Assembly (NCBI GenBank): GCA_964499695.1
Contig: CAZCMD010000003.1
Location: 12,842 to 76,841, forward strand
DNA from: an uncultured Desulfatiglans sp.
Lineage (GTDB): Bacteria > Desulfobacterota > DSM-4660 > Desulfatiglandales > HGW-15
Direction: 5' to 3'
Length of the DNA: 64,000 nt
The notes beneath the pieces are model-generated. The model saw only the letters and a program-made list of their open reading frames with translations. It searched no databases and was not told where the DNA came from. The stretch's first letter is position 1; each line of letters begins with the position of its first letter. The position numbers and the translations under genes were made by a program. Below, piece by piece: positions 1 to 64,000 of the stretch.

Positions 1-186
1 CTGCTTGATTCCGTACTCATTAGGTTCTACATATGTTAAAAAAGAATTGTAGAGAATGACAATAATTATAAAGATAAAAATGCCAAGCACCATTCCGCCG
101 GGGAATTTCAGTTTGAAACGAGCTAATGAGGGATTACGCCTGAGCTGTTCAGGAAATACATCAAATATTTTTTTATTATTTTCCAT
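1..186 (-). CDS. partial membrane protein, N-terminus only (possibly SPFH/band-7, HflK/C-like)
   Basis: Absent from the ORF track because it runs off the left edge. ATG at 186-184 follows an AGGAGGAAGGAGA RBS (rc of 192-204). It translates to MENNKKIFDVFPEQLRRNPSLARFKLKFPGGMVLGIFIFIIIVILYNSFLTYVEPNEYGIKQ: a short tail, one TM helix, then a V-x-P-x-E-x-G start like SPFH domains. Confidence 0.35.
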   Translation of the reverse strand, partial: MENNKKIFDVFPEQLRRNPSLARFKLKFPGGMVLGIFIFIIIVILYNSFLTYVEPNEYGIKQ

Positions 187-563
187 CTTTTCTCCTTCCT
201 CCTAAGATAATTGAGGATCATACTTAATTTATAAAACAAGCGGGGAATACAGAAATTTTTGTTTTTTGATTCTGTGAAAAGAAATAACCGGATCACATAA
301 TATTCCGTTACAGGAAATCAAGGTAATAGAACCGTAATAAAAGGTCAATATCCATATTTGAATATAAGAAAGATGGTTTCTGTTTTATATAATCGTATTA
401 CATGCCACGGAACCCGGAGGTGCGTATATATTATATTTATTCTGTTTTCTTGCATAATTACCGGGAACTATATTATATAATCAAATCAAAATTTCCGTTA
501 TAATAATTGCCCTTATCAGGGCAGGAGTATCTATTAAAAAAACAAATCAAGGAGGGAAGACAA

Positions 564-1250
564 ATGGATGTATTGCAGGCAATAAAAGAAAGAAAGAGCA
601 TTAGGGCATTTAAACCTGATCAGGTACCACTGGATCTCCTTAAAAAAATCATGGAGGATGCCATGCGCGCTCCTTCATGGGCAAATACCCAGCCCTGGGA
701 ATTTGCAGTGGTTACAGGTAAGAAACTCAAAGCCATACAGGATGCCTATGTAAAACGCGGCCCTGCTGCCATGCCGGGTTCATCATCTGAAGTACCGCGA
801 CCTTCTGTATTTCCGGAACCGTTTGCCTCCCGTATTAAAAAGATGCAGATAAAGGAGAGGCGTGGCCGTACTTCTGAGCTCAGTAAAGAGGAGATGGAGC
901 ATAAGATGCTTATCAATTTTACCAATTACGGGGCAACAACCTGCATCTACCTGCTGATGGATAAAAGTTATTACCAGCAGGAAAAGGGCATAAATGTCTG
1001 GGGTATGTATGATTCAGGCTCAGCAGTGCAGAATATCATGCTCCTTGCTGTAAATTATGGACTGGGAACCATCGCCCAAGCAATGGCAGTCGTATACCCT
1101 GATATCATTCGTAAGGAGGTGGGCATCCCTGAGGATAAATGCATTGCATTAGGTATTGCCATAGGATACCCGGACTGGAGTAACGAGGTAACAAAAGACT
1201 TCCGTGACAGGGAGCCTCTGGATACTATAGTTAAATTTTACGGGTTTTAG
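564..1250 (+). CDS. nitroreductase-family NAD(P)H:flavin oxidoreductase
   Basis: ORF 507..1250, with the start moved to ATG 564 behind an AGGAGGGAAG RBS. KERKSIRAF and PSWANTQPWEF motifs are typical of the nitroreductase fold. Confidence 0.8.
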   Translation: MDVLQAIKERKSIRAFKPDQVPLDLLKKIMEDAMRAPSWANTQPWEFAVVTGKKLKAIQDAYVKRGPAAMPGSSSEVPRPSVFPEPFASRIKKMQIKERRGRTSELSKEEMEHKMLINFTNYGATTCIYLLMDKSYYQQEKGINVWGMYDSGSAVQNIMLLAVNYGLGTIAQAMAVVYPDIIRKEVGIPEDKCIALGIAIGYPDWSNEVTKDFRDREPLDTIVKFYGF

Positions 1251-1274
1251 GAAAGCAGTTTCACCGCCCGTTCG

Positions 1275-1385
1275 TTTCACTCACTAGAGACGCAGAGGAC
1301 ACAGAGTTAGATGTAGTTTTTTATTTTATGACATATGCCTACAAATAAATAACTCTCTGCGTTCTCTGCGCCTCTGTGGTGAATC
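1275..1385. repeat. GCAGAG-rich imperfect inverted repeat (REP-like intergenic element)
   Basis: The left arm (agagacgcagaggacacagag) and the rc of the right arm (agaggcgcagagaacgcagag) match at about 18/21 positions. An AT-rich spacer of about 46 nt separates them. Confidence 0.4.
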
Positions 1386-1415
1386 ATTTTTAGATTAAAG
1401 TAAAGCTCAATATAT

Positions 1416-2159
1416 ATGAATCAAGTCACAAACATAGGTTACTCCATCATCATCCCTGCCTATAATGAGGAAGATTACCTCCCCCACACACTTGCTAACC
1501 TCATACAATCGATGAAGGCTGTCAGCAGATATAAAGGTGAGATTATTGTTACAGACAATAACTCCACTGACAGGACTGCGGCTATTGCAGAAGAATACGG
1601 TGCAAGAGTCATCTTTGAAGAACACCAGCAGATCTCCCGCGCACGCAATACCGGGGCAAAAGCGGCTTCAGGGAAATTTCTGATCTTTGTTGACAGTGAT
1701 ACCATAATTACTCCTCTGCTCCTCGAAAAGACCATTAACACACTTGCTTCCGGGAGATACTGCGGAGGAGGCACCATTGTCGAATTTGATGCGCCTTTGC
1801 CGTTACCCGGCATGGTTTGTCTTAAAGGCTGGCTGTTTCTTTCCAGAACATTTAAATGGGCATGCGGGGCATATGTCTTTTGTACATGTGAGGCATTTAT
1901 TGAAACAGGTGGATTTGATGAGCGTTATTATGCATCCGAAGAGATTCACTTTTCCAGGGCGTTAAGGCTCTGGGGCAGGGAAAAAAGAAAATTATTTATT
2001 ATCCTTGAAGAACCCATTATTACAAGTAGCAGAAAACTGAAATGGTTCAGCATCATGGATCATCTTCGTATGTTTCTTCGTATGTTTGCTACTCTGAAGC
2101 CTTTACAGAACCGTGATGCCTGTTACAGGATGTGGTATCAACACCCGAGAAAAAAATAA
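1416..2159 (+). CDS. family 2 glycosyltransferase
   Basis: SIIIPAYNEEDYL near the N-terminus and a FVDSDT (DxD-like) motif; GT-A fold pattern. Confidence 0.8.
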   Translation: MNQVTNIGYSIIIPAYNEEDYLPHTLANLIQSMKAVSRYKGEIIVTDNNSTDRTAAIAEEYGARVIFEEHQQISRARNTGAKAASGKFLIFVDSDTIITPLLLEKTINTLASGRYCGGGTIVEFDAPLPLPGMVCLKGWLFLSRTFKWACGAYVFCTCEAFIETGGFDERYYASEEIHFSRALRLWGREKRKLFIILEEPIITSSRKLKWFSIMDHLRMFLRMFATLKPLQNRDACYRMWYQHPRKK

Positions 2160-2197
2160 GCAGGATCATATTTAAAGATAAAAGCAAAAACAAATGG

Positions 2198-2217
2198 ATG
2201 CCCGTCTGCACGGGCAT
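2198..2217. terminator. hairpin between convergent genes (ATGCCCGT-ctgc-ACGGGCAT)
   Basis: Perfect 8-bp stem with a 4-nt loop between the GT2 stop (2159) and the propeller-gene stop (2263). No clear U-tract, so it may be a REP element instead. Confidence 0.3.
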
Positions 2218-2262
2218 GACGGTGAATGAAGATTGTTTAATGCCTTAAGACATGATTCCAGT

Positions 2263-3534
2263 TCATTTTAGTTTAAGGCAAACAACCTCTCCCTCAGAAT
2301 CCCTGGCATAGAGATAGTCACCAATTAGAACAGGCAGAGACCAGCAGAGCCCGTTCAATATTTTCTTCCGATAGGTCTCTTTGAATTTTGTATCTACCAT
2401 ATTCCCCCAGATCAATTGGCCTGTTTCAGTCAGCATTATCATTTTATCGCCAATCCCTATCAGGCTTCCAAATTCATAACTCTGATCGAACCATACGCGT
2501 TTCCCGGTAAGGGCATTAACGCAATGGAACCCTTTATCAGCCTTTACACGTCCACTGCTTAAAAAATAAATATTATTCTTATAAATAACCTGCGGATTAA
2601 AGGCAAACCACTCGTTTGGATATTTGGCATCTGTTGAAAGCCACTCCTGTGTCAGCTTATCTCCCTTAAGGGTCAACCTCGCCATACCGTGCGCGCTGTG
2701 GTTGAGATAAATACCACCTTTATAGATATAGGGAGTTATTGCATTGCAGTTGGATTTTTCCTCCCATGTTTTAGAATATGTCGCTAATGGTTTACCGGTA
2801 GCCGGGTCCAGGATATAAAAACCTTCATTTGTAAAGATTGCTACGGCCGGTCGATTAAACATACCTGAAGGTAGAGGCTTTGGTGTTGTATATCCTACAA
2901 CATTGCCATCGCTCTTCCAGAGCAGGTTCCCTGTATCCTTATTAAAGGCCATACCATTTGTGCCGATGTTGAAGATAACCGCATCACCCATAATTGTGGG
3001 TGAACCTGGGAACCCCCACCAGGGTTTTTCCGGTTTATACTGCACGGCAGAGGCCTCCCAGATCTTTTTCCCTGTTTTGGCATCAAGGCAGAATATCTGC
3101 CCGAACTTACTCAGGGTATAGACCTTTCCTTCATGGATAGTCGGAGTAGAACTCGGGCCACCCGGATGCAGACGCGGATCAAGTTTACATGGATAATCAA
3201 ATCGCCATATCTCTTTACCGGTTTTTGCATCAAGGCAATAGACATAGTCTTTTGCCGTATCCTCATCCTTTTTTGTGCCGTCATTTCCCATGGTATAAAG
3301 CAATCCATCGGCAATTGTCACCGAGCACATTCCTGTCTTGAGCTGCACCCTCCAGACTTCTTCAGCAGAGGCAGCAGTAAACTGCTTGAGCTCAGGTTGA
3401 AAATCATTATTAGGTCCAAGATAATATGGCCAGTCTGATGCAGCATTTACATTTAATGTAAACAATATTACCATGCAGATGATAATACCGCTGATCATAT
3501 CTTTATTACCATTAAGCCCGATTATCCGTCTCAT
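2263..3534 (-). CDS. secreted PQQ-like (BamB-like) beta-propeller repeat protein
   Basis: Signal-like N-terminus. Repeated motifs of the form 'YCLDAKTGKEIWRF' and 'FCLDAKTGKKIWE' are typical of PQQ-like propeller blades. Confidence 0.7.
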   Translation of the reverse strand: MRRIIGLNGNKDMISGIIICMVILFTLNVNAASDWPYYLGPNNDFQPELKQFTAASAEEVWRVQLKTGMCSVTIADGLLYTMGNDGTKKDEDTAKDYVYCLDAKTGKEIWRFDYPCKLDPRLHPGGPSSTPTIHEGKVYTLSKFGQIFCLDAKTGKKIWEASAVQYKPEKPWWGFPGSPTIMGDAVIFNIGTNGMAFNKDTGNLLWKSDGNVVGYTTPKPLPSGMFNRPAVAIFTNEGFYILDPATGKPLATYSKTWEEKSNCNAITPYIYKGGIYLNHSAHGMARLTLKGDKLTQEWLSTDAKYPNEWFAFNPQVIYKNNIYFLSSGRVKADKGFHCVNALTGKRVWFDQSYEFGSLIGIGDKMIMLTETGQLIWGNMVDTKFKETYRKKILNGLCWSLPVLIGDYLYARDSEGEVVCLKLK

Positions 3535-3602
3535 AAGCCATCTCCTGTAAATAAATTAATAGATAGGCAGTATAAACCAGCCAAAAGGTACCCCTTTCTT
3601 TT

Positions 3603-5468
3603 TTATATAACACCTTTATATGGTCTTGCAATGCTCAACTTCTTCATTCGTGATCTCAGAGTCGAATCTTTCAAACCTAAAATTCTGGCAGCGCCATTTT
3701 TCCCGCTAACCCGCCATCCTGTTGAATTCAACACCTTTATAATGTGTTCTTTTTCCATATCTTCCATTGACATATTCTTGCTTGCAGGGGCAGCTTCAGC
3801 CTGCTCTTGTTCCAGTTTCAGTGTTGATCCGCTGCTCATTATCATACCACGTTCAATAACATTTTTAAGCTCTCTCACATTCCCCGGCCAGTTATTGCTC
3901 TGCAGCTCATCCATATTTTTTTTGGGAATTATTTTTATGGATTTACCCATGCTCTGGGAAAACTCCTCAACAAAGGCCCATACGAGGAGCGGAATGTCTT
4001 CTCTTCTCTCCCGCAATGGAGGGACCATGATAGGGAAAACATTAAGACGATAGAATAAATCTCTCCTGAATACATCCTTCTTTACGAGCTCAGCCAGATT
4101 GTGATTTGTAGCGGCTATTACACGAACGTCTACAGACACGGTTTTTGCACTGCCAAGCCTTTCAAATGTACCGTCTTCAAGAACCCTTAAAAGCTTGGCC
4201 TGGAGTTCCAGCGGAAGGTCCCCGATTTCATCAAGGAATATGGTTGATTTGTCGGCAGCTTCAAACCGGCCGGCCTGTCTGGATGCGGCGCCGGTAAAGG
4301 CGCCCTTTTCACGCCCGAACAGCTCACTCTCGATAAGGCTCGCCGGTAATGCCGCACAATTTACCCTTATCATGGAACGAACATTCCTGGGGCTGAGATT
4401 ATGTATTGCCCTTGCAAGCATCTCTTTTCCCGTTCCGGTCTCTCCGGTAATAAGAACACTTGTATTCTCCTTTGCAACCCTTTCCACTGCCATGAGAACT
4501 TTTTTGATAGCCCTGCTCTCTCCAATGATTTCATTGTGCCTGTATCTGGTTTCCACCTCTTTTCTGAGGTAGATATTTTCTTCTTCAAGCTTATTCTTCA
4601 GGGCATTAATTTCAATAAATGCCTTTTTAAGTTCATTTTCAGATTTTTTTCTTTCTGTAACATCCCTTGTGAGAGAAAGGAGGAGGGATTTTTCCTCAAG
4701 ATCAACGCGCCCCAGGCGGACTTCCACGGGAAATGTGCTTCCATCCTTCCTCCTGTGGATACTTTCAAAGGTGATATGCTTTTCAGATTGCAAAGGGCCC
4801 CAGTATCTGTCTCTGTGCCCCTTTTCTGCTACATCCATATCCACATCAGATATACTCATCGTTAAAAGTTCATCTCTACTATAACCCAGCATTTCGCAGG
4901 CTGTCAGGTTGACATCCATTATCTTGCCAACGTAATCATGTATGAAAAATCCGTCACCTGCCTGTTCAACAAGCATCCTGAATCTCTTCTCACTCAACTG
5001 AAGGGCTATGGTTGCAGCTTTTTTGTCGGTAATATCCATAATGAACCCTTCATATATGGTTTTACCCGATTTAGCCTTTACAGCCCTGGCCCTGATACTG
5101 GTCCATACAGCCTCACCATCTCTTCGCTTGAGCCTGATTTCAGCGCCGTCAACGAACCCCTGGGATTTCATCCTGTGTACTATACCATCTCTCTCCTTCG
5201 GGTCCATGTAAAGCTCTGCTGCATTGGTGCATGATTTTAACAGCTCCTCCTTTGAGTTGAACCCGAGCATCTGGGCCAGCCGCCTGTTGGCAAGAAGAAA
5301 TTCACCATCTTCATTTGAACGGTAGAACCCGACCACGGCATTTTCTATCAGACTCTGGAATCCGTTCTCTATCTCAGGCATACTTTCTAATTTTATGGTG
5401 TCCTGAATTTCTTTTCCCGTGCTCTTTTGCGTTTTTACCCTGACCTTTTTACCAGGTATACGGCCCAT
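3603..5468 (-). CDS. sigma-54-dependent transcriptional activator with two PAS domains (bEBP)
   Basis: AAA+ core has Walker A GETGTGKE, the GAFTGA loop (EKGAFTGA) and ESELFG, plus a C-terminal Fis-type HTH (AARILGLKDSTLRSRMKKL). Start placed at ATG 5468 (GGAGAAGATCAA-ATG); the maximal ORF extends to 5651. Confidence 0.85.
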   Translation of the reverse strand: MGRIPGKKVRVKTQKSTGKEIQDTIKLESMPEIENGFQSLIENAVVGFYRSNEDGEFLLANRRLAQMLGFNSKEELLKSCTNAAELYMDPKERDGIVHRMKSQGFVDGAEIRLKRRDGEAVWTSIRARAVKAKSGKTIYEGFIMDITDKKAATIALQLSEKRFRMLVEQAGDGFFIHDYVGKIMDVNLTACEMLGYSRDELLTMSISDVDMDVAEKGHRDRYWGPLQSEKHITFESIHRRKDGSTFPVEVRLGRVDLEEKSLLLSLTRDVTERKKSENELKKAFIEINALKNKLEEENIYLRKEVETRYRHNEIIGESRAIKKVLMAVERVAKENTSVLITGETGTGKEMLARAIHNLSPRNVRSMIRVNCAALPASLIESELFGREKGAFTGAASRQAGRFEAADKSTIFLDEIGDLPLELQAKLLRVLEDGTFERLGSAKTVSVDVRVIAATNHNLAELVKKDVFRRDLFYRLNVFPIMVPPLRERREDIPLLVWAFVEEFSQSMGKSIKIIPKKNMDELQSNNWPGNVRELKNVIERGMIMSSGSTLKLEQEQAEAAPASKNMSMEDMEKEHIIKVLNSTGWRVSGKNGAARILGLKDSTLRSRMKKLSIARPYKGVI

Positions 5469-5492
5469 TTGATCTTCTCCATAAAAAATCTT

Positions 5493-5531
5493 ACTAGCGA
5501 AATATCGCAAATAAAACGATATTTCGCTAGT
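5493..5531. promoter_or_regulatory. 15-bp perfect inverted repeat, candidate enhancer (UAS) for the adjacent bEBP
   Basis: ACTAGCGAAATATCG-N9-CGATATTTCGCTAGT, in the divergent intergenic region about 95 bp upstream of the -24/-12-like element. Confidence 0.35.
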
Positions 5532-5625
5532 ATTTTTTTGTAATTCCATCATCGAAAATGATTTGATCAGGATATGTTGAGTGTTTTCAATGAAATACGC
5601 CATGACATAATAACCCTGCCAGAAC

Positions 5626-5639
5626 GGCATGCTTATTGT
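5626..5639 (+). promoter_or_regulatory. candidate sigma-54 (-24/-12) promoter
   Basis: cGGCATGcttaTTGTa versus the consensus TGGCACG-N4-TTGCW. Spacing is correct, but -12 is GT rather than GC. It lies 125 bp upstream of ATG 5764. Confidence 0.25.
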
Positions 5640-5763
5640 AACTACTACCAATTAAAAATTACTTTTATTGAAATATGGAAAAAATAAATTTTCCTTAGTT
5701 TTTACGGACGGGGCTTCCCATGACTTATCAATTACTGACCTTTTCAAGAGACGGGCTTAAAAT

Positions 5764-6096
5764 ATGATAGTCCTTATCCTTACCCTGAAGGTATCTCCCT
5801 CAGATCGGAAGCATGTTGTGAGCATATTTAACACAATAGCCGGTTCAACATCTGTAAAGCCGGGATGTAAAAAAGTAAAGTTCTACTCTGATGTCGATGA
5901 TGATGATGAACTTTTGTTGATAGAAGAATGGGAAACAATGTCTGAGCTTGAACGGCATATAGTATCTGCTGATTTTCGAAAGATAATGGCAATTATGGAT
6001 ATGGCAATCGAGCCGCCTGATATCTCATTCAACACAGTCACATCGATAAAGGGTTTTGAACTGGTCGAAAAAATTCGGGAGAGTGTTAACACATGA
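5764..6096 (+). CDS. ABM (antibiotic-biosynthesis-monooxygenase-like) dimeric alpha+beta barrel protein
   Basis: 110 aa. GC..V.FY....D.......EEWET...LE.H..S..F matches the ABM-domain pattern. Confidence 0.6.
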   Translation: MIVLILTLKVSPSDRKHVVSIFNTIAGSTSVKPGCKKVKFYSDVDDDDELLLIEEWETMSELERHIVSADFRKIMAIMDMAIEPPDISFNTVTSIKGFELVEKIRESVNT

Positions 6097-6147
6097 GTTT
6101 TATTTTTTCGGTGATCATAAATATCAACATACAAGGAGGTTATTAAA

Positions 6148-7107
6148 ATGAAAAAGAAAGTATTCGTTGACCTTACCCATCCATTCAGTGCGGAGATCCC
6201 GCGCTGGCCCTATTTCGTCAAACCGGTCATAGACTCCATGCATACCATGGCAAAGGGAGGTGTACTTACCCAGAGGGTCGATTGCGTACAGCACACAGGC
6301 ACTCATGCCGATGCACCGCGTCATGTAATGGAACGTGAGTTCAACGGTAAGAGAGCGCGGTATACCCACGAAATGCCTGTTGACGCCTACACCGGAGACG
6401 CAATCTGCCTTGAGATCAAAATACACCGCTGGGGCCTGATCCTGCCCGAGCATCTCGAGGATGCCTGTAAACGTGCAGGTATTAAACCGGAAGAACTCAA
6501 GGGCATGGTTGTCTGCCTGAATACTGGGATGCACCGAAAATTCGACGACTCCAAAGAATACTATCACTATTCATGCGGGACAGGCGTAGAAGCGGGCAAA
6601 TGGTTTGTAAAACACAAGGTTAAATGTGTGGCCATGGACATGCAGGCACTGGACCATCCCCTCCATACGGCCATGGGTAAAAATGGTCCACCCCAGATGA
6701 ATCTGCCAGGGGCTTCCGGAAAGCCCATCACGGTAGAATATGCCGAACAGTTCGGTGAAGAGGCCTATGCCGAATTTGAGAAAGCAGCCTACATAAAGCT
6801 TCATGGCCAGAAGGCCTATGATGCCAAATTTGGTGACCTGGAAAAAATCGGGTGTGAGGGAACCTGGGAACCATGCCACAAGCAGATGCTGGGACATGGC
6901 ATAGTTGGAGTGGAGAACCTCGGCGGAGATCTGGACAAGGTATCAGGGAAACGTTTCAGGTTCTACTGCTTCCCGATCCGCTGGTACATGGGTGACGGCG
7001 CCATGGTGCGCTGCGTAGCCGAGATCGATGAATCAGAGCTGAATGATGTTCCTGACAGAACCTACACCTACTGTGGGACAGGATACGGACCGGCCTGCGA
7101 AAGATAA
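6148..7107 (+). CDS. cyclase-family metal-dependent hydrolase (kynurenine formamidase/isatin hydrolase fold); candidate ring hydrolase
   Basis: DLTHPF and the HTGTHADAPRH (HxGTHxDxPxH) metal motif, with an AAGGAGG RBS. At 319 aa it is longer than the simple roughly 210-aa members. Confidence 0.75.
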   Translation: MKKKVFVDLTHPFSAEIPRWPYFVKPVIDSMHTMAKGGVLTQRVDCVQHTGTHADAPRHVMEREFNGKRARYTHEMPVDAYTGDAICLEIKIHRWGLILPEHLEDACKRAGIKPEELKGMVVCLNTGMHRKFDDSKEYYHYSCGTGVEAGKWFVKHKVKCVAMDMQALDHPLHTAMGKNGPPQMNLPGASGKPITVEYAEQFGEEAYAEFEKAAYIKLHGQKAYDAKFGDLEKIGCEGTWEPCHKQMLGHGIVGVENLGGDLDKVSGKRFRFYCFPIRWYMGDGAMVRCVAEIDESELNDVPDRTYTYCGTGYGPACER

Positions 7108-7190
7108 AGGGTTACAGGAAAGCCGATCTCTCCGGTCATCACAGTAGATCGGGGAGATCGGAAGGATATTATATTAATGGAGAATCGATA

Positions 7191-8216
7191 ATGATGTCCA
7201 ATAAACTGTTTTACTTATTGCGTCTTATTCTTCTATCTCTGATTTTTTCTTCATGCATGACAGGGTGTAACAATACTGATCCTGCTGAGCCGGAGAACAA
7301 CCAAAATACTGGTTTTAGTGCACAGGTGATCAAACATACAGATAAGCTGTATGATGTTTCCGTTGCCGGTTCCGGTAATGTCTGGGTAGTAGGATATTTT
7401 GGCGTGATCTTTCATTCCACTGACAACGGTCTGAACTGGATCAAAATAGATGCCGGCACAAAGGCATCTCTTTTAGGGGTCAGTTTTGTAAATGAAAAAA
7501 CGGGATGGATTGTGGGTGATCAGGGTACCATTCTCCATACGGTTGACGGAGGTCAAACCTGGGAAAGACAAAAAAGCCCGGTAGCAAATGAAAAGCTTCT
7601 GAAAGTCCAGTTCATAAATGATAAACAGGGATGGATTGTCGGCACCTTCGGACTTGTCCTGTACACCGGAGATGATGGCATGAACTGGGAGCGACTTCCA
7701 TTTACCGAGGATGTGATTCTGAATGACCTCTGTTTTATTAATCCAAATCAGGGATGGATTGCCGGTGAATTCGGAATGGTACTTTATACTGAAGACGGAG
7801 GAAAGACATGGGTAAAACAGCTTGAAGATGAAATGGGTAGGAAGATGTTCGGAATTGCATTTATAGATTCCCTTCATGGGATCGTTGTCGGAAATGAAGG
7901 AGTTATCTACACAACCAGAAACGGCGGCAAAGATTGGGAACTTAAAAGCACAGAAAATGGTGACACCCTTTTGAAGGTGGCATTTGCGGATGACACTCAT
8001 GCAACTGCTGTTGGTCTCAGGGGGTGCATGACTGCAACCGAGGACGGTGGAGATAACTGGAGATCGGTCTGCCCCCTGAACCACTTTACATGGCTTTCAG
8101 GTATAGCCTATGACAAAAGAGGAAGAGGCTTTGCTGTGGGTGATGGCGGAAATATTTTGACGAGCAATGATTCAGGTCTTGGCTGGGCGCCCTATAATCA
8201 GCCAGCACAAAAATAA
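7191..8216 (+). CDS. Ycf48-like / BNR (Asp-box) beta-propeller lipoprotein
   Basis: Lipobox-like IFSSC. Seven Asp-box repeats: STDNGLNW, TVDGGQTW, TGDDGMNW, TEDGGKTW, TRNGGKDW, TEDGGDNW, SNDSGLGW. Confidence 0.75.
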   Translation: MMSNKLFYLLRLILLSLIFSSCMTGCNNTDPAEPENNQNTGFSAQVIKHTDKLYDVSVAGSGNVWVVGYFGVIFHSTDNGLNWIKIDAGTKASLLGVSFVNEKTGWIVGDQGTILHTVDGGQTWERQKSPVANEKLLKVQFINDKQGWIVGTFGLVLYTGDDGMNWERLPFTEDVILNDLCFINPNQGWIAGEFGMVLYTEDGGKTWVKQLEDEMGRKMFGIAFIDSLHGIVVGNEGVIYTTRNGGKDWELKSTENGDTLLKVAFADDTHATAVGLRGCMTATEDGGDNWRSVCPLNHFTWLSGIAYDKRGRGFAVGDGGNILTSNDSGLGWAPYNQPAQK

Positions 8217-8258
8217 GGTATCTGTGACTTGTAATTATTATTTAGTCGGAGTAACAGA

Positions 8259-10589
8259 ATGTATAAAATACTGGTAAGTTTTCTGATACGTTTCAGGATA
8301 CTGGGTCTGATAGCCATGGCTGTCATAACCGGATTTTTCGCAACTCAGATAATCAATATGGAGATGTATACCCAGTTTCTTGATCTTTTTCCGCACAACC
8401 ATCCCTATGTCCAGGTTCATGAGAAATACAGCAAGTACTTTGGAAGTGCCTATCAGGCAAACCTGATGATTGAGGTCAGGGAGGGTACAGTTTTTAATAT
8501 CGATACCCTTGAAAAAATCAGCAGGATACAGATGGAGGTCGATCTGATACCAGGGGTAGATCACTTCGGGATTTCTTCACTTGCCAGTCCCCGTGAGACA
8601 GTTGCAAGAGAAACACCTGATGGCATATCTGTCAAGCCCATCATGAAGAATCCCCCCAGGGACATAGAAGAAATCAACGACCTCAGGAGAAAGGTATTTA
8701 CCAGCCAGGCATACGGCACACTGGTTTCAAGGGACCAGAAGGCATTGATCCTGAATGCCAACTTTCACCAGGGGCGGCTTGATTTTAATCTCCTTTTTGA
8801 TAAATTCATGGAGATCAAAAAGAAGGAAGAAGACAAAAATCACAGGATATATCTCAGCGGTCAACCGCTTCTTTACGGGTGGATATACCATTACCTTCCT
8901 GACATGGGTATCATTTTCATTTCAACAACCGTTGTAATGCTCATCATGCTTTTTATGTATATGAGGGGCTTTGGATTCTGGTGGATACCATTATTAACCG
9001 CCATTATAAGCAGTGTATGGGGGCTTGGCATCGCAGCCATGTGGGGCTTTCATTTCGATCCGCTTATTATAGTTATTCCTTTTCTGTTGAGTGCACGGGC
9101 AATCAGTCACTCAATTCAATGGTACGAAAGGTTCATCGAGGAATACAGTGTCCTTGGAGATACTAAAGAGGCCGCCATGTTGACCGGCGCAGGCATGTTT
9201 CCTCCCGGAATGATCGGGATAGTAACAGATGCCGCAGGGCTCTTCATTATAAGCCTGGCCCCTGTGCCCATACTAAAAAACCTGGCTTACCTTGGAACGA
9301 CATGGGCCCTCAGCGTTATCTTTGCTGTCCTGGTTTTTATGCCGATGTTCTTTGCCACATTAAAACATGTGAAGGTGCCGGTGTCAAAAAAGATAGAAAA
9401 AGGTATTCTGGTCCGAACCCTTTCTGTCCTTACCGGCTGGACCTTTGGAAAGGGAAGATTTGCAGTTCTCGCAATAGCAGGCATTCTACTGATTTTTGGA
9501 ATCATCTCTTCAAGGCAACTGAAATTCGGGGATGCAAATCCGGGGAGCCCGATCTTCTGGCAGGATGCGCCCTATAATACAGACACCGAACAGATTAACA
9601 GCCGTTTTCCGGGCGTTGACCAGATGTGGGTGGTATTTGAATCAAGCGGTGACTATCCTGCAATTGTTCAGCCCGAACTCATGCAGGGAATGGAATCTCT
9701 CAAACAGTATATAATTGATGATCCAAATGTTGGTCATGCCCTTTCACTGGCAGACCTTGTAAAAAGCGTGGGTATGCTGGCATATGGCAATGATCCCAAA
9801 TTTGAATCCATACCTTCGGACAGAGGCGCTATTCATGATCTCCTGTCATTCTACAAAATGGGGGCAACCGCAGGGGATCTGGACAAATGGGCAGAACCAA
9901 CACTCAGCGCTGCCAATGTAAGGATATTCCTGAAGGATCACAGGGGAGACACACTGGTAGAGGTAATAGACCGGATCAAAAAATTCATCGCTGAAAACAA
10001 GGACTCAATGGGTAATTCCGTAATGAAACCTGCCGGTGGTCTGGGCGGGATACTGGTTGCCGCCAATGAGGTTATTGCCGAGAAAAACGATCAGTTGCTT
10101 TATCTGGTCTTAGGCATAATCTTCATTCTCTGTTCAATAACGTATCGTTCATTTACAGCAGGATTCATGTTCGTGTTTTCACTTGTCCTGGCTAATTTTT
10201 TTGCCTTTTCATACATGGTTTACCGGAATCTGGGACTTAATATCAACACACTTCCCGTAGTCTCACTTGGAATAGGCCTCGGGGTTGACTATGGTCTCTA
10301 CATTATAAGCCGTATAAAGGAAACCTATATTAAGGAAAAGGACCTGTCAAAGGCAGTAATAAAGGGTGTAACGACTTCAGGCAGGGCGGTTTTCATGACT
10401 GCTACCATGATGACCATAGGAGTTGTATTCTGGTATTTCTCACCATTGCGATTTCAGGCGGAGATGGGAATATTGCTTGGAATTCTCATGATGTCCAACA
10501 TGTTTGTCGGCATTGTGATTCTTCCGGCTATCGTCAATGTAATAAAACCAAGGTTTATTCTTGGGAAGAAAGGCAGCAATATTTTGTAA
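8259..10589 (+). CDS. RND-superfamily (MMPL/HpnN-like) inner-membrane transporter
   Basis: 776 aa with two hydrophobic 6-TM bundles, each preceded by a large soluble loop. It sits with the DUF1302/DUF1329/BNR partners. Confidence 0.8.
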   Translation: MYKILVSFLIRFRILGLIAMAVITGFFATQIINMEMYTQFLDLFPHNHPYVQVHEKYSKYFGSAYQANLMIEVREGTVFNIDTLEKISRIQMEVDLIPGVDHFGISSLASPRETVARETPDGISVKPIMKNPPRDIEEINDLRRKVFTSQAYGTLVSRDQKALILNANFHQGRLDFNLLFDKFMEIKKKEEDKNHRIYLSGQPLLYGWIYHYLPDMGIIFISTTVVMLIMLFMYMRGFGFWWIPLLTAIISSVWGLGIAAMWGFHFDPLIIVIPFLLSARAISHSIQWYERFIEEYSVLGDTKEAAMLTGAGMFPPGMIGIVTDAAGLFIISLAPVPILKNLAYLGTTWALSVIFAVLVFMPMFFATLKHVKVPVSKKIEKGILVRTLSVLTGWTFGKGRFAVLAIAGILLIFGIISSRQLKFGDANPGSPIFWQDAPYNTDTEQINSRFPGVDQMWVVFESSGDYPAIVQPELMQGMESLKQYIIDDPNVGHALSLADLVKSVGMLAYGNDPKFESIPSDRGAIHDLLSFYKMGATAGDLDKWAEPTLSAANVRIFLKDHRGDTLVEVIDRIKKFIAENKDSMGNSVMKPAGGLGGILVAANEVIAEKNDQLLYLVLGIIFILCSITYRSFTAGFMFVFSLVLANFFAFSYMVYRNLGLNINTLPVVSLGIGLGVDYGLYIISRIKETYIKEKDLSKAVIKGVTTSGRAVFMTATMMTIGVVFWYFSPLRFQAEMGILLGILMMSNMFVGIVILPAIVNVIKPRFILGKKGSNIL

Positions 10590-10641
10590 ACAAAGACTGT
10601 CAATTAATAAAAAGATCAACAACTAAATCAAGGAGGGGAAG

Positions 10642-12207
10642 ATGATAAAATTTAACTGGAAAATGGGATATGTAATGCTCATTGTCTCAGGTTTTTTGGC
10701 TTTTCTATCGCCGTCCCGCAGCTCGGCTCTTGATGATGTCAACTTGAGCGATGATACTCAATTGAGTGTTTATGGCTGGTTCAGGAACAATCTTGGTGTT
10801 TTTACGGATGAACAGACTTATGTTCAAAACGGGAATGATCTGGCAACGGCAAGGACATGGCTCAGGGTTTACGGTGATCTCAAATTCTCTGACAAGTTGA
10901 GTTTTTTCACGGGCATACAATTCGTATACGAACCTGAATACGACATCGAGGAGGGATCAATAAGTGACCAGTATCATAGCGGAAAGGTATACAGTGAATA
11001 TGACAAAATCACAGATGTGCTGCGTGAAATATATGTTGACTGGCGTCCGTCTGATAAGCACAGTATAAGGCTTGGCCGTCAGATTGTTATATGGGGTGAA
11101 TCCCTTACAACGCGCGTAGGGGATGTTATTCATCCTGAAGATCAGCGCTTTACCTTTGCCTTCGCAAATATGGAAGATACCCGTATCCCTCTATGGATGA
11201 TTAAGGGACTCCATTATTTTGACGCAATAAACGGAAGCATAGAATGGCTTGTATCTCCCAATATTATCCATGAAAAGGAGTATCTTGTTAATCGTTCCGG
11301 AGAATTTCCGCAGGCTGATCAGGATGGTGTAATTCAGCCCGGACAAAGATTTGGTCTTTACCCTGAAGACAGGACAGCAGCCGGAAATCCTATCATCAGA
11401 TCATTTGCTCCTCCCTTTCCGGGCGCCCCCTTCATGGTTCCATTTGAAATCCCGCATGTTTTTGATGAATACCCGCGGAATACCGCGGATGATCTTCGGT
11501 ATGGTTTCAAGACAAGTACATTTTTAGGCGGGTACGAATTTGGAATGATGTACTATCACACCCAGAGCTATGATCCGGTTATAAAATATGGAGAATTGCA
11601 TGCCTCGCCCATGCCTGGGATTATACCCCCTACCAGAGACTATATTATGGTGCATCCGGAGATCGATATCTTCGGTTTTTACGGCAATAAGGATATACCG
11701 ATTGGTATGCTCAGGGCAGAGATGATTTATATACCGGATAAGCCCTATAACACATTTGACCGGACAGACGCTGATGCCGTTACCGAAACAGATTATGCCA
11801 AATACATGATAGCCTGGGACCTAAACGGCCTGTTTTATTTTCCATGGCACAAATCAGCCCCGTTTGATGTGAGCCTTGAGCACGTGGGGGAGTGGGTGAA
11901 TGACAATGATGATGTCCAGCATGCAATATATAATACAGAGATTGAAGAATGGACTCCATCCTTTAATGGAAGGATATCAACCAACTTTTTCTACAACAAG
12001 CTTTCTACGGAACTGATTGTATCATACGCAACAAAGGATAAAAGCGGCCTTGTTATGCCGGTAGTTAAATATACTCCAAGCTGGCAAAACAAGGCGCTCT
12101 CATTTGAACTGCGGTATATAAATATATTTGGTGAGAGCAATTACAGCGGTCTTGGTATCTTACAGCAGAAGGACATGTTTGTATTAACATCACAGTTCAA
12201 TTTTTAA
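10642..12207 (+). CDS. DUF1302-family outer-membrane protein
   Basis: Signal peptide, then IRLGRQIVIWGESL...DVIHPEDQR, the characteristic DUF1302 core. Aromatic C-terminal residue (QFNF). Confidence 0.7.
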   Translation: MIKFNWKMGYVMLIVSGFLAFLSPSRSSALDDVNLSDDTQLSVYGWFRNNLGVFTDEQTYVQNGNDLATARTWLRVYGDLKFSDKLSFFTGIQFVYEPEYDIEEGSISDQYHSGKVYSEYDKITDVLREIYVDWRPSDKHSIRLGRQIVIWGESLTTRVGDVIHPEDQRFTFAFANMEDTRIPLWMIKGLHYFDAINGSIEWLVSPNIIHEKEYLVNRSGEFPQADQDGVIQPGQRFGLYPEDRTAAGNPIIRSFAPPFPGAPFMVPFEIPHVFDEYPRNTADDLRYGFKTSTFLGGYEFGMMYYHTQSYDPVIKYGELHASPMPGIIPPTRDYIMVHPEIDIFGFYGNKDIPIGMLRAEMIYIPDKPYNTFDRTDADAVTETDYAKYMIAWDLNGLFYFPWHKSAPFDVSLEHVGEWVNDNDDVQHAIYNTEIEEWTPSFNGRISTNFFYNKLSTELIVSYATKDKSGLVMPVVKYTPSWQNKALSFELRYINIFGESNYSGLGILQQKDMFVLTSQFNF

Positions 12208-12240
12208 TGACCTGTTCTATTTGCTAAAGGGAGGCAAAAA

Positions 12241-13482
12241 ATGAAAATGAAAATTAGAAAACAAGTAATATTAGCCGGTCTTTCAGGTTTACTGCTTGCA
12301 TTGTGCCTGAGCTTTATTGTTCCTGCCCAGGAAAGCATGCCCCAACCCGGTACAACAATAGATAAGAATAATTATTCACAATATAAAGATTTTTTTCCGG
12401 ATTTTTTTCATGAGGCATTTACAACAGGTTGGGAGATGGTAGAGCCCCTGAAGATAACTATTCAGGCCACATCATCAAACCCTGTGCCCAAACCCTTCCT
12501 GGAGGCCACTGCCAAAAATAAGGGTAAGTATTCCATTGATTCCTCCGGATATATAGCAGGAGGCGATTATAAGGATATTGTGGGATTTCCATTTCCTGAT
12601 TTGAACCCTGATGACAAGGATTTTGCAGTCAAATTTATGTGGAATTTCGATTACCGGTATAAACTGGATGATATGTATGCCATGTTTTTGAATTATGAAA
12701 AGAGGAAGGGTGAACCAACGGTCCTGTCAACTGTAGAATCATGGCAGGTATCATTCCAGAATAGAATGTTCGAGGATCCAAAACCCCTGTACCAGACAGC
12801 CAATGGCCTGAGGTCTGTGAACTTCCTTAGAAATGTCTCCCCGCCTGTTCAGAAAAATTTCATGACACTGCTCATAAGGTATATAGACCAGAAGGAGCCA
12901 GACGCCACTTTCCTTTACCTGCCGAGCATGAGACGGACATTAAGGGGAGAGGCCGGAGAAAGATCAACCCCGATCCAGTCATCCACTCAGGCACCTGATG
13001 ATTTCGAAGGAGGGTTCAATGGCCGTATCCCGGAATTCAAATACAACTATCTGGGCGAGAAAAAAATAATCGTTCTGGCAGATGCCAAACTTGGTTTCAA
13101 GGATGTGAAGGATTCCCATTCCAATATGATCCCTGTAGAAAACAAAGGGTGGGAAGTAAAGGATGTCTATATTTTTGAAATAACCCCGAAAGATCCCAAG
13201 TATCCCCATGGGAAGAAGGTTATTTATATAGACAGGGAAAACTACTGGCCCTACTACTGCGCAGGCTGGGATCGTGCAGGCGCCCTGTGGAAGGTATGGC
13301 AGACAGCTATAACAAAACAGGCTAATGCCAAAGGCGAAGCCTTCCCCTATTTCAAGGGTATGCTGGGGGTGGATGTTCAGCTCGGTTACGCTGTCAACAT
13401 GTTTACGGACTGGCAGGCCAATGGAAATAATTTAAAAGAGTCAGATGTCTCTGTTTCTTCCATGCGCAGAAGGGCAAGGTAG
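12241..13482 (+). CDS. DUF1329-family (LolA-like) periplasmic protein
   Basis: Signal peptide; size and position immediately after DUF1302 as in the conserved pair. The family call is from pattern memory only. Confidence 0.65.
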   Translation: MKMKIRKQVILAGLSGLLLALCLSFIVPAQESMPQPGTTIDKNNYSQYKDFFPDFFHEAFTTGWEMVEPLKITIQATSSNPVPKPFLEATAKNKGKYSIDSSGYIAGGDYKDIVGFPFPDLNPDDKDFAVKFMWNFDYRYKLDDMYAMFLNYEKRKGEPTVLSTVESWQVSFQNRMFEDPKPLYQTANGLRSVNFLRNVSPPVQKNFMTLLIRYIDQKEPDATFLYLPSMRRTLRGEAGERSTPIQSSTQAPDDFEGGFNGRIPEFKYNYLGEKKIIVLADAKLGFKDVKDSHSNMIPVENKGWEVKDVYIFEITPKDPKYPHGKKVIYIDRENYWPYYCAGWDRAGALWKVWQTAITKQANAKGEAFPYFKGMLGVDVQLGYAVNMFTDWQANGNNLKESDVSVSSMRRRAR

Positions 13483-13604
13483 CTTTTTATAATTGTAATT
13501 TTTTTCGCTTCACCCTCCCCGTTCCCCCGATCTCATGATGGATGGGGCGGTGAGGGTGTTAACAAGCATACAGAAATTATGCTGTAGTTTGAGATGGATA
13601 TATA

Positions 13605-14633
13605 ATGACCAGAAGAGAAAATGCCCTTATTGCCTATCATCATGGGGTGCCGGCATTCATACCTGCATTATTTACGGATATCTCTATCTTACAGGCCAGG
13701 CCGCAAATGGAACGTTATTGCGGTCTTGATTCGGGTCTTGATGAGTTCGGTATTGATTGGACCTATGTACCGCAGGCAAGGGCACCAATGCCCACCGCAG
13801 GAAAAATAATGTTTGAGGATATTAATGACTGGAAAAACCATGTAAAGTTTCCGGACCTGGAGGCTGTTGACTGGGAAAAACAGGCGAATATCGATGTCCA
13901 TACGGATTTTATGGCATTGGTCGCTGGCGCCGGTATTGTTCCAAGGGCCGACGGGAAAAGTGCATATGATGAAGAGAAACTGGTTTTATGCATGGTCATC
14001 AATGGACCTTTTGAACGTTTACACGCCATGATGGGATTTGAAAATGCGCTGATGGCCCTGGCCTCTGATCCGGATGAATGTTATGCCTATTTCAAAGCGA
14101 TTGCTGACTGGAAGATAGAGTATTTTAAGAAAATTGTTAGATATTATAAAGTAGATGTTATTAATGCACATGATGATTATGGAGCTGCAGATCGTATGTT
14201 CATGGCACCGGATACCTGGAGAAAACTTATCAAACCTCATTTAAAGAGAATGGTTGATGCGTGCCATGAGGCAGGAGTGATGTATCAACACCACAGTTGC
14301 GGTCACATTGAACCGATTTTTAAAGATTTTGTTGAGATTGGCGTTGATGCAATTGATCCCCTGCAGGCAGGAAGTAATAAAAACCTTGGTGAACTGAAGT
14401 TAATATTTGGAGATAAGATTACATTTTGCGGTGGTTTTGACAATCAGAAGGTTTTGGAAAAACCCGGGGTAACTTCAGAGGAAATCAAGACAGAATACCG
14501 CAGGGCAATTGATACCCTGGCGCCGGGGGGAAGTTATGTAGCATTTCCAATTACCATAGGGTTTGATTTTGTAGGGCCGTTTCTGGAAGAACATTTTCAA
14601 TATGGCATGGGATTTTATGCAAATCAACAGTAG
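13605..14633 (+). CDS. uroporphyrinogen-decarboxylase (URO-D) family protein, MtaA/CmuA-like methyltransferase type
   Basis: 342 aa with an N-terminal 'RENALIAYHHG' and a C-terminal 'HSCGHIEPIF..F.E.GVDAIDPLQ' pattern typical of URO-D-fold cobalamin-dependent methyltransferases. Confidence 0.65.
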   Translation: MTRRENALIAYHHGVPAFIPALFTDISILQARPQMERYCGLDSGLDEFGIDWTYVPQARAPMPTAGKIMFEDINDWKNHVKFPDLEAVDWEKQANIDVHTDFMALVAGAGIVPRADGKSAYDEEKLVLCMVINGPFERLHAMMGFENALMALASDPDECYAYFKAIADWKIEYFKKIVRYYKVDVINAHDDYGAADRMFMAPDTWRKLIKPHLKRMVDACHEAGVMYQHHSCGHIEPIFKDFVEIGVDAIDPLQAGSNKNLGELKLIFGDKITFCGGFDNQKVLEKPGVTSEEIKTEYRRAIDTLAPGGSYVAFPITIGFDFVGPFLEEHFQYGMGFYANQQ

Positions 14634-14720
14634 AAAATTACAGAACGAATCAACAATACCGGCAAACCTTGCAGGGATGCTGGCCGTGATCAATTATTAA
14701 GAATAAATGGAGATATTATT

Positions 14721-15644
14721 ATGGGAAAAGTTATAATTACAGCAGCTCTTACGGGAGCTATCCACACGCCATCCATGTCGGAATATCTTCCGTTCAGGAT
14801 AGAAGATATGGTTGAAGAGGCGGTCAGGTCATATAATGCAGGCGCAGCCGTAGTACATGTACATGCAAGAAATCCGGAAAACGGTATACCCTCTTCCAGT
14901 GTTGAGATATTCAGGGAGATATTAAGCCGTATAAAGGCTGAATGCAATGCGGTTATTACACCTACAACAGGAGGGAGTTATACAATGACTCCAAAGGAAA
15001 GGCTGGCTGTGGTAAGCGCCCTCAAGCCTGAAATGGCCACATTCAACGCAGGTTCTCTGAATTTTGCATTGTACCCGGTTCTGGAAAAGTACAGGGAATT
15101 CAAATATGACTGGGAGGAAGGCTATCTGAAGGGTACAGAGAGCTTTATCTTTTCCAACCATTTTGAATCGTTACATATCTATTCAAAGACAATGAATGAG
15201 ACAGGCACAAGGCCTGAAATAGAGATATATGATGTGGGGCAGATAAATAATGTAGCCCAGCTCTTAAGAGAAGGATACCTGAAGAAACCTGTATATCTCC
15301 AGTATGTTATGGGCATCCTGGGCGGCATTCCCGCAACTGCTGACAACCTTCTGTATCTGATAAGGGAGTCAAAAAGATTACTTAAGGAAGATTTCATATG
15401 GTCTGTCTGTGCAGCAGGAAAATTCCAGTTTTCCATGGGTGTCATCAATGTACTTGAAGGGGGTTTCTGGAGGGTTGGGCTGGAAGACAACCTTTACATA
15501 GAGAAAGGCGTGCTTGCTAAAAGTAGCGCTGAACAGGTTGAGAAGGCGATCCGTATTATTCGTGAACTCGGGTATGAACCTGCAACGCCTGATGAGGCCA
15601 GGGAGATATTGGGATTAAAAGGGATTGGAAAGGTAGAATACTGA
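14721..15644 (+). CDS. BKACE-family beta-keto acid cleavage enzyme (DUF849, Kce-like); candidate triacetate acetoacetate-lyase
   Basis: KVIITAALTGAIHTP and AAVVHVHARNPENG (His-x-His zinc site) are hallmark BKACE motifs. Confidence 0.8.
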   Translation: MGKVIITAALTGAIHTPSMSEYLPFRIEDMVEEAVRSYNAGAAVVHVHARNPENGIPSSSVEIFREILSRIKAECNAVITPTTGGSYTMTPKERLAVVSALKPEMATFNAGSLNFALYPVLEKYREFKYDWEEGYLKGTESFIFSNHFESLHIYSKTMNETGTRPEIEIYDVGQINNVAQLLREGYLKKPVYLQYVMGILGGIPATADNLLYLIRESKRLLKEDFIWSVCAAGKFQFSMGVINVLEGGFWRVGLEDNLYIEKGVLAKSSAEQVEKAIRIIRELGYEPATPDEAREILGLKGIGKVEY

Positions 15645-15646
15645 AG

Positions 15647-15768
15647 AAGGGTTCAAGGGCCCAAGGGTTCAAGGGAAAAGGTCCGGCACATGGCTCAAGG
15701 TGCAGGGCGCAGGGAAAGATAAAAAAGATGACATTACTGTAGGGGCAGGCCTGCGTGCCTGCCCGCAG
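15647..15768. repeat. intergenic tandem 13-mer (aagggttcaaggg x2) plus TGTAGGGGCA-type hairpin (gggcaggc-N6-gcctgccc)
   Basis: 13-mers at 15647-15659 and 15663-15675; 8-bp stem at about 15743-15764. Confidence 0.5.
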
Positions 15769-15820
15769 ATGATTGTACAGTATAAGAGGCACAGGGCAAC
15801 TACTTAATAGAAAGGAGAAA

Positions 15821-16609
15821 ATGATGAAAAAGGGTGATGAATTGTTAAAGGATCTTTTTGATATATCGGGAAAGGTGGCCATTGTTACAGGTGCAACCGG
15901 GGGTTTTGGGAGTGTAATAAGTATGGCACTTGCTATGGCAGGTGCAAAGGTCATGGCCACAGGACGTGGTGAGGATAAACTTAAATCGCTTGTAGAAAAG
16001 ATAAAAAAGGAAGGCGGGGTCGCATCTTTTACAGCAGGATCTCCTGTAAATCATGATGATGTAAAGAGGGTAGTAAAGGAAACAGTTAACACCTTCGGGA
16101 GGGTGGACATTCTTATTACTGCGGCCGGTACGAGTAAACCTGCTCCGATTATTGAACAGCCCCTTGAAGAATGGGAAATGATAATGGATACCAATGTAAA
16201 AGGTACTTACCTGTTCTGCAAGGAAGCAGGAAAGGTGATGATTGAACAGGGTAAGGGCGGAAAGGTTGTCCTTTTGGGTTCAGCAAGGGGTGATCTGGGT
16301 ATGGCCAATTACTCCGGTTACAGTACTTCAAAGGGAGCTGTCCATCTTCTTGCAAAGACCCTAGGTTGTGAATGGGGGCAGTACGGAATAAATGTAAATG
16401 CCATAGCGCCCACTGTTTTCAGAACAGCTTTGACCCAGTGGATGTTTGATGACAATGCATTCTACAAGAATTTTTTAAAACGGATTCCAATAGGCAGGCT
16501 TGGAGAACCGGAAGATTTTATCGGCATAGTGATATACCTTTGTTCAAAGGCCTCGGATTTTATAACGGGAGCTATTATACATACTGACGGCGGTTATGCT
16601 GCCGGATAA
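15821..16609 (+). CDS. short-chain dehydrogenase/reductase; candidate phloroglucinol reductase
   Basis: ORF 15773..16609, start moved to ATG 15821 (AAAGGAGAAA-ATG). TGATGGFGS cofactor motif and YSTSK catalytic motif. Confidence 0.85.
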   Translation: MMKKGDELLKDLFDISGKVAIVTGATGGFGSVISMALAMAGAKVMATGRGEDKLKSLVEKIKKEGGVASFTAGSPVNHDDVKRVVKETVNTFGRVDILITAAGTSKPAPIIEQPLEEWEMIMDTNVKGTYLFCKEAGKVMIEQGKGGKVVLLGSARGDLGMANYSGYSTSKGAVHLLAKTLGCEWGQYGINVNAIAPTVFRTALTQWMFDDNAFYKNFLKRIPIGRLGEPEDFIGIVIYLCSKASDFITGAIIHTDGGYAAG

Positions 16610-16629
16610 CCTCATTTTAGAAAAAATAG

Positions 16630-16709
16630 CTGTAGGGGCACAGCGCACTGTGCCCTCTCGGTCACATTGCATTATGCCAGAACGGGCACGCTGCGGCGTG
16701 CCCCTACAG
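16630..16709. repeat. TGTAGGGGCA-type double-hairpin REP-like element
   Basis: ctgtaggggcacag-cgca-ctgtgccc ... gggcacgc-tgcg-gcgtgcccctacag, with terminal ctgtag/ctacag complementarity. Confidence 0.5.
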
Positions 16710-16776
16710 TTAAATAACAATGTGATTTTGACCAGGATAACAATTTTTATAAACATGACATAAAAGGTGCTGCAGG

Positions 16777-17718
16777 ATGTCTGAAATAATGAAAATAACC
16801 GTTATTGGCGCCGGCCTTATGGGGCATGGCATTGCGCAGGTTTTTGCTCAAAATGGATACCCGGTTACATTGATGGATTTAAATGAGGAGTTTCTTGCCA
16901 ATGCGGCAAAAAATATCCGGGCAAATCTGACTTTAATGGCCGAAAATGGTATCGGCTCTTATAATGATATTGATTCGATAATTTCCAGGATAAAATTTAC
17001 TATGGAGATGTCTGAGGCAGTATCCGAAGCAGATTTTGTGGTTGAGGCCGTTTCAGAAAATCTTGACCTGAAACAGAATATATTCCAGAAACTGGATTCC
17101 CTGTGCCGGCGGGAAACAATACTTGCCACAAATACCTCTGTTATAAGCATTACGGAAATAGCTTCGAAATCAATATACCGTGACAGGATCGTTGGTACCC
17201 ACTTCTGGAACCCGCCATACCTGATCCCGCTGGTTGAGGTAGTCCGTGGAAAGGATACATCAGATGGAACAATGGATAAGACTTTTTCTCTGCTCCAATC
17301 TGTGGGGAAGCATCCTGTCCGTGTAAATAAAGACGTTCCCGGGTTTGTAGCCAATCGTTTACAGCATGCACTCTGGCGTGAAGCCATCTCAATTGTCGAG
17401 AAAGGTATCGCTGATGCAGCAACGGTTGATGAATGTGTAAAATACGGGTTCGGTTTAAGGCTGCCGGTCCTTGCTCCTATGGAAAATGCTGACATGGTCG
17501 GGACAGATCTTACACTTGCCATTCATGATTATATCCTGAAACACCTTGAGAGTTCGCCTGAACCATCTCCTCTATTGAGGAAACTGGTTGAGGAAAAAAG
17601 TCTTGGGTTTAAGTCCGGTAAGGGATTTCAGGAATGGCCTGAGAATAAAGCCAACGAGTCAAGAAAGAGGCTCCGGAAATACCTGATGGGAGTAATAAAA
17701 GAGGGAGTTAAAGCATAA
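16777..17718 (+). CDS. 3-hydroxyacyl-CoA-dehydrogenase-fold NAD-dependent dehydrogenase
   Basis: ITVIGAGLMGHGIAQVFA Rossmann motif and HFWNPP motif typical of the Hbd/FadB-N/L-carnitine dehydrogenase family. Confidence 0.85.
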   Translation: MSEIMKITVIGAGLMGHGIAQVFAQNGYPVTLMDLNEEFLANAAKNIRANLTLMAENGIGSYNDIDSIISRIKFTMEMSEAVSEADFVVEAVSENLDLKQNIFQKLDSLCRRETILATNTSVISITEIASKSIYRDRIVGTHFWNPPYLIPLVEVVRGKDTSDGTMDKTFSLLQSVGKHPVRVNKDVPGFVANRLQHALWREAISIVEKGIADAATVDECVKYGFGLRLPVLAPMENADMVGTDLTLAIHDYILKHLESSPEPSPLLRKLVEEKSLGFKSGKGFQEWPENKANESRKRLRKYLMGVIKEGVKA

Positions 17719-18962
17719 TGACAATTATGTATCCAAGGTACCGCTGGTTTACGCTGATTACAATCATAGCTGCCCATTTACTTCAGGGAATGGCCCTGAT
17801 CGGCCCAACGCCGCTGGTGGGATCAATAGCTGAATCTCTGAATCTTAATCTTGGTGCAGCAACTGCAGCTTCTATGCTGCCTTTCACGCTGATGGTTGCA
17901 ATAGGCGGACTCATAAGCGGTATGGTAATTGACCGGTGGGGACTCGCAAAAACATATGTCCTGTTCTGTTCGCTGGAGACAATTGCAGCGCTGCTCCTTC
18001 CTGCACTTGGCACCTCTGCGGCGGGGCTGGCTGTTATTCGAGGGCTTCAGGGTCTTGGATGCGGGCCTATTACCGCATCAGGCCCTAAAATGGCATCGGA
18101 ATGGTTTCCCCGCACTCAAAGGTCAATGGTTCAGGGCGTCACAGGTGCATCTCTTTCTATGGGTATTATCGTTGGCCTTAATATCGGTCCTGTCATCGCA
18201 CAAACAAGAAACTGGAATACTGCGCTTACAGTGCTGGGAGGCCTTATGATTATTGCTGTCATATTAAGCACAATTTTTATTTTTGGTCCGGAATCGCCCG
18301 GATCAATAGAGGATCAGGCCCCAAAAGAGCGTGTGTCAAAGGACTTTAAAAAGGTGTTCGGCCTGCCGGCCTTCTGGATGACATTCCTGTCCACGTTTAC
18401 ACTTGCATGGGTAATGCAGGGGTACCAGGATCTGACACCGGGGCACATAGCGGTTTCTCCGCCGGTCGGCCTTGGACTTGGAAGCATAATATCCGGACAA
18501 ATGATGGCGCTGCTTGTGTTCGCCTTTGTACTGGGATCACTTTCCACACCGGTTATTGCAGAGAAGATCTTCAGGGGTAAATATGGCAGGGCAATTACAG
18601 TAAGTTTTTGCCTTACCGCCTTTTTCTGCATCTCGGTAATGTGCCCTCTCGTTAAATCAAGTATACCTCTCTTAATAATATGCCTTTTTCTCGCCGGATT
18701 CTTCATGGGTATGCCTATGGCAACCGGCATGTCATTTATCGCCAACAATTACCCTGAACACATTACCGGCAGCGTGGGAGGGTTCACAATGGGGCTTGGT
18801 ATTTTCGGCGGTGCAATAGGAGTTGCAGCCGGATCAACAGCCCTGCATATTACCGGGATGTATAATGTATCTATAATTATCGTCGGCGTGGTTGCCGTGA
18901 TTGGTGCGATCGCAGGTTTTGGAATAAAACAGGTAAATATATTTGATGAAAACCCGGAGTAA
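17718..18962 (+). CDS. MFS transporter
   Basis: About 12 hydrophobic segments. The start overlaps the upstream stop (TAATG), suggesting translational coupling. Confidence 0.8.
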   Translation: MTIMYPRYRWFTLITIIAAHLLQGMALIGPTPLVGSIAESLNLNLGAATAASMLPFTLMVAIGGLISGMVIDRWGLAKTYVLFCSLETIAALLLPALGTSAAGLAVIRGLQGLGCGPITASGPKMASEWFPRTQRSMVQGVTGASLSMGIIVGLNIGPVIAQTRNWNTALTVLGGLMIIAVILSTIFIFGPESPGSIEDQAPKERVSKDFKKVFGLPAFWMTFLSTFTLAWVMQGYQDLTPGHIAVSPPVGLGLGSIISGQMMALLVFAFVLGSLSTPVIAEKIFRGKYGRAITVSFCLTAFFCISVMCPLVKSSIPLLIICLFLAGFFMGMPMATGMSFIANNYPEHITGSVGGFTMGLGIFGGAIGVAAGSTALHITGMYNVSIIIVGVVAVIGAIAGFGIKQVNIFDENPE

Positions 18963-18966
18963 CAGT

Positions 18967-19587
18967 ATGACAATGAACAGAATTGAGACTGAAGACGCAA
19001 TGAGGCTGGAATGGAAACTTGAGGGAGTTACCCCCAGAATGATTGACTGGTTCTGGTCAAACATGGAGAAATGCATGCTACTCTGGCATCCATCTCAGCA
19101 TGAACCTCTTGAATGGGCAAAGGCCCCTCTTCATGGAAACCCGATTAATTCCATTCATATTGCCCCGCAGACATGGAGAGACGGGACAAGGCAAAATCTC
19201 TACATCCAGATGGTTGATATCGCAACACTTCCTGAGCGGTTCAACAAATACATAAGACATGAACATGTAGCCATGGTCGCAGGCATAGGACTGGGAGAAG
19301 AAGCCCTTAAAAACCCTGTGATTATGGGATACCGCATACACCAGTGGTCAAAGGCAGATTGGGGCGTGGACGGTGAATCGGTTGCAATAGGTATAAAAAA
19401 GAAGGAAGACCATGAAGCCAAAATGACATGGGCGGCCCATTGTGAAGAAGAGATTTCGAACTGGGAGGTTTTTTTACCCGCCCTGTATAATTTATATAAA
19501 GTGGTTACCAATACTGACTACAACCCCTATGCCGATTTGACAGTTGAAAAGAAGGGGGATAAATTTCAGTACAAATATATTAAATAA
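18967..19587 (+). CDS. PhlG/phloretin-hydrolase-like (DAPG-hydrolase domain) protein, copy 1
   Basis: ORF 18943..19587, start moved to ATG 18967 after GGAG. GVTPRMIDWFW...LWHPSQH and AAHCEEE (H-x3-E) resemble, as I recall them, the PhlG Zn-site motifs. Paralogous to 24856-25509. Confidence 0.45.
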   Translation: MTMNRIETEDAMRLEWKLEGVTPRMIDWFWSNMEKCMLLWHPSQHEPLEWAKAPLHGNPINSIHIAPQTWRDGTRQNLYIQMVDIATLPERFNKYIRHEHVAMVAGIGLGEEALKNPVIMGYRIHQWSKADWGVDGESVAIGIKKKEDHEAKMTWAAHCEEEISNWEVFLPALYNLYKVVTNTDYNPYADLTVEKKGDKFQYKYIK

Positions 19588-19742
19588 TGTTCATCCAAAA
19601 ACTGATGTTTTTGTTTGAAAGCGGTCAGCTATCAGCGTTCAGCTTTCAGCAAAAGGCATATAAAATAAAGTTTTAGCTGACAGCTGATAGCTGAGTGCTG
19701 ACAGCTCAATCTAAAATTGATATATATAGATTGACACCAATT
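19584..19742 (+). repeat. MITE-like CAGC-rich repeat, copy A (degenerate ends)
   Basis: tcatccaaaaa...gcggtcagctatcagcgttcagctttcagcaaaagg...gctgacagctgatagctga aligns with the copies at 53737 and 56851(rc). The right end gacaccaatt resembles the TIR gacactaatta. Confidence 0.6.
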
Positions 19743-19776
19743 CATAGAACAGTGAACAAATAAAACGGAGCATGCC

Positions 19777-20616
19777 ATGTCAGTGGAATTCCAGCCAATG
19801 AGAAGTCTTATATACGTGGATGTGGTAAAGGAAGATTACAGACACAAACTTAAGCACTGGCTGCATCGATATCATATAGCAGACAGTATTTCTCAGTTTG
19901 GGCCATATGTAACAAAATATGCCTTTTACCCTGCCTTGCCCACCCCACCGGAAGGTGAAAGGTTCGGTACTGTCAGGATGCAGCTCACAGAGCACTACTG
20001 GCTGATAAGCCCGTTTCAGAATGACCTTAAGGTCAAAACCATCACAGAATATATGCCAGCGGATACATTGAAATGGCAGGGCATGATACCTGATACAGAT
20101 GAGCAGTTGAGCGAGAACATGGACGGTGATACCCATAGATCTTCAGGTGGTAAAGATGATTTACCCCCGTTCATTTTTGCCTTTGTACCGGTCTGTTGGG
20201 AGGAGGACTTCAAGGGGAAGGAAAGAACCGTTGAAGATGGCCCCAATTATCGCTGGCAGTTAGTACTCAGGTACCCTGACGGTATCTCTAAAGAAGAAGG
20301 AGATGGCTGGCTATATAAAGAGGTGATTCCTGTATTCGCTGAAATGCCTGAGGTGACAAGGCTCCTGACAAGCAGGATTAAGCAGGAAGTAAACAGTTGC
20401 CCTTATAATAGAGTCGTTGAAATGTGGTTTGACGGACCCAGTTCATGGTACAGGGCAGCAGTAGTAAAATCAGCATCAATAAAAAAACCTGGCTGGGCAA
20501 AGTATGAAAAATTCCCATATTTAAAACCCAGGTTTGAGATATCGAGCATTTTTTTAACCGACATCGCAGAAATAGATAATCTGACCCAGTACAGGGGCTA
20601 CTATACAATGAGATAG
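19777..20616 (+). CDS. conserved protein, candidate bacterial-type chalcone isomerase
   Basis: 279 aa with no signal peptide. Size and position (between the Phy-like and enoate-reductase genes) match the Eubacterium ramulus CHI system. The sequence-level call is from memory only. Confidence 0.4.
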   Translation: MSVEFQPMRSLIYVDVVKEDYRHKLKHWLHRYHIADSISQFGPYVTKYAFYPALPTPPEGERFGTVRMQLTEHYWLISPFQNDLKVKTITEYMPADTLKWQGMIPDTDEQLSENMDGDTHRSSGGKDDLPPFIFAFVPVCWEEDFKGKERTVEDGPNYRWQLVLRYPDGISKEEGDGWLYKEVIPVFAEMPEVTRLLTSRIKQEVNSCPYNRVVEMWFDGPSSWYRAAVVKSASIKKPGWAKYEKFPYLKPRFEISSIFLTDIAEIDNLTQYRGYYTMR

Positions 20617-20650
20617 TATATATAAAACATTACACCAGGAGTTATTAAAA

Positions 20651-21583
20651 ATGAAAATTCTCGGAATATCATCCGGATCAAAAAACGGTAATAATGATGC
20701 AATGTGCAAAGAAGCCCTCATGGGGGCAAAGGAGATGGGCGCAGATATTGAATTTATCAACCTGCATAACCTGGATTTAAAATACTGCACAGGCTGCGTC
20801 AGCTGCGTTATATCCCTGTTTTCAGGTAAAGGTAACCGCTGTGTCTTAAAGGATGATTTTGAGTGGCTCTTAGATAAGATGCTGGAGGCAGACGGTATTG
20901 TCTTTGCCACGCCGGTATTCGTAAAAGGTACCCCAGGTATTATACACACCCTGATAGATCGTTTTGGCCCGAGAATGGACAGAGGTAATAATATAATTGC
21001 AACGAAGATAGCCAAAGAAAAGGGCGGTAAGATCCCTGACATAAGAATACTGAAAGATAAAGTCGTTTCCTATATGGGGATAGGAGGTTCAGACTGGACA
21101 ACAAGAATACAGTGTGATCATGGCCTTCAGGCATTGACCCCCATGTGGAAGGTCATTGATAACGAGGTCTTTTCATGGTCCAAAGGAATTGTCATGGAAG
21201 ACGAAAAAGTAGCAAGGGTCCATATGATAGGCATTAATCTGGCAAAGGCAGCAAAAGATATCTCTTCTGCAGCCTATCTTGGTGAACCGGGAGTATGTCC
21301 TCACTGTCACAGCCGGAACTTTTTTTTAAATGACAGCGCATCCGAAGCCATTTGCTGTCTTTGCGGCATTAAGGGTGAGATAAAGGTCATTGATGGTAAA
21401 ATCTCCTTTGAATTCCCGGAGGAACAATTGAAGCACGCCCATGACACCCTTTCAGGAAAGATGATCCATGCAGGGGACATACAAAATAATGAAAGTAAAA
21501 ATATGGAGCAGATGAAAACAGGGGAATTCAAGGCCAGGATAAATAAATACAAAGAATTTATTTCTGCCAGTATGCCTGAATAA
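20651..21583 (+). CDS. Isf-like iron-sulfur flavoprotein (flavodoxin-like fold) with C-terminal Cys4 ribbon
   Basis: MKILGISSGSKNGN, a C-x2-C-x2-C-x11-C cluster motif (CTGCVSC...C), ADGIVFATPVF, and a C-terminal CPHC...CCLC. Confidence 0.65.
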   Translation: MKILGISSGSKNGNNDAMCKEALMGAKEMGADIEFINLHNLDLKYCTGCVSCVISLFSGKGNRCVLKDDFEWLLDKMLEADGIVFATPVFVKGTPGIIHTLIDRFGPRMDRGNNIIATKIAKEKGGKIPDIRILKDKVVSYMGIGGSDWTTRIQCDHGLQALTPMWKVIDNEVFSWSKGIVMEDEKVARVHMIGINLAKAAKDISSAAYLGEPGVCPHCHSRNFFLNDSASEAICCLCGIKGEIKVIDGKISFEFPEEQLKHAHDTLSGKMIHAGDIQNNESKNMEQMKTGEFKARINKYKEFISASMPE

Positions 21584-21670
21584 AACACCGGATGTCGGCT
21601 TTGATATGGAACGTTTCAAGCCGCCTTATGCGGGTACACTGGTTGCCGCAATGGTTCGGCCAATAATAGC

Positions 21671-21718
21671 GTAGACAAGACATGTTTACCCGCCGTTATT
21701 CTGGCGGGCCTTGTCTAC
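21671..21718. other. nested intergenic hairpin upstream of the enoate reductase gene
   Basis: Outer stem gtagacaag/cttgtctac and inner stem cccgcc/ggcggg, ending 40 nt before ATG 21758. Confidence 0.4.
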
Positions 21719-21757
21719 ATGGGATATAAACCTTTCCAATATAATTTGAGTTTTATT

Positions 21758-23740
21758 ATGGGAAAATTTGATCATCTTTTTTCACCTTTAAAGGTAGGAA
21801 GCTTCACGTATAAGAACAGAATCGAAAGCGCACCCATGGCATTCGCGCTGATTGCCTGTAACCCTGAAGCTGCTGACAAGTCATTCAGAAAACTGGAGGC
21901 GCCAGCCCGGGGCGGGTACGCCTGTGTTGCTGTAGGTGAACTTGATGTAAACTTCAGGGATGCCATAAGGATACCGCTGCCAGAAGTGGATTTTACTCAA
22001 ACCAATGGTTACGTGGTTGAAAAGGTTGGTGAATACGCGAAACGAATAAAAAGGCATGGTGCAATAGCTATATGCGAGCTTATGCATGCAGGAGCTGAAA
22101 AGGTACCGCTCGGGCCGGGTCAGGAGACTATAGGTCCAAATGATGAAGTCCGTCCAAATGGGATGAAAGTGCGCGCTATGACTATTGAGGACATGGAACG
22201 CATCACAGGAGATTTCGTTACATGTGCCAGGTTTGCTAGTAACTGCGGCTATGACGGTGTTCTGATTCATGGAGGACACGGGTTTCTTTTTACACAGTTT
22301 TTATCCACAGCATATAACAAAAGAACTGATAAGTACGGCGGGAGCCTGGAAAACCGCGTGCGATTTCCCATAATGATTTTAAAGGCAATAAGGGAAGCAA
22401 TGGGCCCGGATTTTCTCATTGAACTTCGTGTCAGTGCTGCTGACGGTTATGGAGGGATTACCCCTCACGAAACCGGTAAGTTTGTTGCCATGCTGGATGG
22501 AATTATTGACTCGGTCCAGATATCAAGCGGCATCTATTATGATGCTGTTGTAACCAAACAGTTTTCCTCCATGTATGTTGAGCACGGTTATAATGCGGAG
22601 CTTTCTGCAATAGTAAAAAAATATACAAAACTTCCTGTAGGTGTTGTTGGAGGAATCAATTCACCTGAGCAGATGGAAGAAATAATTGCTGAAGGAAAGG
22701 CTGACTACGTTGTACTGGGAAGACAATCTTTAGCTGACCCCGAGATAGCAAATAAGGCAAAAGAGGGGAAAGAGGACCTTATAAGACGCTGCATCAGGTG
22801 TTTTAAATGTTTTCCCGGGTCTCCGGAAGAGGGGTATAAAGATCTGCCCTATAACAGCATGGAACTGGCGAAAATTGTGGGGTACTGCACGATAAATCCA
22901 CTCGCCAACCTTCCCTTTGATCCATATGAGCTGAAACCTCCTGAGGTTTTTAAAAAAGTACTTATTATCGGCGGAGGCCCGGCAGGAATGCAGGCGGCCA
23001 TTACTGCCTCTAACAGGGGTCACAAGGTTGTACTGGCAGAAAAAGGAGACAGGCTGGGAGGGATGTTATTCTTTAGCGACCAGGAACAGGACAAGATTGA
23101 TCTGATGAATTTTAAAAATGTACTTATAAGGGAGGTAAATAACAGGGAGATTGAAGTACTTCTCAATACAAAGGCCGATGCAAATTTAATCACCCTGATC
23201 AAACCTGGTCACATCATTATTGCAACCGGGTCAGAACCGGTAACACCTGAAATCCCGGGGATAGAGCATGCCCATCAATCTTTGGATGTATATAGAGGAA
23301 ATATAATCTGCGGTAAAAAAGTTATTATGATCGGCGGCGGCCTGATCGGCTCGGAACAGGGCCTGCATCTGGCAAAGAGCGGACATAATGTCACCATTGT
23401 GGAGATGCTTCCGCGTATTGCTGATGAATCCTACGGCATGTATCGTGAAGCCCTGGTACTGGAAATTGCCAAAAAGGATATCCATGTTATGGAAAACACA
23501 AAATGTCTGGAGATAGGCAGGAACTATGTAAAAGTTCTATTACCTGATGGAGGGGAGAAGTGTCTTGATGCAGATACCATTTTATACGCTTTAGGAATGA
23601 AATCATCTCTCTTTGACGATATAAAAACTGCGGCCGGAGATGTTCCTGTAGAGGTAATAGGTGACGCCATAAAGCCTGGCAAGGTCGACCAGGCAATAAG
23701 CAGCGCCTATTATGCAGCTATCCATATAGGAAAGGTTTAA
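21758..23740 (+). CDS. Fe-S flavoenzyme of the 2-enoate reductase / 2,4-dienoyl-CoA reductase family (OYE TIM barrel + FAD/NAD(P) domain)
   Basis: ORF 21719..23740, start moved to ATG 21758 (MGKFDHLFSPLKVG...). VLIHGGHGFLFTQFLS is the OYE motif, CIRCFKC is the 4Fe-4S motif, and VLIIGGGPAGMQAA and VIMIGGGLIGSE are dinucleotide motifs. Confidence 0.8.
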   Translation: MGKFDHLFSPLKVGSFTYKNRIESAPMAFALIACNPEAADKSFRKLEAPARGGYACVAVGELDVNFRDAIRIPLPEVDFTQTNGYVVEKVGEYAKRIKRHGAIAICELMHAGAEKVPLGPGQETIGPNDEVRPNGMKVRAMTIEDMERITGDFVTCARFASNCGYDGVLIHGGHGFLFTQFLSTAYNKRTDKYGGSLENRVRFPIMILKAIREAMGPDFLIELRVSAADGYGGITPHETGKFVAMLDGIIDSVQISSGIYYDAVVTKQFSSMYVEHGYNAELSAIVKKYTKLPVGVVGGINSPEQMEEIIAEGKADYVVLGRQSLADPEIANKAKEGKEDLIRRCIRCFKCFPGSPEEGYKDLPYNSMELAKIVGYCTINPLANLPFDPYELKPPEVFKKVLIIGGGPAGMQAAITASNRGHKVVLAEKGDRLGGMLFFSDQEQDKIDLMNFKNVLIREVNNREIEVLLNTKADANLITLIKPGHIIIATGSEPVTPEIPGIEHAHQSLDVYRGNIICGKKVIMIGGGLIGSEQGLHLAKSGHNVTIVEMLPRIADESYGMYREALVLEIAKKDIHVMENTKCLEIGRNYVKVLLPDGGEKCLDADTILYALGMKSSLFDDIKTAAGDVPVEVIGDAIKPGKVDQAISSAYYAAIHIGKV

Positions 23741-23778
23741 TCCTTACTGGCACTATTGAAGAAAATTAACCTTTTTTA

Positions 23779-24417
23779 TTAATCTTTACGAAAAAGAAAT
23801 TTTGATACCCGCTCTACATGGGCTTTAATGCCTTTCTTTGAGAGGATATCCTCTTTAAGCAGCCTGTTCGTAATATCCTTTGTGGCAATTGGTGTTTCGA
23901 CTAATGCACGCGCATAGACAAGAAAACTGTCGTGATTAAAACCTTTAAAATACCCGCCTTTCTGCGCATTTTTAAAAACAGGTTCAACGATCGAATGAAG
24001 TTTTTTCTGTCTTTCTATAATATAATCCAGATGAGGGCTTGACCGGCTGTTATCATGCAGGAGGATCTTGGATAACTCCGGGTTTTTGGCTATTGTCGAT
24101 ATGTATGACTGTAAAAATTCCCTGAAAAGCTCAACAGGATCAACGGATTCGCGGGATTTTAAAATGCTTAATATATTGTTTTCCTGGATGTTCAGCCCGT
24201 AATCAACCACTGCCTTCCATAAATCTTCTTTTGAGCCGAAATGATGCCTTATAAGGCTGTGAGTGGTTCCTGCTATGGAAGCAATATCCCTTAATTTTGC
24301 ATTATGAAAACCTTCCTGCGCAAACACCTTAAGCGCGGCCTTAAGAACAGCCTCCTTTGTCTTTTCACTTACATCTCTGGGTTGTTTCCCCAGTTTTCTT
24401 TTAGTCCTGTTAATCAT
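23779..24417 (-). CDS. TetR-family transcriptional regulator (paralog 1)
   Basis: HTH region FAQEGFHNAKLRDIASIAGTTHSLIRHHFGSKEDL. Roughly 60% identical by eye to the 32638-33270 product. Confidence 0.9.
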   Translation of the reverse strand: MINRTKRKLGKQPRDVSEKTKEAVLKAALKVFAQEGFHNAKLRDIASIAGTTHSLIRHHFGSKEDLWKAVVDYGLNIQENNILSILKSRESVDPVELFREFLQSYISTIAKNPELSKILLHDNSRSSPHLDYIIERQKKLHSIVEPVFKNAQKGGYFKGFNHDSFLVYARALVETPIATKDITNRLLKEDILSKKGIKAHVERVSKFLFRKD

Positions 24418-24588
24418 TGTTCATATTTCCTGATTTTATTAAATGCACTTTATAATCAATTATACTTATTATTAATGTAATTCAATATATTTTATATGGC
24501 GGAAAAACATGGGGACCCATGTAGAATAATAATAGGTTAAATGTAAGGTTGTAAGGATAAGGTTTATACTTCAATTTCCTGATCATAG

Positions 24589-24657
24589 TTATATATTAAA
24601 GCGAGGGATCTCCGCACTGAATGGATGAGTCAGATCAACAAATACCTTCTTTCCCAT
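24589..24657 (-). pseudogene. 5' stub of a second cyclase gene (RBS + 19 codons)
   Basis: rc reads GGAGGTgtaaaaATG GGA AAG AAG GTA TTT GTT GAT CTG ACT CAT CCA TTC AGT GCG GAG ATC CCT CGC, giving MGKKVFVDLTHPFSAEIPR, then a stop after 3 more codons. 49/57 nt are identical to 6148-6204, and the differences are mostly at third positions. Confidence 0.6.
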
Positions 24658-24704
24658 TTTTACACCTCCTTAACATTTTAGAATGTTTATTATTCCCATT
24701 TTGA

Positions 24705-24742
24705 TTGACTTTTATCCTTTACGATAGTAAAAATTAATTACT
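24705..24742 (+). promoter_or_regulatory. candidate sigma-70 promoter (TTGACT-N17-TAAAAA) overlapping a conserved 15-mer TAAAAATTAATTACT (candidate TetR operator)
   Basis: -35 at 24705-24710 and -10 at 24728-24733. The 15-mer at 24728-24742 recurs exactly at 32340-32354, and the promoter half recurs at 36304-36332. Confidence 0.35.
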
Positions 24743-24855
24743 TTACAATTGGACAGCATAAATGACAAAAATAAATTATGTTGGCTTGATCTTCTTTTTT
24801 TCCGACTTAGTTGGAAAAGAGTCTAATTACAAAAATATCAAAAGGAGGCAGCAAT

Positions 24856-25509
24856 ATGGAAAAATCAAAATATCCTGAGGGATGGATGGTAGTCGATCAC
24901 GTCATTCCGGGCGTTACCGTGGAGATGCTCGACTGGTGGTGGGTCAATATGGAAAAAGGGTATGAGTTATGGTGCCCTGATGAGCATAAGGGTTTCAGAT
25001 GGGAAAAAAAACCGCCAATGAATGGCCATATCGGTGCTGTACAGATCGCTACTGAAAGCATAGATTACAGCCCGGTAATGGATTTAAGGATCGAATGGGT
25101 TGATCCCAATATAGGCACCGATGAACAGAAGGCGTTCTGGACCTATGAACATCTTCTTACAGCAGGGACAACAGGCGAAATCCCCGGTACTAAACCCTTT
25201 GTCATGCTTTCACACCAGTGGGAAGCCATCCCTGGCGGATGCAAAATGCGATCCTGCATGCACGGATTCCCAAAACCGCCTCCCGGAAGCGGGCCGGCTC
25301 ATCCTCCAGCAGCAGCAATGCCTGAACATCCAACCGGGAAAAAGCCTACCGGAGGCGGATGGCCTGCCCATAATATAGCCGAGGCAGGTACATTCAAGAA
25401 TTTTCTTCCGGCGTTGTGGGGAATCTGGCAGGCAGTTACCGACCCTGCAATCAATCGCAAGGCCTCATTAAAGATTAAAAAAGAGGGCTCTCGTATAATT
25501 TATATCTAA
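24856..25509 (+). CDS. PhlG/phloretin-hydrolase-like protein, copy 2 (with Pro/Gly-rich insert)
   Basis: ORF 24811..25509 (TTG), start moved to ATG 24856 after AGGAGG. PGVTVEMLDWWWVNMEK..LWCPDEH and AHNIAE (H-x3-E). The low-complexity segment PKPPPGSGPAHPPAAAMPEHPTGKKPTGGG is absent from copy 1. Confidence 0.45.
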   Translation: MEKSKYPEGWMVVDHVIPGVTVEMLDWWWVNMEKGYELWCPDEHKGFRWEKKPPMNGHIGAVQIATESIDYSPVMDLRIEWVDPNIGTDEQKAFWTYEHLLTAGTTGEIPGTKPFVMLSHQWEAIPGGCKMRSCMHGFPKPPPGSGPAHPPAAAMPEHPTGKKPTGGGWPAHNIAEAGTFKNFLPALWGIWQAVTDPAINRKASLKIKKEGSRIIYI

Positions 25510-25523
25510 AACAGGGGATACTT

Positions 25524-27479
25524 AAAAATGGATATACTGGAACTTAAATGGATTAAAGAAATAAAAATAGACATGGATGCATGCAAAGGATGCAAGTCAT
25601 GCATGAATGCATGTTTTGTTGATGTTATCCGCTGGGATGAGGTAAAGAAAAAACCGGTTATCGCATACCCTGAAGACTGTGTCTGGTGCCTTGCCTGTGA
25701 ATGTGCCTGTCCTGTAAAATGCATTAACATAATCCCGAATATCCCGGCACCATTACGGTCATCTTTCCAGCCGTAAAAAAGGAGAAACATAATGACTGAA
25801 TTAAATAACAATAGAGAATTACTTTCTGCCGATGTGTTGATAATAGGAGGCGGGATAGGCGGCCTTGCCTGCGCAATAAAAGTAAAAGAAAATAATCCTG
25901 AGTGCGATGTGCTGATTGTTGAGAAACAGACAACAGGCTATGCAGGTAAGGCAACAAAGATAGGCGGCATACTGGCCTTCCTGGGCCCCAATAATAACGC
26001 TGACAAGTTCATAGATTTTCAGGTGCACACATCAGGGCTTTTTCTGAATGATCAGGATTTGCTGGCAAAATATGTTAAAGATACATACAAGACTATTCAG
26101 CAGTTTTCCGAATGGGGCAATAAACTCGCCAAGACACCTGATGGCAACATGCTTTCCTTTCCTGCAATGTTCGCCCCGGAATATTCATCTACATTTATAG
26201 ATATAGACTTGATGCTGCCCATGCGTGCCAAAGCCAAAAAAATGGGGACAAGGATAATAGATAAGGTTCATGTTGTTGATCTTTTATCCCTGGATAATCG
26301 TGTAGTTGGAGCAGCCGGTTTTAATATTATTGACGGTCATTTTATAGTTATCAGTGCAAAGGCCACCATACTGGCTAACGGAAGCTGTGGTTACAAGGTA
26401 AGGCGTTTCTGGTCAGCCGGTACAGGCGATGGTATAGCAGCAGCCTACAGGGCAGGTGCTGAAATGAGAAATGCCGAATATGGAAACCTCTACGGTCACA
26501 CGGTATTCCAGGCAACAGACAGCGGCATGGTGGGTTCTGATTTTTTAGTAAACAAGCAGGGTGAAAATCTGGCCCATAAATATATGCCTGACAGGGGGCC
26601 AGCAGGTGTATTTTTACCTGTTAAACTGGCTGTTGGTCTTGAAAAAGAGGTCGCTGAAGGAAGAGGCCCGATTTACTTTGAACCGCCAAAGTCAATGCCT
26701 CCGCACGGATTTTCTACCGGGCTTCCCAAGATTGAAGAATGGTTAAAAAGAATAGGAAATAAAGAGAAGGAATACGGGATATCAAGGGACTCAAAGCCAG
26801 AGATAGCAGTACCGTTACATGGTGAGACATCCTGTATAAAGGTTGATCATGACATGAAAACCAGTCTTGAAGGTCTATGGGCAATAGGAGATACAAGCTA
26901 CTCAGGTTCTGCACTTGCCGGTGCGGTTGCCTCACCTCCCGGTGTGTGTCCCGGTTCAGGGATCATGTTTGCTGTAATAAGCGCGGGATGGGCAGGTGCC
27001 TCAGCTGCAGGCTATGTTTCAGGGGCATCTCCTGTTGATCTGAAAAACATTGATACGGATAAGATAAAGGACAGCCTATTTGCACCGATGAAGGATAAAA
27101 AAGATTTTTCACCCTGGGTAGCCATATCTGCACTGGGAAGCATTGCGGCCCCGATGAAATATAATCTCCGCAGGAGCGAAGACCGGCTTTCCGAGGCCAT
27201 CAGCATGATCGAAAGGTTAAAAGAAAAGTTGCCTGACCTCCATGCAAAAGACCCGCACTACCTGGGTAAATGCCATGAGGTAAGGTCTATGACTCTGTGT
27301 GCTGAACTCACCTTCAGGGCAGCCCTGATGAGGACTGAAAGCAGAGGCTTCCATTATAGAGAAGACTTCCCGGCTCAGGATGATAAGAACTGGCTCAAAT
27401 GGATAATCATAAAGAAGGAAAAAGAAAAGATGAAACTCTCAACTCAACCTATTCCTATTAACAATTATAAAATCAGGCC
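25524..27479 (+). repeat. 1,956-bp near-identical direct repeat, copy 1
   Basis: Matches 36394-38349 at a constant offset of 10,870. I found one mismatch (27464 A vs 38334 G). Products are identical and even the antisense spurious ORFs are identical. Confidence 0.95.
25528..25776 (+). CDS. 2x[4Fe-4S] ferredoxin-domain protein (AprB/small-subunit-like)
   Basis: 82 aa with CKGCKSCMNAC and CVWCLACECACP cluster motifs. Confidence 0.85.
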   Translation: MDILELKWIKEIKIDMDACKGCKSCMNACFVDVIRWDEVKKKPVIAYPEDCVWCLACECACPVKCINIIPNIPAPLRSSFQP

Positions 27480-27495
27480 TGCCGGTAACGTTTAA
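25792..27495 (+). CDS. FAD-dependent oxidoreductase of the fumarate reductase/succinate dehydrogenase/AprA flavoprotein superfamily
   Basis: VLIIGGGIGGLACA dinucleotide motif and the C-terminal RTESRGFHYREDFP signature shared by FrdA/SdhA/NadB/AprA. Confidence 0.8.
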   Translation: MTELNNNRELLSADVLIIGGGIGGLACAIKVKENNPECDVLIVEKQTTGYAGKATKIGGILAFLGPNNNADKFIDFQVHTSGLFLNDQDLLAKYVKDTYKTIQQFSEWGNKLAKTPDGNMLSFPAMFAPEYSSTFIDIDLMLPMRAKAKKMGTRIIDKVHVVDLLSLDNRVVGAAGFNIIDGHFIVISAKATILANGSCGYKVRRFWSAGTGDGIAAAYRAGAEMRNAEYGNLYGHTVFQATDSGMVGSDFLVNKQGENLAHKYMPDRGPAGVFLPVKLAVGLEKEVAEGRGPIYFEPPKSMPPHGFSTGLPKIEEWLKRIGNKEKEYGISRDSKPEIAVPLHGETSCIKVDHDMKTSLEGLWAIGDTSYSGSALAGAVASPPGVCPGSGIMFAVISAGWAGASAAGYVSGASPVDLKNIDTDKIKDSLFAPMKDKKDFSPWVAISALGSIAAPMKYNLRRSEDRLSEAISMIERLKEKLPDLHAKDPHYLGKCHEVRSMTLCAELTFRAALMRTESRGFHYREDFPAQDDKNWLKWIIIKKEKEKMKLSTQPIPINNYKIRPAGNV

Positions 27496-27594
27496 GAGGT
27501 CCCTGATGTTATCACTAGTTGGTAACAACTGTTTTATACGTTATCGATATGGAATATGGTTTAATAATTATTTTTTTAAAAGGGAGGTAAAAAA

Positions 27595-27984
27595 ATGAAG
27601 AGACAAATAATAATAAACGCTATTATCCTTGTATTATTTATTATATTGAGCGGATTTATAACAGCGAGCGCGCAAAACAAAGGTATTGCAGGTGAATGGG
27701 AAGCAGAATGGAATGCAGGAATCGGGATTATGACATGCCATTACACATTTAAAGTCGAAGGAAATGTGATTACCGGAAAAGTCAGCGCTGAGATGAATGG
27801 AACTGAAAGTGAAAGTGAAATAACGGAAGGAAAAATAGAGGGAGATACTATTACCTTTGCCTGGACTTTTGATAACACTGTGAAAATGGTTTATACCGGC
27901 AAAGTAAACGGAGATGAGATCAAATTCTCCCGTAAGCCAGGAAGATATGCGACTGAAGAAGCCGTGGCAACACGGGTTAAGTAA
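27595..27984 (+). CDS. small secreted protein of unknown function (paralog 1)
   Basis: Signal peptide ending ASAQ and a GGAGG RBS. About 50% identical by eye to the 38516-38923 product (shared GEW, YTFKV.G..VTGKV, SESEI..GKIEGD.ITF, GDEI). Confidence 0.6.
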   Translation: MKRQIIINAIILVLFIILSGFITASAQNKGIAGEWEAEWNAGIGIMTCHYTFKVEGNVITGKVSAEMNGTESESEITEGKIEGDTITFAWTFDNTVKMVYTGKVNGDEIKFSRKPGRYATEEAVATRVK

Positions 27985-28103
27985 TTTATAAAAGATCCTG
28001 ACCTGGACAGAAGCAAAAAGCTGAAGTCCTTGTCAGGAGAAAATCCCTGCTACTTTCTCAGTAAAAGACCCGGCCTTTACCAACATTTTCAAGACATCAC
28101 ATT

Positions 28104-28139
28104 TTTTCCCATCCCGCTGTTTATAGCTGGATGGGAAAA
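28104..28139. terminator. hairpin between convergent genes (11-bp stem ttttcccatcc/ggatgggaaaa)
   Basis: 14-nt loop followed by T-rich sequence on the + strand, between stops 27984 (+) and 28166 (-). Confidence 0.35.
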
Positions 28140-28165
28140 GTTCTGTGTTTCATGTTTTTCTTAAA

Positions 28166-29650
28166 TTAACCAGGCAGGATTACACCGCCCTTTTTAAGAG
28201 TAGTCTGTAATGCCTTGATATCGACCTTTCTTACATCAACACCGGCGTTTGTGGCCAATGCTGCAGCGGCTCCGGCGGCCTCCCCCAGGGCGATACAATG
28301 AGGTATCAGATTGAAGAACTCATTAATTACCATATCTGATGAGAAAGCGCGGCAGGCAACAAGCATGTTGTCAACCTTGCGCGGAATGAGACAACGATAG
28401 GGCATGTACATCAATAATTTTTTAGGATCGGTATTGGGGAATATCGCTATGGTGTCTTCAAAAGGTTCTGTCTTATCCATATCTTTTTCAACTAAAACGT
28501 ATTCTCCAACAACCCGTCTGCCACCGCGAGTGCCGAGCTGCATATTTGAAAGAACGATGAAGCTGTTTTCAAAACCGGGAACATTGTTTTTATAAAAATC
28601 ATGGGTTATCAGCATTTCTTTGCGACCTAAAAATTCTACACGGGTAAGTTCCTCAACATCATACTGGCATGTATTAGCGTAACGGGGAAAGCACCAGACC
28701 ACATTCTCCTGATTTTTTAAATTACTGGTAAGAAAACCTGCACTTCCGCCTGCTTTTCTAACGGTACGCATTTTTTGGGTGTAGTCTTTCTGATTTTTAC
28801 TCTTGTAATCCTGAAATTTTTTCAGGTCAACATTATCTATCCAGTAGGAAAAGGAAAGATTTGCGATCCTCATTGTGCGGTCTATTTGGGTTTCAAAGTC
28901 CGCCCCTGCGTATGGTAATAGGTCACCATCACCCGTGGAGTCTATGACAACCTTTGCCAGTACTGCCTGTCTGCCTGATTTACTCTCAAATATAACACCT
29001 TTAACCTTGTTGCCTTCCATAACTGGCTCTGTTCCCCAGGAATGGAGATATGTCTTAACCCCCGCCTCTTCCATCATATCATTGAGTATGCATTTTGATA
29101 TTTCTGCGTCTATATGGGCAGAATATCCGACCCTGTTACTTGTCGCATAAAAAAAGGAACGGTTCATGTAGTAATCAACGAGCTTTTTATCTCTAGATCC
29201 CCAATGCTCCTTTTTAGGGTAGTCAGCCGCCTCCCTTTTATCCAGTCTTTCTATCCACTCCTGTGTAATACCTGCTATCACCTGTTTGCCGTTATTGTCC
29301 GCAAGATCCGGAATAATGGTAACAAGCCCGCCTGTACCCATACCTCCCAGGTGTCCATACCGTTCAATAAGAACCGTATCAGCACCATTCCTTGCCGCTG
29401 CCAGGGCCGCTCCGATACCTCCCGGCCCCCCGCCTACAACTACAACATCTGCTGTCCGGCATACCTTAGTCTCACGCGCCGCTTCTTTGATGGTCTTGGA
29501 TGTTATTTTGGTAGAATCACTTGAACCGGCAGATACGGGTATGGATATCCCTCCCGCACCAATAGCAAGAACAGCAGCTCCTTTTAAGGCCGTACTTTTG
29601 ACAAACTCCCTTCTGCTCATTCCCTTTTCAACATTCTTTTGAAACTTCAT
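28166..29650 (-). CDS. Tat-exported FAD-dependent oxidoreductase (FAD_oxidored/GidA-like family)
   Basis: Twin-arginine motif SRREFVK followed by a hydrophobic region, and VVVVGGGPGGIGAALAAARNG. Start set at the second ATG (AGGAGAAAAGTTATC-ATG); the maximal ORF extends to 29671. Confidence 0.75.
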   Translation of the reverse strand: MKFQKNVEKGMSRREFVKSTALKGAAVLAIGAGGISIPVSAGSSDSTKITSKTIKEAARETKVCRTADVVVVGGGPGGIGAALAAARNGADTVLIERYGHLGGMGTGGLVTIIPDLADNNGKQVIAGITQEWIERLDKREAADYPKKEHWGSRDKKLVDYYMNRSFFYATSNRVGYSAHIDAEISKCILNDMMEEAGVKTYLHSWGTEPVMEGNKVKGVIFESKSGRQAVLAKVVIDSTGDGDLLPYAGADFETQIDRTMRIANLSFSYWIDNVDLKKFQDYKSKNQKDYTQKMRTVRKAGGSAGFLTSNLKNQENVVWCFPRYANTCQYDVEELTRVEFLGRKEMLITHDFYKNNVPGFENSFIVLSNMQLGTRGGRRVVGEYVLVEKDMDKTEPFEDTIAIFPNTDPKKLLMYMPYRCLIPRKVDNMLVACRAFSSDMVINEFFNLIPHCIALGEAAGAAAALATNAGVDVRKVDIKALQTTLKKGGVILPG

Positions 29651-29775
29651 GATAACTTTTCTCCTATTCATTTTTTTGTATCAGGGTAATTGATAACTAC
29701 AAGCATTGTATGCCTTTACTTCCTTTAACTCTATTTTTTTCATAGTTTCTATCTCCCCTGCCATGTCGTATTTAC

Positions 29776-29815
29776 AGATGAATCAGGCCGGCAACGCTGC
29801 CGGCCTGATTCATCT
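29776..29815. terminator. 18-bp perfect-stem hairpin downstream of the TonB receptor gene
   Basis: agatgaatcaggccggca-acgc-tgccggcctgattcatct. No U-tract on either strand, so it could be a processing or stabiliser element rather than a classic terminator. Confidence 0.35.
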
Positions 29816-29867
29816 TATCTAATGGATTAACATATAATCTCACATAACCTTTACGCGTTCCTTATAG

Positions 29868-32114
29868 TTAAAACGAATAATTAAGACTTAAACCGACCTG
29901 CCTGAATTGTGTTGGGGTTACTATCTGAACATCATTTCCGTTAGGATCTGGCCATGTAGCTGCTGGCGCTGCCTCTCCAAAAATGTTGCGCGCAAAAAGC
30001 GTGATACCCCATTCCTCCGCCGCCCTTATTCCTAACCTTGCCCCAACCATCCAGTGGCCCGGATAAATTGAAAAAGGATTATTCATAAGATTAAGACGCC
30101 GTTTAGACCTGTATGTCGCATCTGCTGAAACAAAACCGGTAATACTGTTTGTGAGAGAGTGGCTGTATTCAGTAGACACCTGGAACTTGTGTTTAGGTGC
30201 ATTCATAAGCTGCTGACCACCGATATCCTGGGGTGGATCGTCATCAGATGGGTAATAATCAGGGTATTCCGCGATATTATAGATGTAACCGGCGCTTACA
30301 CTCAAACCATACATCGGGTACCCGTAAAGGGTTAATTCAAATCCTTTTGAAATGACATCATCTTCAATATTTGCCACTTCGCAGTTCAACGCCTCAGTAG
30401 TAGTATCCAAATAACATTCGCTCCCCTGAAAATCTTCAAGCGTAGTGTAGAAAATATTGGATTCAATGGCCATTTTATTATTAAAAAGCTTGCCCTTTAC
30501 CCCTGCTTCATAGTTTGTAGAGATTTCCGCTTTAACAATTTTGGGAAGAGCATTAGGGTTTGTAAAGGGGGGTTCTGACACTACGGGTGTTTTAACTGCA
30601 TTAGTAGTATTTATAAAAAACATCCAGTCTTTATTAATATCGTACTGCCCACCCAGACGATATGAAAAATAATCCTCTTCAAGCGAGGCTATCGTTTCAA
30701 ATCCTACAGGAAGAGGTCCGGTCGTTTGCATATTGATAGCGCTTGTCCATAAATCATAGCGTGAGAAACGGGCACCGGCAAAAAGTTTAAATGCCTCAGT
30801 CAAATGGATATCAGCATTACCATATACAGCGTAGTTCTTGTTAGTACCTTCATTCAAATTACCATAGCTATATATTGGTGGAACATATGGAACAAAGGTG
30901 GGATAAGGGACACGCATCTCTGAATAAGCTATCGCATCCTGGCTTCTTTCTGACCCGTTATACCACAGACCCACTATATACTCCACCTTCTGCCCCTTTG
31001 GAGAGGCGATCCGAAAATCAGTGGTGTATCGGTCACTGGAGGTTTCCTGTCCACTGCTTCTTATTTCCAATAGCCTCGGAAAACTCATACCCATTATCTG
31101 CCAGTTCCATGGCCCTATTTCGGTTTTTGAGTAGCTCGTTATCGAGGTGATTTCATGTCCAAAGGCGTTAAAGTTAAATTCAGCGGATAGAGTATAGATA
31201 TCTGTCGTGTTGTGTTCGTCAAAATCATGACAGACATACTGATTCTCCTGTGAAGCAGTGATACCGCAGGCTGCTATAGCAGCCTGGTATATAGGTGTAA
31301 CAGAACGAACAGGGGTAAATATACTCGGCCCCTCTAATTTATTTCTACTGAAATTTCCTATAAGAGCAAAGGAGAAATCGTCGGTAGGTTTATATAAATA
31401 GTGCATGCGGACACCGTAATCTTTATTTTCCTGATCCTGACCGGAAATTTTATTTTTCCTTAAACCAATCGTATCATTGAAATTAAAGACTGTCCGTAAA
31501 GCCGAATTTTCACTGACGGGTATATTCATCAGCCCGCGGTATTCCCTGCGAGTGTATTTGGATCCAAGGGTTCCGTCATCTGTAATGTCTAAACCGAGTT
31601 TGGCGCTGAATCCCTCAGGGTCAGGCGCATTTGTGATGATATTAATCAGGCCTGCTGAAGCTGTATCCCCGTAAAGCGTTCCCTGGGGGCCTCTAAGTAC
31701 TTCAACACGCTGGACATCAAAAATACTGCTCAAAATCGCATTGCCCTGGGTAACACCATTTAAGTTCACTCCTACTGAAGGCTCCCCAATCCCTACCACC
31801 GTTGTCGTCCCGATCCCGCGCATGGTAGGAGCACCGCCCGGGCCGGAATTACCAAACTCCAGGGCCGGAGTTGTTCGCTCAAGGTCGCGCACACTGTAAA
31901 CCTGCTGCCGCTCCAATTGATCTGCAGTAGTCACAGAGATAGCGATAGGAACTTCGTGCAGGTTCTCTTTGCGTTTTTGAGATGTTACTACAATCTCATC
32001 GAGAGTGTATTCCTCTTTATCACTTTCTGCTGCCAGCACCAGTGTGCAATCGTTAAATAAAAAACAAACCCCTGACACAACCGCAAAAAACATTAATAAA
32101 ACCTTTTTCATCAT
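29868..32114 (-). CDS. TonB-dependent outer-membrane receptor
   Basis: Signal peptide, TonB-box/plug start DEIVVTSQKRKENLHEVPIAISV, long beta-barrel region and a C-terminal aromatic residue (LNYSF). Confidence 0.85.
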   Translation of the reverse strand: MMKKVLLMFFAVVSGVCFLFNDCTLVLAAESDKEEYTLDEIVVTSQKRKENLHEVPIAISVTTADQLERQQVYSVRDLERTTPALEFGNSGPGGAPTMRGIGTTTVVGIGEPSVGVNLNGVTQGNAILSSIFDVQRVEVLRGPQGTLYGDTASAGLINIITNAPDPEGFSAKLGLDITDDGTLGSKYTRREYRGLMNIPVSENSALRTVFNFNDTIGLRKNKISGQDQENKDYGVRMHYLYKPTDDFSFALIGNFSRNKLEGPSIFTPVRSVTPIYQAAIAACGITASQENQYVCHDFDEHNTTDIYTLSAEFNFNAFGHEITSITSYSKTEIGPWNWQIMGMSFPRLLEIRSSGQETSSDRYTTDFRIASPKGQKVEYIVGLWYNGSERSQDAIAYSEMRVPYPTFVPYVPPIYSYGNLNEGTNKNYAVYGNADIHLTEAFKLFAGARFSRYDLWTSAINMQTTGPLPVGFETIASLEEDYFSYRLGGQYDINKDWMFFINTTNAVKTPVVSEPPFTNPNALPKIVKAEISTNYEAGVKGKLFNNKMAIESNIFYTTLEDFQGSECYLDTTTEALNCEVANIEDDVISKGFELTLYGYPMYGLSVSAGYIYNIAEYPDYYPSDDDPPQDIGGQQLMNAPKHKFQVSTEYSHSLTNSITGFVSADATYRSKRRLNLMNNPFSIYPGHWMVGARLGIRAAEEWGITLFARNIFGEAAPAATWPDPNGNDVQIVTPTQFRQVGLSLNYSF

Positions 32115-32339
32115 TTAGTCCTCCCTTTTTAAATATAGCTATCTGAAACTCCCTTTATTTATAAACAATAAGTTTCTAACAACCTGACAGGATGAAACCA
32201 AACCGATTTTAATAATAATTAAACATTAAAGAGTTTCCGGAGTAAGAACTATATACAACATATATATCAGACAAGACGAGAATGATGATCTCTGTAATGT
32301 GTCTATTTTATTCATTTATTTCAAGCAAAAGGTAATGCT

Positions 32340-32354
32340 TAAAAATTAATTACT
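32340..32354. promoter_or_regulatory. second exact copy of TAAAAATTAATTACT (candidate TetR operator)
   Basis: Identical 15-mer to 24728-24742, followed in both by caattg. It lies in the TetR-paralog-2 / TonB-receptor divergent region. Confidence 0.35.
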
Positions 32355-32376
32355 GCAATTGCTCTAACTTATTGAA

Positions 32377-32463
32377 TCAATACCTTCTTATCATTTGGAC
32401 CGCAATGCCGGGAACAGGATAATCTGCAACCACCCATTCTTTGGAATAAGTATGTTCACTCAT
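32377..32463 (-). pseudogene. possible 5' stub of a PhlG-like gene
   Basis: rc translates to MSEHTYSKEWVVADYPVPGIAVQMIRRY*. Compare MEKSKYPEGWMVVDHVIPGVTVEMLDW at 24856. It is divergent from a TetR paralog, as in module 1. Similarity is modest. Confidence 0.3.
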
Positions 32464-32637
32464 TATGACAGTCCCTTCAGCAAAAGTGGGTATTTTATAT
32501 TTTACCGTTGTAAAGTTAATTTACTGTACGTATGTAAAATATAAAAGTCAATTAAAAATTATTCTGTTTGATATTTTTTACTGATTCGATTATTAACTTA
32601 TACGCAACAGACACTAATGATAGAGGATATATGAACA

Positions 32638-33270
32638 ATGGATCAGCAGAAAATAAAAAGAAAACTGGGGAAACAATCAAGGGACGTAAGTGAAAAAACA
32701 AAAGATGCTGTTCTTAAGGCAGCGCTAAAAATATTCGCAAGGGAAGGCTTTTATAATGCCAAATTAAGAGAGATAGCTGACCTTGCCGGCACTACCCATA
32801 GCCTTATAACGCATCATTTCGGATCAAAATATGAATTATACAAGGCAATATTGGATTACGGAATAAATATTCATGAAGAAAGATTGCGAAGGGTTATTAA
32901 ATTAAATAAATCGGATAATCCCATTGAGCTTTTCAAGAAATTAATAGCATCCTATGTAGTTTCTGTAGCGAAAAACCCTGAAGTCTCAAAAATAATAATG
33001 CACAATAACAGTACTAACGGCCTGCTATATGATTGTCTTCAGGAAAAAAAACAATTACACCTGATTGTTGAGCCTGTTTTTACGAAAGTGCAGAAGTACG
33101 GGTATTTTAAAGATTTTACGCATGACGATTTTCTCGTATATTTACACGCGCTGGTCGAAACACCTATTGCCTTGATTGATAGGACTAACAGACTGCTGAG
33201 AGGAAACATACTCTCCAGGAAGGGATTAGCCATGCATACGGAACGTGTATTGAATTTCCTTTTCCCCTGA
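32638..33270 (+). CDS. TetR-family transcriptional regulator (paralog 2)
   Basis: FAREGFYNAKLREIADLAGTTHSLITHHFGSKYEL; colinear with paralog 1. Confidence 0.9.
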   Translation: MDQQKIKRKLGKQSRDVSEKTKDAVLKAALKIFAREGFYNAKLREIADLAGTTHSLITHHFGSKYELYKAILDYGINIHEERLRRVIKLNKSDNPIELFKKLIASYVVSVAKNPEVSKIIMHNNSTNGLLYDCLQEKKQLHLIVEPVFTKVQKYGYFKDFTHDDFLVYLHALVETPIALIDRTNRLLRGNILSRKGLAMHTERVLNFLFP

Positions 33271-33343
33271 TTAAATATTAACAGATATCATATTATATTT
33301 TAATGCCAGTTAGAGATAATAAAATTAACCCAAAAGGCCATAT

Positions 33344-34687
33344 ATGGATCGCGATTTAACAAAAGGCAGTATAACAAAAAATCTATGGACGCTAACCTGG
33401 CCCTCAACCATAACCAATACTATTGCAATGCTTGGACCGACAATAGATATGATATGGATTGGCAGTCTGGGTTCTGCTGCACTTGCGGGTGTTGGTGTAT
33501 CCGGAATTGCTGTTATGGTCATTAATTCTGCAAGAATGGGATTGAACACAGGAACCCAGGCATTAATCGCACGGTCTGTAGGTGCGGGAGACAAGCAGGG
33601 CGCCAATCATGTGGCTCAGCAGACCTTCGTTATCAGTACGGTTTTTTCTTTGATTATGGCGGCTATCGGCTTCTTTCTTGCTGAATCGATTCTGGTTTTG
33701 ATAGGCGTTGAACCGGATGTGGTCAAAGAAGGCGCTGTATATATGCGTATCATGTTCATTGGTTCTGTTACCATGTCATTTGATGTCATGTCCCAGGGCA
33801 TCCTGCAGGCATCCGGGGACACTTTGACACCCATGAAAATCAGTATTTTTGCCAAGATATTTCATGTAATTTTATGCCCGTTTCTTGTTTTCGGATGGTG
33901 GATATTTCCATTTATGGGCGTTAGTGGTGCTGCCCTTACAGGTATTATTTCTCAAGGTTCAAGCGGGATCATTCTGTTATGGATACTCTTTACAGGGCGA
34001 GCCCGTCTGAAAGTAACGATGAAAGGATTTTGCTTTGACACTGAAATAATCTGGCGAATTATAAAAATAGGTATTCCTTCATCTGTGACAGCAATGCAAA
34101 GGAATTTTACCAATTTAATACTCATGTGGTTCGTAGTCCCCTTTGGCACCTATGCTGTTGCAGCACAATCACTTGCAGAAAGAATGGACATATTTGTAAA
34201 CATGCCGGCCTTTGGTGTTGGACAGGCATCAGGTATTCTGGCCGGACAAAACCTTGGAGCAAACCTTCCTGACAGGGCAGAAAAAACGGGTTGGATAGCT
34301 GCTGGCTGGTTTTCATGTTTTACATTCACAGGCTCTGTAATTATCTGGTTTTGGGCTGAGAAAATCGTCAGCATTTTCAATAATGAACCTGAGCTTGTAA
34401 TAATTACCTCTAATTTCTTAAGAATAAATATCGCGAGTTATCTGGTGTTTGGCTATGTTATCGTACTGATGACCTGCTTAAACGGTATGGGTGATACCTT
34501 CATGCCAATGTGGACCACTTTAGTGACCATGTGGCTGGTTCAGGTTCCACTCGCATATATCCTGCCCAAGTATACGAGTCTGGGGGTTTATGGAGTGCGA
34601 TGGGCAATAGTCACCGCTCTTGTCATGAGGGCAGTGACCTATGCTATATATTTCAAAGTTGGCAGCTGGAAGCAAAAAAAAGTATAA
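33344..34687 (+). CDS. MATE-family efflux transporter
   Basis: 12 TM segments and an N-terminal 'ITKNLWTLTWPSTITNTIAMLGPTIDMIWIG' motif typical of MATE/NorM. Confidence 0.85.
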   Translation: MDRDLTKGSITKNLWTLTWPSTITNTIAMLGPTIDMIWIGSLGSAALAGVGVSGIAVMVINSARMGLNTGTQALIARSVGAGDKQGANHVAQQTFVISTVFSLIMAAIGFFLAESILVLIGVEPDVVKEGAVYMRIMFIGSVTMSFDVMSQGILQASGDTLTPMKISIFAKIFHVILCPFLVFGWWIFPFMGVSGAALTGIISQGSSGIILLWILFTGRARLKVTMKGFCFDTEIIWRIIKIGIPSSVTAMQRNFTNLILMWFVVPFGTYAVAAQSLAERMDIFVNMPAFGVGQASGILAGQNLGANLPDRAEKTGWIAAGWFSCFTFTGSVIIWFWAEKIVSIFNNEPELVIITSNFLRINIASYLVFGYVIVLMTCLNGMGDTFMPMWTTLVTMWLVQVPLAYILPKYTSLGVYGVRWAIVTALVMRAVTYAIYFKVGSWKQKKV

Positions 34688-34757
34688 ATAAATATGATGA
34701 GTTCAAAACAGAGAAAAAATATTTAAAGCTGTATTCTTTATCATATTTTAAAAAGAC

Positions 34758-34802
34758 CATGCCTGGAACAGAGGCGCAAAAATGTGCCAACATCCAGGCA
34801 TG
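34758..34802. terminator. hairpin between convergent genes (catgcctgga ... tccaggcatg)
   Basis: 10-bp perfect arms with a 25-nt loop containing a second weak stem, between stops 34687 (+) and 34815 (-). Confidence 0.3.
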
Positions 34803-34814
34803 ACCCTTATAAAA

Positions 34815-36239
34815 TTATAATGCCACTTTATTCCTTTCTTCCAATGCCGTCATTATCTCTTCATGGCGCTCGCGTGATATTTTATAGAAGCTTACACAGT
34901 AGGCTGCCAAAATATTCAAAACGGCTGCACATATAAAAAGAATTCCAAGTCTGACTAATGTTCCATGCTCTACGGTATCAGGGTTTGCATTTACCGGGAA
35001 TCTAATAAGATCAATAAGAAATCCGGCTATAGCATTGCCCAGTCCTGAATTTATCTTTTGTGAAAATGAATTGGCAGCAAAGAAAATACCATCACGCCTC
35101 TTTCCGGTTATGTACTCATGTTCCCGCACAATATCTGACATCATAGAAAAGACACTAACAGCGCATATGCCACCGAAAGAGCTGGATATTAACATAATAA
35201 TAAAAATGAGAGGAAGCAGAAGAGGGTGACCATTTTCCGGGAAGAATCCAATCAGGCGGAGAATAAAAGGTGTAATCTGGAAAGCTGCCATAACACAAGC
35301 GGTAATTATCATAGCATTCTTTTTGTCAAATTTCTCCTGGACCTTTCTGGCAAGAACGGAGCCTATTATGAATCCAATCCCCATAGGAGCGGCAAGTATG
35401 CCAAGCTGTCCTGATCCGAATCCCCAGAAAAATGTATTTAAAAGGGGTGTGAGAGTCATTGCCACCCCCATGTAAAGGAAGTAAGAGAGTGCACCCATAA
35501 ATATCGATCTGAAGGATGTATTTCCCCAGACTTCAATGAACTCTCTAACCAACCGCATTGGAGTGAAGGGTTCTCCATCATTTGAAGCCTTAGGCAGTTT
35601 GGGGATTATACTGCGGGTCCCGAAAGAGGCGATAAACACAACTGCTAATATTACAATACTGCAGAAAAAGGCAAAATATGGATATCCGGCAGGGTTTAGC
35701 TGTCCTCTTGGAAATTCAGGTGTATTAGGAAGAAATACAAAGTATCCCATCATTGTAATTAATACCCCTCCCACCATTCCTATAGCTGTACGGTAGGCAA
35801 ATATTGAGGTGCGCTCAAAGTAATCATTCGAAATCTCTGAACCCAGTGCAAGATGAGGAACCTGGAAAAGTGTCATTGCTCCACGAGTAAGGACTGCAAA
35901 CATCGTCAACCACAGAAAAAGACCCGTCTGTCCCATATGTTGGGGCGGAACAAACATAAAAAAGAAAAATATTGCAAGAGGAATGGCTGAGACATACATA
36001 AATGGATGCCTTCGTCCAAGACGGGATTTACAGCTGTCCGATATTGAACCCATCATTGGATCAGTGACTGCATCAAAGGCCTGGGCAATAAATATGGCCA
36101 AACCGCAATATGTTCCTGAAAGGCCTAAAACCTGATTGAAATATAAAAAAAGAAATGTATTAAAGCCTGCTCCGGTTGCAGACTCAGCCACCTGCCCCAT
36201 ACCATATGATACTTTTATACTGCGCTTTAATGCTGTCAT
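34815..36239 (-). CDS. glycoside-pentoside-hexuronide (GPH):cation symporter family MFS transporter
   Basis: N-terminal 'KVSYGMGQVAES...FLFLYFNQVLGL......IAQAFDAVTDPMMGSISD' is the GPH/MelB-YicJ signature. Confidence 0.8.
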   Translation of the reverse strand: MTALKRSIKVSYGMGQVAESATGAGFNTFLFLYFNQVLGLSGTYCGLAIFIAQAFDAVTDPMMGSISDSCKSRLGRRHPFMYVSAIPLAIFFFFMFVPPQHMGQTGLFLWLTMFAVLTRGAMTLFQVPHLALGSEISNDYFERTSIFAYRTAIGMVGGVLITMMGYFVFLPNTPEFPRGQLNPAGYPYFAFFCSIVILAVVFIASFGTRSIIPKLPKASNDGEPFTPMRLVREFIEVWGNTSFRSIFMGALSYFLYMGVAMTLTPLLNTFFWGFGSGQLGILAAPMGIGFIIGSVLARKVQEKFDKKNAMIITACVMAAFQITPFILRLIGFFPENGHPLLLPLIFIIMLISSSFGGICAVSVFSMMSDIVREHEYITGKRRDGIFFAANSFSQKINSGLGNAIAGFLIDLIRFPVNANPDTVEHGTLVRLGILFICAAVLNILAAYCVSFYKISRERHEEIMTALEERNKVAL

Positions 36240-36303
36240 TCAACACTCCTTAATTAATGGCAAGTACTTAAACGTAATAAATATGGATCAGCTTAATTTT
36301 TCA

Positions 36304-36332
36304 TTGACTTTTTTACTTTACATTCGTACAGT
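36304..36332 (+). promoter_or_regulatory. candidate promoter TTGACT-N17-TACAGT, homologous to 24705-24733
   Basis: attgactttt is identical in both, and the following (a/t)t(c/a)ctttac is similar. It lies 66 nt upstream of ferredoxin copy 2. Confidence 0.3.
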
Positions 36333-36393
36333 AATTTAACTATACATCAGTAAAGCAATAAAATGTCAACATCTTTTACAATCAAAAAGGTGA

Positions 36394-38349
36394 AAAAATG
36401 GATATACTGGAACTTAAATGGATTAAAGAAATAAAAATAGACATGGATGCATGCAAAGGATGCAAGTCATGCATGAATGCATGTTTTGTTGATGTTATCC
36501 GCTGGGATGAGGTAAAGAAAAAACCGGTTATCGCATACCCTGAAGACTGTGTCTGGTGCCTTGCCTGTGAATGTGCCTGTCCTGTAAAATGCATTAACAT
36601 AATCCCGAATATCCCGGCACCATTACGGTCATCTTTCCAGCCGTAAAAAAGGAGAAACATAATGACTGAATTAAATAACAATAGAGAATTACTTTCTGCC
36701 GATGTGTTGATAATAGGAGGCGGGATAGGCGGCCTTGCCTGCGCAATAAAAGTAAAAGAAAATAATCCTGAGTGCGATGTGCTGATTGTTGAGAAACAGA
36801 CAACAGGCTATGCAGGTAAGGCAACAAAGATAGGCGGCATACTGGCCTTCCTGGGCCCCAATAATAACGCTGACAAGTTCATAGATTTTCAGGTGCACAC
36901 ATCAGGGCTTTTTCTGAATGATCAGGATTTGCTGGCAAAATATGTTAAAGATACATACAAGACTATTCAGCAGTTTTCCGAATGGGGCAATAAACTCGCC
37001 AAGACACCTGATGGCAACATGCTTTCCTTTCCTGCAATGTTCGCCCCGGAATATTCATCTACATTTATAGATATAGACTTGATGCTGCCCATGCGTGCCA
37101 AAGCCAAAAAAATGGGGACAAGGATAATAGATAAGGTTCATGTTGTTGATCTTTTATCCCTGGATAATCGTGTAGTTGGAGCAGCCGGTTTTAATATTAT
37201 TGACGGTCATTTTATAGTTATCAGTGCAAAGGCCACCATACTGGCTAACGGAAGCTGTGGTTACAAGGTAAGGCGTTTCTGGTCAGCCGGTACAGGCGAT
37301 GGTATAGCAGCAGCCTACAGGGCAGGTGCTGAAATGAGAAATGCCGAATATGGAAACCTCTACGGTCACACGGTATTCCAGGCAACAGACAGCGGCATGG
37401 TGGGTTCTGATTTTTTAGTAAACAAGCAGGGTGAAAATCTGGCCCATAAATATATGCCTGACAGGGGGCCAGCAGGTGTATTTTTACCTGTTAAACTGGC
37501 TGTTGGTCTTGAAAAAGAGGTCGCTGAAGGAAGAGGCCCGATTTACTTTGAACCGCCAAAGTCAATGCCTCCGCACGGATTTTCTACCGGGCTTCCCAAG
37601 ATTGAAGAATGGTTAAAAAGAATAGGAAATAAAGAGAAGGAATACGGGATATCAAGGGACTCAAAGCCAGAGATAGCAGTACCGTTACATGGTGAGACAT
37701 CCTGTATAAAGGTTGATCATGACATGAAAACCAGTCTTGAAGGTCTATGGGCAATAGGAGATACAAGCTACTCAGGTTCTGCACTTGCCGGTGCGGTTGC
37801 CTCACCTCCCGGTGTGTGTCCCGGTTCAGGGATCATGTTTGCTGTAATAAGCGCGGGATGGGCAGGTGCCTCAGCTGCAGGCTATGTTTCAGGGGCATCT
37901 CCTGTTGATCTGAAAAACATTGATACGGATAAGATAAAGGACAGCCTATTTGCACCGATGAAGGATAAAAAAGATTTTTCACCCTGGGTAGCCATATCTG
38001 CACTGGGAAGCATTGCGGCCCCGATGAAATATAATCTCCGCAGGAGCGAAGACCGGCTTTCCGAGGCCATCAGCATGATCGAAAGGTTAAAAGAAAAGTT
38101 GCCTGACCTCCATGCAAAAGACCCGCACTACCTGGGTAAATGCCATGAGGTAAGGTCTATGACTCTGTGTGCTGAACTCACCTTCAGGGCAGCCCTGATG
38201 AGGACTGAAAGCAGAGGCTTCCATTATAGAGAAGACTTCCCGGCTCAGGATGATAAGAACTGGCTCAAATGGATAATCATAAAGAAGGAAAAAGAAAAGA
38301 TGAAACTCTCAACTCAACCTATTCCTATTAACAGTTATAAAATCAGGCC
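36394..38349 (+). repeat. 1,956-bp near-identical direct repeat, copy 2
   Basis: See 25524-27479. Confidence 0.95.
36398..36646 (+). CDS. 2x[4Fe-4S] ferredoxin-domain protein (identical second copy)
   Basis: 82/82 aa identical to the 25528-25776 product. Confidence 0.85.
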   Translation: MDILELKWIKEIKIDMDACKGCKSCMNACFVDVIRWDEVKKKPVIAYPEDCVWCLACECACPVKCINIIPNIPAPLRSSFQP

Positions 38350-38362
38350 AAATGGTATATAA
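36662..38362 (+). CDS. FrdA/AprA-superfamily FAD oxidoreductase (second copy)
   Basis: Identical to the 25792-27495 product except for N-to-S at 38334 and the last few residues (..YKIRPNGI versus ..YKIRPAGNV). Confidence 0.8.
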   Translation: MTELNNNRELLSADVLIIGGGIGGLACAIKVKENNPECDVLIVEKQTTGYAGKATKIGGILAFLGPNNNADKFIDFQVHTSGLFLNDQDLLAKYVKDTYKTIQQFSEWGNKLAKTPDGNMLSFPAMFAPEYSSTFIDIDLMLPMRAKAKKMGTRIIDKVHVVDLLSLDNRVVGAAGFNIIDGHFIVISAKATILANGSCGYKVRRFWSAGTGDGIAAAYRAGAEMRNAEYGNLYGHTVFQATDSGMVGSDFLVNKQGENLAHKYMPDRGPAGVFLPVKLAVGLEKEVAEGRGPIYFEPPKSMPPHGFSTGLPKIEEWLKRIGNKEKEYGISRDSKPEIAVPLHGETSCIKVDHDMKTSLEGLWAIGDTSYSGSALAGAVASPPGVCPGSGIMFAVISAGWAGASAAGYVSGASPVDLKNIDTDKIKDSLFAPMKDKKDFSPWVAISALGSIAAPMKYNLRRSEDRLSEAISMIERLKEKLPDLHAKDPHYLGKCHEVRSMTLCAELTFRAALMRTESRGFHYREDFPAQDDKNWLKWIIIKKEKEKMKLSTQPIPINSYKIRPNGI

Positions 38363-38371
38363 CTGATAAAT

Positions 38372-38403
38372 CGTCAGGGGTACGATGTACCGTGCCCCTG
38401 ACG
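38372..38403. terminator. hairpin cgtcagggg-N14-cccctgacg after flavoprotein copy 2
   Basis: 9-bp GC-rich stem starting 10 nt after the stop codon. Weak T-tract. Confidence 0.3.
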
Positions 38404-38515
38404 TAATAGAAATCAAAATGACAACAATATGAAGTATTAATCACTTCATTAAAGGTTAGGGTAGTTTTTTTCAGGTGTAGATTTTTTTTATCAATTACAT
38501 ATTAAGGAGGTTAAA

Positions 38516-38923
38516 ATGAAAAAACTTGTTTTTACAGGTGCAATCGCCATCACACTATTATTAACACTTGGTGGATTTATGACAGCAGGTGCACAAAACG
38601 GAGAAAATAAAGGTTTTGCAGGCGAGTGGCTGGCAACCTATACTACTCCTGTTGGTGCAATGAACTGCAATTATACATTTAAGGTTGATGGAAGTGCTGT
38701 AACCGGAAAAGTTATAGTCGAAATGAGTGGAAATAAAAGTGAAAGTGAAATAAAGGATGGGAAAATAGAAGGGGACAAGATAACTTTCACCTGGCTGTAT
38801 AATAATGATGTTCAAATGTCATGTACGGGTATATTGTCAGGAGATGAGATACAACTAACCCGTCAGGCAGGCACCTATGGAACCGAATCAGCTGTAGCAA
38901 AAAGGGTGTCCGGTTCTAAGTAA
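38516..38923 (+). CDS. small secreted protein of unknown function (paralog 2)
   Basis: Signal peptide ending AGAQ and an AAGGAGG RBS. Paralog of 27595-27984. Confidence 0.6.
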   Translation: MKKLVFTGAIAITLLLTLGGFMTAGAQNGENKGFAGEWLATYTTPVGAMNCNYTFKVDGSAVTGKVIVEMSGNKSESEIKDGKIEGDKITFTWLYNNDVQMSCTGILSGDEIQLTRQAGTYGTESAVAKRVSGSK

Positions 38924-39173
38924 TAATTATTTGAGGTATTTTTCTCGCAAAGGGCATGGAGTAAAACACAAAGGGTAATGATAAGGTAAAACCCGTTTCT
39001 TTACTCTATGCCCATGCTTTATGCGCTATTTTTCCTCTTATTTTAATCCCTTAAGATTACAGAAGATTAACTTGCCTTTTGGGAAATCATACCTTCTTTA
39101 ATACCCTGATTTACCGCCATAGATATTTACCCAAATATTCAGTTCATAAAGTAATTGATATTTTTTGATATTT

Positions 39174-39187
39174 GTATACAAGTATAC
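39174..39187. promoter_or_regulatory. GTATAC-N2-GTATAC motif upstream of the GntR gene (candidate autoregulatory operator)
   Basis: gtatacaagtatac lies 80 nt upstream of ATG 39267. The same motif occurs at 40112-40125. Confidence 0.35.
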
Positions 39188-39266
39188 CTATTAATCATTA
39201 TTACTTTTCAACAACTGGGGCACCTCAGTTGAATATCAGAATTATATAATTTCAGGGAAATTTGTT

Positions 39267-40031
39267 ATGGCAGAAAAAAAAAGAAAATTTGAAAAGATAT
39301 CCCTTGACCAGAATTCATCCGTCCCCTTTTTTATTCAGATTGCTGAGACGATGAAAAGGCGAATATCATCAGGGCAATACAATCCGGGGAAACAGCTTTT
39401 TACGGGTGAAGAACTGGAAAAGGAATTCCAGACAAGCAACATAACTATCCGTAAGGCTTTGGAAAAGTTAAAAAATGACGGCTTTGTGGAACGCCGGCGC
39501 GGTCTCGGGACAACCGTATCCAGAATAAAACAGGAGCCACTGACCTTTGAGCTGGGCAGAAGTTTCAAAAAACTGAAAGAATCTATTGAAAAGCTTAACA
39601 CCAGCATCAAAGTACTGGAAATTACCATAATCGAATCCTCAGAATACATTCAGAACTATCTCTCATTGAGCCATGATCAGGATATGTGGAGGCTTAAACG
39701 TACCAGAATATATGAGGGGTTACCTGTATCATATAATACCTATTATGCTGATCCAGGCTTTTGCGGCTCCATAACAAAAGAGGAGGCCATGAAGTATGAT
39801 ATCCTGAATACTATTGAACAGGCCATGGGTGTGAAAATACATAAAGTAAACCAGACGTTAAGGGCTGTTGTTGCTGATCTCGATGTATCCAATATCCTGA
39901 AAATCCCTTTCGGGGCACCTGCCTTTTTTAATGAAACGACCTATCATTCGGTTTCAGGTGAAACATTGCTCCTCAGCCAGAATTATTTCAGGGGAGACGT
40001 GTTTGTCTTCAGAACAGCATCCCTGTTATAA
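39267..40031 (+). CDS. GntR-family (HutC subfamily, UTRA effector domain) transcriptional regulator
   Basis: wHTH 'LFTGEELEKEFQTSNITIRKALEKLKNDGFVERRRGLGTTV' and a roughly 150-aa C-terminal UTRA-sized domain. Confidence 0.85.
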   Translation: MAEKKRKFEKISLDQNSSVPFFIQIAETMKRRISSGQYNPGKQLFTGEELEKEFQTSNITIRKALEKLKNDGFVERRRGLGTTVSRIKQEPLTFELGRSFKKLKESIEKLNTSIKVLEITIIESSEYIQNYLSLSHDQDMWRLKRTRIYEGLPVSYNTYYADPGFCGSITKEEAMKYDILNTIEQAMGVKIHKVNQTLRAVVADLDVSNILKIPFGAPAFFNETTYHSVSGETLLLSQNYFRGDVFVFRTASLL

Positions 40032-40090
40032 AGACGATAAACACTCGAGCCCCTGATTCTTTATCATCCGGAATGATCTTAAATATTATA

Positions 40091-40125
40091 TTGACACATA
40101 TTGGGAGTTTAGTATACCTGTATAC
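40091..40125 (+). promoter_or_regulatory. candidate promoter (TTGACA-N16/17-TATACC) overlapped by GTATAC-N2-GTATAC operator
   Basis: ttgaca at 40091-40096 and gtatacctgtatac at 40112-40125, upstream of the esterase operon. Confidence 0.35.
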
Positions 40126-40270
40126 ATTAGTAGCAGTTTTAAGTAATCGGGACACTCTGGTCATAAGCATGATTCCGCTGATTTTGACATAAGCAATTTT
40201 CAATTTCTCGGATACTGCAATATTTTAAATGCATTATAGAATGGATCAGTCCATTGTCCGGAGTCTTCAC

Positions 40271-40364
40271 AGGGATACGATGCCTCTTAGTTCATGAAAG
40301 TAAACAAAGTAGGTTAACCGGTAGCCCCCCTATCCTGTTTTCCTGGCAAGAGCATCGTATCCCT
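40271..40364 (+). promoter_or_regulatory. 13-bp perfect long-range inverted repeat in the esterase operon leader
   Basis: agggatacgatgc (40271-40283) and gcatcgtatccct (40352-40364) enclose 68 nt. The 3' arm ends 13 nt before the GGAG RBS of ATG 40392. Confidence 0.4.
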
Positions 40365-40391
40365 ATCACTTACCTTTGGAGCGTAATAATC

Positions 40392-42992
40392 ATGAATAAA
40401 TATAAATTAAAACTGGTTGCTGTTTTCACACTGTCCTTTATTATTTTGCTATCATATGGACCTGCCCAGGCAGTGGAATCTATCGCAATTAAATACGGTT
40501 GCGCTATAAATCCCGAAGATCAGGTCCTGAAATCAATGGCCCTGGCAAAGAGTATAGCAAATCCTGATGACTCCCAATGGCGAACAAAAGGTGATCTTCA
40601 CCGGAAATATCATTTTCCGGATGCAGATATGGATATGCCCTACCGTCTGTATGTCCCTGTTTCATGGGATGGCAATTCACAACTACCGTTGGTTGTTTTT
40701 CTTCACGGAGCAGGATCGGATGAAAACCGGTATATAGATGCCAATGACAGGCAGCTTATAACCCTTGCAGAGAAGCATGGTTTCATTTTACTGTCTCCAC
40801 TTGGGTACTCTCCTCTTGGCGCCTATGGTACCCCTCTGCGCCTTCCCGCCGTATTTGGGAAACCGGAAATCGCCGCAAAACAGAGAGCTTCCGTAACACC
40901 CGAACAGGAAAAAACTCTTCAACTGAGCGAGAAGGATGTTATCAACACAATCGAGATAGTGCTCAACGAGTACCCTGTAGATCGTTCATCCATCTTCCTT
41001 GCCGGGCATTCAATGGGAAGCGGGGGAACCTGGTACCTCGGTGCAAAATATGCCCGATACTTTGCTGCAATTGCTCCGCTCTCGGGACCTTTTGTGGACG
41101 AAGCACACTATCCCTGGGACAATATAAAGCAGATGCCTGTCTTCATGACAGAAGGGACAGGGGCCACACCGTCTCTCGTTGGAAGCAAGGCCATGCTGGC
41201 ATGGATGAAAGAACGCGGATTTAAAATAGAGTATAAGGAGGTGGATGCTGATCACGGAGGCATGATACCCCTTGTACTGCCGGATATATTCAATTTTTTT
41301 GACCGCATCAGGAAGTCAATTGAAACCATAAAGATAACCGGGACGGATTGTACTGTCGAAAAGCTTGGGGCATCAATACCCGCTACAGCCATTGGTGAAC
41401 CTGTCTCCGGAGTGACTCTTAAACCGCCTGTATGGACAAATGCCAATGGACCGAATCCGGGCTACTGCAGCGTAGAAGGCTCCATTTCCCCTGTTTCAAA
41501 GGAACCAAATGCCAGGCCCATCAATTTTCGTGTTGCACTCCCCTCTTCATGGAGTCGACGTTCTTCACAGATGGGAGGGGCAGGCATGAACGGATTCATC
41601 CCGAACCTTACAGGTGGTACGGATATGTCCTCCAAGACATCCCTTATCGGCCTTGGGTTTGCCACCTATGGCAGTGATTCCGGCCATTCGATGGGACCAA
41701 TGATGGGATTTTCCAAGAGACCGGTACAAAAAAGTCCTGGCCAGGATAATAATAATGACTGGACATTGAATGAAGAGGCAATAAAAAACCTTGGCTATAT
41801 GCAGATGAAAAAGACACATGATGCAGCCATGGTGCTGATGGAAAGGGCCTACGGTGAAAGGCCTAGATACAATTATTATTTTGGTGGGTCCCAGGGAGGA
41901 AGAGAGGCCCTTACCGTAGCGCAGAGATACCCTGATGACTATAACGGGATTTCTGCAAATGTCCCCATTGTTAATTTTTCGACCCTGATGCTGGCTCCGG
42001 AACTGATCAGAATAAAGGAGAAGCCCCTTGAGAACTGGGTAACTCCTGCCAGGATAAACGCAATTGCCGGTGAGTTCATACGTCAGTGTGACAAACTGGA
42101 CGGGCTTTCTGATGGAATCATCAACAACTACATGGCCTGCAGAGAAATATTTGATGTCAAACAGGGAGACCCTGGAAGAGATCCATGGAAAACGAAACGA
42201 TGCCCTGATGGTAAAGACCCCAATCCTTCGGACACAAGCGCCAGTGCATGTCTTACAGACGGCCAGATTGATACCCTTAACTTTGTCTACAGCAGATATC
42301 AGTATGCAATCCCCCTTGCAAATAACGTAAAGACATTCGGTATGTGGCTGCCAAACACCGATCCATCCGGCAGCGGTTTGATAGAGCCCCGAAGGTATAA
42401 GGGCCAGGAGGGCGCTGATGAAGGCACGCCTGTACACAGCCAGCTGGGGGTACTGGGAGTCACCGGGTTCCTTATGCAGGATTTAAAGGCCAACCCTCTT
42501 GACTATGTTGAAGGCGGCGAGTTGAACGAAAGGAGAAAGCAACTCTCAGCTATTCTGGACTCTACCAATCCGGACCTGAGTGGCTTTAATACCCGCGGAG
42601 GAAAGATGATAGTAGCCATTGGCACTAATGATACACTTGCTTCTCCCGGTGCGCAGCTTGATTACTATCAGTCAGTCATAGATAAAATGGGCAAAAATAC
42701 CGTAGATGTATTTGCCCGCTTTTTTGTAATACCCCAGGCAAACCATGGCCTGATGGGGACAAACTATGCTGTGAACGGTGATGGGAAGTCCATCCCATCA
42801 GAACCTTTACCAACCGGTTTCAGTCGGTTCAACCTGCTTATTGACTGGGTTGAAAAAGGCATAGCTCCTCCGATGTCGGTTACATTAACGGGTGGAAACA
42901 AAAGTCGGCCTATGTGTTCATATCCGGCATACCCGAAATATAAGGGTGGCCCGACTGAGAAGGCAGAATCCTATGAATGTGCAATGCCGTAA
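40392..42992 (+). CDS. secreted two-domain esterase: N-terminal alpha/beta-hydrolase (PHB-depolymerase/feruloyl-esterase-like) + C-terminal tannase/feruloyl-esterase family domain
   Basis: ORF 40254..42992, start moved to ATG 40392 (MNKYKLKLVAV... signal peptide). First nucleophile elbow is GHSMGSGG after LVVFLHGAGSDE. The second domain has YYFGGSQGGREAL, GTNDTLASP and ANHGLMG. Confidence 0.7.
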   Translation: MNKYKLKLVAVFTLSFIILLSYGPAQAVESIAIKYGCAINPEDQVLKSMALAKSIANPDDSQWRTKGDLHRKYHFPDADMDMPYRLYVPVSWDGNSQLPLVVFLHGAGSDENRYIDANDRQLITLAEKHGFILLSPLGYSPLGAYGTPLRLPAVFGKPEIAAKQRASVTPEQEKTLQLSEKDVINTIEIVLNEYPVDRSSIFLAGHSMGSGGTWYLGAKYARYFAAIAPLSGPFVDEAHYPWDNIKQMPVFMTEGTGATPSLVGSKAMLAWMKERGFKIEYKEVDADHGGMIPLVLPDIFNFFDRIRKSIETIKITGTDCTVEKLGASIPATAIGEPVSGVTLKPPVWTNANGPNPGYCSVEGSISPVSKEPNARPINFRVALPSSWSRRSSQMGGAGMNGFIPNLTGGTDMSSKTSLIGLGFATYGSDSGHSMGPMMGFSKRPVQKSPGQDNNNDWTLNEEAIKNLGYMQMKKTHDAAMVLMERAYGERPRYNYYFGGSQGGREALTVAQRYPDDYNGISANVPIVNFSTLMLAPELIRIKEKPLENWVTPARINAIAGEFIRQCDKLDGLSDGIINNYMACREIFDVKQGDPGRDPWKTKRCPDGKDPNPSDTSASACLTDGQIDTLNFVYSRYQYAIPLANNVKTFGMWLPNTDPSGSGLIEPRRYKGQEGADEGTPVHSQLGVLGVTGFLMQDLKANPLDYVEGGELNERRKQLSAILDSTNPDLSGFNTRGGKMIVAIGTNDTLASPGAQLDYYQSVIDKMGKNTVDVFARFFVIPQANHGLMGTNYAVNGDGKSIPSEPLPTGFSRFNLLIDWVEKGIAPPMSVTLTGGNKSRPMCSYPAYPKYKGGPTEKAESYECAMP

Positions 42993-43031
42993 CGCGTGAG
43001 GACATTTAATATATTAGAGGGTAAAGGGCAA

Positions 43032-45626
43032 ATGAGAATAATATTGTTTTTTATCATATGTTTATTGATTTCAGTAAACTCAATCGGGCAGACATTGCCC
43101 TATAGGAATCCTGATTTAAGCTCTGAAGAGCGGGCAAAAGACCTGATTTCAAGATTAACCCTTGAAGAAAAGGCCACCCTGATGTGCGACGTATCGGATG
43201 CCATCCCCCGTCTCAATATAAAAAAATTCAACTGGTGGAGTGAGGCACTGCATGGCCTTGCAAATAATGGTAATGTAACAGTTTTTCCTGAGCCAATCGG
43301 CATGGCAGCTTCCTTTGACCATGAACTCGTTTATCGAATTTTCAACGCAGTGTCTGATGAAACCCGTGCCAAATATAATGAGTCTCAGCAACAAGGGCTT
43401 GAAAACCGACGTTTTTTAAGTCTCTCCGTATGGACGCCTAATGTTAATATCTTTCGCGATCCCCGCTGGGGCCGTGGACAGGAGACCTATGGAGAAGACC
43501 CTTACCTTACCTCCCGCATGGGTATTTCGGTAGTAAAAGGCCTTCAAGGGCCTGCCGATGCAAAATACCGCAAACTGCTGGCCTGCGCTAAACACTACGC
43601 AGTGCATTCAGGACCAGAATGGAGCCGCCACTCCCTTAACCTTAACAATGTTGATCCGCGAGACCTTTATGAAACGTATCTGCCTGCATTCAAGGCCCTG
43701 GTTCAGGAGGCCGGTGTCCGCCAGGTGATGTGCGCCTATCAGCGTCTGGATGATGAACCCTGCTGTGGCAACGAACGCCTGCTCCAAAATATTCTGCGTG
43801 ACGACTGGGGCTTTAAATATGTTGTTGTTTCCGATTGCGGGGCTATCGACGATTTTTACAGGAGTCATAAGGTTTCATCCGACGGGGTTCATGCATCTGC
43901 AAAAGGGGTTCTGGCTGGAACAGATGTGGAGTGCCAGTGGATGAGTCACAACTTTAAAAAACTGCCAGAAGCTGTTAGTAAGGGGCTCATAACCGAGAAA
44001 GAGATTGATACACGGTTGATGCATGTACTGACCGGACGTTTTGACCTAGGGGAGATGGATGACGATAAACTTGTGCCCTGGACAAAAATTCCCATATCTA
44101 TCGTGAATAATGAAGAACACAGAAAACTTGCCCTTGATATGGCCCGTGAATCAATGACACTTCTTCAGAATAAAAACAGTATTCTTCCCTTAAAAAAGTC
44201 CATCAAAAGGCTTGCAGTTATCGGGCCTAACGCCAATGAGAAACCAGTGCTGTGGGGAAATTATAATGGAACGCCGGTAAGGACGATCACAATCCTTGAC
44301 GGTATTAAATCAAAGCTTTCATCCAGTAAAATTCTTTATGACAAAGGCTGCGATCTGGTAGAAGACAAGGTTACACAAAGCTATTTCAATCAATGCTCAT
44401 TTGATGGCAAACAGGGTTTCAGGGCCACCTACTGGAATAATCCGGATCTTAAAGGGGATATTGTTGCAGCAACGCAGATAGAGAATCCCATTAAGCTAAC
44501 CACTGCCGGACAGCATGAATTTGCTTCAGGGGTCAAGCTCGAAGGTTTTTCAGCCAGATATGAAACAATCTTCACCCCGTCAGTAAACGAGGAGATTGTA
44601 TTCAAATGCGGGGCAACAGGTGCATTTGAACTGCTTGTTAATGGCGAATCTCTCACAAAATACAGCAACTGGCGAACACTTCCTGCAAGGATTCCCTTCA
44701 AGGTCGAAAAAGGCAAAGAATATAAAATTGAAATCCGCTACGCACAGCAGAATGACTGGCAGGCAAACATCGAATTCGATTTTGGTAAAGAGGTCGATAT
44801 GGACTATACCGCTCTTATCAAAAAGCTTGAGGGGATTGAGCTTGTAATTTTTGCGGGTGGTCTTTCAGGTAATCTTGAAGGCGAGGAAATGCCTGTTTCA
44901 TATCCGGGTTTCAAGGGGGGAGACCGCACAAATATCGATCTTCCCATGGTGCAGCGTAATTGTCTTAAGGCATTAAAAGCGGCAGGTAAAAAGGTTATTT
45001 TTGTTAACTGTTCCGGTTCAGCCATTGCCCTGACCCCTGAAACAGAAACCAGTGATGCCATTCTTCAGGCATGGTATGCAGGAGAATCGGGCGGACAGGC
45101 CATTGCAGATGTCATCTTTGGCGATTACAACCCATCAGGAAAACTTCCGATTACATTTTACAGAAATTCAAATCAGCTTAAGGATTTTGAAGATTATTCC
45201 ATGAAGGGAAGGACATACCGCTATATGAATGATGCACTGTTCCCCTTTGGCTACGGATTAAGCTATACCAAGTTTGAAATCGGCCAGACCAGTTTAAGTA
45301 AATCAGTAATCAGGGCAGACGAGACCACAGGGTTGACAGTGCCTGTTAAAAACACGGGAAAACGTGATGGCACTGAGGTAGTTCAGGTTTACGTTAGAAA
45401 ATCAGGGGATATTGAAGGGGCGCTTAAAACCCTGCGCGGCTTTAAACGTATAGATATCAAATCCGGGAAGACCATGAGGGTTGAATTTGACCTTCCACCC
45501 TCTTCATTTGAATTTTATGATCGGGAGCAGAGGAAGATGGCTGTGACGCCCGGAGAATATGAAGTGTACTATGGAAACAGTTCCGCCCCTGATGATTTGA
45601 AACTGGTAAAAATAACAGTTCAGTAG
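43032..45626 (+). CDS. glycoside hydrolase family 3 beta-glucosidase/beta-xylosidase with PA14-like insert
   Basis: Signal peptide. Motifs LTLEEKATLM, KHYAVHSGPE and VVVSDCGAID (nucleophile Asp). FRATYWNNPDLKG...ELLVNG marks PA14-type inserted domain. Confidence 0.85.
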   Translation: MRIILFFIICLLISVNSIGQTLPYRNPDLSSEERAKDLISRLTLEEKATLMCDVSDAIPRLNIKKFNWWSEALHGLANNGNVTVFPEPIGMAASFDHELVYRIFNAVSDETRAKYNESQQQGLENRRFLSLSVWTPNVNIFRDPRWGRGQETYGEDPYLTSRMGISVVKGLQGPADAKYRKLLACAKHYAVHSGPEWSRHSLNLNNVDPRDLYETYLPAFKALVQEAGVRQVMCAYQRLDDEPCCGNERLLQNILRDDWGFKYVVVSDCGAIDDFYRSHKVSSDGVHASAKGVLAGTDVECQWMSHNFKKLPEAVSKGLITEKEIDTRLMHVLTGRFDLGEMDDDKLVPWTKIPISIVNNEEHRKLALDMARESMTLLQNKNSILPLKKSIKRLAVIGPNANEKPVLWGNYNGTPVRTITILDGIKSKLSSSKILYDKGCDLVEDKVTQSYFNQCSFDGKQGFRATYWNNPDLKGDIVAATQIENPIKLTTAGQHEFASGVKLEGFSARYETIFTPSVNEEIVFKCGATGAFELLVNGESLTKYSNWRTLPARIPFKVEKGKEYKIEIRYAQQNDWQANIEFDFGKEVDMDYTALIKKLEGIELVIFAGGLSGNLEGEEMPVSYPGFKGGDRTNIDLPMVQRNCLKALKAAGKKVIFVNCSGSAIALTPETETSDAILQAWYAGESGGQAIADVIFGDYNPSGKLPITFYRNSNQLKDFEDYSMKGRTYRYMNDALFPFGYGLSYTKFEIGQTSLSKSVIRADETTGLTVPVKNTGKRDGTEVVQVYVRKSGDIEGALKTLRGFKRIDIKSGKTMRVEFDLPPSSFEFYDREQRKMAVTPGEYEVYYGNSSAPDDLKLVKITVQ

Positions 45627-45678
45627 GGGGAGGTAAGTTTATTAGTCAATTATTAAATACCATACTTAAGGGGTGACT

Positions 45679-47169
45679 ATGCAAAAAATTGTCATGGCAT
45701 TGGATCAGGGGACATCCAGTTCCAGAACAATACTCTTTGATGAAAATGCCGAGATCATTGCTTCAGCCAGTCGCAAGGTCGCTACCCATTTTCCAAAATC
45801 CGGTTGGGTGGAGCAAAACCCTGAGGAGATCTGGAATTCTCAAAAAGCAACTATTATTGAAGCGCTATTTGTGGCTAAATTAAAAATAAAGGATATTTCA
45901 GCCATCGGGATCACCAATCAAAGGGAAACAGTGATAGCATGGAACAGCGAAACCGGGGAGTCGATTGGCAGTGCTATTGGATGGCAATGCCGAAGAACAG
46001 CGGATTATTGCAGACAACTGGTATCTGAAGGATATGACCAGACAATTCATAATAAAACAGGTTTGGTAACGGACCCCTATTTTTCAGGGACCAAAATGCG
46101 CTGGATTCTGAAAAACCGCCCTGATGCGAGACGATTAGCTAAACAGGGGAAACTAAGATTTGGTACTGTGGACACCTGGCTTATCTGGAAACTGTCAGGG
46201 GGACAATACCATGTAACCGATGTTTCAAATGCCTCAAGAACAATGGTGTACAATATTTTTAGTTGCCAATGGGATGATGAGTTACTGGAAAAACTGGAAA
46301 TTCCAAAAACAACACTACCTGCGGTAAAAGGCAGTAGTGAAGTCATTGCCTTTACCGATGCTGGGGATTGGGGATCAGCAGTTCCCATTGCCGGTGTTGC
46401 GGGAGATCAACAGGCTGCGCTGTTCGGACACACCTGTTTTGATGAGGGAATGGCGAAAAATACATATGGTACTGGCTGTTTCCTCCTGTTAAACACCGGA
46501 AACAGGGCTGTTTTGTCGGACAACGGACTCCTCACCACGATTGCCTGGAAAATTGACAACAAAGTAACCTATGCCCTTGAGGGGTCGATATTTATCGGAG
46601 GAGCTCTTATTCAGTGGTTGCGTGATAAACTGGAGCTTTTTAAAGAGGCTAAGGATACTGAGGCCATGGCACTTTCTATTGACAGCACCGATGGTCTTTA
46701 TGTGGTTCCTGCCTTTGTGGGGCTGGGTGCCCCTAACTGGGACCCATACGCTCGTGGACTTATGATCGGGATCACTGGTAACACCTCTAAAAACCATGTG
46801 GTTCGTGCCTCTCTTGAAGCTATCGCCTACCAGTCTTACGATCTGATAACAATGTTTGAGCAGGACGCGGGAATATCACTTAAAGTCCTTCGGGTCGATG
46901 GTAGTGCGGCAGCCAATAATTTTCTCTGCCAATTCCAATCGGATATCCTGGGCATAGAAATCATCCGGCCAAGAATATTAGAGACCACAGCAATGGGTGC
47001 GGCATTTCTGGCCGGGTTGGCCACTGGGGTCTGGAAAGATCAGAATCATATTAAACAACTTGAACAAGAATATAAACGATTTGTGTCACATAAAAATCAG
47101 GCTGAAATAACCCTATTGATATCCGGGTGGAGGAAAGCACTGGAACGCTCAAAAAATTGGATTGATTAA
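45679..47169 (+). CDS. glpK: glycerol kinase
   Basis: ALDQGTSSSR, GWVEQNPEEIW, ITNQRET, FGTVDTWLIWKL and GDQQAAL are classic GlpK/FGGY motifs. Confidence 0.9.
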   Translation: MQKIVMALDQGTSSSRTILFDENAEIIASASRKVATHFPKSGWVEQNPEEIWNSQKATIIEALFVAKLKIKDISAIGITNQRETVIAWNSETGESIGSAIGWQCRRTADYCRQLVSEGYDQTIHNKTGLVTDPYFSGTKMRWILKNRPDARRLAKQGKLRFGTVDTWLIWKLSGGQYHVTDVSNASRTMVYNIFSCQWDDELLEKLEIPKTTLPAVKGSSEVIAFTDAGDWGSAVPIAGVAGDQQAALFGHTCFDEGMAKNTYGTGCFLLLNTGNRAVLSDNGLLTTIAWKIDNKVTYALEGSIFIGGALIQWLRDKLELFKEAKDTEAMALSIDSTDGLYVVPAFVGLGAPNWDPYARGLMIGITGNTSKNHVVRASLEAIAYQSYDLITMFEQDAGISLKVLRVDGSAAANNFLCQFQSDILGIEIIRPRILETTAMGAAFLAGLATGVWKDQNHIKQLEQEYKRFVSHKNQAEITLLISGWRKALERSKNWID

Positions 47170-47296
47170 TTATGGAATTGGGGGCAATGAACATCTCAGT
47201 ACTATTCCTGACCACATATGCTGTTCTGATCATTGGAGGCTGGGTCAATAAGGATGGAATTTATTTTCAACTTAAACATTGCAAAGGAGTAAGAAT

Positions 47297-48088
47297 GTGA
47301 TACATGCAAATGGTTTATTTAAGGGATTGGAAAATTATAATATCTATTTCCAGAAATGGTCGCCTGAAGGAAAGCCAAGAGCCGTAATATTAATAGCACA
47401 CGGTTATGCTGAACACAGCGGGCGTTACATGAATGTGGTAAACCACTTCATACCATCAGGTTATCTGGTTTACGCTCTGGATCATCGCGGTCATGGCAAA
47501 TCAGAGGGCAGCCTCAATGAGATCAAGGATTTTTCAGTATTTGTTGCTGATCTCAGAACATTTTTTACTATCATCAGGAAAGAATTTCCTGTTGAAAACA
47601 TTTTCCTGATAGGTCACAGCATGGGGTCACTCATCAGCCTTTTATACTCACTTGATTACCAGCAAGAACTGGCGGGATTGGTGATCTCAGGGGGCGGTCT
47701 CCCAAAGCAGGGTGATCCGCCGTTACCCAGGCGACCGGCTAATCAACCCTTGGATTCTTCATTCCTCAGTCGTGATCCGGAGGTAATCAAAGCCTATGAA
47801 AACGATCCACTGGTTTATAGGGGTCCCATACCGCAATCGATTGAATCCGGTATGGTAAAAGGACTAAATCAGCTTTCCATGGGAGTGAATAAAATAAAAC
47901 TGCCTGTAATCATAATGGCTGGAGATGGCTGTACGGATGGCGCCAGAAGTAAAAACCTGTATGACAGCATCGGTTCAAAAGATAAGACGCTTAAACGTTA
48001 TCCGGGTTTAATGCACGAGATATTCAATGAACCTGAATACCCTCATGTAATGGCTGATATGGAAGTATGGATGGAAGAACATATATAA
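47297..48088 (+). CDS. alpha/beta hydrolase, monoacylglycerol lipase/lysophospholipase-like
   Basis: ORF 47279..48088 (TTG). GTG 47297 follows AAAGGAG. Motifs HGYAEHSGRY, DHRGHGKSEG and GHSMGS. Confidence 0.75.
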   Translation: MIHANGLFKGLENYNIYFQKWSPEGKPRAVILIAHGYAEHSGRYMNVVNHFIPSGYLVYALDHRGHGKSEGSLNEIKDFSVFVADLRTFFTIIRKEFPVENIFLIGHSMGSLISLLYSLDYQQELAGLVISGGGLPKQGDPPLPRRPANQPLDSSFLSRDPEVIKAYENDPLVYRGPIPQSIESGMVKGLNQLSMGVNKIKLPVIIMAGDGCTDGARSKNLYDSIGSKDKTLKRYPGLMHEIFNEPEYPHVMADMEVWMEEHI

Positions 48089-48105
48089 TATGGAATAGGA
48101 AATAA

Positions 48106-49041
48106 ATGAGAACAATAAAAATAATTTACAGATCTTCAAGCAGGGCAGCTATTACATTTTTTCTGATAGTGTTTTTGCTAATGGCTATTGATTCTTCAAC
48201 TTATTCACAGGAAACAATCCGGCTCTGGGAAGGAAAGGCACCTGGATCAGAGAAGTGGACCCACCAGGAAAAAACCTCAACATTTCGCGGTGGAGGAACA
48301 ATAGTACAGGATGTTGTTGATCCGACAATAACAGCGTACCTCCCTGATCCATCCACTGCCAATGGCGCAGCAGTCATTGTCTGCCCCGGAGGGGCATTCC
48401 GTATGCTGAGCCTGGATGGAGAGGGTAAAAATGTTGCCGAATGTCTGACCAGCAAGGGTTTTGCCGCTTTTGTACTTAAATATCGATTGTACAAAGATGA
48501 TGTATCAAAAGGTATGATGGCACCAAAAATACCTTCTGAAATCAAGTTGTCTTTAAAAAACGCCAATGCGAACCCTGCACCGGACAATCAGGAGCTCAAC
48601 AATGTAATCCGCCTCGCAACAGAGGACGGGCAGCAGGCCATTCGTCTTGTCCGCAAAAACGCAAATAAATGGAATATTAATCCGGAAAAGGTAGGCATTA
48701 TGGGTTTTTCCGCGGGAGGGGGTGTAGCAGTGGGGACTGCCCTTCTGGATGACCCGGAAGGTTATCCCAATTTTATTGTCAGCCTGTATGGCCCTTCCAT
48801 GGTTGACGTTCGTGTCCCGGCCAATGCACCACCGCTTTTTATTGCTGTTGCAGCCAATCATAAGCCTGTATCTATGGGATGTGTTGCGCTCTATAATGTA
48901 TGGAACGAGGCGGGTAAATCAGCAGAACTTCATGTTTTTTCAAAGGGTACAGGACCATTCAGTATCAAGAAACAGGGATTACCAAGTGATGCCTGGCCTG
49001 AGCTTTTCATGGTCTGGATAAAAGGAGAAGGACTGATTTAA
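48106..49041 (+). CDS. secreted alpha/beta hydrolase (esterase/lipase, BD-FAE/acetyl-esterase-like)
   Basis: Signal peptide, VIVCPGGAF (oxyanion region) and GFSAGGG nucleophile elbow. Confidence 0.7.
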   Translation: MRTIKIIYRSSSRAAITFFLIVFLLMAIDSSTYSQETIRLWEGKAPGSEKWTHQEKTSTFRGGGTIVQDVVDPTITAYLPDPSTANGAAVIVCPGGAFRMLSLDGEGKNVAECLTSKGFAAFVLKYRLYKDDVSKGMMAPKIPSEIKLSLKNANANPAPDNQELNNVIRLATEDGQQAIRLVRKNANKWNINPEKVGIMGFSAGGGVAVGTALLDDPEGYPNFIVSLYGPSMVDVRVPANAPPLFIAVAANHKPVSMGCVALYNVWNEAGKSAELHVFSKGTGPFSIKKQGLPSDAWPELFMVWIKGEGLI

Positions 49042-49094
49042 CATAGCGTTAATCAATCCCGACTAAAACTTTAAAGGAATACACAGGTTAAAAA

Positions 49095-50381
49095 ATGCCG
49101 GATACTGTTTTCATCTGCATGGCAGCAATTATTTTAGTGATACTGGTTGGCTATTTCACCAGGACTAATATCGGACTATGGGCTATTACCGCTTCCTATA
49201 TTCTTGGCGTTTTTGTGCTTGACTTAAATCCCAGGGATATTGTTACACTCTGGCCCATAAAGATTTTCCTGATGCTTTTTTCAGTGACCTTCTTTTACGG
49301 GTATTCGGTCCTGAACGGTTCCCTTGAGAAACTTTCATTGAAGATTGTTTACGCCTCAAGAAAATTCCCATGGCTCATTGCAGTAACTCTTTTTTTAATA
49401 GCGATCTTTGTATCCGCTATCGGGGCTGGAGACGGTGCAACCGTCATGCTGATCCCTATTGCCATATCCATAGCAAAAATAACCCGTATGCATTATCTCC
49501 TTGCATCGGTTTCTGTTGTATCAGGGATCAGTATAGGAGGATTTTCACCAATAAGCACCATAGGTATATTTATCAGGGAACTTGCGGATCAGGTAGGCGG
49601 TTATGGTCCTGATGCAGTCAATAATTACGGTAACATTGCTATGTTACAGGCTGCTCTCCTGTTTTCCATTATATTCATTCTTTCATACCTCTTTTTAAAG
49701 GGCTACAGGGTAAAGGCCCATGAACTTGAAAAACCCGAACCCTTCAGCCGGGAGCAAATAAAAACACTTATTGTTATCGGTATTTTTATCGTTTCTCTTC
49801 TTGCCCCGCCTCTTTTAAAGGTATTATTTCCGCAAACAACCTTTTTCAGTAGATTGAATGACAATATATATCTGACATTTATTGCCTTTATGGCTTCGAT
49901 CCTGTGCAGGCTGTTAAACCTTGGCGATGAAAAAAAGGTGTTTGCACGTGTGCCCTGGCATGCCCTCACAACAATATGCGGTATGGGGATGCTGATTGCA
50001 GTTGCAGGTAAGACCGGCATAATTGAAATCATGTCAGGGTACCTGTCAGACAGCAGTCTATCAGGACAACTGGTACAGGTTTTACTTTCGGTTTTTGCCG
50101 GAATTTTGAGCCTTTTTGTGAGCGGTTTTGTTGTTAACACCACCTTCTTTGCCCTTGTTCCAGGTCTTGCGACCGGATTATCATACTCCCCCGGACTGTT
50201 TTTTTCAGCAATAGCCGTTAGCGCAATAGCAACTTCCGTATCTCCTTTTTCAGGAAGCGGAGGATTAGTAGTGGCATGCGTTGATGATGAAAAACAGCGT
50301 TCAAGGATTTTTAACAGTTTATTAATATGGCCTTTTATTAATTTGCTCATATATATCGGCATCATCTTAACTGGAATATAA
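49095..50381 (+). CDS. ion-transporter-superfamily permease (CitMHS/ArsB-NhaD/SLC13-like)
   Basis: 428 aa, entirely hydrophobic with about 10-12 TM segments and an internal-repeat appearance. The family call is approximate. Confidence 0.5.
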   Translation: MPDTVFICMAAIILVILVGYFTRTNIGLWAITASYILGVFVLDLNPRDIVTLWPIKIFLMLFSVTFFYGYSVLNGSLEKLSLKIVYASRKFPWLIAVTLFLIAIFVSAIGAGDGATVMLIPIAISIAKITRMHYLLASVSVVSGISIGGFSPISTIGIFIRELADQVGGYGPDAVNNYGNIAMLQAALLFSIIFILSYLFLKGYRVKAHELEKPEPFSREQIKTLIVIGIFIVSLLAPPLLKVLFPQTTFFSRLNDNIYLTFIAFMASILCRLLNLGDEKKVFARVPWHALTTICGMGMLIAVAGKTGIIEIMSGYLSDSSLSGQLVQVLLSVFAGILSLFVSGFVVNTTFFALVPGLATGLSYSPGLFFSAIAVSAIATSVSPFSGSGGLVVACVDDEKQRSRIFNSLLIWPFINLLIYIGIILTGI

Positions 50382-50395
50382 AGGAGGGTATAAAC

Positions 50396-51925
50396 ATGTA
50401 TCTTAAAAAAGTGATTACCGGACTGTCTGTTTTATTCCTATCCACATGTATTATTTTATCAGGCTGCACAAAACCTGAAGAAATAATCGAAAAAGCGGCT
50501 GCGCCTGCACCTTTATCCGATCCATTAAAGATAGATACCGGGTATATCTCAGGGACCCTGATCGGTGATATCGATAACCCGATAAGGGCCTACCGCGGGA
50601 TACCCTATGCAGCGCCTCCGGTAGGAGATTTAAGATGGAAACCGCCGCAACCGGCCACACCATGGAAAGAGATACGTCAGTGTACGGCATTTACAAAAAC
50701 ACCTCCACAGGCAGGAATGGAAGGGTTAAAGCAGGAGCCACAGGGTGAAGACTGCCTTTACCTTAATGTAATGACCCCTGCAAAAACAGTTGGAGAATCC
50801 CTGCCTGTAATGGTATGGCTGCACGGAGGCGGATACTCTTCAGGATCAGGCAATGATAATCTCTGCAATCTGCATCGCCTGCCTCAACAGGGCGTGGTTG
50901 TCGTTAATGTTACAATGAGGCTTAATACATTCGGCCTTCTTGCCCATCCCCTTTTGACCGCTGAGTCACCTGATCATTCATCAGGAAACTATATGTTTCT
51001 CGATATGATAGCTGCGTTAAACTGGGTTAAAAGAAACATATCGGTATTCGGAGGAAACCCGGATAATGTTACCATATTCGGAGAATCAGGAGGCGGATCA
51101 AAGGTCTCAACACTGATGGCTTCTCCAATGGCAAAGGGTCTGTTTCACAGGGCCATCTGTGAGAGCGGAACCTCCATCGGTGGTTTTCTCAATGGCATAA
51201 GTCTGAAGCAAATGGAGGAGATGGGGGTCAAATTATTTGCAAAACTTGGTGTCGACAAAGAGGCCGATCCCTTGAAGGCTGCAAGGGCCCTTCCATTTGA
51301 AAAGATCATGGAGGCAAGAGAGGCCATGATGAAGGAAATGCAGGGTAATAAAACAGGTATAAGCACTGATGATGCTACTATAGACGGATGGTTTCTACCC
51401 AAATCACCACTGGAGCTTTTTGAGTCAGAGAATTATAACGCCGTACCCTTAATCACCGTAGCTAACCTGGGTGAAATAACCGGGCCGGGAGGTTTACTCT
51501 TGCCTCAGCTTATACCCGCCTATGTGAACATGCATGAATCCCAGATCAAGGCCGGTGTGAAGAGTTATGCAGCCATATTTGATCAGGTCCCGGGTAAGTG
51601 GCGGGCAGCAGGTGCAGTATCCACACATGCAATGGAGGTGTTGTATGTATTCGGGGATTACGACAACCGCAGCGGTTGGTGGCCTTTAATGTATGGCCTT
51701 GCAAAACAATCAGGTGCAAAGGATCAGAATGATCCGGGGCTAGCTGAAGCGGACAGAAGGGTCTCGGAAGCAATGATGAAAATGTGGGCGCAGTTTGCCA
51801 AAACAGGGGACCCCAACGTGGAGGGAATGGCACAATGGCCGGCCTATAGCAAGGATGGAGATAATTATATGTACATTATTGATCCGCTGGAGATAAAGAC
51901 CGGATTTTCGAAAATAAAACCTTAA
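50396..51925 (+). CDS. type-B carboxylesterase (lipoprotein)
   Basis: Lipobox LSGC. Motifs YRGIPYAAPPVGDLRW, EDCLYLNV, WLHGGGY and FGESGGG. Confidence 0.85.
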   Translation: MYLKKVITGLSVLFLSTCIILSGCTKPEEIIEKAAAPAPLSDPLKIDTGYISGTLIGDIDNPIRAYRGIPYAAPPVGDLRWKPPQPATPWKEIRQCTAFTKTPPQAGMEGLKQEPQGEDCLYLNVMTPAKTVGESLPVMVWLHGGGYSSGSGNDNLCNLHRLPQQGVVVVNVTMRLNTFGLLAHPLLTAESPDHSSGNYMFLDMIAALNWVKRNISVFGGNPDNVTIFGESGGGSKVSTLMASPMAKGLFHRAICESGTSIGGFLNGISLKQMEEMGVKLFAKLGVDKEADPLKAARALPFEKIMEAREAMMKEMQGNKTGISTDDATIDGWFLPKSPLELFESENYNAVPLITVANLGEITGPGGLLLPQLIPAYVNMHESQIKAGVKSYAAIFDQVPGKWRAAGAVSTHAMEVLYVFGDYDNRSGWWPLMYGLAKQSGAKDQNDPGLAEADRRVSEAMMKMWAQFAKTGDPNVEGMAQWPAYSKDGDNYMYIIDPLEIKTGFSKIKP

Positions 51926-51973
51926 TTTTAAATATAATGAACAGAACCACCTGTCATCAATGAGGAAAATATT

Positions 51974-52513
51974 ATGAAAAATTTGATTACCCTGTTCGTA
52001 TGTTTTGGTTTGACCTATTTTTTATTCATCAATATGGCATTCGCTGATGTTTATGCAGATGACCGCGCCGCCATTATGGAGCTGCAAAGCCGCTATGTTT
52101 TTGCACTGGATTTTAGAGATGCTGAAACATATGCCTCCACCTTTACCGAGGATGGCATATTAAACTGGGCGCGTGGTGATATAAAGGGCAGGAAGGCGAT
52201 CTATGATTTCATTGCTTCAGGGACATATGACCCCGCCGGTAGTGCTGAAAAAGGTAAATGGCCTGCTGCCTCACGCCATTTTGTAACAAATCAGATTATT
52301 AAGGTGGATGGCAATACAGCCAGGTCATTCAGTTACTGGTTTGAGGCAACAAATAACACAGCAGACCGAAAGACAATGGTATTAGGGTTATTCGGACATT
52401 ATGAAGATGAACTGGTAAAGATTGATGGTCAATGGTATTTTAAAAAACGCGCTATATACAATGAAGGGCTGGAAGGCCGACATAAGGCAGGGGAAGAGAA
52501 TCCTGCGAGGTGA
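51974..52513 (+). CDS. secreted SnoaL-like / NTF2-fold protein
   Basis: Signal peptide. 'DRAAIMELQSRYVFALDFRDAETYASTFTEDG' is typical of SnoaL_4-type domains. Confidence 0.6.
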   Translation: MKNLITLFVCFGLTYFLFINMAFADVYADDRAAIMELQSRYVFALDFRDAETYASTFTEDGILNWARGDIKGRKAIYDFIASGTYDPAGSAEKGKWPAASRHFVTNQIIKVDGNTARSFSYWFEATNNTADRKTMVLGLFGHYEDELVKIDGQWYFKKRAIYNEGLEGRHKAGEENPAR

Positions 52514-52544
52514 ATGCCAATAAAAGGAGACTAGACAATAAACT

Positions 52545-53717
52545 ATGTCGTTATTTATCAGATTGAACATTCTAATTTTAATTTTTATTTTTTCTATTGG
52601 ATGCGAAACGATTCAACCTGTACCGGATGGAAATTTTAAGAAAGAAGGCGAAAAAGATATGATGCTCGTTAAGGAAATATTTGGGGAATTTGAAGGCAAA
52701 AAAGTTGATTTATATACATTGAAGAACGCTCACGGCATGGAGGTAAAAATAACCAATTATGGCGGTATTATCACCTCCATCAAGGTCCCGGACAAAGGCA
52801 ATAAATTTGGTGATGTTGTCCTCGGGTTTAATAATCTTATGACTTATCTGGGCAACAATCCTTTTTTTGGAGCTATCATAGGCAGGTACGCCAACAGGAT
52901 AGGCAATGCAAAGTTTTCTATTGATGGTAAGGAATACACACTGGCTAAAAACAACTGGGCGAACAGTTTACACGGTGGGGTCAAGGGTTTTGACAAGGTC
53001 CTGTGGGAAGCAGAACCGGTTACCGGTAAAGAGAGCCAGTCTCTGAAACTGACCTATATGAGTAAGGATGGAGAGGAAGGATTTCCCGGAAATCTTAATG
53101 TTACCGTAACCTACACCCTTAAAGAGGATAATTCATTTCAGATAGACTACCATGCAACAACAGATAAAACCACTGTTGTAAACCTTTCTAACCATACATA
53201 CTGGAATCTGGCAGGGGAAGGATCTGGAAATATTCTTGATCATCAGTTGATGCTGAACGCCAGCGCCTTTACGCCTGTAGACCGCGGGTCAATACCTACC
53301 GGGGAAATCCGGTCAGTTGAAGGCACACCCATGGATTTCAGAAGGCCTGAAGCTATAGGCAAAAGAATAGGCGCAGATTATGAGCAGCTTAAATTTAGCA
53401 ATGGTTATGACCATAACTGGGTAATAGACTCCAGCGATAATGCAAAACCAACACTGGCTGCAACGGTTTATGAACCGGTCAGCGGAAGATACATGGAGGT
53501 ATATACAACAGAACCCGGGGTTCAGTTTTACAGCGGAAATTTCCTGAATGATAAAATTATAGGAAAAAGCGGTAAAGGTTATGGCCCAAGAAGCGCGTTA
53601 TGTCTTGAAACACAGCATTATCCTGATTCACCGAACAAACCGGACTTTCCACCGGTTGTACTGAAACCAGGAGAGACATACAGGACAACAACTATCTATA
53701 AGTTTTCAGTCAGGTAA
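52545..53717 (+). CDS. galM: aldose 1-epimerase (galactose mutarotase), lipoprotein form
   Basis: Lipobox FSIGC, GRYANRI, NSLHGG..GFDK..W and a C-terminal E..H.PDSPN. Confidence 0.85.
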   Translation: MSLFIRLNILILIFIFSIGCETIQPVPDGNFKKEGEKDMMLVKEIFGEFEGKKVDLYTLKNAHGMEVKITNYGGIITSIKVPDKGNKFGDVVLGFNNLMTYLGNNPFFGAIIGRYANRIGNAKFSIDGKEYTLAKNNWANSLHGGVKGFDKVLWEAEPVTGKESQSLKLTYMSKDGEEGFPGNLNVTVTYTLKEDNSFQIDYHATTDKTTVVNLSNHTYWNLAGEGSGNILDHQLMLNASAFTPVDRGSIPTGEIRSVEGTPMDFRRPEAIGKRIGADYEQLKFSNGYDHNWVIDSSDNAKPTLAATVYEPVSGRYMEVYTTEPGVQFYSGNFLNDKIIGKSGKGYGPRSALCLETQHYPDSPNKPDFPPVVLKPGETYRTTTIYKFSVR

Positions 53718-53736
53718 GTTTATACCATGTGTCGTT

Positions 53737-53867
53737 TTAATTAGTGTCCATCCAAAAAGTGTCGTCTTTGGATTCAAGCGGTCAGCAATTAGCGTTCAGC
53801 TTTCAGCAAAAGGCTTTCAAACCAGGGAGTTAGCTGATCGCTGACTGCTGAAAGCTACATCCAGAAT
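53737..53867 (+). repeat. MITE-like CAGC-rich repeat, copy B
   Basis: ttaattagtgtccatccaaaaa...gcggtcagcaattagcgttcagctttcagcaaaagg...gctgactgctgaaagctacatccagaat aligns end to end with the rc of 56879-57016. Confidence 0.75.
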
Positions 53868-53876
53868 ATTTCTCGT

Positions 53877-53929
53877 TTTACTCGTTCCCACGGTCCCCGT
53901 GGGAACGTAGCCTTTAGACACTCTGCGTC
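53877..53929 (+). repeat. second short repeat family, copy D1 (11-bp perfect palindrome cgttcccacgg-tcc-ccgtgggaacg)
   Basis: ttttactcgttcccacggtccccgtgggaacgtagcctttagacactctgcgtc resembles 56543-56595. Confidence 0.55.
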
Positions 53930-53962
53930 ACAAGATAACCCTTTATGCTGTTTTACTCTATT

Positions 53963-54493
53963 TCATGACTCTTCAGTAACCAATTTTATAATATGGAAAC
54001 CGAGTATCCCGCCGAGCATGCAGAGAAGGTAATCGGAAATCACAAACATAAACATGATCACACCTAAATGGAATCCCAACTGCTCTCTTGCTGTCTGTAC
54101 AGCGACTATAACTGCGTCACCTAACCCGAACACATCAAAGAAGTTCGTTAACAGGTGTAAACCGCCTCCCACACAGACAACAAGCAGGATAAACACTGTT
54201 AAAAAAGCAGCGCCAGCCAGGGTGCCATATCTCGAATCGGATGCCCCTGTTTTTTTGGCAATTATACAGCCGGCAAGGACGGACAAAGGGAAATCAACAA
54301 GCCATGCCCCCAAAGCCTCGACTGTGAGAAAAGTCATCCCGCCGAGGATCGGTTGCAGAATGTTGAACTGAACCGCCATCACTATTTCCGCCAAAAAGAG
54401 CCCGACGATACCTGGGATGAAGGTTCCCATTAGAAATGCTGTTCTATGTTTGCTAAGGATGTCCCAGATATTTACCAGTGCTTTCTTTGTCAT
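53963..54493 (-). CDS. integral membrane protein, unknown function
   Basis: 176 aa with 4-5 hydrophobic helices and no recognisable motif. Confidence 0.5.
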   Translation of the reverse strand: MTKKALVNIWDILSKHRTAFLMGTFIPGIVGLFLAEIVMAVQFNILQPILGGMTFLTVEALGAWLVDFPLSVLAGCIIAKKTGASDSRYGTLAGAAFLTVFILLVVCVGGGLHLLTNFFDVFGLGDAVIVAVQTAREQLGFHLGVIMFMFVISDYLLCMLGGILGFHIIKLVTEES

Positions 54494-54629
54494 ATGTCAA
54501 ACCTTTGTGCTTCGATCCTTTTTTTATATATTTGCATCTTATGATCTATTTATTTTTTTATGGTCCCCTTGGCTCCCTAAAGTTATTCGGTGATTTGCCC
54601 CCTTTTTCTAGACCCCTTTTTATAATAAA

Positions 54630-55655
54630 CTACTCGAATAGCGAAAGTCGGGTTAATATCTCAAGTATCTCACGGTTTACAATATTCGGATGAGTCCAGT
54701 GAACAGCATGTCCTGCTCCGTCTATCACAATATGCTTACTGGTATCGGACCAATTTTTAAGACCAACCTGATTCTTCCATGCATCATTGTAATTACGTAG
54801 ATACTGTGATGTCAATATTGTCAATGGGATATTTAAATGTCTGTTTGATGCTACCTTCGAGGCGTTTAATTCTTTATTGACCCCTTCATCCACCTGGTTC
54901 TTATTGTTGTATAATCTCAGGAACATCATTGCATCCAGGTTCTTCAAGCCGAGAGGCGCTGACGCCCAATTGTTTCTGGCAGTGCTTAAAGAGGTTGATG
55001 AATAGAGCCCGCATCTAAACAGCAGCCGGGTAAGCCCAATCCGATTTGATATGTAGATTGCCAAATTGCTCAATTTAACCCGAATGTATAAACGAGTTGA
55101 TGATTTCGCCATATTTACATCCGAATACATATCAGGATTTGACCCATCTATGAGAACCACACCTTTCACTTCGTTTGGGTATCTCTGAGCAAACCTGATC
55201 ACTTCAAGCGAGCCGATGGAATGTCCTACAAGTATATAAGGCGGCTTTTCACCTGACATTTTCAATAACTCATGTATCTCTTGTGCTATATTGTCAATAC
55301 CTCTGGGGACATTTGTTACATCGCTCCATCCATACCCGGGACGATCGTAGACAGCTATCCTCGTATATTTCGATATCTCACTCCATAATGGATAGAAGTC
55401 AGCATACGGGCATGGTATTTTCCACCCAGACGCAAATACCACAGTTGAATCGCCACTTCCTTTTGCAAAAATGTGCATGTTGTGCCCATTTACTGGGACA
55501 ATTCGTCCTACCGAAGGATAATTATTTTTATCAAGCCATTCCCCGATATATTCGTATAGAATGCCCATGAATAGAATTGCTGCTAATATTAATGCAACTA
55601 ATTTTTTCTTACTCACTGTCCACCTGCCTATTATCTTGTCATCTTGTTTTTTCAT
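54630..55655 (-). CDS. membrane-anchored alpha/beta hydrolase
   Basis: N-terminal TM helix, GHSIGS nucleophile elbow and 'VVLIDGS'. The start is uncertain (55670 or 55655); either overlaps the upstream gene's end. Confidence 0.7.
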   Translation of the reverse strand: MKKQDDKIIGRWTVSKKKLVALILAAILFMGILYEYIGEWLDKNNYPSVGRIVPVNGHNMHIFAKGSGDSTVVFASGWKIPCPYADFYPLWSEISKYTRIAVYDRPGYGWSDVTNVPRGIDNIAQEIHELLKMSGEKPPYILVGHSIGSLEVIRFAQRYPNEVKGVVLIDGSNPDMYSDVNMAKSSTRLYIRVKLSNLAIYISNRIGLTRLLFRCGLYSSTSLSTARNNWASAPLGLKNLDAMMFLRLYNNKNQVDEGVNKELNASKVASNRHLNIPLTILTSQYLRNYNDAWKNQVGLKNWSDTSKHIVIDGAGHAVHWTHPNIVNREILEILTRLSLFE

Positions 55656-56481
55656 ATAGGATATTTTCAAAATTTTCTTTTGGTTGATACTTTAATACAT
55701 TAACTGCTTTTTCAATTACATAAATACGATCAATTGAATCTGGGAGTTTCCAGCCTGCATTCAAAAATTGACCTCTTGCATTTGGAAACTTCATATCAAT
55801 AATAGACCATGGGTCATCCAATAGAATTTTACATTCTTCCTTAACAAAAGGTGAGGAGGCGGAAATATTAAACACATGAAAACCTTTTAAGTCACTTCGC
55901 ACTGCCTGATAATGGGCTTCTGCAACATCCTCTCTGCTTACTCCGCGATACAATCTATAGAAAACCATTAAATAGTCAGGTTCAGGAAAACAGCGCGACA
56001 TTCTTAAAACGATTGTGTTCATGCCTGCCTTTGAAGCATTATAACAGAGGTTCTCTGCCTCTAACTTTGTTACATCATATATATCTTCCGGATTCGGGTC
56101 CAAACTTTCTGTCACCCAAACAGCCTCGTCTTTTGAGCGGGTTGTACATCCATAGACCGAAGTTGTACTTGTATAAACAAAGCGTTTTACTTTGATTGCC
56201 AATGCTTTATTTATTAATATCTCAGTGCCAGATACATTTACATTCCTGAATATGTTTTCATCGATAACACCGACATGAGGCGCGTGATATGCTGCACAGT
56301 GAACAACAGCATTAATATCATTCATTACCACATCAAGAAATCGACGGTCCGTAATATCGCCTACATGAGTTGTAAACTCACCTGGGAGGATATCAACACC
56401 GATGACCTCCGCATCTGATATAAGCCTTTTAGCAATTGCTGAACCGATTCTTCCGGATGTTCCAGTAACCAGTACTTTCAT
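55639..56481 (-). CDS. NAD-dependent epimerase/dehydratase (extended SDR)
   Basis: ORF reaches 56538; start moved to ATG 56481 (GGAGAAAAA-ATG). Motifs MKVLVTGTSGRIGS and YDVTK (YxxxK). Confidence 0.8.
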   Translation of the reverse strand: MKVLVTGTSGRIGSAIAKRLISDAEVIGVDILPGEFTTHVGDITDRRFLDVVMNDINAVVHCAAYHAPHVGVIDENIFRNVNVSGTEILINKALAIKVKRFVYTSTTSVYGCTTRSKDEAVWVTESLDPNPEDIYDVTKLEAENLCYNASKAGMNTIVLRMSRCFPEPDYLMVFYRLYRGVSREDVAEAHYQAVRSDLKGFHVFNISASSPFVKEECKILLDDPWSIIDMKFPNARGQFLNAGWKLPDSIDRIYVIEKAVNVLKYQPKENFENILYEKTR

Positions 56482-56542
56482 TTTTTCTCCGTGTTTGTTA
56501 TCCCTTGTTGAACCGATGCCAGGTTTTAGTTCTGTCAAGTTC

Positions 56543-56595
56543 TTTCACTCGTTTCCACGATTCCCGTGGGGACCGCTTCTTTTAAGCTCCGCGTC
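56543..56595 (+). repeat. second short repeat family, copy D2 (palindrome degraded)
   Basis: tttcactcgtttccacgattcccgtggggaccgcttcttttaagctccgcgtc. Confidence 0.5.
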
Positions 56596-56850
56596 TTTTT
56601 GCTAAAAATGATGGGCACTCTTAAGAATTAGATATCATTTTTTTTAAACCACCCAAATATAAAAAAGGCAGGTAAAGATAATCACCTTCAACCGCCTTGA
56701 TTTATATAATAGCCTTATATAGGGGTAACCTTTAAAACTAAAAACCTAATAACCGTTCCACATCAAGGTTGCGCCCCATATCAAATATCTTCTTAATATC
56801 ACGATATTTTATTTTTTAAGCTCCCCTTTTTGCTACATATTTACATTTGA

Positions 56851-57016
56851 TAATTAGTGTCAATACAGAAAGAGGCAAATTCTGGATGGAGCTTTCAGCA
56901 GTCAGCTATCAGCTGTCAGCCAAATCTTTATTTTTAATACCTTTCGCTGAAAGCTGAACGCTTATGGCTGACCGCTTGAATCCAAAAACAACAGTTTTTG
57001 GATGGACACTAATTAA
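56851..57016 (-). repeat. MITE-like CAGC-rich repeat, copy C, with intact 11-bp terminal inverted repeats
   Basis: taattagtgtc (56851-56861) and gacactaatta (57005-57015) are perfect TIRs. The core 56879-57016 is the rc of copy B. Confidence 0.75.
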
Positions 57017-57252
57017 CCGTACCACCTTTCTTTTTTCTTTTTCACATTTTTTTAATTCTTTTTTGACATTTTTTTCACATATGACCTGTCATAGTCAATT
57101 CCAGTTTTATGACCAGTGAAATTCTGTAAGCAGATGATGAGCCGGCTTTGTTTGCTGTCAGATATTTTGAGTCAGTAATATGGCATGGAGGGAAACAATA
57201 TCCAAGCGTTTACCTCCTCTGAAAATTAACAGAAAACCAGGAGGATTAAAAA

Positions 57253-58233
57253 TTGTTTAATACAATAATTAAAAAACATAAATGGGTAACTGTAATATCA
57301 ATATTTCTATTTGTTTCTTTAGGAATAGTTGCTTCATCAGGCGCCAAAGAAATTTCAGAAGCTGTAAAGGTTAAAATAGAAAAACAATATCCGGGTGCTG
57401 AGATCGTGGAAATCAGGGAAGACACCTGGAATGGCAAACCGGTAACTGAAGTGGAAGCAAGGACAGCAGAAGGCAGAGTATATGAGTTCATTATCTCACA
57501 AGATGAAAAAATCCTGCATGTTGAGGAAGAAAAAGGGCTGCCTTTAATAGGAGGAGAGTTGTCCCTGGGCGTTGCAGCGTTTTTCGAGAGAGATGTCTAT
57601 AGAGGAGTGGATGATGAAGTGCAGCCTGTGCCATTTCTGAGATACGAGAACGGGCCATTTGAAATTATGGCAAAGGATGAATTGACCCTGTCATATAAAA
57701 TATTTCAAGGGGAATCATACTCTGTTGCTGCTTTGGGAGCATATAATTTTGAGGAGGGCTATGATCCCGACGACAGCAGTTATCTGAAAGGTATGGATAA
57801 ATTAAGTTCAACATACAGTGTCGGGCTGGAAGGCGAAATGAAGGTGAGAGAGTTTATAACAGGCATTGAAGTGCTCCACGATATAAGTAGCGAGAAAAGC
57901 GGTCAGGAAGCTGAATTTTCCGTGGAGTATCCATGGCACTTTGCAGGATTTAAACTGAATGCAGGATTAAATGTGTCCTGGCTTAGCAGAAAAAGGGTTA
58001 ACTATTTATATGGTGTCTCAGCCCGGGAAGCTACTTTAGAACGCCCATTTTATAACCCCAAATCAAGTTTTGAAGTAGGCGCCGAACTCATGCTTGAAAG
58101 GCCGTTCCTTAAAAATTATACATTTGTAACCCTGATAGAAGCAAACAAGCTTGGCAGTGAAATAAGCGACAGCCCTATTGTAGATGATGATGTTGAGATA
58201 AGTGCTGCCGTGGGAATAATGTATAGCTTTTAA
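57253..58233 (+). CDS. PepSY-like domain fused to a MipA/OmpV-family outer-membrane beta-barrel
   Basis: TTG start after AGGAGG, then a signal peptide. 'VKVKIEKQYPGAEIVEIRED..NGKPVTEVEART.EGRVYEFIIS' is the PepSY-like pattern. The remainder (GVAAFFERDVYRGVDDEVQPVPFLRYENGPFE..., C-terminal MYSF) is MipA-like. Confidence 0.6.
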   Translation: MFNTIIKKHKWVTVISIFLFVSLGIVASSGAKEISEAVKVKIEKQYPGAEIVEIREDTWNGKPVTEVEARTAEGRVYEFIISQDEKILHVEEEKGLPLIGGELSLGVAAFFERDVYRGVDDEVQPVPFLRYENGPFEIMAKDELTLSYKIFQGESYSVAALGAYNFEEGYDPDDSSYLKGMDKLSSTYSVGLEGEMKVREFITGIEVLHDISSEKSGQEAEFSVEYPWHFAGFKLNAGLNVSWLSRKRVNYLYGVSAREATLERPFYNPKSSFEVGAELMLERPFLKNYTFVTLIEANKLGSEISDSPIVDDDVEISAAVGIMYSF

Positions 58234-58253
58234 CAGGAGTAAGCGATCATATC

Positions 58254-59663
58254 ATGGCTGAAATAACAGGTAATTCTTTTAAAAAATCAGCAGTAAACCT
58301 GGGATTCCTATTGTTTTTATCCGGTTGTGGCCTTGCCCCTGTCCATAATGATTTTAATGCAGTGGAGAAATTCCAGCAGGAATATTCGGGTGATATTTTA
58401 TCGGTACCTGAAGGACAGCCGCAGTGGCAGGATAGTTTTCCATCTAAAAATCTGCATGATGATCTCGTTAAGCTGATCAGGCAAAATCATGAAGTGGAGG
58501 CTGCCGCAGCACGTGTTGAGCAGGCGGTTGCTGCCCATCGTGTTGAATACTCATTTTTGTTTCCTTCAATAGATGCAGGGGCAGGCTTTGACCGTTCAAA
58601 GATTGGGGGCAATAGCAGTCAGGCTGAGCATGTCACAGGAAACATATTTTCCTTGAGTGGCATCATGAAGTGGGAACCGGATATATGGGGGCAGTTAAGG
58701 GCGAAAGAAAAGGCCTCCTCTCTGACTGTCAAAGAAAGAGAGGCATTGCTGGATAAGAAAAAATTGGATCTTCAGGATCTTCTGGTCCAGGCATGGATAA
58801 ACTACCATGTATCAAAAAAGCTTGAGAATGTCCTGGCAGAGCAGCATGAAACGAATCTTGATTTTCTTGCCTTGACAGAAAACTATTATAAGCACGGACA
58901 GGGAAGCAGTATTGATATACTGCAGCAGCAGGGGCGATTGCTGGCAACCGAAAAGGCCATGCCTGAAATTATTAACAAAAAAAAGAGTGCTGCCAACGCC
59001 TATAGGGTTTTGATGGGAACTGTTCCAAATGGCGCCGATCTTATTGATGATGAGTTGCCTTCAATTGAAGAATTGACCGTGGTTGCATCCCCTTTTGAAC
59101 TTTTTATCAACCGGGCGGATTTACGGGCGGGTTTTCTCGCTCTACAGGTAGCTGACCGGAATCTGGCCGCTTCAGTCGCCGAAAGGTTCCCGCGGCTTTC
59201 GCTTGGTGTTTCATATGGAAGAAACAGGCAAAGTTTCTCCTCAGTTGAAACTGAAACTGTCTTGAATCTGACAAGCAGTCTGCTTGCACCCATATTTGAT
59301 GCAGGGCGTCTTAAGGCACAGATGAATTTACGAGAGGCAGAGGTCTGTGAATCACTTGCACTACTGGAACAGACAGTCCTTGAAGCAGTGAGTGAGGTTG
59401 AAGATGCTGTAAACAGGGAACAGGGGTTATTTGATAAGCAGAAAATCCTGAAACGGCAAATATTAAAGGCCCAAAAAACCGTTGATAATGCAAGGCTGTT
59501 TTATATTAACGGAAAGGGATCTTATCTTACTGTCCTTTCTTCATTAATAGATCTTCAGAACCTTCAGGTTGAGGAAACTGAACTTCAGGAAGAGCTCCTT
59601 ATAAACAGATGCAGCCTATTGAGGGCCTTGGGTGCAGGATGGAGTATAAAGCATGAAAGTTAA
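58254..59663 (+). CDS. outer-membrane efflux lipoprotein (OMF/NodT-TolC family)
   Basis: Lipobox LSGC and two coiled-coil/beta repeat halves typical of OMF proteins. Confidence 0.8.
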   Translation: MAEITGNSFKKSAVNLGFLLFLSGCGLAPVHNDFNAVEKFQQEYSGDILSVPEGQPQWQDSFPSKNLHDDLVKLIRQNHEVEAAAARVEQAVAAHRVEYSFLFPSIDAGAGFDRSKIGGNSSQAEHVTGNIFSLSGIMKWEPDIWGQLRAKEKASSLTVKEREALLDKKKLDLQDLLVQAWINYHVSKKLENVLAEQHETNLDFLALTENYYKHGQGSSIDILQQQGRLLATEKAMPEIINKKKSAANAYRVLMGTVPNGADLIDDELPSIEELTVVASPFELFINRADLRAGFLALQVADRNLAASVAERFPRLSLGVSYGRNRQSFSSVETETVLNLTSSLLAPIFDAGRLKAQMNLREAEVCESLALLEQTVLEAVSEVEDAVNREQGLFDKQKILKRQILKAQKTVDNARLFYINGKGSYLTVLSSLIDLQNLQVEETELQEELLINRCSLLRALGAGWSIKHES

Positions 59664-60795
59664 TAAAAAGGAATTCTGGTATGTTCTCTTAGTTTTAATT
59701 ACAGGCTGTGTATTAACACTGGTCCTGGTTTTGGGTGAAGAGGAAAATCAATTCCCTCAGAATATTGATCATACCATTAATGTTAAAATTGTTACTGTTA
59801 AAAAGTCAGACTATCAGTTAATGATACCGGCATGGGGTTTTGTAGAACCTGCTGAAACAGTAAATATCAGGAGTGAATTAGCCGGTAAAATTGATTTTAC
59901 AGGCAAGGATGTCTTTAAAGGTGCAAAAATACAAAAAGGTAAATTGCTTTTTTCACTTGATAATAGAGACTATCTGAATGCTCTTGCAGAGGCCGAAGCG
60001 GCTAATGAACAGGCTCAGCAGGCCCTGGAGATGGAAATGGGCTGGCAGAATGTTGTTGAAAAAGAGATGGAACTGCTGGATGATCCGGAGGTGCTCGATA
60101 ATAAAAACCCTCTTATGCTTCGCGAGCCCCAGCTTAAAGAGCTGAAAGCAGGGTTGAAAGCTACTGAAGCCCGGCTGGCCCAGGCAATGCTGAATCTTGA
60201 AAAAACCCGGATATTCTCCCCCTGTACAGGCATCATTCTTGATGAATCAGTTGCCATTGATCAGTTTACTGATCCCGGGGAGAGTCCCATAAAATTTGCC
60301 TGTACTGAAAGTTATCATATCATTGCAAACTTTTCCTCAAGGTATTCACTGGATTCTGAAGAGGGTAACGTGACAATTCAGGTTGGCCCTGATCAATATA
60401 CCGGGCATATTAAGTCAGTAATCCCGCAGATAGACAGTGAAACAAGGCAAAACCAGGCCCTTGTTGAATTTACGGCAGAGAATTTGACAATGGGTTCCCA
60501 TGCGGTTCTAACCCTTCCCGGTAAATGTCAAAAAAATATTGTTGTTCTTGATAAGGCCGCTCTGCGCTCCTCCGGTACCCTATGGGTACTCAGCCCGGAA
60601 AACACCCTGGAGATACGCAATGTTTTGATCTCCGGTGAAGATAACAGAAATATTTGCGTGACGAAAGGTCTGAATGAAGGAGAAAAGGTAATACTTTCTC
60701 ATATCGCGAGTCCTTTGCAGGGTATGAAACTGAATGCTGTAAAGTCAGAAACGATTGTTTTACAGGATGAAGAGAAAAGCGGAGGGCAGATATAA
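59653..60795 (+). CDS. RND efflux periplasmic adaptor (MFP)
   Basis: N-terminal TM anchor, a coiled-coil hairpin (LNALAEAEAANEQAQQAL ... LKATEARLAQAMLNLEKT) and barrel-sandwich motifs. Overlaps the OMF gene by 11 nt. Confidence 0.8.
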   Translation: MKVNKKEFWYVLLVLITGCVLTLVLVLGEEENQFPQNIDHTINVKIVTVKKSDYQLMIPAWGFVEPAETVNIRSELAGKIDFTGKDVFKGAKIQKGKLLFSLDNRDYLNALAEAEAANEQAQQALEMEMGWQNVVEKEMELLDDPEVLDNKNPLMLREPQLKELKAGLKATEARLAQAMLNLEKTRIFSPCTGIILDESVAIDQFTDPGESPIKFACTESYHIIANFSSRYSLDSEEGNVTIQVGPDQYTGHIKSVIPQIDSETRQNQALVEFTAENLTMGSHAVLTLPGKCQKNIVVLDKAALRSSGTLWVLSPENTLEIRNVLISGEDNRNICVTKGLNEGEKVILSHIASPLQGMKLNAVKSETIVLQDEEKSGGQI

Positions 60796-63700
60796 TGAAC
60801 AGATTTCTTCATTCTTTGTTAAACCGAAAGGCATTTGCAAACAGCATAATGTTTTTGCTGATTGCGGGAGGCCTGATCTCCGCCATGAATATGAGGCAGG
60901 AGCTCTGGCCTGAAATGAAAGAACGTGAAATAGAGGTGGAAGTGGAACTGCCCGGTGCCTCACCCGATGATATTAAAAACTCTGTGATTTTATTAATTGA
61001 GAATGCAGTTCGCGGCCTGGATGGAATTAGACATGTTGACTCTGAGGCAAGTGAAGGTTCAGGAATGGTTACATTAAGCCTTCTTGAAGGAGCAGATGTA
61101 CAGAGGGTACTGGGTGATGTTAAAATTGCATTAGATCGCATTACCAACTTCCCCCAGGAAGCGGAAAAACCTGTTGTAAATGTTCCATCTCAAGTTGAAA
61201 AAGCCCTCTCAATAACCGTATCAGGCGATCAGCCTCTCATGTGGCTTTTGAGAACCGCTGAATCAATCAGGGATGATTTACGCACAGAAATAGGACTTAT
61301 GAAAGTTGAAATAGCCTTTCCCCCTGAACCTGAAATATCCGTAGAGGTAACAGAAAATATACTCAAAGAATATGGAATTACACTTGAAGATATAGCTCAA
61401 AAGGTTCGTGCAAATTCACTTGATCTTCCGGGGGGGAATATCTTATCTGAAAACTCCGATATCGCAATAAGGACTTCTGAACGCCGGGAATGGGCAGATA
61501 CCTTTTCCGATATAGTAATAGCGCAAACACCCTCCGGAAGGCCTTTGAAATTATCAGAGATTGCTGTTTTAAAAGACACATTTGGCGATTTTACAATTGA
61601 ATCCTGGTTTAATGGAAACCCTGCCATTTTGATCGATGTATACGCTGTTGGCGATGACTCTCCGATATCGGTTGAAGATAAAGTAATAGAATACCTTGAG
61701 CATACTGCAAGAGAAAAATACAGGGGTGTGGACATTAACATTTTTGAAAACGAGGCAAGCGCCTACCGCAGCCGAATGAACCTGCTTGTAGACAATGCAA
61801 TAATGGGACTTATACTGGTTATCTTTAGTCTTGGCATCTTTCTTGAACCTACTCTCGCTTTCTGGGTAATGATCGGCATGCTGACATCAGTTCTTGGCGG
61901 GTTATTGATTTTCCCTTTATTTAATGCCTCTCTGAATATGATCTCATTGTTTGCCTTTATCGTAGTCATAGGCATTGTAGTTGATGACACCATAATGATG
62001 GGAGAAGCCATTCACTCATACAGATGCAAAGGAATGGATCATTTGTCTGCTGCCGTGATGGGGCTTAAAGATATGTTTCTTCCGATTCTCATGGCAACAT
62101 CAACAACAATTCTGGTATTTATACCCATGTTTTATGTGCCCGGTTCAATGGGGGTTGTATTTAGACAGATACCGGCTGTGATTGTCGCAATCCTGCTTGT
62201 TTCAGTTGTTGAGTCAACTTTTCTCCTGTCAGTTCATTTGGCCGAAGACGGCCATGAAAGGTCCTGGAAAAAGCTTCTTGGCCGTCCTCAGCAAATTTTT
62301 AATAAAAGGCTTGAGTTTTTTATACAGGGCAGATTTAAAAAATGCATTGAGTTGTGCCTTAAATATCCTTTTGTCGCCATATCTGTCTTTATTTCTCTGA
62401 TGTTATTCACAGCAGGAGGTGTTGCGAGTGGCCTTTTAGAATTCAGTTTTACGCCTGCTATTGAGTCAGATACTGTTATTGCGCAGGCTGCGCTGCCTTA
62501 TGGCTCTCCCAAGGCCGAGTCAGTAGAAATTCAAAGGAGAATAGTCGATGCTGCTCACCGGGTGCTGAGGAATAATAAAATGGAATCAAAAGGCATATTT
62601 TCATTGATTGGAACAAGGCTTGAGGAGGGAGAAATAGAGGTGGAAACCCTTGCAGGATCTCATTATATCTCGGTTCTTTTTGGGTTGCCTCCCAGGGAGA
62701 AGAGAACTATTTCCGGCCCCGAATTTGCTCTTGAGTGGCAAAAGGCATTTGGCGACAGGGGAAATCTCGAGTCAATAAATTTTACCGGAGAGACAAAGAT
62801 AACAGGAGGTGAACCGATAAGGCTTGATGTTTTTCATCCGGATCCTGATAAAGCAGAAAAAGCTGCATCCTTTCTTGGTAACAAAATGAGAGAAATCCCG
62901 GGATTATCATCAGTCGATGATGGTATTCATGCAGGAAAGCCCCAGTTAAAACTGAGTTTTAAAAAGGAGGGGCTCAAGATGGGGATTACTGCAGAGGATA
63001 TGGCAAATCAGGTCAGGCACAGGTTTTACGGGGCAGAGGCATATCGTTTTGTAAGAGACGGTAATGAAGTAAAGGTGATGATAAGGTTGAGTGAAAAAGA
63101 ACGCACAGACATCAGTGCCATTCACGGGGTAATGCTTAAAAACCAGTATGGTTCGCTGGTTCCGCTTTCCCAGGTAGCGGAGATTACGCGCGATCATACC
63201 AGGACAAACCTGGTGCGAAGGGACGGAAAGCGTATCTTCCCCGTAACCGCTGATATAATGACAGGTATCAGTGATGATTTTATTGAGGATGAACTTGAAG
63301 AAAAGGTGTTATCTGTACTGGCTGATAAATTCCCCGGAGTATCAGTAACCGAGGGAGGGGAGGAAGAGGAAATAGATGATGCTCTGAACGCGCTGGGAAT
63401 TGGTTTTCTGGCGGTTCTGGGTGTTATATATCTTCTTTTTTCCCTCTATTTTAATTCCTGGAAACAGCCTCTTCTTATATTGTCGGTAATCCCATTCAGT
63501 TTTATTGGTGCAGTATGGGGTCACATTGTTCTCGGTTATGATCTCTCGATAGTATCAATAATGGGTATTATTGCCATGACCGGAGTAGTAATAAATGATT
63601 CACTGGTTCTTGTCACAGATTTTAACAGAAATAGAAGTAAGGATATGCCAATTCACAGGGGCATTATAAAAGCTGTATGTGAAAGATTCAGACCGGTTAT

Positions 63701-63878
63701 CCTTACTTCTCTGACCACTATTGTTGGCCTTGTACCTCTTTTGTTTGAAACATCGGAGCAGGCCCAGTTCCTTATCCCTGCGGCAATTTCAATCAGCTTT
63801 GGTATTGCTTTTGGAACCTTGATAACCCTTACGATGATACCTGCTTATCTATGGATTTTTTCAAAAAGAGAGCTATAA
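60795..63878 (+). CDS. RND efflux permease (AcrB/HAE family)
   Basis: 1027 aa with 12 TM segments and two large periplasmic loops. The start overlaps the MFP stop (TAATG). Confidence 0.9.
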   Translation: MNRFLHSLLNRKAFANSIMFLLIAGGLISAMNMRQELWPEMKEREIEVEVELPGASPDDIKNSVILLIENAVRGLDGIRHVDSEASEGSGMVTLSLLEGADVQRVLGDVKIALDRITNFPQEAEKPVVNVPSQVEKALSITVSGDQPLMWLLRTAESIRDDLRTEIGLMKVEIAFPPEPEISVEVTENILKEYGITLEDIAQKVRANSLDLPGGNILSENSDIAIRTSERREWADTFSDIVIAQTPSGRPLKLSEIAVLKDTFGDFTIESWFNGNPAILIDVYAVGDDSPISVEDKVIEYLEHTAREKYRGVDINIFENEASAYRSRMNLLVDNAIMGLILVIFSLGIFLEPTLAFWVMIGMLTSVLGGLLIFPLFNASLNMISLFAFIVVIGIVVDDTIMMGEAIHSYRCKGMDHLSAAVMGLKDMFLPILMATSTTILVFIPMFYVPGSMGVVFRQIPAVIVAILLVSVVESTFLLSVHLAEDGHERSWKKLLGRPQQIFNKRLEFFIQGRFKKCIELCLKYPFVAISVFISLMLFTAGGVASGLLEFSFTPAIESDTVIAQAALPYGSPKAESVEIQRRIVDAAHRVLRNNKMESKGIFSLIGTRLEEGEIEVETLAGSHYISVLFGLPPREKRTISGPEFALEWQKAFGDRGNLESINFTGETKITGGEPIRLDVFHPDPDKAEKAASFLGNKMREIPGLSSVDDGIHAGKPQLKLSFKKEGLKMGITAEDMANQVRHRFYGAEAYRFVRDGNEVKVMIRLSEKERTDISAIHGVMLKNQYGSLVPLSQVAEITRDHTRTNLVRRDGKRIFPVTADIMTGISDDFIEDELEEKVLSVLADKFPGVSVTEGGEEEEIDDALNALGIGFLAVLGVIYLLFSLYFNSWKQPLLILSVIPFSFIGAVWGHIVLGYDLSIVSIMGIIAMTGVVINDSLVLVTDFNRNRSKDMPIHRGIIKAVCERFRPVILTSLTTIVGLVPLLFETSEQAQFLIPAAISISFGIAFGTLITLTMIPAYLWIFSKREL

Positions 63879-63885
63879 TAGACAC

Positions 63886-64000
63886 ATGACAAATATTAAA
63901 AAAACATCACATGAATCGCTCCGGGTGCTCATTGTTGAAGACAATGAGGATATTGCCTCAAATATCGGTGACTACCTTGAGGATAAGGGCCACATTGTCG
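63886..64000 (+). CDS. partial response regulator receiver domain (N-terminus)
   Basis: Not in the ORF track because it runs off the right edge. MTNIKKTSHESLRVLIVEDNEDIASNIGDYLEDKGHIV is the typical REC-domain beta1-alpha1. Confidence 0.6.
   Translation, partial: MTNIKKTSHESLRVLIVEDNEDIASNIGDYLEDKGHIV

Follow-up and report, generated by a model that had tools for sequence, protein, structure and literature searches.

The window, that is the whole 64,000-nt stretch analysed here, comes from an uncultured member of the Desulfobacterota and ends inside an operon of six genes and ~8.6 kb that encodes a PepSY–MipA fusion protein, an OMF, an MFP, an RND transporter, a response regulator and a histidine kinase. 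Its features are as follows:

57040-57078, + strand: four direct repeats TTTCAC / TTTAAT / TTTGAC / TTTCAC with exact 11-bp spacing
57239-57244, + strand: Shine-Dalgarno sequence AGGAGG, 8 nt 5' of the TTG start of the fusion gene; kept in locus L002
57253-58233, + strand: PepSY–MipA fusion gene, 326 aa, TTG start
57253-57345, + strand: signal peptide of the fusion (residues 1-31), read from the sequence; cleavage after SSGA likely
57346-57528, + strand: PepSY-fold domain (residues 32-92), presumably periplasmic; a four-stranded sheet with one helix, net charge -6
57529-57555, + strand: linker of 9 residues (93-101, EKGLPLIGG), family consensus EEEKGLPWIGGEL, pLDDT ~63
57556-58233, + strand: MipA/OmpV outer-membrane beta-barrel (residues 102-326) and stop codon, net charge -18, C-terminal Y-S-F beta-signal
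58254-59663, + strand: OMF lipoprotein of the NodT type, 469 aa, LSGC lipobox (OEP, 8.6e-35; NodT TIGR01845, 2e-57)
59653-60795, + strand: MFP periplasmic adaptor, 380 aa (RND_mfp TIGR01730, 1.4e-36)
60795-63878, + strand: RND inner-membrane transporter, 1027 aa (ACR_tran, 1e-131)
63886-64000, + strand: start of a response regulator gene of the OmpR/PhoB family, 233 aa when whole, ending at window-equivalent position 64587
64590-65864 (window-equivalent, beyond the window): histidine kinase, 424 aa, 2 nt after the regulator, read on L001

The fusion and OMF genes are separated by 20 nt; the tight junctions named in a preliminary description of this DNA, an 11-nt OMF/MFP overlap, a TAATG at the MFP/RND boundary and a REC gene close behind the RND gene (its ATG, at 63886, is separated from the RND stop by 7 nt), are all present. 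Within the window the regulator is represented by a 38-aa REC fragment that is weak on its own (E=0.086). The overlapping contig L001, identical to the window over 59202-64000, shows the complete 233-aa REC+Trans_reg_C protein followed by the 424-aa kinase that had been anticipated past position 64000, and thereby completes the operon, whose six genes are translationally coupled as judged from the sequence. A sigma-70 consensus scan performed no better than chance.

The first cistron had been described as a signal peptide, a PepSY-type module and a MipA barrel in a single polypeptide, which HMM searches and AF2 modelling bore out. The signal-peptide region appears as a low-pLDDT helix at residues 2-26, and A31 is near-invariant across the fusion family. 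For the barrel, the match to MipA PF06629 is unequivocal (136 bits, E=2e-39, residues 105-326), pLDDT lies above 90, Foldseek returned Tsx, PcoB, NanC and OmpG as structural neighbours, and Y324 and F326 are invariant in the family, as are P97, G100 and G101 of the linker. A survey of the architecture yielded >40 independent full-length homologues, and the fusion is therefore not an assembly artefact; a 79%-identical orthologue, L002, has the same Shine-Dalgarno/TTG arrangement. The PepSY domain would lie on the periplasmic side of the outer membrane, a placement that follows from the modelled count of 12 barrel strands, with strand 136-140 very short.

As to the N-terminal module, the name PepSY_like did not stand: PF11396 was matched, weakly, by 3/42 family members, whereas PepSY PF03413 was matched at E<=0.01 by 24/42 (best 1e-6), with the window protein itself at 22.8 bits (E=1.2e-4), slightly below the gathering threshold (24). 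Searched as a profile, the domain retrieves PepSY chains from the PDB (9vy3, E=5.9e-5), and the AF2 model (helix plus 4-strand sheet, pLDDT 90) finds Rv0603 (2lra), a BLIP-like protein (4fr9), CD1622 (4exr), UipA (7ath) and YpmB (2gu3) as best Foldseek matches. Taken together, these results make the module a PepSY-superfamily domain, better called PepSY (PF03413). We also considered the domain as a counterpart of MipB and rejected this, MipB being a lipoprotein with a beta-lactamase fold and two 8-stranded C-terminal barrels (PMC10936184) and bearing no relation to PepSY. No MipB-like gene was found in any locus examined. What the preliminary description says of MipA proteins in P. aeruginosa agrees with the published MipA-MipB/ParRS/MexXY work (PMC10936184), but its notion of a single-chain version of MipA and its partner lipoprotein has to be abandoned. 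The N-terminal domain has its better precedent in DbfQ, a PepSY protein of small size that in the periplasm contacts the sensor domain of the kinase DbfS by binding (PMC12714742).

The fusion occurs in ~18 distinct related loci from Desulfobacterota, the cultured gammaproteobacterium Hahella ganghwensis and one alphaproteobacterial MAG, adjoined by a two-component system (TCS), a pump or both, in shuffled order. It is followed by OMF-MFP-RND genes in the window, L002, L003, L004, L007, L008, L009, L010, L016/17, L018, L021-23 and L027/28, and the truncated L005 and L019 still show an OMF gene beginning behind it; in L015 the pump is convergent and the fusion is transcribed with the TCS instead, and no pump adjoins the fusion in L014 and L029. 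Wherever the flank suffices, regulator and kinase genes are adjacent, be it co-directional downstream (window, L002, L014, L015, L029), convergent (L003, L007, L018), divergent upstream (L005, L008, L010, L016/17) or co-directional upstream (Hahella, L027/28). The exception is the proteobacterial L021-23, where the fusion heads a pump operon with a membrane-anchored LytTR protein nearby and no TCS within 8 kb. Free PepSY paralogues directly precede the fusion gene in L005, L008, L010, L016/17 and L019, and in the L014 operon PepSY is fused to an S15 peptidase. L002, the nearest orthologous locus, has upstream neighbours other than those of the window, indicating that the module is self-contained. 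Nothing at the locus supports the link to phenolics drawn earlier; such a response is at most conceivable, by analogy with ColRS and DbfQRS, which in other bacteria are phenol/thymol-sensitive.

The repeats at 57040-57078 are a candidate binding site that could accommodate the operon's own OmpR-family regulator as two dimers. Boxes 3-4 (57063-57078) agree at every position with the core consensus published for ColR (footprinted sites in Table 1 of PMC2689224). In the window the array has one match at <=2 mismatches (0/100 shuffles), and at <=4 mismatches sites occur solely upstream of the module in 245 kb comprising all related Desulfobacterota loci. The ColR consensus has nine exact matches in 444 kb (shuffle mean 0.55), each at a distance of 66-190 bp ahead of the first gene of the module. 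More generally, TTT(C/G)AC direct repeats with 11 bp spacing precede the first module gene in most loci, with four boxes in the Desulfobacterota core group and two or three that can be recognised in other loci. In L015 one and the same box-bearing block of ~110 nt is found at the promoter of the fusion-TCS genes and again at that of the separately transcribed pump; L014 has it upstream of the PepSY-peptidase gene. In Hahella two boxes (11-bp spacing) lie upstream of the regulator gene and two upstream of the fusion gene; the alphaproteobacterial fusion gene has two, and the plain MipA-MFP operon of L025 four to five. At the in silico level, these arrays before the operon, and in L015 also before the separate pump operon, supply the regulatory link that the preliminary description had supposed. 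Tandem 7+4-bp repeats are a general feature of OmpR/PhoB regulators, and box type alone is thus no proof of ColR orthology.

The kinase has two transmembrane helices and a ~100-aa periplasmic loop in which D39, G94, E97, H106, Y120 and D124 are invariant among 9 Desulfobacterota kinases; the Hahella kinase keeps E and H at the same 9-residue spacing. H35/E38 and the FETTE motif beside TM2 are present in the window kinase but not conserved across the kinase family. NCBIfam scans of the TCS named no specific system, and a profile search with the kinase sensor domain gave 3 hits only. Judged from the DNA boxes and the layout of the kinase loop, the system looks ColRS-like; for a ParRS identity no comparable positive evidence was found in these sequences.

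We lean towards the view, without pressing it far, that the operon is a self-regulated envelope-defence module with the ColRS-like system in charge and PepSY–MipA as an accessory of the kinase. The kinase would be set off by a cationic stressor of the envelope (metal cations, or else membrane-active compounds that are cationic/amphipathic) and phosphorylate the linked regulator, which would bind the boxes and turn on the barrel protein, the pump and its own gene; the pump would then expel the offending compound. Most speculative is the part assigned to PepSY–MipA, whose sensing role is suggested by analogy with studies of MipA/OmpV and DbfQ. With the barrel seated in the outer membrane and the acidic PepSY domain facing the periplasm, it might assist the kinase: in line with proposals for MipA of P. 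aeruginosa and OmpV of V. cholerae, the barrel would report the state of the outer membrane or bind the stressor, and the PepSY domain would touch the sensor loop, as DbfQ does with DbfS. MipA/OmpV proteins are required for full MexXY or VexAB induction, and TCS genes adjoin mipA in most taxa (PMC10936184, PMC12012098); the DbfQRS pathway is activated by outer-membrane damage (PMC12714742). Geometry speaks against sensing: across a periplasm of normal width, a ~100-aa kinase loop is out of reach for a ~60-aa domain held to an outer-membrane barrel by a 9-residue linker. Since the linker cannot span this distance, contact would most plausibly take place during transit or while the fusion is unassembled, making the protein a reporter of outer-membrane assembly; alternatively, contact might be made through exchange with free PepSY paralogues. 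The gene set, recurring in several phyla, suggests a testable route by which outer-membrane trouble could be relayed to an inner-membrane kinase.

PepSY–MipA might instead be an effector, a co-regulated outer-membrane part that works with the pump, be it by binding or sequestering the toxic compound, altering outer-membrane permeability or helping the OMF, and have no influence on kinase activity. We consider this possible but rather doubtful. Both in the window and in the distant clade 2 the pump operon starts with the fusion gene, in tight coupling to the OMF gene (20-nt gap here, overlaps of 11 nt in L021-23 and 41 nt in Hahella), in L025 a MipA protein lacking PepSY likewise heads an MFP operon, and MipA/OmpV genes belong to envelope-stress regulons such as that of BesRS (PMC9426598). 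The pump-only loci L021-23 fit such a role as well as they fit a sensor. Conversely, the fusion stays with the TCS where no pump is nearby (L014, L029) and is co-transcribed with it rather than with the pump in L015. The same type of PepSY domain also occurs free in the periplasm or on a peptidase in TCS loci, which is hard to reconcile with a pump-specific role, and small PepSY proteins are >60-fold enriched beside two-component systems, one of them binding its kinase (PMC12714742).

In a metal-cation homeostasis system, the ColS-like kinase would sense Zn, Fe, Cu or Mn in excess, metal would be bound by the barrel and the acidic PepSY domain, and pump and barrel would lower the periplasmic or outer-membrane load. 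This reading overlaps with the favoured envelope-defence one, the outer membrane being stressed by metals and cationic peptides alike; as a separate explanation we hold it to be unlikely. The ColR-type boxes (PMC2689224) and the invariant kinase residues E97/H106, spaced like the E96/H105 metal site of ColS (PMC4074579, PMC13524251), point in its direction, as do the ExxE motif beside TM2 of the window kinase, the metal-binding capacity of PepSY proteins such as UipA, a Foldseek match of our domain, and PcoB among the neighbours of the barrel. The best NCBIfam match of the regulator is the heavy-metal CztR/SilR/CopR subfamily (177 bits, under the cut-off). The fusion protein is strongly acidic, but so are most outer-membrane proteins, and ExxE is not kept across the kinase family. 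Above all, the RND protein prefers the multidrug-type model NF033617 (370 bits) over CusA/CzcA TIGR00914 (204 bits), whose best stretch, like the PDB match to ZneA, is limited to the C-terminal third. Its nearest solved relatives are multidrug pumps (MdtB, MexB), and TM4 carries a DD pair (IVVDDTIMMGE), as in drug pumps, rather than the D..D..E signature of metal pumps. A barrel that retained the original role of E. coli MipA, as a scaffold joining the lytic transglycosylase MltA to PBP1B, with incidental proximity to the pump, is highly improbable: family membership is what speaks for it, while no MltA, PBP or other murein gene was found in any locus examined, and the linkage to TCS and pump is kept across phyla despite gene-order rearrangements.

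Among known systems, the P. aeruginosa ParRS–MipB/MipA–MexXY-OprA polymyxin response shares a MipA-family 12-strand barrel with acidic interior beside an OmpR-type TCS, an output that includes a tripartite RND pump, and control of the barrel gene by the regulator, which is presumed here (PMC10936184). It differs in that its partner is the separate MipB instead of a PepSY domain fused to the barrel N-terminus, and in that its pump is encoded elsewhere in the genome, whereas pump, barrel and regulator here form one operon (PMC10936184) whose boxes fit the published ColR site. In V. cholerae carRS-ompV-virK, an OmpV/MipA barrel with a C-terminal YxF motif is likewise co-transcribed with a TCS (here as read from the gene arrangement) and is needed for induction of an RND pump (vexAB), a trait that our module would share; OmpV, however, lacks PepSY, the operon carries virK as its extra gene, the pump is encoded at an unlinked site and the main output is lipid A modification (almEFG), unlike here (PMC12012098). 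V. cholerae DbfQRS and P. aeruginosa BqsPQRST resemble the module in having a periplasmic PepSY protein (predicted to be periplasmic here) a few genes from an HK/RR pair, and DbfQRS in reacting to outer-membrane damage; several related loci add a free ~100-aa PepSY paralogue, in a tandem arrangement reminiscent of bqsP/bqsQ (PMC12714742). The window PepSY domain is tethered to an outer-membrane barrel rather than free, its kinase binding is suggested by analogy, and the output is a pump instead of biofilm or c-di-GMP (PMC12714742).

With Pseudomonas ColRS the module shares the exact footprinted ColR consensus (PMC2689224), a kinase with two TM helices and a loop of ~100 aa (96 in ColS), and an equally spaced E...H pair, reported as a Cu/Zn site in ColS (E96/H105; PMC13524251); H35/E38 and FETTE beside TM2 mirror H35/E38 and FExRE of ColS (PMC4074579), and membrane proteins dominate the ColR regulon (PMC2689224, PMC4074579, PMC13524251). 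The known ColR targets are lipid A/LPS remodelling genes (pagL, eptA, PAP2, dgkA, oprQ); MipA barrels and RND pumps are not among them, and the terms 'MipA' and 'PepSY' are absent from the main text of the ColRS/RaxRH literature examined. The likeness to ColS/ColR is founded on boxes and features of the kinase loop. NlpE–CpxA and RcsF–OMP–IgaA are pathways with outer-membrane reporters of envelope stress, these being lipoproteins of unrelated fold. Here, too, an inner-membrane sensor would be informed by a protein anchored in the outer membrane, through an assembly-dependent signal, a purely conceptual analogy (NlpE/OmpA are cited in PMC12012098); unlike NlpE and RcsF, the proposed reporter would be a beta-barrel with a fused PepSY domain.

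The PepSY–MipA fusion gene heads an operon of six genes and about 8.6 kb, read from the window together with the overlapping contig L001, which was located by searching for the exact RND permease protein, matches window 59202-64000 without a difference and reaches 2.1 kb past the window end. A run of same-strand ORFs fills window 57253-64000, and the OMF, MFP and RND permease genes all lie within this one operon with overlapping junctions. In order, the genes are:

Window 57253-58233, plus strand: PepSY–MipA fusion, 326 aa, TTG start with AGGAGG 8 nt before it.
OMF: ORF of 469 aa after a 20-nt gap; OEP 8.6e-35 and NodT 2e-57 in the HMM scan, NodT type with an LSGC lipobox.
MFP: ORF of 380 aa overlapping the OMF ORF by 11 nt; RND adaptor, RND_mfp 1.4e-36 in the HMM scan.
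RND permease: ORF of 1027 aa joined to the MFP ORF by TAATG; ACR_tran 1e-131 in the HMM scan.
Response regulator (RR): ATG 7 nt past the RND stop, frame open to the window end; complete on L001 with 233 aa, OmpR/PhoB type.
Histidine kinase (HK): on L001, 424 aa, starting 2 nt after the RR; HAMP, HisKA and HATPase domains.

The ORF run and junctions of the preliminary description are thus borne out, its REC-domain gene is a genuine full-length response regulator, and the kinase that it predicted beyond position 64000 directly follows. No terminator was found in the 234 bp 3' of the kinase gene, sigma-70 and terminator scans gave matches no better than shuffles, and an Rfam scan of the 700-bp upstream region and 5' UTR returned no riboswitch or known RNA near any gathering score.

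Judged by its sequence, the permease is a divergent drug-type RND pump. It scored 370 bits against the multidrug-type model versus 204 bits against the CusA/CzcA family, whose best stretch covers only the C-terminal third of the protein; the closest proteins of solved structure are MdtB and MexB, and TM4 carries a DD pair. A heavy-metal (HME) pump was disfavoured on account of these model scores and of solved relatives of the multidrug type. A metal-specific reading of the module as a whole is possible in view of the ColS-like features of the kinase, but the pump type fits it poorly.

The MipA assignment of the barrel stands: PF06629 matched residues 105-326 with 136.4 bits (cut-off 24.2; E=2e-39), the whole model being covered, and a match was obtained in 42/42 full-length relatives. 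The AF2 model of the barrel has a pLDDT above 90 and 12 strands, provided that the short strand 136-140 is counted, a number from which the PepSY domain would come to lie in the periplasm. The C-terminal Y324-x-F326, an aromatic beta-signal, is invariant in the family, and the model is that of a secreted outer-membrane beta-barrel of the MipA/OmpV family. MipA owes its name to binding to MltA and PBP1B; murein genes were found in none of the loci examined. The protein is strongly acidic, with net charges of -6 for the PepSY domain and -18 for the barrel (family means -8.5 and -28); the PepSY sheet has a conserved acidic face formed by E53, E66, E68 and E78. Foldseek neighbours of the barrel were Tsx, PcoB, NanC and OmpG, which have also been reported as structural neighbours of Pseudomonas aeruginosa MipA (PMC10936184).

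The N-terminal module is a PepSY-superfamily domain. PepSY PF03413 scored 22.8 bits on the window protein, just under the curated cut-off of 24 (E=1.2e-4), and was matched at E<=0.01 by 24 of the 42 relatives (best 1e-6), with a precomputed call present on four relatives. PepSY_like PF11396 gave no match to the window protein at E<=1 and weak matches in 3/42 relatives (best 2e-3). From these HMM results we dropped the PepSY_like label in favour of PF03413; of the PepSY-like N-terminus claimed originally, the superfamily fold held and the family name did not. The consensus of the domain over the 42 relatives reads FPGAxIxE..W.GQ.VTEVEL..DG..YEV..S..GEIL and is followed by the conserved linker EEEKGLPWIGGEL. 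A profile of the domain found 9vy3 'Propeptide, PepSY' among PDB sequences (5.9e-5), and Rv0603 as well. As Foldseek with the whole AF2 model (pLDDT 85) was dominated by the barrel, the PepSY domain was modelled by itself (pLDDT 90), giving one helix (H6-15) and four strands; its structural matches were Rv0603 2lra (TM 0.64), BLIP-like 4fr9, CD1622 4exr, UipA 7ath and YpmB 2gu3, with E-values that were all weak, as expected at 60 aa.

Relatives were found at twelve genome loci and on further metagenome contigs, and the PepSY domain is conserved across the 42 full-length relatives. The Desulfobacterota relatives (35-79% identity) belong to Desulfatiglandales, Desulfobacterales, Desulfococcus, Desulfopila, Desulfarculaceae and Desulfobulbaceae. 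Here, the fusion is followed by OMF-MFP-RND in every long-enough locus except L014, and RR and HK are always adjacent, albeit in varying position: either downstream, in the same or in convergent orientation, or upstream and divergent. In L015, the pump operon is encoded on the other strand. A second clade (about 27% identity) emerged from an exhaustive profile search that returned 6026 MipA-family representatives; among the best 150 of these, some two dozen cover both PepSY and barrel. Its hosts include Hahella ganghwensis, Kordiimonas and Hyphomicrobiales, with the gene orders RR-HK-fusion-OMF-MFP-RND in Hahella, fusion-RR-HK in an alphaproteobacterial MAG, and fusion-OMF-MFP-RND in the marine proteobacterial loci L021-23, where no two-component system (TCS) was found nearby. 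The RR is the fourth gene downstream of the fusion in the window and lies nearer to it in L014, L015, L027 and L029. Gene order is thus shuffled yet linkage is kept, a classical sign of functional coupling. The marine loci also encode, at L021-L023:6362-7303 (minus strand), a divergent 313-aa protein that has hydrophobic segments at the N-terminus and a LytTR DNA-binding domain at the C-terminus and may be an alternative membrane-bound regulator.

PepSY domains of the same kind occur at these loci in other contexts too. Free PepSY genes lie just upstream of the fusion at the following related loci:

L005:482-829: free PepSY gene.
L008:4713-5015: free PepSY gene.
L010:9953-10231: free PepSY gene.
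L016:9651-9953 (L016/17): free PepSY gene.
L019:1-198: free PepSY gene, partial.

The proteins of L005, L008, L010 and L016/17 are secreted and 92-115 aa long. They share 49-60% identity with each other and are less like the fused domain beside them; being closest to one another, they are old paralogues and not recent duplicates. At L014, the operon order is peptidase - PepSY-MipA - RR - HK, with boxes upstream and no pump nearby. The peptidase gene (L014:571-2415) encodes a 614-aa S15 (X-Pro dipeptidyl-peptidase/CocE-type) hydrolase with an N-terminal PepSY domain at residues 27-87 (E=4e-13 against the domain HMM built here), so the output of this locus looks like a peptidase rather than a pump. 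Together, the free paralogues and the PepSY-peptidase fusion mark the PepSY domain as a shared handle of the regulon's envelope proteins. The PepSY part of the profile also matched P0217, a protein of 1870 aa, in 15 separate stretches, marking it as a giant tandem-PepSY protein. A split version, a plain MipA accompanied by free PepSY, was looked for as Rosetta-stone evidence of the classical sort: at the plain-MipA loci L011-13, no PepSY ORF was detected with the domain HMM, and L026 showed neither a pump nor a TCS.

The otherwise unalignable upstream regions have TTT(C/G)AC direct repeats with 11-bp spacing in common, and loci of the Desulfobacterota core group have four such boxes. Those of the window lie close to a mobile-element-like sequence:

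Window 56851-57015: element of about 165 bp with an internal hairpin and, at its ends, inverted repeats of 21 nt (TAATTAGTGTC...GACACTAATTA), just upstream of the boxes; it looks like a MITE.
Window 57040-57078: the four boxes, 175 nt 5' of the fusion start codon (1 match versus 0 in 100 shuffles).
Window 19592-19707 and 53737-53867: further copies of the 165-bp element, 87-94% identity.

In a 245-kb scan allowing <=4/24 mismatches, every site lay 5' of the module, or 5' of the free PepSY gene at loci that have one. In L015, a box-bearing block of ~110 nt stands in the promoter of the fusion and TCS genes and again in that of the separate pump operon; it also precedes the PepSY-peptidase gene of L014. 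Downstream of the boxes, a stretch of the presumed 5' leader, ATGTTGCxACTGGTTTG..GAAATAAGAATAAGA, is conserved at L015:700-790 and 9815-9900 (minus strand) and at L014:490-560. In Hahella, two boxes, again with 11-bp spacing, stand before the regulator gene and two before the fusion gene, as they do before the fusion gene of the alphaproteobacterial MAG. A plain MipA-MFP operon is likewise preceded by four to five TTTCAC boxes with this spacing (L025:114-165), on a sequence that begins 241 bp upstream of the MipA gene. This operon (L025:242-3118) is of the efflux type, MipA-MFP-..., and is headed by the plain MipA, without PepSY, that has the barrel most similar to those of the fusion family.

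The ColR sites footprinted in P. putida have nearly the same sequence as these boxes, for example TTTTTTCACGTTTTTTTCACAAC at PP0737 (PMC2689224). Scanning 444 kb with the ColR core consensus (T/C)(T/C)NA(C/G)NN(T/C)TTTTT(C/G)AC yielded nine exact matches at 7 loci, all upstream of the module, 66-190 bp 5' of its first gene and on its strand (shuffles: mean 0.55, maximum 2). As the linked regulator is the sole DNA-binding protein conserved in the neighbourhood, we infer that it would bind the boxes; the TCS adjoins the barrel gene, and the conserved boxes suggest that it controls this gene as well. Our in silico results thus describe a conserved and coupled module that is probably autoregulated.

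The region further upstream does not appear to belong to this module. Window 47279-53717, presumably the 'island' of the preliminary description, holds plus-strand genes for a BD-FAE/alpha-beta hydrolase, a CitMHS/MatC-type carrier, a carboxylesterase, a SnoaL-like protein and an aldose 1-epimerase, and is separated from the operon by three minus-strand genes and a 700-bp spacer. In L002, the closest orthologous locus, the upstream neighbours are instead CoaD, an RlpA-like lipoprotein and an ISL3 transposase; because of this difference, the esterase/'polyphenol' genes were excluded from the module. The proposed response to phenolics finds no support at this locus: nothing links the operon to phenolics, and the upstream genes are not conserved beside the module. 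The only tie to such compounds is that ColRS and DbfQRS have phenol and thymol phenotypes in other bacteria. The ISL3-family-like transposase gene of L002, a Desulfatiglandales MAG locus, encodes 413 aa (L002:8533-9774; family judged from sequence) and stops exactly at the expected start of box 1, which has degenerated to ATCCAC; the regulatory site was clipped by an IS insertion. An end of the 165-bp window element resembles the terminal repeat of this ISL3 element, which sits at the same position in L002.

The window kinase has two TM helices and a periplasmic loop of about 100 aa, in which D39, G94, E97, H106, Y120 and D124 are invariant among 9 Desulfobacterota kinases. The Hahella kinase keeps E and H at the identical 9-residue spacing; in the alphaproteobacterial kinase, the E/H pair at that spacing is not kept. 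In Pseudomonas ColS, the loop measures 96 aa, H35, E38, H95/E96 and H105 are conserved, and an FExRE motif lies beside TM2 (PMC4074579); a recent study reports E96/H105 to be a Cu/Zn site (PMC13524251). In the window kinase we find H35, E38, H96/E97 and H106, as well as FETTE at 128-132, which is not conserved in the family. Its E/H spacing and its TM2-proximal ExxE correspond to those of ColS by position only, which is why we call the system ColRS-like and not ColRS. NCBIfam gave only generic OmpR-family matches for the TCS, below their cut-offs, and a sensor-domain profile search toward Pseudomonas ColS was uninformative with 3 hits.

Several antibiotic-response systems raise the question how an inner-membrane histidine kinase learns of damage to the outer membrane. 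Components that may be involved, MipA/OmpV barrels and DbfQ-type PepSY proteins, were reportedly described separately in 2024-2025: we know of no link to a kinase for the barrels, which are proposed polymyxin sensors, and of none to the outer membrane for the PepSY proteins, which bind kinases. The fusion joins both candidate parts and is hard-wired to a regulator, a pump and a recognisable site, which makes for a compact and testable model. PepSY–MipA would act as an accessory of the kinase, its barrel reading the state of the outer membrane and its PepSY domain contacting the ColS-like kinase. The main objection is one of geometry: a linker of this length could not span the periplasm, so that the two would have to meet before barrel assembly, as for NlpE-CpxA, or through free PepSY paralogues. 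Taken one step further, the fusion could serve as a 'Rosetta stone' telling us that MipA/OmpV barrels and DbfQ-type PepSY proteins share one trans-envelope signalling route, with the signal reaching the kinase by assembly-dependent exposure of PepSY or by its exchange with free paralogues. We put this forward tentatively and with more doubt than confidence. If true, it would answer how outer-membrane damage reaches such kinases and predict that MipA and PepSY also cooperate as separate proteins, in pathogens among others. Occurrence of the module in the cultured Hahella ganghwensis DSM 17046, on AQXX01000124.1 at about 64.3-83.3 kb, opens the idea to genetic testing.

The main rival holds that PepSY–MipA is only a pump-associated effector. 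This would be in line with the marine loci L021-23, which have the pump without a TCS nearby, and with L025, where a plain MipA heads an MFP operon; L014, L015 and L029, on the other hand, speak against it. If PepSY–MipA is no more than a member of the regulon, what remains is an efflux regulon, well defined and conserved, of modest interest. The accessory-of-the-kinase model has precedents in both of its halves. P. aeruginosa MipA binds polymyxin, full induction of MexXY through ParRS depends on it, and TCS genes flank mipA in most taxa (PMC10936184); V. cholerae OmpV is co-transcribed with carRS and required for vexAB induction (PMC12012098); and the polymyxin-induced BesRS regulon includes a MipA/OmpV gene (PMC9426598). 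On the PepSY side, the small periplasmic protein DbfQ binds its kinase at the sensor domain, in a pathway activated by outer-membrane damage, polymyxin and thymol through a route described as unknown, and PepSY genes are >60-fold enriched near TCS genes (PMC12714742). The signalling route is called unknown in each of the MipA, OmpV and DbfQ papers (PMC10936184, PMC12012098, PMC12714742).

MipA-TCS-pump circuits and PepSY-TCS modules are therefore both already known. A full-text literature search for MipA and PepSY together returned an unrelated review as the sole match, the main text of the ColRS/RaxRH papers searched contained neither 'MipA' nor 'PepSY', and we found no description of a PepSY–MipA single-protein fusion, of its operon with pump and regulator, or of its ColR-type site. 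Compared with MipA–MipB/ParRS, a gene for a MipB-type lipoprotein of beta-lactamase fold is absent from the window operon and from all related loci; since the MipB fold is also unrelated to PepSY, the notion of a single-chain MipA plus MipB had to be abandoned. The module resembles DbfQRS in that PepSY is encoded within four genes of an HK or RR, but differs in that the window PepSY is not a small single-domain protein but part of a 326-aa barrel protein. With respect to ColRS, our findings would add an RND pump and a MipA barrel to the targets of ColR-type regulation, and carry it beyond Pseudomonas to Desulfobacterota.
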